From: Takakia lepidozioides | Taxonomy: Eukaryota > Plantae > Bryophyta | Assembly: GCA_030704615.1 (NCBI GenBank) | Contig: CM060731.1 | Span: 42,966,001-43,030,000 of the forward strand | Direction of reading: 5' to 3' | Length of the DNA stretch: 64,000 nt | Part shown: in pieces, positions 1 through 64,000 of the stretch | Numbering within the stretch: the first letter of the stretch is position 1 | Layout: every line of letters starts with the position of its first letter | Notes under the pieces: generated by a model | The model's database searches: none | What the model was told of the DNA's origin: nothing | The model's input: the letters and a program-made list of their open reading frames with translations, nothing else | Position numbers and translations under genes: made by a program

Positions 1-3042
<3,042 letters not shown>

Positions 3043-4280
3043 GAAAAGTCTTGTTTTTTAGAAAGCACTGTAGGTTGTGCTGGCGATTGTTAAAATCTGT
3101 GGAGGGGTGCTTCATCGCTCACACTGGGTGTTGGTGATGCCGAAGGAAGTAGTATATAGCTGTGGTTTTCGTCTCAGCTGTGGAGGATGGAAGCTATTTG
3201 ATGCTAGGTGGGATTCTTGGAAAGGCATCTTGAATTGATTTGCCTTTAGAGTTAGCAGCAGTTGGAGTTGTGGCTAAATTCATCTACCAAGGCTATGCTT
3301 TCATTTGAGGTTGAAAGTAGGTAGTTCTGATAGTAGTGGATTTGATAGGAGGTGAATATTGCAGGTGGGGTAGTTTCTACTTAGGGTTTGATGACAGGGA
3401 AAGTTGGTGTTGGCAGCAGTTTCTACTTTGGCTGCCCTTTCTTGTACGGCACACAGTGGGGTCAAAAGTAGGGAACGGTGATTATTTTTTCAGGTTTCTT
3501 CTCTTGAATGTAAAGGTCTCCCTTCAGTGATCATGGCCGATTGGTTACAATTTATCTGGTTTGTGGTGGTGAGGCTGATACATGTTCACCATTATGGTAC
3601 ATAGTGGGCTTCTGCACTCTGCTTCAACCTGCATGCCACAGATGTTCCTTGGAATGGAAATATATGAATGGTGAGAAGTGGAGACGATGATTGTGGAGAT
3701 GAAGTGGACAAATTCACGGTGATGGAGTTTCATACAGTGTCATGCAGTAGGAAGGTTCCATTAACCTTGTAGTTTCCAAGGAAATCAGTAACAGTTGAAG
3801 TACATGCTCCAATGACTCAATACATCCTCTAGTTTCCGCATTGTGAATCACAATATTTTAGTACTTCCTTTTAGTCAGTAGCCGGCCGATGCATTGGATA
3901 AGAGAGAATGGAAGGAAAAATCAGAAATTTCATAATACTTGGCACTTGCTTAGATAGTCATGGCCTTATAATTACAGCTACATTCTATCTGTCAGATAAA
4001 AGTACTTGCAGAAAAGATTTGAAGGAGAGAAGATGTATGCTCTTCCTTTATAAGGCAGACAACATTTATCCGAATGCTTGTGATGTACACCATCAAATTG
4101 GCCAACAGCAGGACATTCCCCGCAGTTCATTTAAAATAAGCCTGCAAAGACGAGCATTCTCTAGACAATGAATGAATGAATACATTTACACGGCTGAACT
4201 TCTCCGGTAATTTTACATAAATACACTACTGATCACCCAAATCCTACTTTGAGCAGCAAAATTGAATGAAACAAATGAAG

Positions 4281-7060
4281 TTAGTTTGTGCTCTGGCTAC
4301 TGATGGGTGCTTTAATTCCATTGGAAGCGTCCAAATTCAGACGCCTTCTGGCAGCCTTGCATCGGAAACACCACACCTCGAAGGCCTCACTTAAATCGGG
4401 ATACCTGAACACAAGTGATCAATCTCTGGTCAACGGGAGCCACACTGAACAAGATGGAGCATCAGCCATTATAAAACTCCAGACTACCTCGTGAAAGGAG
4501 GGCACTATCCAATGACCACTAAAATTTTACAGGCATCTTTCCACCCTACTTTTCCCTGGAAGACTCTAAGGACCTTTAGGTGCTCGGTGAGGCATGCCTT
4601 TCCTGCTAGCAGGGTCGCATCGTGTACCTCCCAGCCTAGTGGAGTGGGGTCCAAGTTCATCTACACTTACATTGCCCTCATTACTTGGGTATGCTTGGAA
4701 AGCCAATGGACGCAGCTTTTGATGTTCATAGAAACAAAATGCAAGCTAAATGAGCCTTATGCAGTTCCTTGGGTCATCCTAAAACAAACCTTGATAAGGT
4801 GGTCTATTTTTTACCTAGACTATATCACTTTGAGGCATATGTATGTACATATTCACCATTACAAATACAAAAAGAACAAGGGTATGGATTACCTCGCCTG
4901 ATCAGTTTTCAACCAGTCTGCCAGAATATCAGCCTGGTCACACGAAGGCAAAGACAATATGAGGGAAACAAGGGATGCCTCGATGTTCTGAGAGAGATCC
5001 AGGTCCATTTTCAGTGACATTTTTTCGGCAGCAAACTGTGAATCAAAGAGGGGTTTTGTCTCCCGAATGAAAGGGAGCCACACTTTGACCAATTGGGTGC
5101 GCTGCTCGGCTGTGAGGATGACACTGCCATAGCCAACTGCCTCCAGCACTTTTGAGGCAATCTCTACCACTCTCAACTTGGTGTCCCAGAATACCTCCCT
5201 CAATATCTCGCCCTTCAGAGCCCCGGTGACATCACTAGATGCATCTGACCAAAACCCCACAAGCTCCAGATGCAGGCCAACACGGGGAAGAACCCGGGAT
5301 GCCCACACAAGGTCCGAAACTTTCTCAAGCAGGACTTCCTCCGAGAGCTCAATGCCTAGGTTGTCCTTTGAGAGAAGGGTAGCAAGCTCTAGCTTGAAGC
5401 TGTTAAATACTTCGGAGAAACATTTTCTCAATTCAGATTTGATGTGATCGTCGGCTATGAGGAGGGGGGCATCATCATCTTCCACAAGCATGTACTCCAC
5501 CTGTGCAGTGCATATTTCCTATCATTACTTGACCAAAAGTGCTTTGACAGCTTACCTCATGAGGCACTCCATCTGCGGAAAACGGTTGGGTCTTTTGATG
5601 TTTCCTTTTCGGTTTTCTCTTGTCTCAAAGCAGTCAACCTCTGCTCTGAACATGTGACTCCAATGCAGTGTAATGAGCATGGCTATGTAGAATACTGCAT
5701 GACTGCATGGCTGTAATTGTGCCCTCAGCTTGTGCAAGATTACAACAGTCAGTCAAATCAAGATGCTAGGTCCCCTGCAGATAGCTCTTCAGTCAAACTA
5801 CGCTCACAAGTATGTCATACCCTGGCACCATGGCCAACCTGGAAAAAGTTGCAAGTAGCAACCAAGCTGATAGAGATTTCTGACCGTTTACGTAATGCAG
5901 ACATGGTTTAACTAAGATAGATAGCCTATACTTCATACCATACAAAGCCCTGAAAGCTACCTGCTCTTGGGCTGCCACTTTCAACTCACTCGGAAAACTC
6001 TCAAGGTTGTATGATTTCCGCTCCGGTAAGGTGGCCACGCGGATAGCTGACAGAAAGACATTGCGGATAGAGTCGGGATCCACAGGCTGCAGACGGGCCA
6101 AAACAGGTACCACCTCTGGCCCCAGGCCTGCGACCAGTTTCTGTTTTGAGCAAACCATGGCTGAGACGCATGGACCACGCACATGTTCAATGAGGATAGA
6201 AATTAAGCAAATAAGGATAATCAATGTCGATCCCTCCGATATGTTCAAAATAATTCATAGACAGTTAGGTTGCCTGAACAAACTGCATTGCAGAATCTAA
6301 TCATAGACACAGACATTTGAAAATTAGTCTCAGACTTCTGGAGCACAACACCCCTCTTTTCTTCCCCTCTCCGCTTCGGCTTAGGTTGAACCCCAGAGAC
6401 CTAGGTTCATGTATCAATAGACCTACACATATTCTAAAACCAAAACTATGTGAAGGAAGAGGCATCTGATCTTCTTTGCAATTGAGGTGTCAGGGTATAC
6501 TGTCCAGCCTTCTTCCACAGAAGGAACGACAATTATCTAGAATAATGCCCAACCACCAGCCGTGGGGTAGTGGCAGAAACAGAATTCATACCTGGCAGTG
6601 TTTTCAAGATTTCTTCCTCCTCGTTCTCCTCCCATGGCACAGCCTCCAGGTATTGTGCACACTTTGTAACAATGGCACTGCACCCAAGCTTTGTGGCAAC
6701 CTTTAGAATACCAAGCGCATTCTTTACACTGTGCCACATGTCACCAACTGGTTCATTGCTGCTAGTGTAGAGCAAGCGCAGAAGAGTGATGTGGTGGTCA
6801 ATGTCACTTTCCAAACAACTTATCTCAATGCAGCTCCGTGAGTCCAGGAAATGGTAGGTTGGCCAATCGTCTGAGAGGCGCATTGCAAAGTACTTGCTCT
6901 TTGCTGACAGAACCTCTGAGTGCGAATACATCCACTCATCACGGCCATCAGTTGTTCTTAGTCTTACTATCACGTCGCTGCCAGCCCGATCCCCTAGCCT
7001 CCTCACACAGGGACTGGCACATTCGGTAGACTTGGTGGTCTCAAATTCATTCTTGGCCAT
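4281..7060 (-). CDS. BTB/POZ-domain protein, At3g05675-like
   Basis: Exons 7060-6592, 6127-5961, 5500-4893 and 4404-4281 have phase-compatible GT-AG junctions. Motifs SDVIVRLRT..GRDEW.YSHS..L..KSKYF, CAQYLEAVPWEENEEEEILK and YPDLSEAFEVWCFRCKAARRRL are typical of this plant family. Confidence 0.9.
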
Positions 7061-10000
7061 AACTTGTGCTGTAATGTCCAGGGAAATTAAGTATATTGAG
7101 AGGTGACAACTCTAGTCCCCATTGTGGTTCAATCTCATAGATCCCCCTAAAGCTTATCCCTGAAATGCATGTCCTGTGCAAGCAACCCCATGCCGATTCC
7201 TTTGCTAACAAATGGAGTCACCATAAACATCAATACAAAAGATGTCATCCCATCCACATCATGACACATGGACAGACAAGGGTCTTCAGCAGCAGCTGCC
7301 GAGAGATGAAACACCCTGCAAAAAGTTGTTACTTTCTATTTCATGTGTCTTAAAGCATGAACCTGTCTGATATACTCAGATATGGTTCATGGGTAGATTA
7401 TATGTGATTGTCTATGTATAATCAGACCAGGACCTGGATCTGATGGCTCAAGGAAAAGATGGCATGCAGAACCTGAAAGTGCCAAGCTCTGCCCTGGGCA
7501 AGGATAGGTATATCTATCTCAGCAAAATCGTTCTCTACAGGTACAAATCATGAAACTACTTGTTCAATAATGTGAATCCCAGATTCCTTGCGATTTAGTT
7601 GTTTCTACGGATGTTCATCCACATCTGGGTTCAGACTAGATATGGGCATAAGAGAGGGAGACGTTTCTAGCACTTGCAGGCGGCAAGGGAAACCCTTGAA
7701 TTGCGTCATAAAGGCTGCTGCTGCCCATATGCGCTGTTCATCACTGCAACAATATAACCCAATGACTCCATGTCAGCTCCACACTCGTTTCAAAGCTGCT
7801 AGTTTTTTACTCAACCCCTCCAAGTGAAGAAGGCTATAAAGATGCTGTGATGTTGCCTTTAGTGGCCACCCATAGTCTAGGAGGTGACCTCCATTTTACC
7901 CCTCAGTTCTTGCAATTTGATCACATGAAAGTTTAAACTCTCACTCTATTGATAAGTGATTGAAAACTCAGAGGTGGTGGCTCTGTGTAGAAAATGCATA
8001 CAACTCCACCTCTTTGAGGTTCCTCCATCTAACAGGACCCTTCTGCTTTCCCTGGATGTGGGAAGGCTTGCTTCTGAGCAAAGATTACGACGACTTACCT
8101 TTTATGACATTCAATGATGGCACTACAGTTGTCCTCTTGGAAGTCAATCAGATCCCAGACAAGGGCTCCCCCGATAATGCCGTACAGTCCTGTGAGTGCT
8201 GCTTCTACCAATTCTGTAAAAACAGCTCCTGTAACTTTGATTGGGCCGGAATTGAGCACCCTGTTCCACAAGAATTATGAACAGACTGAGTAGAGTACTA
8301 GGCAAAGTCCATCACGGTTGACTGTGTAAATTTTTCAAGGTAGAATCTATCACCTGTAGCCGTTAGAAGTAACTGAGCATAGTGTCTATTCATCACATCA
8401 ATCATTAGGGACGTGACCAGCTTGTTTTGTTCCTATGACTGCAGGCTTTCAGAAGCTCAGGCCACCATGCTCTATCACATGCATGACAAACTTCACAGAG
8501 ACTTCACCAAATGTTGTTGATGCAATAGAAAGCATGAAACTTAAAACAATAAAGTTACTAAAATTTCACAACAATAGCTGTGTTGACTTTCTTCGTGGCA
8601 CTGCTATGCCATGATCAGATCATTAATCTAATGAGATAGACATTTTTTCCAAGGGTGCAATGCAGAAGGACAAGTTCAATTCCTGGTAATACCCTGTCAA
8701 GATTCTGTCTGAATTCCAATGTCTACATTTTCAATTAATTATAAAATGCTTACAAGGAAAGGCGGACAGAGGTGTATGCCAGCTTGCTCTGTCCTCGTGG
8801 CTTACTTGTAAGCATCTTATTAGTTTTCTATTAGACCTCCCATCTGACAAGTATTTGCGGTCGCCCCTCCTTAGTACACATGCTTGCCTCCTGCCTATCT
8901 CATTCCCCGTAACTCCCCACCTCTCTCTGTATCACCTGCATTTACAGATAGTTGCAACAATTACAAAATAATGTTTTGTGAATGTGAATTCAGGACAGAC
9001 TACCTTCAGCAACTAAGCATCGACAATGTGTGTCTAGCCCAATCTAGCATGAGGTATAATTAACAAGCCACGTCAACCCAGATCCACTGGATTTGGAAGG
9101 GGCAGACAGGCAACTGCGGACATTATAAAGTTCCATTTCATTTCATTTCTCTCTGATGCCCGCAACATGGAAATTTTAGTTGCACTCAGATCATGATAGG
9201 AATCGATGATGAGATGCAACTCCATCTTCCAGTTCCAAGCACATACAATTACATGAAATCTGCGTCTCCACTTATACCTCATCATCTAGGTTTATTACTT
9301 GAGCTCCATCCTTCAAAAGGAATATCTCAATACCTTCAATGCTACTCTAACACCTGTCTTCCCCAGTCCCGGTCTGTTTGTCAAATTTCAGAAAAACCCT
9401 CTACCACCATCTCATTATAGGAGAGAGAGCACCACAGGGGTCAAAATCTCTTAGACAACCTCCAGAACCACTTCAGGGGGCCACTAAAAGCAAAAACTGT
9501 TGCTAAGCAAATGTAGCTGTGTCCTTCACAATCAGACCTTTTTCACCATTAGCGCATTCATCCAACTGTGAGAAATTACTGGCAGCAGCCATCACTGATT
9601 CTCATGGCAGGCTTATTGACATGTTCTGACACAATTTCACTTTTGAGTCTCTATGTGTCTGCCTAATACTAAGGGCATTCGCTTTTACTCCATGAAAAGT
9701 GGTTATTTACCCCACCCCAACCATAAACAAAACAAACATGTCCTTGCCATGAAGGTACCACAAACCTATGAGACTCCCAGCCAAATCTGTCCGGAGGAAA
9801 GATCACACAAAAGATGGATCCAATCCAATATATGAACAGATAGCAAAGTGCATCGAGGTAGGGAGGATTCCGGCGCACACTTAATTCACAAACATAAACC
9901 AGAACACTGTAAACTTCGCAACAATTTCTTTTGGTTTCACAGTATCAACTCCACACGAAGACAAGGAGCGAGAGACGTATTCACAGAGCGTGGGGTGGAC

Positions 10001-10599
10001 AACATACATAACGTGATACAGTATTCTTACTTGGGATGGCAATCCAAGTAGCACAGAAGAGAGAGACACAGTGGAAAGGGAGGGGAGAAAGGATCTGAGA
10101 CAGAGTAGGGGCCAAATATGACAACTCTTTAACAATTCTGATCAAATGCTGCACTATCTCTTCAAAGTAAATCAACCAGGGTACAGTGCATCGTTCCAGC
10201 ATTATTATAACAGCTGACTTAATTCCTTCACAAAAGAAGAGGGAGACATTCACAAACTTCCCAGCGAAATTTGCAATGTCATCCATTCTCATCACTCATC
10301 ACTCATCACTCAGGCGAGAGAACAAAGGGAAGATTCACTAATAAAAACGACATGAAGATGAGCGCGGAGATCCCATACCAGTGTACAGCAGCCTTCCAGC
10401 CACTTCGTCACCTGTGATCACAAACCTGATACAACTCTTTAAGCTACCAAGACCGACCAACACAAATTTCTATCGACATTTACAGCAACAAATTGACATG
10501 TTAGAGACTAGAAGACAGGCTCAGACAAGATTGAGGGCCCCGAGAGAGACGACAGAGCAAAGATCCTGGCGCATCGCACAAAGCACTCTGCTCCACTCC

Positions 10600-10830
10600 A
10601 GCCAGCAGGTGCCTTGCCTGCGCACACCCTGCTGATCCGGGGCTCAATCCTCGGAACTTTAACTTTAATTTTGGATAGACAATTATGATGTATGGATTAT
10701 GGATGGAATCCCGCTCTTCATCCATAGGTCGATAAGATATGTTGCCAACGTGTCGTGGGCCACTTGCGCGTTGTCGTACTCGGGGTAGGCCCACCCGCGG
10801 TCCAGTATTGGACCCTCGGATAAGGGGAAG
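10600..10830 (-). promoter_or_regulatory. Probable promoter of the BTB gene (5' UTR interrupted by a ~3.3-kb intron)
   Basis: CAG acceptor just upstream of the ATG at 7060, a G|GTATG donor near 10379, a CT-rich leader, and site-II motifs TGGGCC (10756) and GGCCCA (10788). Confidence 0.4.
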
Positions 10831-11262
10831 TGTATACACGGGATAGTTAGGACTTTGTGAAAATGGGCACCGACGCCCGGATTTGATACCAGGATCGCAA
10901 TAGCTATTTTCCAACTGCTTTTCTAGGACAGCGATTGGTTGCTGGTGGATTTTAGGCCACATCGGACAATATTTATTTTAAGGATGTATATAGATACATT
11001 TTTAAAAGGGAAACTGGTTGAAACTTGAAACTCTGTCCCCTTTCCATGACCTAAAAATAAATAAAAAATAAAAGGGACTCTAAACTCTAAACGCTGGAGT
11101 CACCCGGGGAACACTAACTGCTCTATGGAACTACCGTGCTTGCCCACCTGCCGGACTAATTAATTTATCTTGAAGAACGTGTCGGGCAGGCTTTTTGGAA
11201 TTTTCTACAGTTCCAACTGTAGGTAGGTCGGAGACTAGTTTAGCGTAAATAGGGTGCCATAG

Positions 11263-11373
11263 TGTCACGTCATCGTCGCCACATCATCGTAAACACGTCA
11301 TCGTAGCCACGTCATCGACGCCACATCATCGTCGTCAGCCACGTCATCGTCGTCAGCCACGTCATCGTCGTCA
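11263..11373. repeat. Tandem array of ~7 units of 15-18 bp, consensus CCACGTCATCGTCG(TCA)G
   Basis: Directly visible; most units contain ACGTCA. Confidence 0.85.
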
Positions 11374-11520
11374 TTTCTCTGTCGGGTGGAACGGAACCTC
11401 GCAGAGCAGATACAAAGAATGTGTAGGGTGAGGCCCGAGGACGGGGGCCTTCCCGAAATGAGGGGCCCGGCACGAACATGGATAGAAGAAGGCAATCGAT
11501 AGAACAAGGCACTGCTAATG

Positions 11521-11845
11521 AAGGCACCTTCTTCAACACATTTCACCCTGTTTTTTTCCTCTTATCAGAATCGGCCCTAAATTTTCATGTTGAAATCTGC
11601 AACTTACATGGTTGAAGAATCTTTGATAGTTTGGAGTGCCTTTGACATGATACTGCCAATGTGACAACAGGAAAGCATCCAGAAACAGGTAACAGAGACG
11701 AGGAGAATATTTTTCTGACCCCAGTCAATGGTGGGACAATCGAGGCAAAAAGGTGAATGCTTGTTGGATTACAGAGAGTAACAGATGCAATTGAGCATAG
11801 GAACTAGTGTGATAAGTTGAGTTGGGTAGAAAAAATCTAGGCTAC
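11521..11845. repeat. ~320-bp dispersed repeat; second copy 24742-25076, partial copy ~24385-24460
   Basis: aaggcaccttcttcaacacatttcaccctg...cttatcagaatcggccctaaa...ttctgaccccagtcaatggtgggaca...aatctaggct is present at both main sites. Confidence 0.85.
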
Positions 11846-12588
11846 ACGAATGAACTTTGTCCGCCCAAACACATGAGAGATCATAATCGCAGCTACAAAT
11901 GACCCCTTGCATCCCCCACATTGTTGTGAAGGCATGGAGGAGTGTTAGCTAATGCTCTGGCTTCCTGGCGACGTCTTCGATCCTACTGCAGCTCGAGAGG
12001 GCCGGGGAGAGATGCGAGAGAGACGGGGCACCTGACCGTTGAACGCCTCTCTGTCATCGCTCTGAGCTCATTCCCCTAATTTTGCTCGTTCATTTACGAA
12101 TCCATGTCTTTGACCTTGATTTCAGTATCTTTTTGGACTTGAAATCAATCATGGAGAGAGGGAGATGGAGCTGGGAAGGACACGTGGGATTGGTGAAAAA
12201 TAAAATGCCCGTTATGGGTGTACACATATATTATTTAAATTTATTGTAGGGGGCTCGGAGTGGAACCTCATTCATATGCCTTATGGCTCCCTATGTAAGG
12301 TTATTTTTTCCTTACCATTTCAATAAAATCTCCAGGGCCATTGTCCCTTGTTCTGTAAAAATAAAATAAAAAATAAAAAAAATTGTAGGGCGTGGGGTAT
12401 CAAGCGAGGAGGGGGGAGTGCGGGCCTTAAATGCGGGCCATGTAGGGCATGGCCCCATAGCAGGCCCTTAAAAGTGTTTCCACGCAGCCTGTCCTATTAA
12501 AATAATAAATTATTACCTTATATATAATGTTTATTACATTAAGTGTAATCAATGGATTTTATCTAGTGTTGGACTGGTATTGAGGGTC

Positions 12589-12850
12589 AACCCTATTTTA
12601 ACTAATTCTGGACTTTTGGCTTAAATCCAGACCAAACTTAATATGTATTTGAATTAAAAATAATTCAAAATTTGTTAATAATATCTTGGATAGTAATGTG
12701 TGATTGAACTTTGTGAAATTACAAGGGATGTCATACTTGCTTCAAAATGTAACATATAAGATGTCCATTTGACATTGAAGTGCTTGTGAAGTTGCAGTGT
12801 AACTCAACAATTCATTGAACGTCGACTGGGAAGTCGAATGATGTAATATT
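12589..12850 (-). mobile_element. Isolated terminus of the Sola-like family (matches the end at 25418)
   Basis: aaccctattttaactaattctggacttttggcttaaatccagaccaaacttaatat matches 25418 aaccctattttaagtaattccggacttttggcttaaatccggacgaaacttaatat; similarity continues to ...aagtcgaatga. Confidence 0.7.
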
Positions 12851-14358
12851 ACATTATGTTACAATCACAATAAACAAATGTGTCGAATCGAACATGGAAT
12901 AGACTCATAGTACTCTACCATACTTATTAATCCACGACCTAATACATGGTATGTTGAACATAGTGGCAAAGATTGAAAGCAAACGAAAATCATTTGGATA
13001 GGCAACCATTCAATCGCCCATTGAATGAATGGGGTTTCGTCTTCGATTATACTGGGATATGTTACATGGTATGCCCTTTGAAGCTCTTTTTGTAGTGTAT
13101 CCTGCCTCGTAATGCGGTGCTTCTCCATGTCCACTTTATCCAATATGTTAATATTCTGCACCTGGAACATATCCGCATATGTGTGTATAAATCCTTAAAA
13201 AAACAAATGACCATCTCAACTTTTATAAGCCTCATCCCCAGCTTCCAGTTTTGATACTCATTTGTTTTTTTAAGTTATATACGCATGTGTGGATGTGTTC
13301 CAGATGGAAGATATTAGCATTGGAAAAATAAGAGCTGAAGAAGCACCTCATTACAAAGCAAGAGACATTACAGAAGACCTCAGCATGTTGAACATCTGGA
13401 TGAAGAACCTTGTCCATCGTCGCTTCAAAGTTCTAGCGCTTCTGAAATGATCACATGTTTGTTGGTGGAAGCAGATCTCGTAGGCCACATTGATCTCGTA
13501 CCCATCAAAGACTCCTGTAGGCCACATAGAACGATCCATGTGATACATTTTCACAAATGTGATGTGATACATTTGTGAAATGGTATCACATCAACCGTTT
13601 AATGTGGCCAATGCACGTCTTCCACACCATGGCGGAAATGTTCGTCACTTGAAAGCACAAACACAAATAATTCGTGCAAACAATCTCAAGAATCATATGT
13701 ACTGCAAGGTGTTTCATACTGCTGATGTTCATGTAGCTGAATTATTTAGGAATCGTTTTGCTACTCCCATGCCAACAACATCAGGTCTACTGCGAGTGTC
13801 ATATTCTGAATTCCGTAACAGTCACCACGGACATGAAACTAGGAACTTCGCACAAAATCTCCAATTCATTCAATTTATGGTGGGCCGTGGCTGCAGCCTG
13901 CAAGCTGGCCGGGGTGGCTGATACGTCCGTTTGAACATGACAGTCGCAGAGGACGTTGACATGGGAATAGCAAAAAAAGTACTACAGAATTCAGCTAGAG
14001 GAACAACAATAGCATGAAGTAGAGACCTAGTATCAAACGTTCGGAGGTCGCATGTGCACCTATTACTTTCCGATCCATGCCTCTCATGGAAGTGTCGCAC
14101 AGTTGAATGAGATGAGACGTTTGTTGTCTAACTCCTACAGAACTAATATATCGTTTTCTCATAACCCTATCCGAAACCTTGGAACATTACAAATATAAAC
14201 AGTGAGCCAGTACACAAACCATTTATGTTGCGATGACAGGTGCCAGGATCGAGCATATGCAATGTAGTATTTACAATGGGAATTTATTTATTACATGCAC
14301 GATCAAAATTGAGTTATGTCTTCATAAAAGAACCATTGTACCGCCATAAATCTCATAT

Positions 14359-15713
14359 CTACGAGACTGTGGTTGACTCCGTCCTATATACGTCTTTCGG
14401 CTCAGGCCAATTGAATGGCTTGCCCATGAACCGAAGTACTACATGGGCTAATGTGACTATCTCATTCTTGTTGTTGTCGTACAACTTTTGTAGCATTGAA
14501 TGCCAACAACCTTCCGTAAATTGGTCCTGGAACATACTTTGATCATAATGAGCGCCGTCATTTATTCGTACCACTATCTTCCCAACAGCAAAGGCCTCCG
14601 ACGTCATGTCCTGGGGGGGGGGGGGACATTCGCATTGAAAACCGATGCAATATCTTTTTCCACCCACCATCTTTTCGCGAGTTCCCGGTCCAGCTTGTCT
14701 TGGTTTTCAAACTGGTACGGCGAGGCTTTGCGTATGCCCAATGGGGTGGCTAAGCCCCAATCACACACCCCAATCTTGATCTCCTCGGTGTCATTTGGAA
14801 AATGCAACAAGATGTTGTCGGGGGACAAGTCGTTGTGCATGACACCGTTCTTGTGGACAACATCCATGATGCACATCAGTGCCCATGCAAGTTTACTGCG
14901 CACTTTTCGGAAATGAAGCAAGCGATCGCATTCCTGGAATTCTGCTTCCGTTCCCATTTGTTCTAAAATCACCTTGTTGTCCGAATCGTTGCCCAATTTT
15001 TTGTCAAGGTTCATCATGTCGCGTATTGTCCCCCCATTCCACCAGCGAGTGTAACCCTCTACCTCACGTGCATTCACAGCAAAATACGAGATAACACCCG
15101 GATGCTAGAACTTCACTGCCAAACACTCGTCGTTATGTTGTCTCAACTTTTTTTCTGGATTTTTGGACTTGGGTTTTTTTCCCGCTAGCTCCCAATGCTC
15201 CGGTATTCTAGAATCGCCAACAATCCTACAGTGACGGACCTTAGCATACCCTCCTTATTTGTAAGGGCCAATCTCTACCACCTTCGCACTAGAGTTCGGG
15301 TAATAAAGACCAGTTGTGCCTCCCTCGCCCGATGACCCCGCCTTCCAAGAGACAACCCTAGTCCGGCGATGTGAATTCTGACCTGCCGAGCAAGCCCAAT
15401 ACTCAACACGCCGCATTAACTCAGCTTCGGCGGAGAACACTCGACCCTTGGTTGTTCTACCTTTCCATGTCTTCATTAGCTGCCTCAAATTCCACGTGGC
15501 GTCTTTCGCCCTGCTTTGGATCCACCGATTAAACTTCGGCTTGTCCCTGTCCGCCATCCACGTAGCCCCCGCCAAAGCGTTTGTCATTTTCCTCTCCATA
15601 TTTTGCTGAAAAATCTGAAACCCCTCCCATCCATGCCTAACATAAGCACTCTCCAGCCTCATCATGTCTCTACCCTTGAAATAATCCACTACCACTTCTT
15701 TCACCCTATCCAA
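14359..15713 (-). pseudogene. Intronless protein kinase pseudogene (non-RD), divergent from the MULE transposase
   Basis: Reading through two stops gives GPYK*GGYAKV (Gly loop), ELAGKK, HPGVI, HNDLSPDNILL (catalytic loop) and DWGLA. A frameshift in the G-run at ~14612-14625 leads into SEAFAVGK. Confidence 0.8.
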
Positions 15714-16436
15714 GGCATCCGGTCCCGGGTAGTCTGGCTATCCCGCTCGTGGGCACGTTTTCTCTTCCTCCGCCCCCCAGGCGACCCCGCCCCAGAACTT
15801 GAATTCACAACCCCCGACATTGTATAAACCTTTGCCCACTACAAGGTCCAAAACCTCATAAAATGACAATGAACGTGTGTGGATGGTGTCTTCGTAGTTT
15901 TCTGCAAAAAAACAGGCCGCCGGAGATCCGGAAACGGCAAAATGGTGATACAATGATTGTACCGTGAACAAGTGTGTGGGACTGACCAATAGAAAATCGA
16001 CAAAACCTCTCCCCCCAAATAATCACATTTGTACCTCCCGTTGGCAGTGCCAAGCAACGAAGTCCGAAAGAACTACAGGATGCCAAGGAACCACACCACA
16101 AGAGGGGCAAAAGTGATCAGAAAAGGAGGGGGGAATGGTTTACATAGGCGCCCACCAGCGCCCACCAGCGCCCCCCCCCCCCCCCCCCCCAACAAAATGA
16201 CATTATGCTTGAAAAGGCGCGACTAGCCAGTCGCACCTCGCCACGCGCACCCACATGGGAGAGGTCAAGGGTTCAAAACCACCTCCCCCCCATCCCATTT
16301 GTTTCGTTTTTCTTGACCCGTGACACCTCGCCACGTGGCTGGCCGAGGCGCCGCTTCATGATTAAAATGAGGGAGTCATATTCCCAGCACGAGCACCGCA
16401 GTTCGATCTATTCTTGAAATTCTGCGAGGGCTTCAC

Positions 16437-18322
16437 ATGGAGGGACATCGCTCGGAGCTGGCCGGGCTGGACTACAGCAAGTTCGCAATTAAATCGGTTA
16501 CATGCCTTCCCGCAGACGTCGACGGTAATATCTTCTTTGAGTTCCCTCCTCGGACGGACTACTCGAGGGCGTCCGGAATGTTGACAGATATGGATAGAAA
16601 ACATGATGGTCATCCTTGGTGCGTCACCAAAACCACCAGCATGAAGATGCTCAATGGTGTGCGGGTGCGCTACGTTGTTTGTGTGGGCGCGTTGCGGTGT
16701 TTCTCCCCAACTTGCTTCCATTTTAAATCCAGAGGTCACAGGAACGAGACCGATTGGACAGGCACAGCTCATCAACCATTTCGAGCTCAGGAGAAGGTTC
16801 CAAACTTCACATTTAAGTGTGCGCATTGCAAAGAACCACCACACTGCATGTCTGTTTGTAATGCCAAGCAGTTCTATATGTTGCACCGTTTCCCTGACCT
16901 CACCCGAGCTTGCATACACGTTGGTTTACATTGTCACAAATTGGCGAGGGGGAACTCGCGGGAGGCTGCCCACAAGGCAGAGCAGCTCCTTCAGGAGGAG
17001 GTTAAGTTGAGACCAGGTGTCAAACCCAAATAGATACAGCTCCAAGCCGCCCATAAGATGACATTGGTCAGAATTATGTCGGAAGACGGCTCTGATAGAG
17101 TTCCTCTCGATGAGAAGGAAATGGAGGCATTGCTGGAGTCGGTGTCCCACGTATGTTCACCGAATGTCCGAAACCACATTGTCTCATGCAAACAAAAAAT
17201 TGGGCGTGGCTCGGATATGCACTCCATTCTGGAGGTGAAGCGACGATGTGGATATGACTACATTCATGGAAGTAGGTTTCCAGGACAATGGACTGAGGCA
17301 GATCGTTGTTTCGTATTCAAAATGTCCACGTGTGGACCTGGCAGCGGCGTCGAACTAGTCGACAGGATGACGAGTGGGGACTTGTCAAACAGTTGGGTCA
17401 TGTTCGACCATATCAAGCGAATTACAAATCACCAGTGGGTGACAATGGGTGCACATGTCTACGACACCCACTGCAGGATGCTAATGACAATTGTTATTTG
17501 TGAGATGAAAGGAGAGGACACACAATCGGAGATGCTTCTTTGGCAGGGAATAAACGAACAGATGGCCAAGGCGGGATTGCCCCCTCCCAATTTCTGTGGT
17601 TTCATGGCGGACAACGCACAAGCAAATTGGGCTGCCATCCGAAGGGTGTACGAGCAAGACCCCAATGTTCCCATGGAAGGCAAGGAGAGATCTTGTGGGT
17701 TCCATTTTCTGCAGAGCCTTTCGCAGTACACAACCAGGCTCGTGGCGCCAGATTTCAGAGAAGAGCACTGTTCCATGTGTCTTGCGTGGAAGTGCGCTCC
17801 CACCTTGGATGATGCAGAGACACAGTTTGCATGTATACGGGCTTGGTGGACATCGTCAGGTGCTGTAAGGAAATTAGACGAGGGAGCAATGGTCAATTGG
17901 CTAGCATGGTGGCATTATCGTTTCCTCCAGTTCGGCGACTATATGCGGGAGGTGAGTTGCACGAATTCGCGTCCCGTTGAATATTATTCTTGGCATTATT
18001 TGTAACTTGCTTGTAACCTCAACATGTGCTTGTGCAGGAAATGTGTCTCGACTCCGACACCGACATGCCCACGACAAACTTGGCCGAATCAGTGCATTCT
18101 TCCTGGCGTGCCTCCTCTACGACGCATCTGGTGGACATCCTCACTGTCACAACGAAGGACATTGTGAGGTCAATTATACAGCAATGTAGGTACAACGAGT
18201 TCTTGAAATGGAAACAGTGGGGTTTGGGGCCGGACAGGCAGGAAATGCTGATGCGGACTGCCTCCAGATCGAAGAATCCTCGGAAGTGGGCGGCGACTTG
18301 TCCACCTCATATCCATGTTTGA
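16437..18322 (+). mobile_element. Mutator-like (MULE) transposase pseudogene with N-terminal GCM/WRKY-type Zn region
   Basis: Single frame across TAG 17031 and intron 17952-18038. Motifs: DGHPW...C.G.L.C..P.C...CAHC...C...HVGLHCH, VMFDH, FMADNAQANWAAIRRVY, CGFHFLQS (CxxH) and TTNLAESVHS (third acidic residue). Confidence 0.78.
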
Positions 18323-18800
18323 AGCCCAAGTCCCGTTTTTAATTTATTTTTTGTTTTTATTTTCCTCCTATTTCTAAATTTTTCAGCTTTGGGGTACAAT
18401 AGAGTGAGGACGTGGTCGGAACAAATTTTAATCCCAACATGTATAAGATTGAATTAGCTCATTAAAACAATTGCTTATTACTAATTGGTAGCAATTTTTT
18501 ATGAAACTTCCTTATAAGCACTTTTCAACCCTTTGTTTACATTGAATAGACAATTTTTTTTTTTTTTGCTAATACTAAGTTTTGGGGAAGTTTATAGAAT
18601 TTTACGATATTTAATTGAGAGATTTTATAAGTCTTAATTACTCTTGTAAATTTGTTTGTCATTGAATAGTACCAAATTTGCTTACCCTAAATCCTAGTAT
18701 GTCATCTTTTTTTATTGTTTGAAGCTCATTAATTTTTTTTCCCCCATTGATTCACTTTATAATAAGATAAAGTGGTCTGGATTTTTAATTGATATTTCAG

Positions 18801-21800
18801 CAGGTTGCTGATCGACGGGTGCAACAAGCCTGGATAGAGGCTTTTGTACCATCAGGAGAGGATGAGAGTACGGGGATTGCACCAGGACCACCTCAGTTGT
18901 CTCCATTGGACACCACACCTATTGTGTGGCAGTATCCGAATAAAGGCATTTGTCTTCTGGACTTGTTTGGCGGGATCAGCACCGGATTGGCTGCTGTGTT
19001 ACAGACAGGTGTACGAGTTTGGCGTTACTTGTATGTAGAGAGGGATGAGACTGCACGACGCGTTTCACTTCGCCATGTTGCTCAGTTGGTGCAGCAGTAC
19101 CCTAAGTTGTTGCCGGTGTCTGCAGTTCGTGGATATCAGCGGGCCCCAACAAACATTCGGTTGCTGGGGGCGCAGGATTTGAAGCGGGTTGGCTCCATTG
19201 ATCTGGTAGTGGCAGGTTGGCCCTGCTAAGGGCATTCATCAGCCGGGCATGACAATGGATTGCGAAACTCGAGGTCGGGTCTGTTTTGAGAGATGGTGCG
19301 GGTTTTGCGCCACTTGCAGCTTCATCAAGCTGTATCTTCAGCATACATCTTGGAGAATGTGCCACTGATGGGCGATTCTCAGGCCAGGGTGACGGCCAGT
19401 ATGTATCAAGTCCGGTCGTGGTTTGGGTCAGCAGTGTTGCTAGATGCAGTTACAGTGGGATCACGGGCTCATCGTCCACGGCTATGGTGGACTAACTTGA
19501 TGTCACCCGCACTGCTCAAGCGTGCATTTGATGGGGTGTAGCGGCCAGCACACCTCACAGTGGATAGCATTTTGGACACAGGGAGGCAGTCTCAACGTGT
19601 GAGACACGATGACCGTTCGCCTTTGGCAGTGGTCAACAAGGTGGATCAACCACGAGCAGCATTACCTACACTGCTCAGCTTCCCAGGATCGCATGCTTTC
19701 CGGGATAGTGGACCTGGCCTCCTGTGGGATGTTCAGTTGCAGCAGTTAATGGACCTTAATGCTGACGAGCGTGAGCGGGCAATGGGTTTTACCACTAGTA
19801 CCACGGCGGTATCGTATCTTTCTGAGGCATCACGTCGTCAGGTGTTGGGGCAAGCAATGGATCTCAATTACTTGACCTGGATTATCAGCTTGGCTATGGC
19901 TGAGCAACGCAGAGTGCGGAGCATACTTCCCTCGCTGGTCTCTCTGCCTACCGAGACGGCACAGGCAGTGAGTGGGGGCAAGCATGTGAGGACCACGGGG
20001 GGCAGGCATCCATGGCACACGTGGGAGGTGCTCGAGGTTCAGAGGGAGTTGGCAGCCAAAGTGGCAGTGATGAATGAGGTTGGGGATTTTTCTCGGATTG
20101 AGGAAGTCCTTGAGGATGAGATGATGGGGCAAGATGAGGCCTTGTCATTGATTGAGTAGGTAGGGAGTACTGCTCAAGAGGTTGCAACATAGCAACCACT
20201 GGACGCGTCCTCTACCTCTAAGCCCACTGGACTTAAGGTTGCAGTTACGGAGGACAATTGGGAGCCTGACATTGGACCCATTGTCACCGGAGGAGAGAGA
20301 CGACGTATACGGCGGTTCCTGAGGGCTTACAGGAATTGCTTTGCCTTCAGTTTGAAGGACTTGGGAGCACTGAAGGGTCAAGAGATCCGTATTGAGTTGG
20401 CCACTGACACGTCAATCTTTCGGAGACCCTATAGATACAGTGACATGGAGAGGTCTTTGATTCAGATGAGGACTCAAGATCTCTGGGATGCAGGTTTGGT
20501 GGAGCTCTCTGGTGGAGAGTATGCTTCAGCCACAATGATGCCAGCCAAGAAGGATGTCTATGGCAATTGGACGGAGAGACGTATGTGCGGTGATTACCGG
20601 CCTGTAAATCATCAGACCAAGTCCGATGAGTGATGCCATGCCATGCAGACCATCTTTGATGCCATCGGGCATGCTAAGGTCTTTAGCACTTTGGATTTAC
20701 GATCCGGATATCACCAGTTGCCGATCAAGGAGGCGGACAAGCAGAAGACGACATTCTGGGGGATCAATGAGCACGACAAGGATTGCCTATATCAATGGCG
20801 GTTCTTACCATTTGGGCTTAAGAATGCTCCTGCAGAGTTTCAGAGAGTCATGGATAGGATTCTAGCAGGGGTGGACTTTGCTCGGTGCTACATAGATGAT
20901 ATCATCATCTTTAGTGCTACGGTGGAGGAGCATGAGAGACACCTTCAGGTGGTATTGGAGCCCTTGAGAGCGCACGGATTGAAGTTGCATCCGGAGAAGT
21001 GCAAGTTTTTCCACAACCAGATTGAGTATCTGGGTCACATGATATATCCTGGAGGATTGGGGGTACAACAGACTAAGGTAGAGGCCATTGCACAAATTCC
21101 ACGTCCCACGGATGTGAGCCGAGTTCGAGCTTTCATGGGGTTGGCAAACTATTATAGACGGTTTGTCAAGGGATTTAGTGCCATTGCAAAGGCTCTAACC
21201 AAGTTGACCAAGGTGGACTAGGAGTGGCAGTAGGAAGATGAGCAAGAACGAACTTTTCAAAAGCTCAAGGCGAGGTTGACTTCGGCGCCTATCCTGAGAT
21301 GAACTATCAGGGGGCGTCCCTTTCAGTTGCATACGGATTGGAGCATATTGGGGCTTGGAGCGGTGCTCACACAGGTGGATGATGAGGGAAGAGAGTTCGT
21401 AGTGGCTTATGCTAGCCGCTCGAACAACGCTGCAGAGGCTAAGTATAGCTCATATGAGGGAGAGTGCTTAGCTGCAGTGTGGGCCGTGACACACTTCAGG
21501 TGCTATCTATACGGCAATCTCTTCACCCTTGTCACGGATCACCAGAAGTCATGCCCATGGCTTTTGAGAACCTTGCCATTGCACAACTCCGTGATACGTT
21601 TAGGTATGCCACTATACGTGGTGGAGGATATCGTTCTGGGGTTCGGAGGTTTAGCCCTGGTGACTATGTTTATTTACAGCAGACTGCTCCTACAACCCTG
21701 GATGTGACTGCAGGGCTTGTTATTCTGAGGGTTCGAGAGGTGTTGCCCTCAGGGGTCCTGATTTTGGAGGGTCGGGATGACATGACTTAAAAGGACCATG

Positions 21801-22027
21801 TGAGTAATTGTGCGCCATGTCACCTTCCCAATGTCGATGGCAGAGTTGACCCAAACTTGGCAATGGTACCTGCAGGTTTGAGGTGCATGCTCTGTGGGTC
21901 TGCCAAAGGGGCAGCCACCATGCTGGTGTATGATCGATGCTCAAGAGGTTGGCACATGGGATGCTTGACACCACCACTTGAGAAGATTCCTGATGAAGAT
22001 TGGTTGTGTCCACACTGCTTGGGATAG
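18801..22027 (+). mobile_element. Decayed Ty3/Gypsy pol fragment: C5 DNA methyltransferase - RT - RNase H - (integrase core deleted) - SH3-like - PHD finger; no LTRs seen
   Basis: ORFs at 18789, 19293, 19560, 20352, 20643 and 21327 share one frame. DNMT motifs LDLFGG, AGWPC, ENV, HRPRLWWTN, ERERAMGF, LGQAMD; RT LDLRSGYHQ, LPFGLKNAP, YIDD (20889-20900); RNase H TDWS, VVAYASR, YSSYEGE, TDHQ; PHD CMLC...(Y)DRC..GWH..CL.PPL..IP..DWLCPHC. Confidence 0.92.
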
Positions 22028-22774
22028 TGGCAGTGGACATGACTAGAGGCAGCTAACAAGAAATGGAAGGCCAAGCTCATAGGAGTCAATACACGAGATC
22101 ACAGGCTCAAGTTTACAAGTTGCAAGACGGCGATTAACGATGGGGCAACTCTTGCACATGGCCTCTTGATCTATCGAGTCATTGAAAAAATAAATGTACA
22201 TAGCTTTGGAGTACATTGATATATTGGTTTGGAGAAATTATTTCGATTAAAAATGTCTAGAAGTTCCATAGGTTCTATACATTTTTTCACATTTTATTAA
22301 TGTTAATTCGGATTTTTCATGTGAGTATGATTTTTTTTTATTTCGGTATACCGTTTTGATTTTGAATTCCTTTTAGTTCGCCTTCGGGCCTTGTATTCAT
22401 GTGTTAGTATTCATAAATTTATATCCGTGGTTACTCTTTTGCAGGAGTCAATTTGGATTCGAGACCGACATTTTTTTTATTTACAAAACAAAGTATTTTA
22501 TCTAAGTTCGAGTCTTTATTTTTACAAGCTACCTATCTACGCGGAGGCATTTGCAAAAACATATCTTTGTGCGACGCACACCCAGTCTTCACAATGTCAG
22601 CCTTATGTGTAGATGTTATAGTTTCATGGCTAGGGTGTTTGTGGACTATATATAATGCATTTGTATTGGGAATAGCAGACTAATTGACAACATGACATGT
22701 AAATTACATTGTACTGGGTAATGATGTCTCATGGATACTTGTGCTAATTAGTATATATCATTTGCCTTTGATGT

Positions 22775-23135
22775 ACTACTACAAATTAACGTTTTTATGA
22801 CTACGGGTGATATAGACCTTGGTAACCATGACTATATATGTGACTACGAAGTGATGAAACCCATTGTTTGGTGCATTTTAATATATTTTAATCTAATGCA
22901 GTCATACATTTTACTATATGACTAGGAGCCGCGGTCAAATATTGTTGACCAGGAACATAGGCTTGGTTTATATAACTAGTAGTCATACGCAATACTACAC
23001 GTCAGACACCTGCCATATAAGCTTATGACTAAATGACTACACCACTACTACACATTGATGACATGCCATAGAAGCTTATGACTACATGACTACATGAGGT
23101 TTTATAGCTCTATTTATATGTCTACATCACTACAC
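22775..23135. repeat. AT-rich cluster of (A)TGACTAC motifs in both orientations; probable TE subterminal region
   Basis: Many tgacta(c)/tagtca occurrences; similar clusters at ~54480-54600 and ~56040-56340. Confidence 0.5.
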
Positions 23136-23374
23136 GTAGCATCTTAAGGCATATACATGAATGGGTTCATCCATTGGATGACCTCATTTATCTATCTTTA
23201 ATGAAGCACTTGTGCTAATGGAATGACACAAAGTACAAAAAGTTAAAAAATTCAAAAAGTTACTTTAGGGTTGCCCACGTTCAGCCATGAACACAGAGGC
23301 CTAGGACTTAGCCTCCTTTTGTCTCCCGCGCTATCGTATGTTTTTGTAGTATCGACCCGAAGCAGTGAGAACTT

Positions 23375-24380
23375 GTGTCATGGAACGGGATGATCGCAGG
23401 ATATGCAATGCAGGGGCACCGATGCAGTTTTCTTGAGTTTATTCTTGAGCAAATGATGCAGGAAGGGCGAGGATATGCACAACGGGGGTGTGGTATAGAG
23501 GCTTTGGAGACGTATGAGCAAATAATGCAGGAATGGGTGAAGCCGGACCGGGTTAGGTTCGTTTGTATTTGCAATGCGTGTGCGAGCCTGGCAGCCCTGG
23601 AGAAGGGTAAAGGGTCCATGGTGCCATTGTCAAATTTGGAATTGTACCCGCTGTCATTCTGAACAATACCCTCGTGGACATGTATGCCAAATGTGGCAGT
23701 ATTGAGGATACAAAGGGAGTGTTTGAGAATATGGCTGAACGAAATGTCGTGTCCTAGAGTATGATGATCGCTGGATATTCCCCAGCATGGATGCGGGATG
23801 GAGGCATTGGAGACCTATGAGCAAATGATGCGGGAAGGGGTAAAGGCATATCTGGTCACATTTGTTTGTATATGCAATGCGCGTGCGAGCCTGGCAGCCC
23901 TGAAAAAGGGCAAAGAGGTTCATGGTGACATCATCAGAGCTAGAATTGTACCCGACGTCATTCTGAACAATACCCTCGTGGACATGTATGCAAAATGTGG
24001 GTGCATCGAGGATGCGAAGGGAGTTTGCAACGGTATGCTGCGGGGTGCACAGCAAGGCCGTGGGAATGAGGCTTTGGAGACCTACAATCAAATGATGGCG
24101 GAAGGGGTGAAGCCCGATCACATCACGTTTGCATTTGCAGTGCATGTGCAAGCCTGGCAGCCCTGGAAAAGGGCAAAGAGGTCCATGGTGACATTGTCAG
24201 AGCTGGAATTGTACCCGATATCATTCTGAACAGTACTCTCGTGGACATGTATGCAAAATGTGGGTGCATCAAGGATGCAAAGGGAGTGTTCAACAGTATG
24301 GCTGAACGAGATGTAGTGTTGTGGAGTGCGATGATTGCAGGATCTGCACAGCAAGGGCGCGGGATGGAGGCTTTGGAGAC
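23375..24380 (+). pseudogene. PLS-class PPR pseudogene fragment (about 3 tandem P-L-S triplets)
   Basis: Repeated VSWN.MIAGYA..G, EALETYEQM..EGVKPD, ACASLAALEKGK and NTLVDMYAKCG.IEDAKGVF, with frameshifts and stops. Confidence 0.88.
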
Positions 24381-25819
24381 TTTTTCAACACATTTCAGCC
24401 TGTTTCCCCTGTTATCAGAGTCGTCCCTAAAATTTCCAGGTTGAATTTTGCAAGTTAGCTCGTTGGTGCAAAAATGTGAATGTCTGTTGGAAGCTCAAGT
24501 CAGCATAGGAACTTGTGTGATAAGTAGGGTTAGGGTGTTTGCTGGAACATAGAGGCAGAGATAGCTGAAGGAGTAGGGATAGAGAGTGGGTCCAGATTCA
24601 TCCAAGAGGGCCAGATTTCAAGCACAAGATTACTTATGATTCCATATGGATCAATAGCTACAAGAAACTTGCATGGGTAGATGGTCAACTGGATGCCGCA
24701 GTAACAGCGGCACAACTGATAAAATCAGGCATTGGTAATCAAGGCACCTTCTTCAACACATTTCACCCTGTTTTTCCCTCTTATCAGAATCGGCCCTAAA
24801 TTTCCATGTTGAATTCTGCAAGTTAGTTGGTTGAGTGAAGGTAGTTTGGAGTGACTTTGACATGATACTGCCATTGTGACAACAGGAAAGTATCAAAAAA
24901 CACGTAACAGAGACGAGGAGAAACTGTGGAATGAATACTTTTCTGACCCCAGTCAATGGTGGGACACCGAGGCAAAAAGGTGAACGCTTGTTAGATTACA
25001 AGAGAGTAGCAGATACAATTCAGTATAGAACTAGTGTAATAAGCTGAGTTGGGTGTTTCCTAGAACAAATCTAGGCTGTCATTATCAGCTGCAAAGGCAA
25101 GGATGTATGCATGAATTGTGTAGTGGCATGGATAGCTGAAGGAGCAGGGATAGAGTGTGGGTCCAGATTCATCCAAGAGGGCTGGACTTCAAGCTCCAGA
25201 TTACCTTGATTCCAGGTGGATTAGTAGCTATAAGAAACCTGCATGGATAGATGGTCAACTAAAGGCAGCAGCTGTAGTGGCACAATTGATAAAATCAGAC
25301 ACCTCAACCATGACCACAGCTTCTGAAATTAGAGGATCAAGAGAGGGAGTCCACAATGCCTATTCTGGCACTTCTGGGCATGTGAAGATACTTTGTGCGG
25401 TCGGCAGCCTGACAGAGAACCCTATTTTAAGTAATTCCGGACTTTTGGCTTAAATCCGGACGAAACTTAATATATAACATAATTAAAATTAATTCAGGTA
25501 ATAATAATAATATCGTGGAATATTGAGTCATTTAACTTGTGAAGTTGCACAATCCCATTCATGTAACATCGAATGGTAAGTCGAATGACGTACTTTGCAT
25601 CAGAAAATTATAAAGATAAGATCGATTGAATGAAGTTATTAATAAATTGATAGATGTATGACATAAACAGATGATCCAAGATGATAATATACAATGGAAT
25701 AAGGTTGGATTTCAATGAAACATGTGAATTATGTTTCAAAATATTTAGGGATCATTCCGAAAGGTTCATATTGTGGAAGAGTGTCATGTAGATTCAGCTA
25801 TAAAGTCATTGAACCAAGC

Positions 25820-26700
25820 TGGAATTAGGTTTTAGGTTATAGAGTTTGTTAGGGTACATTGAAACATATTACTTGGTATGAATGGAAAAGAAAATATGGG
25901 AAAGTGTACAGATGACTTGGCACCTATGAAAATTTGTTAATGAAATATCCCAACCACAGATTGTATCCAAATTTCTATGAGGAATGTGAATCAAACAGTG
26001 GAGTTTGGTTAAGGGTTTCGGGTTTTAGAAAACTGCAGTTTGAGTCTTTACCCATACGTAGAACAATTCATGAAATATTATCCCCACCACTTCGACCGTA
26101 CCCAAAATTGGAAGTAATAAATAAATAAGCATCAAACATTGAAATTAGGTTTTAGGGTATATAGTTTGCGAGGGTACTAACCATAGTACTCGATATGAAT
26201 GGAAAATAAAATATTGGGAAGGGTACAGATGACTTGTCACCTATGATTTAGGGTTTAGGGAATAAAATTTCCCAACCACAGATTGTATCCAATCTATGAA
26301 GAATGCGCATCAAACAATGGAGTTACGTTTAAGGGCTTAGGGTTTAGGGTTTAGAGAACTATAAACGGACAAACAATTACGGAATGTGAGTCTTTACGTG
26401 GAGGTCGTACAACAATTCAGGAAATATCCCCTCCACTTCGACCGCACCCAAAACTGGAAGCAATAAATTAAATAGGCATCAGACATTGGAATTAGGTTTT
26501 AGGGTACGGAGTCAAGTAGTGTAGTAAACATACTACTGGGTATGAATGGACCAAAAAATCTGGGAAAGTGTACAAGTGATTTGTCACCTGAGAAATTAGA
26601 CTTGAATGAAATATCCCAAGGGCCATTCTATTATGCCCAACTTTGTAATCCTGGAAGAATGCGCATCAAACATTCGAATTAGGGTATATGGTTTAAGGTG
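25820..26700. repeat. Three diverged ~320-345-bp tandem units containing TTTAGGG-like motifs
   Basis: aattaggttttagg...tatgaatgga...gggaa(a/g)g(t/g)gtaca recurs at ~25822, 26143 and 26489. Confidence 0.8.
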
Positions 26701-27396
26701 AGGACAATGTAAGGATTGAAGGCCCCAGAAGTGTTGTCTTTAGAAGGTCCTAATAAAATAAACAGACCCAAGATAAAATTGACCTGAGATGACATGGAAT
26801 AACGGGTGGCAAAACGAGGTTCAGGATTGATTAGTGACGAAGAAAATTGAGAAGAATCTTAAGATAGTCCGAAAAGGTAGTAAAGGAAATGTAACTCTGT
26901 ACTTGAAGCCAGACTTACAGAAAGCTACTGACAAGTAATGGGAGAAGATTCACAAGCAGTAAACCGCGAGAAAGCTTGTCCATTGAAGCAACAACTTTTC
27001 ACAAATTGCCACGCGGTCTATACTCAGGACATTTTTTAGACCAATCATATTGAGCCCAACAATACGACCATGTGGACCGAGAATGAAGGAGATGGGCGAA
27101 TCTGTTGAGGAGAAGACACTTTGGTGAGAACCAGAGAACCAAAAGAAATGGGTGTAATGTGAGAGAGGAACTGCAAAGAGAATGAAGTAGTGACATCAGG
27201 AAAACTAGGAACTTCGGATGATCACTCGAGGTTCCTGAAACGTTACAGAGATGAGGTCCGGAAAAAAGCTGGTGGCTGGCAAAGAAGGTAGATTAATATT
27301 TGAACATGTGAAGAGAAACAAATGGAGAGTGGAGGTAAAACATTAGTTTTATTCTTGAAAACATGCCGAGGAGTGAACCTCCACAATATGTCCTTG

Positions 27397-30300
27397 TCAA
27401 CCTTGTTCTCCGCCCGAGGTTGCATTGTCTTCATTGTCTGACTGTTGATTGGCCTCATCCAAATTTGCTCGTGCTTTCTCCGCCTCCACCGCGGTAATTT
27501 TCTTAGAGCTATTACATGTCGTGTTTTTTCTGGCGGGCATTGTCCAAACGACAAAGTTAATGTGAATCCACTGAGGGGGATCATCTGGATTGAACTCCCA
27601 AACTTTGGACCAACAATCTCTGTACCTGTCCAATCGGAAGGGCTACCTCCTTTCTTGGGTCTCCACCATTCGACGTGAACCTTCTTAAAATTCCTGGATC
27701 CTCTGTCGCGGACCACATCCGATATTGCCATCCCCATCCAAACTGGAAACGTCACAGTATCTACTGGTTGAACCAAGACGAAGAATCCGTTCTCAACGTC
27801 CTAGAACGGATTTAGAGGCTGCTTCGGTCTATCACACCGGGGGCCACAATACGGCTCTATGACTGCATCTTCTTCCGACAGATCATCCTCTATATGTGTA
27901 TGGATTCCGGCTCTGTGGTGGTTGACAGCCCACTTGGTTGAGGGCCAAAAACCCTCTTTAAGCGCGATTGAATGTCGTGATTCTCTAGAAATGGGAAGAT
28001 CAAGTTATGCAAGGATTGCTTCCCAGTATTGATCATACTGTATCATGATGTCACGATAATGATCGTCAAGCAACATCCCCTTCTTCCAGAACTCCCTGTA
28101 TTTTTTAATTCTAGTTTTGATAAAAGACTGTTTATCGGATGAGCAATCTCTCACACCCCAAATTGGTGTTTTTTTTACTGCCCTGGGTTGTACTGCTACA
28201 GGCAACTTTGGAGATCCATCGGGATTCGACTTCCACATCTTCACCGCATCTTTTTTGGGGAGCCACTCAGAATCAGTAGCAAACTTCTTAAACTTCATGA
28301 CAGGCCAACCATCTTCATCTACATAGAATTGAAATACACGCATTTATGTTTGCCCAACTAAAGCCTCTTTTCCATAGAGAATGCAACCGTCCACATACGC
28401 CTTGAAATCTGGCACCTCTTGAATGATTTGAGGAATAAATTACAGATCTTGAGAGATCATAAAAAACCTCATAAGATCGGAGAGAACGTAGGTACTGTTT
28501 TGCTTCAGCTTCTTCGATAAATAACTGAAGAATCCGTCGATGTCCTCATGGGTATGGCCAACCATGAGAAATCCCATCTGAATCTCCTCAAACACTCCTC
28601 TTGCAGTTAGGAGCGACAAAAAAGCCAGCATCCACCTGTTTTTGTTTTCCTCACGCAGTTGTCCAACTGTAGGTAGAGTCTTCGCGGGAGTGGGACTTTT
28701 CCTTTTTTCTTCTCCTTATCGCCGAGAAGGTTTTAGGACGTCGAGACACCTCGATTTACCCTTCATGAGAGATTCGAAAAAGGAATTATGAGGTGGGTGG
28801 TCAAAGATGTTACGACTTTCGCGGCAAGAGGGCTTCTCTAGTTGGCGGAGGCATCTTGCTAGAGAGCCAATCGTGAAGTTCGGGTCTCCCGGCCAGAAGT
28901 CCAAAGAGTATTGTCCGTAGGCTCCGTCCCCATGGCTGTGGGTGACCATGCCGGTTAGCGAGATTGGAAGTTGACCTAAGCCGGAGACCATCTTGTTAGT
29001 CGTCTGCAACCTTGGAATAGCTGGTTTTCGATGATCCGTCTTGTCATGAATGATGCAAAGGAACTCGGACGACATCATAGTTGACTCATTCCTCCAGCTG
29101 TGATAGAGTCTCCTGCAAGACTTCTGAAGCCTGAGGTGCTTATCAAGTGCTTTCTTGTACAAGGCCTGCTCATCGCTACGTTTGACCAACTTCTTGATTA
29201 GGTCTTTGAGCATCTCACAGTCTGTGTATTTGGCAAACGTGCTACAATTTTTTCTAACCTCGACATTGGGAAAAATCCGTTATCTGATTCTGCTAACGGC
29301 TGCTTGGGAGATAGGCTTCAACCCACATATTTTATTCGCCTGCAAGATAGACAGGTGGAAATGAACCTCGCGCGGTCGCCCGAGCTTTAATAGTGAGAGG
29401 TCTGATACATTGCGTGGAAGCAAAACAGGGAAGGTCCCAAAAAATATAGAATTCGGAAAGTGGTAAAAAGAATAAGAACTGACCTCATTACACTCCTCAC
29501 GAATATTTTCAGTTCGGTTCAGGTGGCAGAACTCGAAGAGTATCTCTCCGTCCGTTTCCAATACAGCGGGTCTTATGAGGCATGAGATCGGAATTTCCGT
29601 TTATAATCGAAATTAAGTTTTCTTCAGCTTGACGAGTTTGTGGACAGGGCCGTTTCACTCCGGAATTCACGTGCAACGATGTAACCACACCCTCTCTGCT
29701 TAATTTTTTGTATTCCATGTAGGTTGAACGACCGATTCCGTGAATTGTCCACCAAGCTATCTCACACACATCAACGCCCTCAATGGTTATGTAGGCCGTT
29801 GTCGAAACCCCGTCGATTCGATGAAGTCTTTTGGGAACATCAAAACCGAGCTCTCTCCGTTCGTCGTAAGATGATCCCCAATAAGTGGTCCGGATAGCGA
29901 GTGTTTTTCTCCAGTCGAAATATTGGCAACACTGTAAATTGCAACATTGTTTGCTGCTGACTTCTCGAACTGCCTACAGAGAGAGACGAGTATTTATCTT
30001 TTTGGAATCGTCTTTTTTCGGATTTTTTTTTGGTATGTTGAAATGCCGGTATGCTGCTTTTTTCACACCTTTCTCGTTGTGACCAATATCTGTTTGTTCC
30101 CGGCTATTGATGAACCTATGAAGCTCATGTGACAATGTCCTGCCACTATCAATCAACCGACTCTGGGTCAATGGCCAGTTCACGAGACACATGAGATTGG
30201 TCGAACCGCCATTTAAAATCCTTGTAACGAGCACCCCGACGTGATGTTCTCCAACTTTCTCACAAAGTATCACCTCGTCAGGATGACATGCTTGAATTCT

Positions 30301-30785
30301 GCCCTCGTACAAAGCACTTTGTTCATCTCCAAGGAGAATACACAATTTATTTCTCCAACTGTCTCTACCCATAGCAGCATCGTTATTCGGAGACGGCCTT
30401 GACATGTCAAATTCATTTGTTCATTGAATTTTGGATGGTAATCAGCCGCAGATGTCAATTCGACCTCTGAGAACCGAGGAACCTCATTGTTGGTGTTGGT
30501 GTCAGTTCCAGTATCTTGTTGAATTTGCACCACATCCCAAACGACAAGTGTTCCAATTGCTTCTCCCAAAGAGTCCGCATCCATGTGCGGATATGGCAAC
30601 GACACAGAAGAATGTGCCGGATCGCAAGACACTATAACAACAGATATTGTGGACCCGTTTAGCTGTCGTCCATGGCAACTTCCGCAACCAGTCACGTTGA
30701 GACATTCTGCTGTTGCGACGATAGAGTTCGAGCTCTGAAGTGTGAGGAAAACTTGTTGACCAGTTTGGAACAACGACATTTCCAC
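27397..30785 (-). pseudogene. DDD transposase pseudogene (Sola-like, DUF7869-type core) with two N-terminal TNP1/En-Spm-like domains
   Basis: CIIHDKTDH, LYLQLDNC..ENKN.WMLAFLSLL and GFLMVGHTHEDIDGFFS; intron 29483-29340; N-terminal CHGRQL...LPYP...LGEAIGTLVVWD; several stops and frameshifts. Superfamily assignment is from motif recall only. Confidence 0.75.
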
Positions 30786-33289
30786 GAACCTCGCGCGATC
30801 GCGCGTGTATCCTACAGTAGAGATTATGGCGATTAATGATTCGGCACTATATCGATGGACAGTAAGAAAGAGTGAAACAATAAGTTACTGAAGTTTGTTT
30901 AGAAAAACTGAGGATGAAGATGAAAAGGAACCTCTCGCGATTGCCCGCGTTTAGGGTTATAATGATTGGAAATTGAAAATAGAACTCGGAGTCTTGGATT
31001 ATGTACTAGAATGTACAACGTAGGTCTCTATTGGTCGAAACAGAAATTTGTAGAAAATTAAAGGATCTGCTAAAGCTACGACCCGAATGCACAACATTGT
31101 CTACGACTCCATAAAAGAAATAGAACCATATCGACGGGCGTTCGCGCGTGGTTCAGATGGATGAAATGAAGGATGGATGATTAATGGTAGACGAGTTTCG
31201 GATGACAAGTAAGAAAATGGATGAATAAATGAAAACATGAATGAACGAAACAACTGTAGTGCGAGTGATCATTCGAAGTACATAAAACGGTCGGGTGTGT
31301 ATATAAGATCTTTGCAGACAGTGGATGGGAACAGAGGAGCAAATAGACAAAAGAGAAACCCAGATGAAGTGGAGAGGCTCTCAATATTGACAGGAGTACA
31401 AAGGGAAGAATGAACGTAAAACAGACACTCATGAAGATCAGCGAGCCAGAGCAACTGAGAGGGAAAAAATGGCATGCTTGCACAGAGCAGGCTCTTATAC
31501 GGATTGTCAAACAGTATGAGGTCGACGTGTTCACATTACAGAGGTGCGTTTGGAGTGTCATGGATCGACAAATTGTCGCCCTAGATATGCTCTTTCGTGT
31601 AATCTAGTGGCTATTATGTGTCCTCCAAAGCATAAATGCAAGTAGGAGTCTGAAATCCACCGAACATTAATGGGTCCATAAGTTATTGCATCCAATGCGA
31701 ATAACTAACCGATTCGAGATCTGGAATCTGACATCCAAAGCACCAAAGAAGCCTGAAATCCAATGTTGAATTAATGATACAAGAGAAGGAATAGTCGGCG
31801 ACGAAAGTGGCCGCCTCTTAAGGCCATTGTGATGAGCCGACGGCCATCTATGGCAAGGTGACATTAAGTAGCCGCAATGAACGTGGGGCCGTAGATGAGG
31901 TGTAGGTAGAGAAAATGTGAGACCGATAAAATCCCAGATGCACGTCTCGACACCTCATTATTGAACCTATGAATAATATTTTATCATTGGATGAAATAAG
32001 AGCATTCGCGGATGAAAAAGAGGTATACTGGATGAGATGACTGCCCTAGGGGATGATTCAACTACCCCCATGGATGAGCGCCGTCACAAGAACCCGCAAT
32101 AATTCCATGGTATTCACTTTATGAAGGCGTTGGATTGCCGTGCAGTAATGCTCTGGTCAAACTAGTGGAGTCCATTCATTACTGATAGTCATGTCGCATC
32201 ATTGATTGTACCTGCATAAATTTAGGGGTCCTCAGCGAACCGTTGATAAACATCCCGCCTTTCATTCATCCATGCATCGAGGCCACAAACCGTCGGATGC
32301 GACATAATGCCGACGGTTGAGATCACAGGTGGTAAGGCATATAAGGAGGAGTGACCAAAAGGAGTCTCCTTTTGCATTCATTTGATACACGCGGAAGCCC
32401 TGTTCAATTTTGGACTCAATGAAGAGGTGCGAGAGAGAGCGACTGAGCGAGAGAGGCAGAGAGGTGGAGATCGAGGAAGCGAGAGAGCGAGAGATCGAGG
32501 GAGCGTGAGTTGGAGCGAGTGTGGGTTTGAGCAATTCACCGTGTGCGGGGGAGTGTGACAGAGTGAAAGGAGGGCAAAACAAAAGAGTAGGCTATCCCGA
32601 AAGCTGTTGTGCGCACCCGAGCGAGAGAGCTCATCCAGCCTTGCAAGGAGGATCCTTGCCTGAAATGGCATCAAGCAGGTAAAAAAATTTCCCGTCTTCT
32701 TCATGCATGCAATGAAGGATTCTTCCGTGGGCTGCAGAGATTGCATGAACGTAGAAGTTGCATGCTTGATTGATTGTTTGCTTGTTTGAGCGAATGATTG
32801 CTTGTTTTGATTATTTTGATTAGTTGTTTTGATTTTTGGATTGGTTCCAGGGTTAAAGAGGTAGGATGGTCGATAGAAGGATTGGGAATTGTGGAAGATT
32901 TCGGGATATGTACGCTTTCCTTGAGGAACGACTCCAGATTCGAGACATGAGAAATTCCGATTTCATAGGGCTCGTAGGTACAGCTGGCAACTGTTTAGGT
33001 TTTGCAGCCTATGGTGTAGGCCTCAGTATAGGTACCATGACACAGTCCATTCACGCGTGAACTCATTTTACCATGTACAGTTCTGGATACCGAACTGTGT
33101 TTTTGGTTCGATTCGGTTATGCACATTATTTCCATGATCTGCATTACGTGCCTCTCGAAATAGGGATTTCTAGTGATTTCGTAAGCCGTAGAGAAACCTC
33201 GCGCGATCGCCCGTGTTTATTTCAATGATAGTATTGCGAAACATGGTTTAGTTAGGACTTGGAGCGAGGCCAGTAAGCACTTTCAGCAA

Positions 33290-34720
33290 GGGAATGGTCT
33301 GAATGAAGCACGCACGATCGCGCGTGCTTCATTCAGTAAAAGTCGTCACCTACAGGAGCACTAACGAACAGTAGCTAATACCAAACTGGGTCGAAGAAAT
33401 CATTCATTAGTAGGACAATAAAATCAGTGTTTTCAATTTTTAAGGATTATGCAATTATTGAACCTTGCACAATCGCGCTAATTTGACTCCGTAGTTTACT
33501 GCATTGGATGAGAAATTGAAGATGTGATGCGAAAGAATGCCCTGAAGAAGCACGCGCGATCGCGCGTGCTTCATTTGGTTGGTATTTGTATTCTAGCGAC
33601 CAACAACAACACCATTGATACCCAGATGATTAGCTGACACATATGAGGATATGTCTGAGTGCATACTCAAAACTGTAAAGTGTTTCGGAAGACATTAGTT
33701 CACATTATACAATGTCAACTAACATCTTCCGTCGCACTTTATCTGTCTTGCCATGCACACAGAATATGATAATTCTTGTATGTGGTGACATGGTCACTCT
33801 TATGTATGATGGGTGGAGGTGTTCAGTGTGGACACAATAGTATACAATAGTATCCAAATATCAATCCAACAGTGCAGGGCAGTTTGAAATATTACTTGTC
33901 GTCAACATCGCTTAGGTTGTTCATCGATTATGTCGACCACTGTTTATGATTAGACAGTGAAGATGTGATGTCCAAGAATGGTTAAAAAAAGCGCGCGTAA
34001 TCGCGCGTGCTTCATTCAGTGCAAGTCGTCACCTACAGAAGCCCTATCGAACAGTAGCTAATACCAAACTGTACGGGGTTGAAGAAATCATTCATTAGTA
34101 GGATAATAAACTTAGTGTTTTCAATTAAAAGGATTAAGCAATCGCGCGAATTTGACTCCGTAGTAAACTACATTGGATGAGAAATTGAAGATGTGATGCG
34201 AAAGAATGCCCTGAAAATGTTATATTCTATCGACCACAACAACACCATTGATAACCAGATGATTAGATGACACATATGAGGATATGTCTGAGTGCATACT
34301 CAAAACTGTAAAGTGTTTCAGAAGACATTAGTTCACATTATACAATGTCAACTAAAATCTTTCGTCGCACTTTATCTGTCTTGCCATGCACACAGAGTAT
34401 GATAATTCCTATATGTGGTGGCATTGTCACTCTTATGTATGATGGGCGGAGGTATTCAGTGTGGACACAATAGTATACAATAGTATTCAAATATCAATCC
34501 AAAAGTCCAGGGCAGTTTGAAATATTACTTGTCGTCAACATCGTTTATGTCGAGCACTCTTTCAGATTGGACAATGACGATGTGATGTCCAAGAATGGTT
34601 TAAAGGTACTCAAACTGTATGGTGTCGAAGAAATCATTCATTAGTATGACAGTAAATTCATTGTTTTCAATTTTAAGGATTATGCAATTATTGAACCTTG
34701 CGCAATAGTGCGAATTTGAC
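33290..34720. repeat. ~2.3 tandem copies of a ~550-690-bp unit
   Basis: caaactg...gaagaaatcattcattagta at ~33382, 34064 and 34611; gatatgtctgagtgcatactcaaaactgtaaagtg at ~33648 and 34281. Confidence 0.85.
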
Positions 34721-35002
34721 TTATTCGTTTCAGTCTTATTCTAAATATAAATAAAAATGACTCCCAGCTAGATAATCCTCAATGTTCTCAATGTACTTTA
34801 ATAGTCCTTCCGGTAGACTTCTCGCAGTGGGATGAAATTAGTTCATCTGTGCCTCAACTCAATAACGCGCGATCGCACGTGGTTCTGATGTTCCTACAGC
34901 TCAGAAGAATTTTCTTGAGATAATAGATGTTAAGATACTCTTATATGACTGAAAGAACAAAGTCATGTATATGGATTCTGTTCGCCATGCTTAGCAACCT
35001 CG

Positions 35003-35923
35003 TTGTTGCTTATAATCGGAGGGAAAATTGTGGACCAAATACGCGCGATCGTGCGTTCTTCGCGTGTCTCCTTCTGTACAGTTTGTAACTGCGCACGAGT
35101 TATTGATGATTCTTCCAGTGTGGTGGATTTGTGTTCGATGAAGGAGGAGAATGAGATGGAACATACCGGACACAAGGCAACATTTTCACCCTCATCACAA
35201 GGTGAATGCGGAGCTGCGGTTATTATGACGGGACCTTCCGAAGGAGTTCATATTATATCATCTCCAGTTCCTACAATTCCATCCACAGAGGAGCCTGACA
35301 CCTACTCCCCTGAATCAGACGATCAGGACAATTATTCACCAATATGATATTTTTGCGACGTTCATCTCGGGTCAGCAGCTTTAAGTTCTTTTCTAGAACA
35401 ATACTGTGGAGGGTCTTCTGGAGATCCTGTAGCTGAAGTATCGGCGGAATAAAATGATTTCTGCGCTATGTACCCTGCGTATACGCCAGATACCCAAGAT
35501 TATACACCCGGATCCCCGGAGTATACTCACGTATCACCAGAGTACACTCCCTCAACCCTAGAGTACACTCCGGCATCCCCAAAGTATACACCCTCATCGC
35601 TAGGGTGTACTCCGGGATCCCCAGAATACTCACCAATATGATATTTTAGCCACCTCAGACCCAGGTCGGCTGCATTGGCCTCATTTTTGGCACAATACAC
35701 ACCTACGTCAACTGTAAGTTCCGACCATTCGGAATAATCAGAAATAGAAAAATTCCTCACGAGCTCACCGGAGTGTACTTGAACTAGTGCAGAATCTCCA
35801 TGTGGTTCCATCGAATACCCACAATAATCAGTAGGATCACTTTCTGGGTACCCGATAAGTTTTCAAGAGATTCACTGGGGGTGTCCTGAATCACCATGAT
35901 ATAGTCCCTCATCTCAGTTTTAG
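35003..35923 (+). pseudogene. Decayed ORF with tandem YSPTSPS-like heptads
   Basis: One frame through several stops; 35480-35638 reads YTPDTQD YTPGSPE YTHVSPE YTPSTLE YTPASPK YTPSSLG CTPGSPE YSPI. Confidence 0.65.
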
Positions 35924-37779
35924 GCAAGCATATATGACAGTACATTTAAACGCCAACGATGTCTCCATTTTCGTTCTTCACTGTTGAATAATAAAGTATT
36001 CTTCATGATTTTTGAAACCAATTAAATGATCTGCAACTTTTGAGATTTCCAATTTAATTGTGACTTTGATTTATTCCATTCCATTTATTCCATATTGCAG
36101 TCACAATTGAATGTCCCCTATTCCAGCTTAATTGTAAGTTAGTTTATTTCAATTCCATTTCTTCCCAGTGGGATTCCCATTTGCATATTGGCCTGATATC
36201 CGTAACATTATGATTTGTTTCAAACTTCGGCCTTTCCTCTCAATCCTGAAATAATGCCATGAGATATCTAATCCAGATAACATAATGTTGTGTTTCATGT
36301 TTAGTGGTCAGTCAAACATACCGGCGGATTGCCTGGTTGGCGTATGCAAGGAGATATGTGGGGAGCTCATCTCAACAAAATCGCCAAACTTCAGCATAGA
36401 CCACGTAGCTTTGTATACTCTTAACCAGGCGATCTCCGAGTGGGGAATAAATCCTGTGAGTGTACCTCCTGACCACCAACTGAAGTTTTCCTTCAAGATT
36501 GGAGCGGAGGTGAAGGAGCTTAATTATGGCTACGTTAAAGATGTTGAGATGGGTGATTGCAGCGTACAATGTCCATTTTTTGACGTAAATGCGTCATTTT
36601 TCCTGTACATGGTTTGTTGGTTTTGATCTACGATCTTATATTTCTATGAAATTTCTTAAAATGGACTCACAACATTGTACCTATCTACATGTAGTATCTA
36701 CCTTCTCAGACTTGTCGCCAAAAACCGTTATCTCTAGAAGCGATGGACTTTATGAAAAGTCCATAAGCTTTTGTTACAGTCCATACAAAACTTGTTATGG
36801 ACTCATTATCTGTTAGATTTTATAACATAATTGGAATAAGGGACTTGGCCCTCCCTTGCTATTATGATAAAGAATCTAGTGTGAGAGTTTTGAAACATTT
36901 TTACTCATTAAATTAAATTTTATGTACTTTATCAACCTACCAATAACAGCCATTTTCATAAAGTCCTTTACAATATAAAAACCAAAACACCCCATGAATT
37001 GTCTTCATTAAATACAACCATTTATTATAGATTAAAGGTGGCCCAAAGTCAAATTTTCAAAAACATGTACTTTTGTGATTATGGTCAAGTTTGAATTACG
37101 TCACCGACGACACGTGACGGCACATAACATCTTTCTTTTTCCCATTTGAAATGACAGTATCCCAACAATAGACGTTCCACATGATATAGTGCAAGTGAAT
37201 CCATGTTTTGGTTTTTTTTCACGATTTTTGTTTTTTTTTATCTTATGTACTTTTATGTAGGCCACATCTACAACTTTTTGGTCCACTCTTCGTTGCAACT
37301 ACCCAGATGGAGTCGGACGTGGAGAATCCAATGATGGTGGTTTTCATCTTGGAGGATGGTAGAGCAAAAAAGATGTTTGGCTTTTCTTTGGAATCTCGTC
37401 GCGTTCGCAAGACAATGATGAAACCAGCTGTAAAGATGGGATTCACTTTCCCTGAAGGTGGTGCAGCCCTGACTGCTCAGGGATTCGTACGAGCTTGGAG
37501 CATTTTCCAAGATGTACTCCATGCGCAGGAAAACATCAACAGAAAACAACGAGACGATGCGGCAGCGAAGGGGGCAAAGGGTAAAGGGAAACGGAAGTCC
37601 ACGGCGGGATCCTCTTAGACTGAGAATGAGGAGGAGCAGCCAGCCGGGAAAAAGGAAAAGAAAGAAGAGCTCGATATTGTATTTATGAATGACAACAAGA
37701 AGCCAAAAGCTGGCGAGATTTTCGACAAGGTGAAGTGTGAGGCGATGAATCAAAGTCTGCAGAATGACTACCAAGACAT

Positions 37780-38399
37780 GTTTCCTTTTGGGTTCAACCA
37801 CGAAGTCTCCAGAATGATATTTGGTTCAATTCCAGCTTTGGTGATGTCAATGTGGATCTCTTTCCCCTTTTCCAGAACTCCTAGCCTGGCACACGCATTA
37901 AGGATACAAATGAACGTAACCTCGTTGGGTCTGACCCCATTCTGTTGCATTTTTTTCATAGATCTTGAGAGCCTCCTGACTACAACCATGCTTGACATAT
38001 CCTGCTATCATTATGGTCCATGTAAACAGTGACCGTTCAGGCATTCTGTCAACACGCCGCGTGCATCCATCACATTCCCACACATGGCATACATGTTGAC
38101 AAGGGTGTTCAATAGTAAGATTGGCTTGAAACCATTTCGTATAATGTGGGAGTGCACCTGTTTTCCCTCTGCAAGGTCATTCCTGTTGATGCACTCCTGC
38201 AAGAGACATACGTAAGTTCTGCCCTGCCATTTTTGTTCAAGATGCGCAGTGCCTCTTTCAGTTGACCTGCCTTACATAGTCTCCTCACATCCCTATGAGA
38301 ACCAGGAGTGTTCTGTTTTACTCCCTCACTTTCACACGTAGGGGTGCTTCCAGTCTGATGCCCAATGAACAATTGTGCCTGATCCAACCATGCCATCAT
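37780..38399 (-). pseudogene. 5' part of a PLS-class PPR gene, frameshifted and truncated
   Basis: DVRRLCKAGQLKEALRIL, LQECINRNDLAEGKQVHSHI, NTLVNMYAMCG, FTWTIMIAGYVKHG and GVRPNEVTFICILNACA are spread over different frames. Confidence 0.85.
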
Positions 38400-40333
38400 G
38401 TATGACTCAAAACTCTTAGTTGCTGATCATCTTTATTCTCATTCACACACTCAACATCCATAGTTAATCTCAACAATCAATGAGGACACGCTCCTTGCCA
38501 CATATTAACAGGTCCAACACATCTGCAGTCCTGCACTTAAAAGATTAAACTGTACCAATATCATCTGTTTGACTTGGAACCCATCACCAGATTGGTCTTG
38601 ATCTGGTACCATGGCAGCTACCCTTGCTTTCATCAAAGAAGGGTTCACGATCCAAGGGACCTCATTTGTGTGCTTATGCCTAAAATATGGTGATTTTTTA
38701 CTTCTCTGTGACAATGGTGAGTGGAAATGTGACCAGTCATAGATGAACCACAGCCTGGCATAGACTAGGCTACCACCACCAAAGCGCGCATCTTCCCAAT
38801 CGTAGGGAACTACTTTACAAACCTCATGGCATGATCGTAACATCTGTCATGGACAAGGTTTCCACCCAATCATGCAATATAAATCAACCCGGGATGGCAT
38901 TGACATCATACCATAAAGTGGTACCTTGATGTCATTAATGACTATACCAGTTTTGTTCTCTCAATGAAACACATAAGTAACACTTCATACCAGTATGCAT
39001 ACCAATATTGATACCAGTTTCTTATCGGTGTACCAGTCCAACACTGGTTGAGACCAAAGAAAACCCCATTGCAAATCCAGTAGGTAGAATAAACTGAGCC
39101 AGATCGTAATCCCAGGCAAAATCTCTGCTCCATGAGAACACTTGGCACTTTTGATCTATTTATTATAATACATCAAATTGCCGGTTTTAAATTCAAGATC
39201 ACCAGGATGGTTATTTCCCTCAGCTTTGTGCTCTTTCTCCTGAGTTATCATAATACTACTAAGAGAACAAGAGATCCCACTCAAAAACATCAGTCAAAAT
39301 AAATGAAAGCTGTTCGTATTTACACAAAGTTGCAGCGACCAAGTGCCTCTTTTTCACTTCATTCTCCTTAAAAAAACAAAGTCTGTGCTTACAAATACTC
39401 CAGCATCAACTTCTCTCTTCATTGGGACTCAACCCTTTGACCCCTCTCCGTTCAGTCAGATCTACAACCTCGTTGGGCCTCAGCATCCAGCTTCAATTGA
39501 AACTCGAAGGCGTCGAGCGAGCCGGGCGGAAGGTCCTACACAAAGCTGGTACACGAGATGCCCAGACGACAATAGGATTCCAACGAGTTGATCTGGTAGT
39601 GCTCCAAACTTTTCATCAGGCGTTCCTCGGCGTCAACTACAAACATGCTCTGCCGTCGAGGTGGGAGGCCTTCAATGAACGTGGAAGAGACAAGAGGTGG
39701 AAGCTCGATCTCATCGTTCGTGGGATCCGAATGGGTACATTTCCAAGTTGTTGTTCAACCCTGCTAGCTGTGCATTGCACAAGAAGGGAAGACGGGTATT
39801 TGACAAGAGAAGAGAAGCAAGGGCGCTTCTGAAAGGCATGAGTAGTAGGGAGGGTCCAGCGAGGAGGAAGATAGAGAGACCTCTTTGGCAATGAATTGAT
39901 AGGCCATTATGGAGCGGGCTTTGGAGCTGGGGAAACATTCTGCAGTCCTCCGGCCGGCAGCTGCTACTAGAGCGGAGCACTCGAATAGCTAGAATGCGTA
40001 GGGCAGCAGAGCGATGAAGAGGAAGCCATAACGTGATGACAGAAATCACAGTAACTTCTATACCTGAGCAACGTTGCAACTCTCCCACCGCGAGTTCACC
40101 TGCAGTCTCGTGATCTCGACAGCTACCCAAACTTGCTCACAAGTGCGATCCTCGATCAGCAGTCGAGTGGATCTGGAATGCTGATAGATTTGTATGTATT
40201 TACGTCATCACCCCCACGAAAAGCCCGGTAAAGCCCAGAGGTTGGTCAAAGTGGTGGGGCCCACCACCTCACTAAGACCGTAATAAAACCTATGAGGGAC
40301 CTTAAGATTCTAAGATTCCCTACACGTAAGATC

Positions 40334-41058
40334 CAGTGTTGGACCGGTATATGGGGGTGAGGCGGGGTATCAGCACGGGTAAGGGTATCGCGGCAGGGTA
40401 CCAGACCAGGCGGGTATAAGCAACTAACAATACCCCGGGCAGAACATATTGGGGGCAATATAGTGAAATGCTAATACCTGGGCTCCTACCAGACCAGCCT
40501 GGTATCGCAAGGAACGCAACTTTGTCGATACCAGTACTATGTCTACCGCCGTCGCTTCCACCCTAGGTATCAATATGTGGAGCGTTAGAGACGATCTGAA
40601 TGGTGCTTTTGGCGAAAATTTGCTTATTGTCTCATTTATCAGCCTGTAATATGGCTCTTGTAAGGTGACCTCAAATTACCTAAGGTGAGATCCGCTCCTT
40701 GTTATTATGAATTGCGGCACTCAATCGCTGAGGTGAGCGCTTCAGCCCATGAGGTGATCACTTCAACGGCTGAAGTGCTCACCTCAGCGGTATAATTTGG
40801 ACAAATTTTTATTTTTCAGTTTAAAAATATAAATAAATAAATAAATAACATTATTGATACCAGTATTGATATACCCCCAATATAGGATTTGAAATTTGAA
40901 ATACTGATACCATACCATACCAGGCCAAACAAAAACAATATACATACCAGACTGGTACATCAAAAGCTTAATACCTATTTTGATACCATTACCTGCCCTT
41001 CACCGACAATACCATACCCTGGCTGGTATGAAATGTTGATGATACCGGTCCAACACTG
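40334..41058. mobile_element. hAT-type MITE, 725 bp (isolated related end at ~38940-39046)
   Basis: 17-bp perfect TIR CAGTGTTGGACCGGTAT / ATACCGGTCCAACACTG; 8-bp TSD GTAAGATC at 40326-40333 and 41059-41066; many subterminal ATACC/GGTAT motifs. Confidence 0.92.
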
Positions 41059-41564
41059 GTAAGATCCATGGGGCGGGGACTCCCTTGGCTTAAGGTCGTC
41101 CTCTTTTCTTTTTTAAATTGGTTTTTTTTATTCTAATTCTAGGGATCTGAGCAATCCACCAAGATCTTCAAGAGATCTCAACCATTCAACGCGAGACAAA
41201 ACATTCCTATCTTTAGGTGACATAACCGAGGTTTGGAGGCATTTTGCCTACGTGGCAAAATTTCATTTGTCCCGGACAGGCCTGATTGTCAAACATATAA
41301 GGCCTTTCCCTTGCATGTAACATCAGCCTGGCACCTGAGGAAATGCAAGTCTGTGTCTTCAAGACCATGTCTATGGTCAAGTGAGGAACAAATGCATTGA
41401 TTGTCTTAAGACAATCAAAACACAAGCATATTGAAGCTCGTGAAAATGCAAACACCTACACAAAAATGAAACTTTCCAATTCCTTTGAATATTGTTTTGA
41501 CTCTGTGTAAAAGGCAAATGAGCTGGTGGTTTTATTAATGGGAGCTAAACTTCACATTATTGAT

Positions 41565-41930
41565 TTTTTATTTTTTCATTTTTTGAAGGGAAACACCCAA
41601 GAGCTACCAGTCACAAACCAGGCCCCTTAGAGGAGGAGATGCAACTGTCTATTACGAGATACTCAATCTCTCACGGAGGTCTTCCATGACGAGGATCAGA
41701 AATGCTTGGTCGATTAGCACTGACTCTTAGACAACCCCTTGAGCTATAGTTGCTTTTAAGCTGCTTGTGGCCCCCTCCTTCATTGGTAACCTCGCCACTA
41801 GGCACCGAGCACAAAGCTCAAGGGATACCGCCCAAGGGAAGATCATACCACACCCGAGAAGGTAGCAGGATTTGAACCCAGAATCATCCTAGGTGGCACT
41901 CAGTGCTCTATCCAACTAAGCTAAAAACAG
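41565..41930 (-). mobile_element. tRNA-derived SINE
   Basis: Minus strand shows A box TAGCTTAGTTGG, B box GGTTCAAATCC, a ~280-bp unrelated body and an A-rich tail. Confidence 0.7.
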
Positions 41931-42299
41931 GCGGTCGTTTCTTTTTCTGAAAGCAAATGAAAATCCCGAAATGGAATGAAAGAACCGAGAGAAAATAACC
42001 TTGGAATAATAGTCTAAATACTGCATCTACAATTGTAACAATTTATGATGGCATAGGTATACTGCATATTATATCGCGTAGTGGTACAAGCACCTTTGGG
42101 GTATGTGTGAATTGCTTGGTTTATCAGGTTACATTTATACTTATGTGCTTTGTGCTATTGTATACTCCCTGCTTTTCTCAGGGGTGCCTGTAACACTGGC
42201 TGTCTACCTATCCTTGCACTTGAGAGTGAGGTTGAATTGTTAAGCTGCAGATGAATCATAGGGAGAGGGAAACTTCGAACAAACTGTGTTTCAGTAAGA

Positions 42300-42665
42300 T
42301 GTGTGCTCTTACGGCGGCCTCTGCCAAACGTGGTCAAAAAGGTGTTAGCTTCTTTGTCTGTGAATTCTTGTGTGACAATTGTCAAATTATCAACAAGGGT
42401 TTGCGGTATGAGCACAGTATATGGCTGAAATTGATATGGAAGGGTTGCGTGAGCACGGAGGACCTTTTGTGGGTTGTTTACATGCCCACAGAGGGACCCC
42501 AGGTGCTCACTCAGACGAAGCCTACGAAGACCTATAAGTTGGACTGCGCTAAGTTCCTCACCAATGGTCAGGTGGTCTTACTAGGCGGTTTCAATGCCCG
42601 AGTGGGTAAAGGTCTTCATCAGGATGATACCATTGGGCCTTTTGGTGAGGACAAGCTGAATTCTA
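42300..42665 (+). mobile_element. Non-LTR retrotransposon APE endonuclease fragment
   Basis: KGVSFFV, SIWLKL, VVYMPT and VVLLGGFNARVG (GDFNARVG-like), followed by IGPFGEDKLN. Confidence 0.7.
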
Positions 42666-42784
42666 TCGAATTTTTCAACTTAAGAAATGTTTTTTACTTT
42701 TAAATATACTAAAGTGTTTTTCATGGTGATTTACACCCAAGGTAAAATTTTCATAAATTTGATATGATTTTTTGAAGACATTAA

Positions 42785-43606
42785 CCCTTAAGTTCCCAAG
42801 CGACCTGAAACGGGTCACTTTGAATTTGCAGTTCGACCTAATTTTTGCAGATCTAATCTGATGGGGCCCACTCCTGAAGCTTTAGTGACAAGGGATTTGT
42901 CTCGAGTATGATGCAAAAAACAAAATTAAAAAAAAACAAAAGCTACAACATACAAAAAATATCTTAGATCTCTCATTTCCGTTTTGGGGCCTGAAAAGGG
43001 CTTGTTGACCGCTGATGTGGCAGGTAACAAGCCCAAAACAGATTGCACTCCAAAGGCCATTTTTGGCAGAAAATTAGCAATTTTGGAAAAAGCGCTTCAC
43101 CTTGTTAGTGTGTGAGCATTACATACACACATCCACCATTGGCTTTTAAAAATTTTGTAGAAAAAAAAGTACTTCAGTTGGGGGCACATTTTCTCTTGTC
43201 AATTTTGAGATTTCAACCCCCATGTAATTGCATGCATAGCAACCATAGGTGAAAAAATCAGTTGGACCTGCATTTAGTGGGGTCATAGCCACTCCACTAT
43301 TGATTTGGAAATGGTGGGTCTTGGGGCAAGCAAAATTGGATAAAGCTAGGTTTTGATTTGGTCAAACCAATTTCTTTCTCACTTTTTTCTTTGGGACCTG
43401 ATATTTGAGGTCTGGGGGGCCAACGCTATAATCTCACAATTTGCAGGGTGGACTTGGCTCATTTTTTGGTATGTCATGCATAACTGAGCCCATTGCTATA
43501 AAGTTGGAATCTCCGGATAATTTTTGGAAGGTTTCTAGGGGCAATTTACTGCAGCTGGGTACCCAAAATTGGTAAAAAGTCAAAAAAGGGCTTGGGAACT
43601 TAAGGG
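42785..43606. mobile_element. piggyBac-type non-autonomous element, 822 bp
   Basis: 17-bp perfect TIR CCCTTAAGTTCCCAAGC / GCTTGGGAACTTAAGGG flanked by TTAA at 42781-42784 and 43607-43610. Confidence 0.85.
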
Positions 43607-43777
43607 TTAAGCTTAAGAAAACCACAATATTTCACTTTTAATGAGACAATTCTAAAATATTCAAGATTTATAGTAAACATATAGGTTCATCTATGAAAAA
43701 TATTAAAAATTAATTTTCTGAAATTCAAGAGCTACAGATCGAAGTTTGACATTGAGAATTGCGTGGTCCTTTAGGGG

Positions 43778-44662
43778 TTAATATGTAGAGCAGTTTCATT
43801 CGGGCCCTGATTCTAGAATGGTCCAGGAATTGGAGTGGGGCGCTTACATAGGAAGGGCATGTGTATTAAGGAATGAGACGAGGGGGTCCAAAAAAAGAAG
43901 GGAGGAATTAGCCAAATTTAGAATAAAGAGTCATGTAGGGTTCACATGTGTCCAGGGCCTTCTAGAAGGTTCCCTTGGTCGGCAGGCTTCTAAAAGGGTC
44001 CCAGGGAAGGGGCCCCTGCCCTCTTACTACCTACTAATTTACTACCTACTAAATTAACAAACAGTGGGCTTTGCAAAGGCAGGGGCCCCAAAAAAAAGCA
44101 ACAAACATGAATGAATCAATCAATAGAAACCACAATATGTAATTATAAACTGTCTGGAAAAACTGCAGAGACATCATGGTGTTTACTGAAAATATACTTC
44201 AAATGATATACTTTATTTCACCATGACAATATACTCCAAAAAAGCATGACAACATAACAGTTCTTCCAGACAGTTTATAACTACATATTGTGGTTTGTAT
44301 TAATTAATTGATTCATGTTTGCTGTTTTTTTTTGGGGCCCTGCCTTTGTAGAGCCCACTATTTATTAATTCAGTAGGTAGTAAGAGGGGGGGCCTCCCTT
44401 ATATACCCTCTCAGGGCGGTGGACCCTCTAGAAGCCCGCCGACCCCGGGACTCTTCTAGAAGGCCATGGACACATGTCAACCCTACAAGACTCCCTATTC
44501 TAAATTTGGCTAATTCCTCCCTTCTTTTTTTGTACCCCCTCATATCATTCCTTAATACACGTGCCCTTCCTACATAAGCGCCCCACTCTAATTCATGGGC
44601 CACAGTAATTCCTGGACCACTCTAGAATCAGGGCCCGAATGAAACTGCTCTACGTATTTAAC
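43778..44662. mobile_element. Foldback element with ~390-bp inverted arms
   Basis: gtagagcagtttcattcgggccctgattctaga at the left matches tctagaatcagggcccgaatgaaactgctctac at the right; arms remain complementary to ~44165/44258; mirrored ORFs 43818(+) and 44603(-). Confidence 0.9.
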
Positions 44663-45959
44663 TCGCTTCCGGTACTGGTGTATTTATTACAGAAATAATA
44701 CCTGCCAACCTTCATCGCTATAGATTGGAAAACATAGTGCAACTGTTACTACCTACCAGCACGTCCGAATGGAAATGTGCTCCAATGTGGTGGTGAAGAC
44801 CCCTATGTTATACTTCACAGAGAAAACACCCCACTACCCCAGACCTCCATAGTTAGTAAAGCTCTCAAAGATATGCAGCATGATAACCCGAATAGAAACT
44901 GCTTCTCCGAGCATTATCGACCTCCAAAATTGTCACACCTGCAATGCACAGGACCCACCCAATTCATGCCCTCTTACTCTTCAAAATGTCCTAGCACATT
45001 CTTCGACACTACTGCACCTCACATAAACTTGCCAACCTCTATAAATACCCCCTGCAAGGAATTCTTGCAATACACATAGAGAACAATTTATGCATACTGC
45101 CTCTCATATATACCTTTCTGAACTTGGCCTGCACCTGCGACACCAACATAGGAACCCTCCTAGTACGACCTAGAAATACAGCGCTTAACACCCGCTTCAA
45201 TATCTCGTTTTAGCTTGAAACTATGCCTCAACCCCCAGCAGCTCAACCCCTGCAGCAGTCATACCCCACTTGAGTGATATATTGCTACCACCAAAAAGAT
45301 GTTGTCACCCGAAAGCAGCACCACCCACTATACAAACTACTACTGAATGCTATAATCATATCAGATTAAATCACCCCATAAGTTGCCACTGCCAGCTATA
45401 TCCACCACGTACTGCTTCAAGCATGTATACACTGTTAATGTAATATCACACCAGTATTGTCGGAAAAATAGCCAAAGACTACACATGCCGTAGCCCACCA
45501 CCGCAAGCTCTACTACAACGTGATCTGCCTAACGTGGCAACGTTTAATATGTCCTAGTCCATAGTGAGATCAAGACGTCGAGAGTTGAGACGCGATAACG
45601 TCGAGGGACTCCATAGCTGATTGTGATCAGGGGTTTTCGAAGAGGACTAATACATAAGATTTGTCGCAGATAGATGATGGATGAAGTCAGTGAATAATGC
45701 AGACAGTGAACTGGGTTGTAGATTTGAAGGTAGTAAATATGCATCATGAGATGACGAAATGTCATCTTTGAACCCGCACCATCTACTGGTTGTTGAAGCT
45801 TTATTCTGATTTACACTGTAAATGTTGTAGTACATGAAAATCAGAGGCAAGAACTTATGAGATTCCAGGCTAGTTTGTACATACGCAGATATGAGATATG
45901 AGAAATTATTGTGCACAGTAATCCGTGACAATTTCTGTGATAGTACTTGATGCCACCAT

Positions 45960-47650
45960 TTTTTTTTGCTGGTACCAAGAGCTTGTATATTAGCCGACAT
46001 TTGAGAGTTATCCATCACGTTAATGTTGAAGACGTTTGTAATTCCTCCAGTGAATTGCAGGAAAGAAGATGAACCTCCATTTATAAACCCCACGTTATCA
46101 ATATCAGCTTCTGTACTCATAGGCAATGGAGCAAAATTTACTTGGACACGACCTTGCAAAGTATAAGGCATGGTCCTATACAGCTTGTCATAGTCGACAT
46201 TATGCCAATCAAAATCATTCCACCACCTATAGTACTCGTCAAGCGACTCCTGGATCATAAGGTTCACGGCCCATCGCTTGAGCAGCACGGTGCTTGATGG
46301 TGGCACTCTTGTCGTAACGAGATAGAGTCTTTGTATTTATGTGCCCCGTTATTGTCGTCATCACGCTCTCTCGCACTTGTGCGGCCATCATTCTGGTAAT
46401 GGAAGTTACACGGCCAGACTTATTAGTGATGTCTTTGGTAATACCTATAGCCAATGCCATTTCGTTCATCCAGCCACGTATTATACTTTCTCCTACATTG
46501 ATACCTTTTTTGAACCATTACGAGGATTGTTGATCGGGACAGAAACAAATGCTCATCCTCAGAGTCTGTGGGTATGTGATCAGCAAGGGCTCTCCATGTC
46601 AACAGAACATTGGCGTCATAGGAATAAACAGCAGGTCGAAAGTGCTCGTCCTGGAACCTGTTCATGGAAACTTTATAATTCTTGCTCGTTCGTTCATCAT
46701 ACCTACCAAAAGTTAATACATACTATAGGTCAGGGTGCAAATAAGAAGTGGAAAAGACCTCAATCAGTGATAAATATATACTGTCTCTATTCATGATAGT
46801 TGAGATATGCATCATACTTACTTGAGATAAGTCTGGCCTTTACCATCAGTTCCCAGTGTGAAATTGCTAAGAATGAGCCTATACAACTCCATGTTCCCGC
46901 GGATCAGAAACACAACGAAACATAAATAAGCAAATCTTTTGTGGACACCGTGAGGATGAATAGGTTGATGTAGCATATGATCCAGAATTCTCTTTTCTTC
47001 CACGTAAGTGAGGGCATCTACTTTTCTCCGGGCCTTATTCACACTAGCATTGCGACTATGTTGCATCGCTACGTGGACTGCCTTGTTTGCACCAAGGAAA
47101 AATGGATGATGGTGGATATCAAACTGTAGTTCTTGGACCCTGGTAGTGTTGACTCGAGCTTAGCTCGTATTAATAATCTGTTGAAGCTCATATAAAGATT
47201 CATGATACTATCTGTAGGATATCTCTCTCCGTTGTCTTTGCATAGCATTAAGAAAAATTTGCTCAACATTTGGCCAAAAGCGGAATAGCTTCAAGCTGTT
47301 GAGAAGTGTCCATGTTTTGGTGCTTTCTCCAAGCATTGAACCGATTAATGCACCAGTTCTCATTCCGAGCACTCGGAGTACAAGAATTCTTCGCTACACA
47401 GTCCCACTTAGCTTGGTTTAAAGGTATGAAGACACCAGGGTTGGACTGAACAAGAACTACCACATCATCAGATGCAGGAAGCGATGGCAAATTAAGAATA
47501 TCGGTGTCAAGACCAGTGACAGATGGAGACACTCTTCCTCTAGAAATCGAAACCCTAGGTTTCTTTCTCTTGTTGCCCACTATCAATATTGCTCTCACAA
47601 CCATCAATATTGAGATCGAAGGAAGGTTGACATGCAGGAAGTAGATCAAC
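45960..47650 (-). mobile_element. Crypton-like tyrosine recombinase (DUF3504-type) pseudogene
   Basis: NWCINRFNAWR, LSKFFLMLCKDNGERYPTDSI, FLIRGNMEL (Arg), ERTSKNY (Lys), ITNKSGRVTSITRM, ITGHINTKTLSRY (His, Tyr) and C-terminal FTGGITNVFNINV; intron 46821-46703; frameshifts. Confidence 0.78.
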
Positions 47651-48039
47651 GCAGTTAGATTGCATAGCAGGATCAGATATGGGACCCTGCATCATGACAA
47701 CATAACATTGTTGATGAGCTTGTTTGGAGGAAAATTTCATCACTGCAATCAGAACCTACCAAATTTAGCTACACGATATCATGCAAGGCGAACGAAAACA
47801 AAAGGCTTAATGCGTCCAGAAACCTCGGTTATGTCAAGTAGACGAGGAGGCTAGACCGGCTACGAGGTGTAGCCGGTCTAGCCTCCCCGGTACCTAGTCC
47901 GTAGGGAAAGTCGCCCCGCCCCGCCTGGCCCACATTGGTGCTCAAGCCCTACTGCCTACAACTCCCCTCACACTGCGATAAGCCCTCCGATGGGGAGACC
48001 TACCCAATGTACATCATCCTATAATCTATGTGTCAAGTT

Positions 48040-49445
48040 GTAGCCCTAGTGGTAATGGGCACATACCACCTCGGAAGTGGTTGTGGGGTTCAACCTACCG
48101 TTTGGAAGGTGTCCAGTGTCCACCTTCCTACTGGAAGGTAATAGCCCATGGGCGTCAAGAGACACCATAGTTTACACTTTCTTGGGGGCGTTGAGATGTC
48201 CCAAACCGCAAGGCCCCAGCCCTGGTGCTTGGTACCGTTGGAAAGCCCTCGATGAGGAGGGGTGCACCGGCTTGGTCTCCTGATTTTTGGACCTACGGTG
48301 TGAGAGATGTGGAATTTCAAGTACTTTGGGATCGATGGAAATTCCTGAAAAATAGCAAAGTGGGCTAAGTAATTTCTGGGACAATGATTGGATCGAGATT
48401 TATGGAATTATAAACAATTTTGGTCGCTGAAAATTCGTGAAGAATAGCAAAGTAGGCTTTCCATGGGCCTCGACATGGTTTTTTCTGTCGAATTTCAAGT
48501 ACTTTTGGTCGCTGGAAATTCGTGAAAAATAGAAAAGTGGGCTTTCCTGGGACAATGATTGGAATATATTGCTACTTAATAAATTCATGGAAAACAATAA
48601 ATTGGTTTTTTCTCTGGAATTTCATGTACTTTTGGTCGCTGGAAATTCGTGAAAAATAGCAAAGCGGGCTTTCCTGGGACAATGATTGGATATATGGCTA
48701 CTCAATAAATTCATGGAAAAAAATAAATTGGGCCTTGACATGGGAGACGTACTTAGATAGATATGATATGGGACTTCGGCTTAGATGACACTGGACACTT
48801 GGGCCTCTACTTGGGAGATGCACTTGGATACATGAATGTTAGAAGATTGCACTTTGGGCTTAGATCGACATAGGAGACGCACTTGGATACATATGAAATT
48901 GAACTTGGTCTTAGATTTCAATTGTTCACACATTGGCCAACGGCATAGGCTACACTAGAGGTCGCACTTGGGCCTCGACATAGAAGACGCACAGGGATAC
49001 ATAGGAAATTGTATTTGGTCTTATATTTCAAGTCTTCACACATGGGCCAAAGGTACAGGCTATCCTAGAGGTTGCATCTAGGCCTCGATATAGGAGACTC
49101 ACTGGGATACATAGAAGATCTTACACTTGGACTTAGATGACACTAGACACTTGGGCCACAAGCTACCCTAGAGGTCGCATTTGGGCCTCGATATAGGAGA
49201 TGCACTTGGATACATAGGGGATGCACTTGCACTTAGATGACATTGAACACTTGGGCCAACGGCATAGGCTACCCTAATATATATCAATATACGATATGAA
49301 TCAAGACATTTGTTTTGTTTTATTTTGTAGCGTCGTTGAGATGTCCCAAACAGCGGGGCCCCAGCCCGAGTGCTTGGTGCCGTTGGAAAGCCCTCGATGA
49401 GGAGGGGTGCACCGGCTTGGTCTTATGATTTTTGGACCAACGACA
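48040..49445. repeat. Composite non-coding repeat: ~110-bp direct repeat enclosing two tandem arrays
   Basis: cgttgagatgtcccaaac...ccgttggaaagccctcgatgaggaggggtgcaccggcttggtc at ~48189 and 49334; ~115-bp units in 48310-48740; ~60-bp units (tgggcctcgacataggagacgcacttggatacata) in 48730-49275; partial homology at 57080-57150. Confidence 0.75.
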
Positions 49446-49559
49446 TGTTGATGGTTCTGGTCGCAAGGCCTACATCACCATTGAATGAGTGAACATTTTG
49501 TGAGAAGGCCCGGTGGACAATTCACGGAATCAGAAGATCGACATAATATATGGGATACA

Positions 49560-52500
49560 AAAGAAAGAACGAAGATGCAATGTAGTGTCGATTGTCTCAA
49601 GGAAAGCGACCTTATGCCTCATAAGATGAAAGGTATTGAAAGAGGACAACATTATGTTCTGAAGGTCCTACCCGTTGATATGAATGGGAAGGAAGTGAAT
49701 AAACAATCGAATGAGGTACATTGTTGTTTGATATTACGTTGTGCTAGATGTATTGTGACAAAATTATGGGTCTACACCTCCATTTCGTTGCACCAAAGAG
49801 GATGGGAAACCTCCCAGGTGATTACAGCCTACAGTGTCAATTTTTTGCTGTCATAGCACTGTCTTTTCCAGATATAGAATAGTGGTAAATTATCATACTC
49901 CTACATGACAATGCCATCAATAAAAGGGACTAACATATAGAGACTCATCTACGTATACTTTCACACTTTTAAATCTCATTATCAAAAACCAGAATCTCTA
50001 GATGCTATGGACTTTTAAAAAGTCCATAAGGAATTGTCACAGTCAATAAAAAAAAAGACGTTATGGACATTTTTAAATATAGGAGTTAGAACAAAGTCAA
50101 GAAAAGGGACTCTCAAACTTGCTTTGGAGAATGAGGAATCTGGAATGAAAACTATCATTCAAAAATATGAAGTTAAAAAATAATTATGTACTATTTTGAG
50201 CCTAAAAAATAGCTATTTTTATACAGTCCTTTATGACTAAATTCTCTTGAAATAACAAAAAAAAATTCATTAGAGGCATTCATTCACCATAAATGAGTAT
50301 GATCAAATTTCAAAAAAATATTTGTGAATTGATATTATCGCAATTTAAAAATCTTGGTTTTAACAGTCAATAATAGACGGTCAAGATTGTCAGTTGAAGC
50401 AAATCTGATGGTTGAGGATTTGCGACATCCTCCTTTATATACTCTTTACGTACTCATGATCTGCCATTTTTGGTCCACTCTAGTTTGCAATCACCCTCCC
50501 GTCCTCAGTCAATGGCATCATGTCTTGTAGTCGTTGCACCAAAGATAATGGGAGACCTCCTGTTCTCATTCAGTGACATCATGTCTTGTAATTGTTGCAT
50601 CAAAGACAACGGGAGACCTCCCGTCCTTGTAATGGATGTGTCTTTATTATTGGACACGTTTTCTTTTGATTTTTGTCCAGTTTGCTTTTGTTTCAAGCCA
50701 ACAAACTTCTAGGTCTTACGTCGTTGTCGAAGTCCACGAAAAAAATCTGAACGTGGAGATTCAGAAGTCAGGTGGTAAGTGCGCGAATTGCGAAATCTTT
50801 AAAGACTTAATCCACAAATCAGTCAACAGAACTGGGGAGCAGAAAAAATACAAGAAAAAACTGGCATTTGTGAACCATTTCAAAGTTTGATGTTGTCTAA
50901 TCTGAACGAGTAGCCATTGTTACTCATTTGTCTGTCTCCCTACCCTCTGGACGCAAAGAGTGGTTTTCTCTTCTTTATCTTTGAGAAGGAAGGGGAAATT
51001 CCCCATATCAAACTTATCCAGAAGATATACTTGAAGCATCAAGAGTCGTGTCGAAGGCTTTATCACAGTTGGAGGAATGAATCAACGATGATGGGGGAGG
51101 AATTTCTATGTATTATTCAGGATAAGATGGACCATTCAAAGACTGCATTGCCAAGGTTACAGGTAACAAACAAGATGATATCTGTTCTAGGGCAGCTGCC
51201 GATATCATTGACAGGCATGGTGACCCACGGACATGGCGATGGTGCCTATGCTCAGTTGTCCAACGAATTCTGGTTGAATGATTTCACCTTTATGATTGGC
51301 TCGTTGGCTCATTGTCTTCGGCAACTTGAGAAAGCACGTTGCCGTGAAACAGCAAAACATTTCGATTTACCGATGCCAAACTCATTTTTTGATACCATCA
51401 TGAGGCAAAAATCGGGGTGTGAAAGAGCTCCAAACCCTTTACTGTTGAAGGGCAAGGTGGACCAAAGCCATTACCACGTTGACTCTATCTACAAATGGAC
51501 AATTGCGTAAAGGACAACAATAATCGATGGATGCTGGCATTTCTGTCGCTTCTTACAGCAAGAGGGGTTTTTGAAGAGATCCAGCTTGGATTCTTGATGG
51601 TAGGTCATATGAACGAGGACATTGATGCATACTGTAGTTATCTCTCTCGAAGCTGAAACAGAACAATACATATATCATGACAGATCTCATGCGCATATTT
51701 ATTGAGTCTCAACAGCTCTCATTCATTCCTCAGTTGATACAAGAGGTTTCAAATTTCAAGAAGTATGTGGACAGGTACATAATTGATGGGAATGATAGGC
51801 TGATCGGGATGACATAGATGCATATTTTTTGATTTTATGTTGATGGTGAGGGTTGGCCAGTAATGAAATATAAGAAATCGGGTACCGATGCTGACTGGCT
51901 TCTAAAATATGGTACTGTGAAAATGTGGAAGGTGGCATAGGCCCCAACCTGAAAATGGGCAGTAGCCGGAAGGCAAAGTGGCTCTTAGTTATGCCGGCCT
52001 CGGCCAAAGTCTTCTCTCTCTTTAGAAGGTGGCAGAGGACGGGATCTCTCCTTCTCCCAAAAGGGGAGCCAGTCTCTATTCCGCTGAACCCTATTTGGGA
52101 AGGTAAGAGCGAACGAGAATCTCGTGAGAAAAATGTCCATATTGTGAATTCATGATATATCTAAATATCGTGAATCTTGGAGACGTGGAATGGAGTTGGA
52201 CAACAACTATGGAGCCATCATGAAGAACTTTGATGAATAGTGGAAGGATATTCTAGTGGAACTTGACAGACCTTTGCCACCTCCCAATGACAAGCTTCAC
52301 AAAGGGTTCTGGCCTTCGACTCGATGGAAAGATAATCATGAGAGAGATGGAAAACGATGAAGAGGCAGAGGAGGAGGATGTGAATCAGATGGATCCATAT
52401 TGTGGACCAAGGAGCCAAAAGCCTAAGGAGCCAATGAACCCCTCAAGGACATTGAGGTTGGAAATTTCGTTCTTGTTCGGCCAGCAGACACTGAGACGTA

Positions 52501-53877
52501 TCCAGTCTGGATGGGTGTGGCAATTTCAAAGGTCGTTCGTGACAAGTCGAGTCCTCGGTATCGCCAAGTCCTTGTGGAGTGGTGGAGACCTAAAGGTGGT
52601 ACACCCGATGATGTGGAGAGATATATAAATTGTTGGAGTAAAGTTTGGGAGTTCAACCCGTCTGTCCACCAACTTGGATTTAGACAAACAACATTTTGTG
52701 GACGATGCGTCCTCGTAAGAATACCTCCAAATCAAGCTGCAACCGTATTGGAAAGATGGAGGCATAGAAAGCGAAAGAAAAACTTTACACTGCGAACAGA
52801 CAGACAAAGAAAAGGAAAATGTCTACACTGCGAACGAGCAAACTGAGCATGATGAAGCCCATTCTAGAGAAGGGCACGAGAGACCTCCCGTGGTATAATG
52901 GCCTCATGATTTAGACTTTTCGATTGCTTCACTTTCAACCTTTCGAAAAGGCAAAGTAGATATCTCTATCAGAATTCTATTTAGAAGTTGGACAAATGAG
53001 AATGGGAGATCTCCTGTGGTGTAATAATGTCCACATAACATAGACTTTTTTCTTCTCCTCCAGTTTCAACATTTCGGAGATGCAATGTAAATATCTGTTA
53101 GGAAATCCGAAATGCATCTCAGGATGTTGGACAGACAAGAACGGGAGATCTCCCGTGGTGTAATAATGTCCACATAACATAGACATTTTTCTTCTCCTCC
53201 AGTTTCAACATTTCGGAGATGCAATGTAAAGAGTTGTTAGGAAATACATTTCAGGTGTGGTTTCCTTTGTATGCTACTCTCGGGGATTGCTGGACATAAT
53301 TTTTGAGTGTATTTCTAGAATTAGTGAGTAGGATTTATATGGCATGGACAAAAAGTTCATGATGTGTTAAAACAGCTTGATCCTGTGGCTGAAATAGATT
53401 ACGCAGTGGAACTAGTGGGCCGCTTGGATTCCCGCATGTTGGACTTCCCCCAAAGGTCATCTCAGCCTCCCGACCTCGGCCGTACATCGGGGAGCCTTCT
53501 AGGCACGGGAATCCCCTGCACGGGAGGTGATCTCCTGTTCATCAATGACCACAATGTGATTTGTGAACATGATATTAACTCAATTATATTTCAAAATCAG
53601 AGCTAAATATCTTTAGCCAATTTCTTAAAGGTGTAGCTAATATATGATTTGGTTTTGTGGATTTACTCATTTCATGCACAAAGTGCACGGGAGATCCCCC
53701 TTCGTCAATTGTCATATGATTATCGAATGTTATTTTTTCAATAATAATTCCCAAAGTTGAAATTATTGGTTTAAAATTGATTTTAATACAATTTTATTGT
53801 TATTTTTAATCACTTTTTGTTATTTATGAGAAGTCCAGATTTCATGTTTTAGTCCAGATTTACTTAAAACGTAGTTT
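49560..53877 (+). mobile_element. Sola-like transposon copy 2 (diverged, 5' truncated, with insertions)
   Basis: Collinear with copy 1: DLMPHK, same intron donor (49716), SCRRLYHSWRNESTMM..EFLCII.DK.DH, LPISLTGMVTHGHGDGAY, DNCVKDNNNRWMLAFLSLL, GFLMVGHMNEDID, VEWWRPK; the end at 53830-53877 resembles the reverse complement of 25418. Confidence 0.8.
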
Positions 53878-56800
53878 AAGTGTGGGAAGGGAGGACCGGA
53901 ACCTCTTGGCTACCCACTGCCACTTGAGAGAGAGAGATATATAGAGATTGAGCTTGAAACCATGCCAACCAAAGGACAGAGATGCACCACATGAGATTGA
54001 GGTTTTCATTTTCTACTGAGGGCTTTGTTGGAAGCGACACCAACTGTGGGAGCTTCCGCACTCGACTCCTCTAACTCCATTTCCGCCTCATCCCTACAAT
54101 AATCATTTGTGTTCGAGGTAGCGGGTAACGCCTCCATGGGGTCGCGCGGGTCTACCATTGGCACTGCCTCCTTGTTCACCAGCCTCCCATTCCTTCACAA
54201 AGGTAAGGTAGGATCAAAACTAATTTTCCTACGCGATCGTCCATCCTTGCCCTTCTGCCTATACGAAGACTCAGTGAGAGGAGATAGATTGCGAATAGAG
54301 AGAAACTAGAGTGAGCGAGCAGAGAGAAACACTTAGAGAGGAGAAGAAAAAGTGAGGAAATGAGAAGTCCGTGACGGTGACAAGTCAACCTAAATCCTGG
54401 CATCCGCCTGTCCATTTTCAAATTAAACGCCACGTGTTGCGATCGTGATGAACAGTGCAGTATACCTACATGCATGTGTAGTAATAAGTGTGACTAATAC
54501 TAGTACTAATAACAATACAGATGACCACACTCTTAACTTGACTCATAGTATGACTATTAGTAATAACGCCTACTAATATAATGACTCATACTGACACTAG
54601 AGATATAACGTTAGGGTTCGCTGCTAGGGTTTGATTTAGCATGGACTTAAAGTGCATATTTTACACTAAGCTAGTATGTTAAACCTTAACTCCTAGCATA
54701 CTGAACGTCTCGCGTAGGATGAACATCTGGCATAGGATGAACGTCTGTACTTAGAGGCATACAGGAGATGGCGACCAGCAAGAAAGAATTCAAAAAACTC
54801 ACAGCTCATTGAGTTCATGTCGGAGTCGATTCATTCCCAACGCTTCCTGCATGGCCAGCTTCCCTGCTATCATGCGTTCTCGTTCCTCCAGAGTTGCTCG
54901 AGCCCTCCGTTCGGTTGAATTCTCTGAGATAGAAGATGAGTCTGTGTCGCTTGAAGTACATGCATAGGGGTAGTTGCAAGGTAGAGTGGACCAAAAACGA
55001 CAGATGACGACGTCCATGGTAGTCCACGACCGTCCATAAAATTGACTGTCTTTCCCTAAGTAATTTCAAATGATGATAGACAATGGTATATTTAACATTT
55101 TCAGTAAAGGGTCTTATCCCAAATATCAAAGATTTAAGTTTTATTATAAATTTTAGTCTTCAATTTGAATAAAAATTGAGAAAACAAAAATTAGAATTTA
55201 CATCGATTTGTTCATATACCACCAGGCCATTGTAGATTATATTTTTGTATCCATTTTAGTGAGGTACCACTTGGAAACAAAATAGACAAAGTGGTATGGA
55301 CTTTTTTAAAACACGCATTTTTGGAGCACAAATTAGTCCATAAGGTCTAAATCAGAAATAAGTTTGTCCATGTATATGCATATTTACAAAGTTAACAAAA
55401 ATGGCCCCCACCATGTTGTCCTTAGAGCAATTGCCCAATTGCAAAGTCCTTTTCTAGAGTCCATAAGCTTCATTCTGTTAAATGGACAGTCCACAGTTTT
55501 CAAGTTCAAAAGTCTATAGCTTGGACACACTTTGTCCGTTTTGCATTTTGACAATTGGCACATGTAGCTAATATAGTTGGCAATACTAAAGCGTCTACAT
55601 TGGATACAATAGTTATTTTTTTAAAAAACAAACTGAATGGTTTCATGGACCGCAGTCCCTGCAGAATTGACAGTTGGAAGTCCATTTTGGTCCAATCTAC
55701 CTTGCATTCACCCATAGCTTGGATGATCCCCTGCATTTTGCTCGTGTTTTATCGGGCTTTCTACACTAGGCGTTGACTCCCCTAAATCCTGCCTTGCAAT
55801 GTCCGTTTCCATCTTCACGATGGTGCTATGAATTTCATAAAGATCCTTGTAAGCATAGCCGACAAATTGCAAGATCGTAGTAAGCACACGAGGCACCGCC
55901 ATTCCTATGCCAATGCAAGTTGCTCGAGCTGAAAGGTTAATTCACGAATGCAGACCCTCATATATGCCAACGGATGAGACAAAAATCAAAATGCCAAGCG
56001 TTGAATATGATTCATTGATTTCACTACACTCGGTATCCAAAATCGCACGTAGTACAACTTGGGGGAAAAATAATATTACGTCACAACAAGCTTGTAGAAG
56101 AACTGACTCCAAACTTGTTCATCGTGGAGTTTATTCACGAACGCATAGTACACTACATAGGCTGCTTGTAGTGTTAGGCACTATAGGTAGATGGTTTTTC
56201 CAGTCATTCCTACGACTGTGCCCAATAAAATAATCATAATTCTAGTCATATCAATTACTTTCAATTACTTGTAGTCATTGATATGTCTAAAGTTAGTGTA
56301 CTCACTAGGCAGTGTGCTCAACGAGTCATTTATATCACTACCGGGTAGGAATATGAGTAGTTTGTCTGATTGTGAGGCATTTGTTTCATTGCTATTGACG
56401 GGCAAGTGGTCCAACAAGAATGTATATTTGAATATGATGTCAGTATGAATATCCCTACCTCGACTGTAGCATCCAAAAATCATGAGACCTGTATAGAGGA
56501 TGCCCGTGTGATGATAGGCTTTGGCAACGTACAGTAACCTGTGCTCGCGAATATGGGCTGTCTCAATTGCCATGCCCTTGCAATCAATGCCTTGGGACAA
56601 GGACGACGATGGGGTAAGAGCGGGGGTGGGTAGGATTTGACCGACCCCCGCCAGCTGCCGGAGGCCACAAACTGGCGGTACCGGGTGTCAGGCCGGGACG
56701 GGCCTGACGTGCTCACATTAAGTTCTTAGAACATCCCCACCCTTCTCACTGAAATGGCCCCTCTATGGCTATTTTAAAGGGGTTGGTTCAGGACTCTCGA

Positions 56801-57517
56801 AAGGTGTGTGAAGGGGTCGTAGCCACACCCTTGCCCCTCGTTACGCCCCTATATCCTAAGTTCTCGCCTTTTTGGAGTTCCCAGCAACGTTCTTGTATGC
56901 TCCTCGATCACGTTCCCCACCGACCGCCTGCCTTCATCATCCCCGTCGTAGCTCTTGAGTCCAGCTAGATTGGAGGCGAGAGGCCGGGAGGCACACTCGG
57001 ACATATCCATGGTGAGGACGACTCGGTTGCGGGACGAGTTTAGGTCACTGTATATCGTGCACCAATTGGTGCCACAAAGGTGTCCACCTTCCTAGCGGAA
57101 GGCAATAACCCTGGGGGGTGAAGAGACACCATAATTTACGCTTCTTTTGGGAGGCTTCAATATAAAATATTATTGTTCGTGCACGGATATAGTGAAAGAG
57201 AAGGGGTTCAAGGTCCACTCTTTACAGCATATACGAGGCAAGGGTGTGGTCTGTTTGGAGGGAAATTTGGACATGTAGCCAGGTTACCCTACGGAATTCA
57301 TCCACGAGTATTTTTGTAATGCAATAAACAATCAACACGTCATCAATTGGCTTGATTCCGGATGGAACCTGACACCTTGCTGACGTCATGACAAGGCTGG
57401 TTCCGTTCGTAACTCCGTGAATTTTATTTCTAACTTATTACGCATGCCCTAAGAAAATGAGAAATTATTACCTAGTTTTGTCATTTGTTGTAAATTTGTA
57501 TAATTTTCTCAGCGTAG

Positions 57518-58993
57518 TGTCAAGGACGAGAACATGACTGAACACAAACAAGAGATCAAACTAGAGGTACAAGACTAGACAAGAAATCAAGGTCGGCATG
57601 GCCGAATGCATGATGAGTATATAAAGAATCAAGACGATCTTTATAACAATGAACAAGAGTACAAGATATTGGAACACGACTTGAATACTGGAATGCTGGA
57701 AACTGGACTTGAGTACCAGATACTAGAAACTGGGCTAGAGTACTGGGAACTGGACTAGAGTATTGGGAACTGGAAACAAGAGTAGTTTGAAGAGAGAGAG
57801 AGAAGACTCCGACCGAGGCCGGCGTAACTAAGAGCCACTTCGTCTTGCGGCTACTGCCCTTTTTCAGGGGTGGGCCCTATGTAAGAATAATTGGTGTCCA
57901 GGGGACACCAAGTAGCCAGTCCGTGGGGGTGGTAGTAGAGACGGTATCGTGTGGTACCTAAGGGGGGCCCCAGGGGGGCACCCCATGGGTGCCCGCCGGG
58001 TATCCAAATATATGTATCTAGGAGGCAAGAGCAGGGTTTGATTCAAGCTGTCGTTTGTTGGTGATGTTAGCAGTGAGAGAACGGAGGGCTGTGAGGTGTA
58101 TGGCTTTGAAGCATTTATGGATGGAGATGATAGGAAGATTAAAGTTATATTTAAGTTCCGAGATGCTGGCAGGCTTGTGGATGCCCCCTCTAGTGCCGGC
58201 AGTGATGAGGGGGCCTGAAACGATATGATTACAGTGTTGCAAACTACATTTTGAAATGAAAGCGCCACAAATGAGTCTCACTCCATTTCCTGCGAGCAAC
58301 GTAACCTTAGCCTAACACATCATTCAACAAAAACACAGAAATGCACTTGAATAGAAATAGAGACCACAGATTTTTGTCCCATTACATACAATTAGCTACA
58401 GATACCATGAAATATCTGAAATGATCTCAGTACAGTGCTACAAATGCAAAGAAACTACATCTTGAAATGAGAGCGACGAGTCTCGCTCCATTTTCTGCGA
58501 GCAGTGTAGTCTTAGTCTACCCCATTATTATACACAAACACAGAAAATACACGTTGAAAAGAAACAGAGACGACTGCCCCATTGCCTGCAATTAGCTACA
58601 TATAACCTGGTCCATCATGAATAGACAGAGATCACTATAGAATTCGAGCTTCTCGAGCTCGAGAAGCTTATATAGAAGCCATTGCGGCACGACAAGAGAG
58701 GTTAGGGATTGAAGATCGATGGTTAGGGATTGGGGATTGATGTTTGCCGAAAAATCGATCGCCGGAAATTGAACATTTCTACTACGCAGTGGAACTGGCA
58801 TGAGTTTGCCGGTTCCCTCCGCTCGCGCTCCCGCGCTCGCGGGGTTTCTAGGCGGAATTGGCTCACTCATGCCAGTTCCACTATACGTAAAAACAAAGGG
58901 TGGGGCCAAAAGCCAGGATGTTTGGCAACCTATTCCAAAGGGTGACGTCAATGTGTCAGAATGAGCTAATAACGAGGGATTCGGGACTTGACA
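57518..58993 (-). mobile_element. Possible solo LTR
   Basis: TGTCAAG...CTTGACA inverted termini, TATA-like CTATATAAG on the minus strand at ~58670, internal ~20-bp and ~210-bp tandem repeats; no clean TSD (CGTAG vs CGACA). Confidence 0.35.
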
Positions 58994-59054
58994 CGACACA
59001 ATGGCAGGGTGTTCAATACAGAGGTATGGGTGGAAGGGAGAGCTCTACGTACTA

Positions 59055-59361
59055 GAGAACGCGCCCCTGGGGCGCATTATGGCTCCTAGTGAGTCACTAG
59101 GGCGAGGCCGGTAGGCAGAGACCTAGGACGAACTAGGTGCCATAATGCGCCCTAGGGGGCGGGTTCCCTGGCTAAAGGAATTTTGGGGGGCAGATTCTGC
59201 GAGGCCCTGATTGGCTGCAGGCCATAATGAGCCAATAAAAGTCAAACTGCCGATTAGGAACGCAGAATGCGCCAGCAACGTGGAGCGACAACCTAATTTG
59301 CCTCCAACCTAAAGGCAGAATCTGCCCCCAAAATCCTTTACGGCGCCAGGAAGAGTGTTCT
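59055..59361. mobile_element. MITE-like element with nested inverted repeats directly upstream of the P450
   Basis: Outer GAGAAC...GTTCTC; inner pairs gggcgcattatggc.cctagt / actagg.gccataatgcgccc and aaagga..ttttgggggg cagattctgc / gcagaatctgcccccaaaatccttt. Confidence 0.55.
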
Positions 59362-59425
59362 CATTTTCTGGATCGGTACTCCAGTTCACGGGACTCCGAC
59401 GATCTTGAGAGGGATAGTAGAAAAT

Positions 59426-61441
59426 ATGGAAACATACGCACCAGGCCTGCAAGGAAGCGTTTGGTGGGCTCAACAACAACTTGGGCTACCTCTTATATCG
59501 ATAGGCGTCCTTGTCGCCATTGCAGTGTACGGTTATCTCTTCTTAAGAAAACCCACTCGCTTGCCTCCAGGGCCACGCCCATGGCCTGTCGTGGGAAACT
59601 TACCCGTGTTGGATAATCTTCCGCACAAGGCATTGGCACGCCTGGCTAACAAATATGGGCCTCTGATGTACCTGCGCCTTGGGTCATACGATACTGTTGT
59701 AGCGTCGACTCCAGAGATGACAAAACAGTTTCTCAGGACTCATGATCAAGCGTTTGCCTATCGTCCAAAGACTTTGGCTTTGTCTATATTTTATTCAAAT
59801 AATCTGAGCATTGCGCTTTCTTCAGGTTCTTATTTGCGTCATTTACGCAAGATCTGCCTGGTTGAGCTCTTCACTCAGAAACGCATCGAATCGTTTCGAT
59901 CTGCAAGGACAGAGGAGATAACTGCCACATTGAAGGCCATCCTTGAGGAGTCACAGAAGGAAAAGGTGGTAGACCTCAGCCTCAAGTTGTCGTCGTTGGC
60001 TACTAACAACATGAGTCGCATGCTGATGAACAAAAGGTGATGCATGAGCTGAGCCGTTTGATTTTCTGTTGAATGGAGATTATGAGAACATATATAAAGT
60101 TCTTTGTTGTACATATTTGACATCCATGGAAACCTGGTACTCCCTATAAGCTAGCAACAGTTTAGGCAACGTGAATATCCTTCAGGACTGTCATCGACGC
60201 TTAGTATTGAATTGCCATTTTCACCTGTCTCAGGTTCGGCGGGATCGATGTGGAGTCTAAAGAAGTGCAACAGTTTACCGGACTTGTCGACAAACTAACG
60301 CACTTCCTCGGGCTGTTCATTGTTGGTGACTACGTCCCGTATCTATCGTGGGTGTCGAAGCTGCAAGGTATCGAGGGGCGTATGAGGGAGACGCAGGTCG
60401 CACTGCACAGTATTACTCAGCAGTGGATTGACGAGCACAGAAAGGCTGCATCAGTGGAGAAAGGGAATATGGATACACCAAAAGACTTTCTTGATGTGTT
60501 GCTCACCATGCCTACAGAAGATGGAACTGGTCATCTCTCCGATGTAACCATACATGCTGTGATCCTGGTAAGTTTTGATTAATATGAATGTAATCCACTA
60601 AATTTTTTATGATCACTTGAGCATCATCATCGACAGCTCGTCCCGAATAAGTTACAATACTAGTGAAGTTCTAGCTATGTTAGAATGCAAGATCTATTCC
60701 CAAAAAATCTGGCTTCAGGGAGAGAGCTAGCTTTGAGGTCAAAATTCTTGTGTTCACTTGTTGCAGGACATGATGGCTGGGGGATCAGAGACATCGGCGG
60801 TCACAACAGAATGGGCACTGGCCGAGCTTCTTCGCAACCCTCATATGATGAGACGCGTACAAGCTGAACTAGATGCTGTCGTTGGAACCACTCGGCTTGT
60901 CCAGGAATCAGACCTTCCAAATCTCGAGTACCTACAAGCTGTAATAAAAGAGAACTACCGCCTTCACCCCCCGGCTCCATTGCTGTTTCCCCACGAGTCT
61001 CGTGAGACATGCGAAGTTGCTGGTTATATTCTGCCAGCCAAAACCCGTCTGATCGTCAATCAATGGGCAATAGGCCGGGATCCTTCTAGCTGGGAAAGAC
61101 CTCTTGAGTTTGATCCAGAAAGATTCATGGAGCATCCTGAGCTTGATGTGAAAGGCCAGCACTTCCAGCTTTTGCCTTTTGGAACCGGAAGGAGAGGATG
61201 CCCGGGAATGCCACTCGCACTTGTCATGGTTCAGATAATGCTTGCTCGCCTTGTTCAGAGCTTTGACTGGTCCCTTCCAAATGGGCAGGACCCCACTACT
61301 TTGGACATGTCAGAGAAATTCGGAGCATCACTTCCCAGAGCAAAACCATTGCATGTTGTGGCACACCAAAGGTTGCCTGCCCATTTGTACGAGTACAGTT
61401 TCGTTGTTGGCAGAGAAACCTACGGGATGGCTTGCATGTAG
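59426..61441 (+). CDS. Cytochrome P450, CYP71 clan (A-type), apparently intact
   Basis: Exons 59426-60036, 60234-60567 and 60767-61441; N-terminal TM helix, LPPGPRPWP, AGGSETS, KENYRLHP, FDPERF, PFGTGRRGCPG. Confidence 0.95.
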
Positions 61442-62715
61442 TTCGACATACTCAACCCCATGATTGTGGTTGTACTTCTGCAGCAGCTTGTTTACAGATA
61501 TTTTCTGAGAGAGTCCCTGTAGAACTTGCAAACGAAAACTTCGGTCTGCGTCTTCTCACTTTCACAGGACTAAATAGTGCGTCGTACCTACCCCTGAAGA
61601 CTAATGCTCTTGAACCATCCCCCTCTACTCATACTTGAACTGTAGAGGGAGTGCAACAGATTGGCAGACTGAGTCTTAGGCACCAACTCTTTGTTGGTGG
61701 CATGTCTTGCAATTGTCACATTGTGAGTGTCACATAGGAAGGGTGACGCCAATAAAAAAATAACATATTCACATGGTAACATCATACATCTACATTAAGT
61801 TAAAATCTGTCTTGTGTAAATGGATTGTCACAGATTGAACATTTTATGTATTTATTCAGGCATCCGGGGAGCTTCAATTGCAATAGCCAACATAACACTA
61901 CACCAACATGGCATTAAATAGATTTTCCAATCTCTGACTCTTGCCAAACTCACAGTGGGCCGAAACAGGGGTGAAGTGCCCAACAGCAGCCCACCATTCC
62001 AGCAAGGGTTACTTTAGTCTAGAGCTGCATCTCTGAGACAGTATTGAAACTGCCCCCTCACTTCTTGGCAGCTGCCAAATCTCAGCTTTCTGAAGCACAT
62101 CCAAATTGTTGAGCAGTACATTCTCCTGTGCCACGCTTTGGCATAGGAAGAACCTGTGCTTTGATTTCTTGTGTCCACCATCACAGAGAATACCACGACA
62201 CACTATCTTTCTAGTTATGTCACAGAAGGGCTCTTGTCCACTTCTGCTAGTAAGAGAGATTTTGAGACATCTCTGTCAGTCCGGGAGATATCTCAAAAAT
62301 GCATAAAATCCAAGAAATGACGAATAAAAACATGAAACCTTCAAACTATTGTAGTCCCGAGCAACCCATAATCCAATAGAAGGGTCAGGTTCAGATTTTC
62401 CATATGGCAGCTAGACAAGGCAAATGCAGAGCACTTGCAAGTTCCTGTGCTTAATGCACATCAAGAAGCAAATAACACATACCTCAACTTGACCATTGTG
62501 AGCATGGATGAACACTTGGCAAACAATTCGTTCCCAAATCACTCCATTTTATAACGGTTGGGTACAGGTTGACTCAAGCAGCAACTCCAATGACACTAGC
62601 TCAAGGGCTTCAAATGAAACCACTACTACAACAAGAAATGTAATCTAAGATATCTGGACACTGTTACATCAAAGAATGATTGAGGAAATAAAATCCAACA
62701 AGATTCCTGTGGACA

Positions 62716-64000
62716 TCAGAAATCCATGTCAGACCACTCATCATAAATCTGAAGGTCTGTATCTTTGATGGTTTTATCAACCCCCAACCTAATATCAAGA
62801 ATACTATCCTCTACCGGTGATGCTTTAGGGCTCTCTTGCTCCTTAATGAAAGGGATGTATAGCTGGTCTGGATCTTCCTCATCATCCTCTTTTGGGGGAT
62901 CATACTCATGTAACAGGCGCCCACTTTCTGATCTGGCCATCCCAGCTACGCTTGCTGCAAACCTGTCGGGTGTCTGGGGTGTGAGGGCCACCTTTCTTTC
63001 GAGAGTACCTGCATCAAAACCAGGCTACTGTTATAACAAGTACCTGAATCATAGCAGACAAGATATAGTATACTCACCTCCCGGAAAATAAGGAAGCTTC
63101 TCATACGCTGACATCACAGTGAGCTCGCCGCTTTGAACATCAGGAAAGTTCCTGTAGAGAGTGAGCACATGACAGCCCAGTGACTTGCATACATTTAACT
63201 TCACAGTTCCACAGTCAAGCCAACACCTACTAACAAGATAAGATCTTGGCAAATTAGTATGCCTTCAAATCTTGCATGAGATTGCACACCAACCTACCAC
63301 AGAGACCAGGCATACCATCTGGACCATACATATCTAGCTTGAGATTAAGAGTAGATGTGAACTCAGACCCCAAGAACCAAGAGACATTACCTTGGAACGA
63401 GTTTCTCATAGCGTTCATAACCAAGCGTGTTCTTGCCATAGTCAATTTGTTTCTGCCGTTGGCTCAGTCGATGAGAATCATCTTCCTTTGGCTTCTCTTG
63501 TACATCTGCGTCATTGATGACAAATTATGTATGAACTTCCACAACTGAGGCAGGACGCCACAAGCTTGCTCCAAGAGAATTGCAAGGGCAAGCACATAAC
63601 AAACATCACAACAGATAGCTCAGCTCCTAGCCAGTTGATTGCCAGAGACATGGGTACAGAGAACAGTAATTAAAAGGTCAAGAGATCCTTTTCACCGCTA
63701 CATCCACATGCTCTAACAGTCTATCTGAATCTGTGTTCTTCGTGAATATCAGATTTTCGTCAGCATTATCACCAAAGAGACAGGAGACAAAGAATTCTTA
63801 CTTAGGGCGCAGTCACAGTGAACTTGTGAGTGTAGTCTATGGCCGTAACAGACTTCTGCACGTGGTCGGGGCTGTTCTCCGTCCCCAAGCCTTGCCCTTT
63901 CATAGTCCGAACAGACTCCCACTCGTTGGGGTAGTTCTCTTTCTCCAATTCTCGCTCTTTCATTGCCCAACGAGTCCGACCAATATTTTCTCCATTGCTC
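62716..64000 (-). CDS. SLBP: Histone RNA stem-loop binding protein (SLBP)-like gene; 5' end outside window; apparent 2-nt deletion at ~62920
   Basis: Exons >64000-63802, 63505-63391 and 63008-62716 splice to DDSHRLSQRQKQIDYGKNTLGYERYEKLVPR-YSRKKGGPHTPDTRQVCSKRSWDGQIRKW/RLLHEYDPPKEDDEED. This aligns with the SLBP RNA-binding domain (RRQKQINYGKNT..YDRY...HPKTP...SRRSWDQQIKLW...LH.WDPP). Confidence 0.88.

What the first reader, a model, noticed from the sequence alone, without database searches (positions are those of the whole stretch)
18801..22027. Gypsy retrotransposon encoding its own cytosine methyltransferase (writer) and a PHD finger (reader)
Seen: a C5-MTase domain with motifs I (LDLFGG), IV (PC 19221-19226), VI (ENV 19353-19361), VIII, IX and X lies in the same frame as RT and RNase H. 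A C4HC3 PHD finger (one Cys>Tyr) ends the polyprotein. Stops at 19227, 19287, 19539, 20157 and 20190 each revert to Gln or Trp by a single transition, so the ancestor was one DNMT-RT-RH-INT-PHD ORF. Known: DNMT-carrying retrotransposons were reported in dinoflagellates and charophyte algae (de Mendoza et al. 2018), and PHD fingers read H3 tails. Inference: this lineage persisted into a land plant and may pre-methylate its cDNA or target chromatin, echoing the ADD+MTase pairing of DNMT3.
Basis: partly seen in the sequence, partly recalled or inferred. Interest (0 to 1): 0.85.

Follow-up and report, generated by a model that had tools for sequence, protein, structure and literature searches.

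The report
Bryophyte retrotransposon carrying its own methyltransferase
This is a dead, cut-down copy of a jumping-gene family of mosses and liverworts that encodes its own DNA cytosine-methyltransferase domain, placed just before a conserved stop codon that ribosomes likely read through only now and then, so the element would pack far more methyltransferase than copying enzyme; we found such elements described in print only for algae.

Summary
The domains are real: C5-methyltransferase (DNMT3-like), RT, RNase H and PHD all pass Pfam cut-offs. The copy is a fossil. It is 5'-truncated, has lost about 1.3 kb including the integrase core, and carries the PHD in another frame. Its relatives are abundant in liverworts and peat mosses, in the order Gag-protease-DNMT-RT-RH-INT-PHD. 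They belong to the lineage of algal KnitGypsy-Dnmt3 and share its A-coding-B-A-B end repeats.

The stop at 20190 is a family feature: 46 of 49 distinct relatives have it and none has a sense codon. Its context (TAG-CAA-CCA) is the tobacco-mosaic-virus readthrough signal. So ORF1 is Gag-protease-DNMT, and RT-RH-INT-PHD is likely made by readthrough. The PHD is the integrase's tail rather than an ADD-like partner of the DNMT.

Relatives also show TG..CA ends, 4-bp target duplications and a likely self-primer. Methyltransferase activity is not shown for any member of this lineage. Verdict: new variant of a known kind.

The parts
18798..22170 (+). Whole surviving fragment of the retrotransposon (no Gag, protease, integrase core or terminal repeats)
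   Evidence: Contig depth steps up at about 18798 and down at about 22170, with loose ends at 18798; no A or B repeat hit in the window
18798..18944 (+). Remnant of the protease-DNMT linker
   Evidence: tblastn to P0003, P0002 and P0010 starts at 18795
18945..19904 (+). DNMT3-like C5 cytosine methyltransferase domain, broken by three stops (19227, 19287, 19539)
   Evidence: Pfam PF00145 above cut-off; 60-71% identical to the ten best hits; relative's model matches DNMT3B/3A best
19905..20189 (+). C-terminal tail of ORF1; one copy-specific stop at 20157
   Evidence: Family contigs differ from this copy at 20157 in all four runs
20190..20198 (+). Conserved in-frame stop ending ORF1, context TAG-CAA-CCA (candidate readthrough site)
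   Evidence: No alternative letter listed at 20190-20192 in four runs, 6 rows hidden; homologous TAR-CAA-CY in 46 of 49 distinct relatives, 0 sense
20203..20306 (+). Predicted extended stem-loop 3' of the stop (weak support)
   Evidence: z -2.44 in the window; z -1.9, -0.7, -0.36 in three relatives; 46 of 50 related copies pair the same arms against 111 of 441 control windows, copies not independent
20298..21080 (+). Reverse transcriptase (YIDD), with an indel patch and stop near 20631-20650
   Evidence: PF00078 109.9 bits
21237..21545 (+). RNase H, cut at its 3' end; stops at 21219, 21231 and 21300 in or just before it
   Evidence: PF17919, PF17917
21545..21551 (+). Junction of an internal deletion of about 1.3 kb that removed the integrase zinc finger and core and shifted the frame
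21551..21883 (+). Integrase C-terminal region, one stop at 21788
   Evidence: tblastn 43-45% to P0030, P0035, P0036; 'CT' block in relatives
21884..22027 (+). PHD finger ending ORF2, third Cys replaced by Tyr in this copy; stop 22025-22027
   Evidence: PF00628 above cut-off; that Cys is intact in 21 of 22 related loci, 1 frameshifted
22028..22170 (+). 3' non-coding remnant, ending before the polypurine tract and B repeat
   Evidence: 42-nt match at 22129-22170 to the same region of six related loci

Best explanation
The region is a decayed fragment of a high-copy bryophyte Gypsy retrotransposon of the KnitGypsy-Dnmt3 lineage, whose ORF1 (Gag-protease-DNMT) ends at a conserved stop that is likely read through at low frequency to make RT-RNase H-integrase-PHD, so the DNMT would be made and packaged at Gag level and would likely methylate the new cDNA before or at insertion. 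Shown by sequence: domain order, conserved stop and its context, A-coding-B-A-B repeats, TG..CA ends, 4-bp target duplications, and equal constraint on DNMT and RT. Inferred: readthrough; self-primed reverse transcription from an 11-nt complement about 30 nt after the TATA box; an LTR equal to B+A, with integrase inserting an end-joined intermediate opened at the palindromic B|A junction; the PHD steering integrase by binding unmodified H3 tails; and methylation of cDNA. This copy itself is dead.
For: Domains. Family order: 14 of 80 loci hold Gag, protease, DNMT, RT, INT and PHD on one strand; 51 of 59 link DNMT to RT. Stop: 46 of 49 distinct linkers have it, none has a sense codon, whereas ordinary Gln columns in the same copies show stops in 1 of 33 to 9 of 34. 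The window's own family keeps it. Linkers of the two distant families differ by a multiple of three (393 against 345 nt). CAR-YYA after UAG is the TMV signal (PMC2754532, PMC3159437 passages). Marchantia P0003 and P0013, Calypogeia P0002 and environmental P0005 and P0150 end 94-100 residues after motif X. In the IQ-TREE tree none of the 17 rows of the clade that holds the land-plant rows (95/99) runs into RT, against 11 of 17 other type-A rows. Constraint: window against 9 copies, DNMT pN 0.22 / pS 0.75, RT 0.19 / 0.77. Catalytic motifs: PC in 34 of 35 and ENV in 33 of 35 full DNMT domains. DNMT3 affinity: 29 of 29 PDB sequence hits are DNMT3; the fold's best matches are DNMT3B (Z 29.0, rmsd 2.5, 267 aligned) and DNMT3A (Z 27.6). 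Lineage: Klebsormidium GAQ93235 and Closterium proteins share the protease-DNMT order and fall on the same side of the tree, 100/99. Ends.
Against: No readthrough product, RNA-level or enzyme test exists. Sphagnum-type copies have CAA-CCC (5 of 6 letters of the TMV signal) and an ATG three codons after the stop in 45 of 48, which allows re-initiation there. Gene models P0010 and P0028 join DNMT to RT by skipping the linker, and P0006 and P0012 have shortened linkers (not inspected), so splicing is not excluded. The stem is weak: two of four folds are no better than shuffles, and the region is not among the top synonymous-conservation windows. The stop was read in DNA for only two families; for the other rows it is inferred from where proteins end. 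No CpG-loss signature: element 0.55 against whole window 0.62 and host exons 0.40-0.67. The Klebsormidium DNMT did not methylate yeast DNA. M.MpeI scores Z 26.1, close behind DNMT3A, and the trees had no host DNMT3 row. End structure comes from Sphagnum-type relatives, not from this copy.
Confidence: 0.6

Rival explanations
1. Same element and same two-ORF layout, but ORF2 is made by splicing, re-initiation or an internal promoter instead of readthrough. The DNMT would still be made at Gag level.
For: ATG three codons after the stop in 45 of 48 Sphagnum-type copies; TAG after a T-rich run resembles a 3' splice site in those copies; gene models skip the linker; Tca2's gag-pol stop gave no readthrough in yeast (PMC2194720 passages).
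Against: The window's family has no ATG there and no pyrimidine run before the stop; the frame is kept across two distant families; one possibly-RNA contig crosses the site unspliced (X11, RNA status is a guess).
Confidence: 0.2
2. The DNMT is kept for something other than cDNA methylation: binding DNA or RNA inside the particle, methylating the target site or other copies in trans, or damping the element for the host's benefit.
For: No yeast activity for KnitGypsy-Dnmt3; no CpG depletion; the authors themselves list these options.
Against: Catalytic Cys, ENV and RxR-region residues are nearly invariant over 44 diverse domains; DIRS-borne DNMT3s do methylate CG de novo, and they show no CpG depletion either.
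Confidence: 0.15
3. One reading: one continuous polyprotein in which PHD and DNMT act as a reader-writer pair like ADD and MTase in DNMT3.
For: Single-ORF forms exist in more distant relatives, e.g. P0286 (Gag-PR-DNMT-RT-RH-INT-PHD, 2,300 aa), and chlorophyte-type elements put DNMT next to INT-PHD. A readthrough product would hold both domains before cleavage.
Against: Conserved stop in the land-plant branch; PHD lies about 850 codons from the DNMT, after INT, in intact relatives; several single-ORF relatives have no PHD hit (P0287, P0288, P0446).
Confidence: 0.04
4. Chance juxtaposition of a host DNMT pseudogene with an unrelated Gypsy remnant.
For: This copy has no Gag, protease or end repeats.
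Against: DNMT-RT linkage in 51 of 59 loci; a single contig of another organism spans 18854-21545 (X7); no introns.
Confidence: 0.01

Closest known systems
KnitGypsy-Dnmt3 of Klebsormidium nitens (de Mendoza et al. 2018, PMC5890265; read parts 1, 2, 4 of the text, sections 9 and 10, passages of the review file; figures not visible)
   Same: Gypsy domains with a DNMT3-like domain; intronless; DIRS-like A-coding-B-A-B repeats; Klebsormidium GAQ93235 has protease then DNMT and groups with these elements.
   Different: Land-plant hosts. A stop separates DNMT from RT, whereas the authors state that DNMT shares the ORF with RT and RNase H. 'PHD' does not occur in that paper's text, though it might be in Fig. 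4c, which I could not see.
SymbioDIRS-Dnmt3 of Symbiodinium (same paper)
   Same: Retrotransposon-borne DNMT3; split repeats; the only such enzymes shown to methylate CG de novo.
   Different: Tyrosine-recombinase elements, independent capture; these relatives have a DDE integrase (PF00665) and 4-bp target duplications.
Tj1 / Tf1 self-priming Gypsy elements of fission yeasts and plant Tcn1 (PMC4600332, PMC6317226; passages)
   Same: In-frame stop needed between ORF1 and ORF2 (Tj1); self-priming from a complement inside the 5' repeat.
   Different: Their stop follows Gag, with protease in ORF2; here it follows Gag-protease-DNMT. They have ordinary paired LTRs. Phylogenetic closeness was not tested.
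TMV-type (type I) stop-codon readthrough, UAG-CAR-YYA (PMC2754532, PMC3159437; passages)
   Same: Exact match in the window, 5 of 6 letters in most relatives.
   Different: Function not measured here.
Chromoviruses and PHD-fused retrotransposons (bioRxiv 2021.11.30.470311 passages)
   Same: Histone-reader module at the integrase C-terminus; PHD fusions to TEs are common.
   Different: PHD without a visible aromatic cage; nearest solved PHDs are CHD4, KDM5B, ATXR5, KDM5A, PHF21A, UHRF1, which I recall as readers of unmodified H3 tails.

Membership tests
C5 cytosine methyltransferase (PF00145) | Score above curated cut-off; motifs I, IV, VI, VIII, X in canonical order | tested here: met
DNMT3 family | Closest solved sequence and fold are DNMT3 | tested here: met
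   29 of 29 PDB hits; Z 29.0 DNMT3B, 27.6 DNMT3A, 26.1 M.MpeI, on a relative's domain
DNMT3 family | Groups with host DNMT3 in a tree with DNMT1, CMT, DRM outgroups | not tested
   No host DNMT3 sequences were returned by my searches
DNMT3 family | De novo methyltransferase activity | not testable with these tools
   Inconclusive in yeast for the Klebsormidium member
Ty3/Gypsy retrotransposon | Order Gag-PR-RT-RH-INT with DDE integrase | tested here: met
   In relatives; the window copy lacks Gag, PR and INT core
Ty3/Gypsy retrotransposon | Two full LTRs flanking the coding region | tested here: not met
   Relatives have A-coding-B-A-B or A-coding-B
Ty3/Gypsy retrotransposon | TG..CA termini and target-site duplication | tested here: met
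   Left end TG in 17 of 19 loci; right end CA in 21 of 22; 4-bp duplication exact in 4 and one mismatch in 2 of 6 distinct insertions with both ends
KnitGypsy-Dnmt3 lineage | Gypsy domains plus DNMT3-like domain | tested here: met
KnitGypsy-Dnmt3 lineage | DIRS-like split repeats | tested here: met
   In Sphagnum-type relatives; not testable on the window's own family
KnitGypsy-Dnmt3 lineage | Same clade as the Klebsormidium DNMT | tested here: met
   Type-A side 100/99, rooted on chlorophyte-type rows only
KnitGypsy-Dnmt3 lineage | DNMT in the same ORF as RT | tested here: not met
   Conserved stop; this is the variant feature
DIRS / Ngaro tyrosine-recombinase elements | Tyrosine recombinase, no target duplication | tested here: not met
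   DDE integrase and 4-bp duplications
TMV-type readthrough site | UAG-CAR-YYA in frame with a downstream ORF | tested here: met
   Window 20190-20198; relatives mostly CAA-CCC
TMV-type readthrough site | Measured readthrough | not testable with these tools
   Needs reporter or ribosome profiling
PHD finger (PF00628) | C4HC3 ligands, score above cut-off | tested here: met
   one ligand lost in this copy, intact in relatives

The most novel reading that the evidence does not exclude
An ancient green-lineage retrotransposon clade that treats a DNA methyltransferase as a structural particle component. In its land-plant branch the DNMT is translated with Gag ahead of a leaky stop, so each particle holds many copies and methylates the cDNA. 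The self-primed cDNA is end-joined and inserted by a DDE integrase that cuts an internal att-like palindrome, guided by a PHD finger. New copies would arrive pre-methylated, and thousands of copies could feed methylation into moss and liverwort genomes independently of the host's DNMT3.
Probability: 0.25. Interest if true: 0.9.

Novelty: new variant of a known kind. Interest (0 to 1): 0.63.

Why it matters
A published review states that DNA-methylase transposons are absent from land plants such as tracheophytes and builds a hypothesis on that loss (PMC6338049). These elements show that the lineage survives in liverworts and mosses, including the model Marchantia polymorpha, where a 1,278-aa Gag-protease-DNMT protein is annotated as hypothetical (Mp4g09160). 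That makes the question left open in 2018, what a retrotransposon gains from its own DNMT, testable with genetics. The stop placement gives a specific prediction: DNMT at Gag stoichiometry. It also warns that DNMT gene counts in bryophyte genomes can include transposon copies.

Tried and rejected
No whole genome is held for this window, so the host family's own end repeats could not be read. Sequencing-run search: no RNA holder listed. Viral contigs gave no related element with P0003 or P0022; the alignment query gave only distant DNMT-like matches at 26-33% identity. The genome-contig scan did not run, for lack of a conserved stretch. A first window-versus-loci dN/dS for DNMT was out of register and was redone with codon alignment. 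CpG/CHG depletion gave no self-methylation signal. Synonymous-site conservation did not single out the stem. No long direct repeats bound the fragment in the window. A symmetric two-LTR-circle model predicts some copies with B upstream of the 5' A; none of the 19 left ends is preceded by B (forms list), so that simple model is incomplete. Among named hits there is no Physcomitrium, hornwort, fern, lycophyte or seed-plant name (52 rows, 120 of 154 listed); most hits are unnamed, so this is not absence. The ESM Atlas look-up added nothing beyond 'DNA_methylase, Streptophyta'. Literature searches for a land-plant report or for the repeat mechanism found none (REXdb paper has no 'PHD' or 'Marchantia'; Sarre 2025 supplement text has no hit). 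The library lacks most subscription papers and Repbase, figures are not held, and bioRxiv supplements (the 2026 DAM preprint, which says 'streptophytes (Gypsy-DNMT3)') were not seen.
Full report
Observation. Frame 1 from 18801 reads methyltransferase, linker, RT, RNase H. Read with X at stops, it passes Pfam cut-offs for DNA_methylase, RVT_1 and both RNase H models. The PHD passes too, but in another frame, 21548-22027. There are nine stops in the first frame and one in the second before the final stop. Laying contigs from four runs shows a repeated family from about 18798 to 22170: summed depth in run X1 is 0.5-1.2 million inside against 1,900-6,900 in the nearest flanks, which is no copy number. 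Other copies continue upstream of 18798 and across 21545-21547. The missing piece is about 1.3 kb. Most listed differences have A or T in this copy against G or C in the family (175 of 372 in X1), as expected for an old methylated copy.

Host. A neighbouring BTB gene is closest to Sphagnum (76%), then unnamed records, Marchantia, Physcomitrium and Diphasiastrum (62-68%). I read this as a bryophyte, likely an early-branching moss.

Relatives. The DNMT region found 52 longer proteins; the ten best are 60-71% identical and include Marchantia polymorpha and Calypogeia fissa, with Sphagnum fallax further down. A second search added M. paleacea, Riccia sorocarpa and three more Sphagnum species. A metagenome scan confirmed 211 stretches and returned the best 80; L056 is 84-89% identical to named Sphagnum proteins, so I call them Sphagnum-type. 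Their order is Gag, protease, DNMT, RT, RH, INT, C-terminal block, PHD. Fourteen hold all six tested domains, and 51 of 59 with room link DNMT to RT. Chance juxtaposition is excluded.

The stop at 20190. Translating the DNMT-RT linker showed a stop at one position in every in-frame copy. Of 57 loci with enough sequence, 44 have it at the exact offset and 10 have it shifted by small indels; 2 have unrelated sequence there and 1 a disrupted site. After removing near-duplicates, 46 of 49 have TAR-CAA-CY and none has a sense codon. Ordinary Gln columns of the same copies decay to stops in only 1 of 33 to 9 of 34. In the window's own family, 20157 differs in all four runs while nothing is listed at 20190-20192 (6 rows hidden). 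The window context TAG-CAA-CCA fits UAG-CAR-YYA, the TMV signal, which gave 6-10% readthrough in stable Arabidopsis lines (PMC2754532 passages; PMC3159437 passages). Annotated Marchantia and Calypogeia proteins end at the matching distance. A stem 3' of the stop is predicted with the same arms in both families, but support is weak. Against readthrough: an ATG three codons downstream in 45 of 48 Sphagnum-type copies, and gene models that skip the linker. Tj1 is a precedent for a required in-frame stop in a Gypsy element (PMC4600332 passages); Tca2 is a caution (PMC2194720 passages).

The methyltransferase. Of 35 single-frame domains, 34 keep PC and 33 keep ENV. Between the window and nine colinear copies the DNMT is as constrained as RT: pN 0.22 / pS 0.75 against 0.19 / 0.77. 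All 29 PDB sequence hits are DNMT3A, B or C. A model of the stop-free domain of L032 (pLDDT 95) matches DNMT3B best, then DNMT3A and M.MpeI. Activity is unproven. De Mendoza et al. saw none for the Klebsormidium enzyme in yeast and call it inconclusive, and I found no CpG-depletion signature.

Lineage. A full HMMER search gave 152 representatives at E up to 1e-30. Of 343 proteins examined, 76 have DNMT before RT or after protease (type A), 81 have it between RH and INT (type B), 171 are too short to class and 15 have no DNMT hit. Of 20 representatives looked up, the named type-A ones are Klebsormidium nitens and Closterium, and the named type-B ones are Scenedesmus and Cymbomonas. In a 50-row IQ-TREE tree (rows hand-picked; bootstrap not fully settled; rooted on type B; no host DNMT3) A and B separate at 100/99 and eight rows with the window and all named bryophyte sequences form a 100/100 clade. 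That clade sits inside a 17-row clade (95/99) in which no row continues into RT, whereas 11 of the other 17 type-A rows do. The RT tree also separates A from B, with weak support on the B side. The stop therefore looks like a single gain on the branch leading to the land-plant elements; this is inferred from protein ends for most rows.

Ends. Full-length relatives have A-coding-B-A-B repeats, A about 337 nt and B about 115 nt, the layout stated for KnitGypsy-Dnmt3. Left ends begin TG in 17 of 19, and right ends finish CA in 21 of 22. Six distinct insertions with both ends give four exact and two one-mismatch 4-bp duplications. A purine tract precedes the first B. The internal B|A junction is a palindrome in the least decayed copies, and the A|B junction joins A's CA end to the bases that follow the purine tract. 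The 11 nt after the 5' A have a 9-11 of 11 complement at positions 155-166 of A, about 30 nt after a TATA box, in 12 of 19 copies, as in self-priming Tf1, Tj1 and Tcn1 elements. I infer an LTR of B+A and insertion of an end-joined intermediate opened at B|A. The absence of copies with B upstream of the 5' A is unexplained by a symmetric circle. None of this can be read on the window's copy.

PHD. It ends ORF2 after the integrase in both types. It has Gly two residues before the His, where H3K4me3 readers have a cage Trp (recalled), and its nearest solved relatives are CHD4, KDM5B, ATXR5, KDM5A, PHF21A and UHRF1. The likely role is integration targeting through unmodified H3 tails. The ADD analogy holds at most for that specificity.

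Known or new. Gypsy-DNMT3 is known from Klebsormidium. A 2019 review says such transposons are absent from land plants such as tracheophytes. Later papers say only 'streptophytes' (PMC12344493 passages; 2026 preprint passages). My searches found no report for bryophytes, for the stop or for the PHD, within the library's limits. Earlier notes of this scan saw the family in a moss and its split repeats; my readthrough query returned no note on this family. Verdict: a new variant of a known kind. The identity is secure (about 0.9), the readthrough is likely (about 0.7) and cDNA methylation is plausible but untested. Interest 0.63.

Noticed in passing
window 16371-18294 (+) and 14607-15737 (-): A transposase-like frame (D..D..C-H pattern that I recall as Mutator-like; no Pfam hit) lies back to back with a decayed protein-kinase frame (PF00069, 33.4 bits). 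The transposase end is high-copy and is cut at 18294. Possibly a DNA transposon carrying a kinase.
   Followed up: partly
window 27246-30884 (-) and 50914-52843 (+): Two similar decayed copies of another element; one frame has a weak DUF7869 hit below cut-off.
   Followed up: no
window 4892-7111 (-): Host BTB/POZ gene; best hits Sphagnum 76%, Marchantia 63%, Physcomitrium and Diphasiastrum 62%, pointing to a bryophyte, likely an early-branching moss.
   Followed up: yes
window 2200-2781, 23400-24400, 59297-61438 (+): Papain-like cysteine protease with granulin-type tail, decayed PPR repeats, and a two-exon cytochrome P450 (labels recalled from the translations; not searched).
   Followed up: no
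proteins P0030, P0035, P0348, P0420 and others: A large sister group (81 of 343 proteins examined) carries the DNMT between RNase H and integrase; the two named ones are chlorophytes, Scenedesmus and Cymbomonas. The DNMT has therefore occupied two positions within one PHD-bearing Gypsy clade.
   Followed up: partly
L014, L017, L020, L030: Copies of form A-coding-B with target duplications: either insertions of one-LTR circles or products of B-B recombination.
   Followed up: partly
protein P0049: 1,417-aa protein with RT, a C5 methyltransferase and a PF05869 hit (recalled as Dam adenine methylase) in one chain.
   Followed up: no
proteins P0412, P0467, P0469, P0471: Very long proteins (up to 4,799 aa) with a related DNMT but no hit to my Gypsy domain queries; context unknown.
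   Followed up: no
window 43780-44658: Nested long inverted repeats (up to 179 nt, 83-92%), MITE-like.
   Followed up: no
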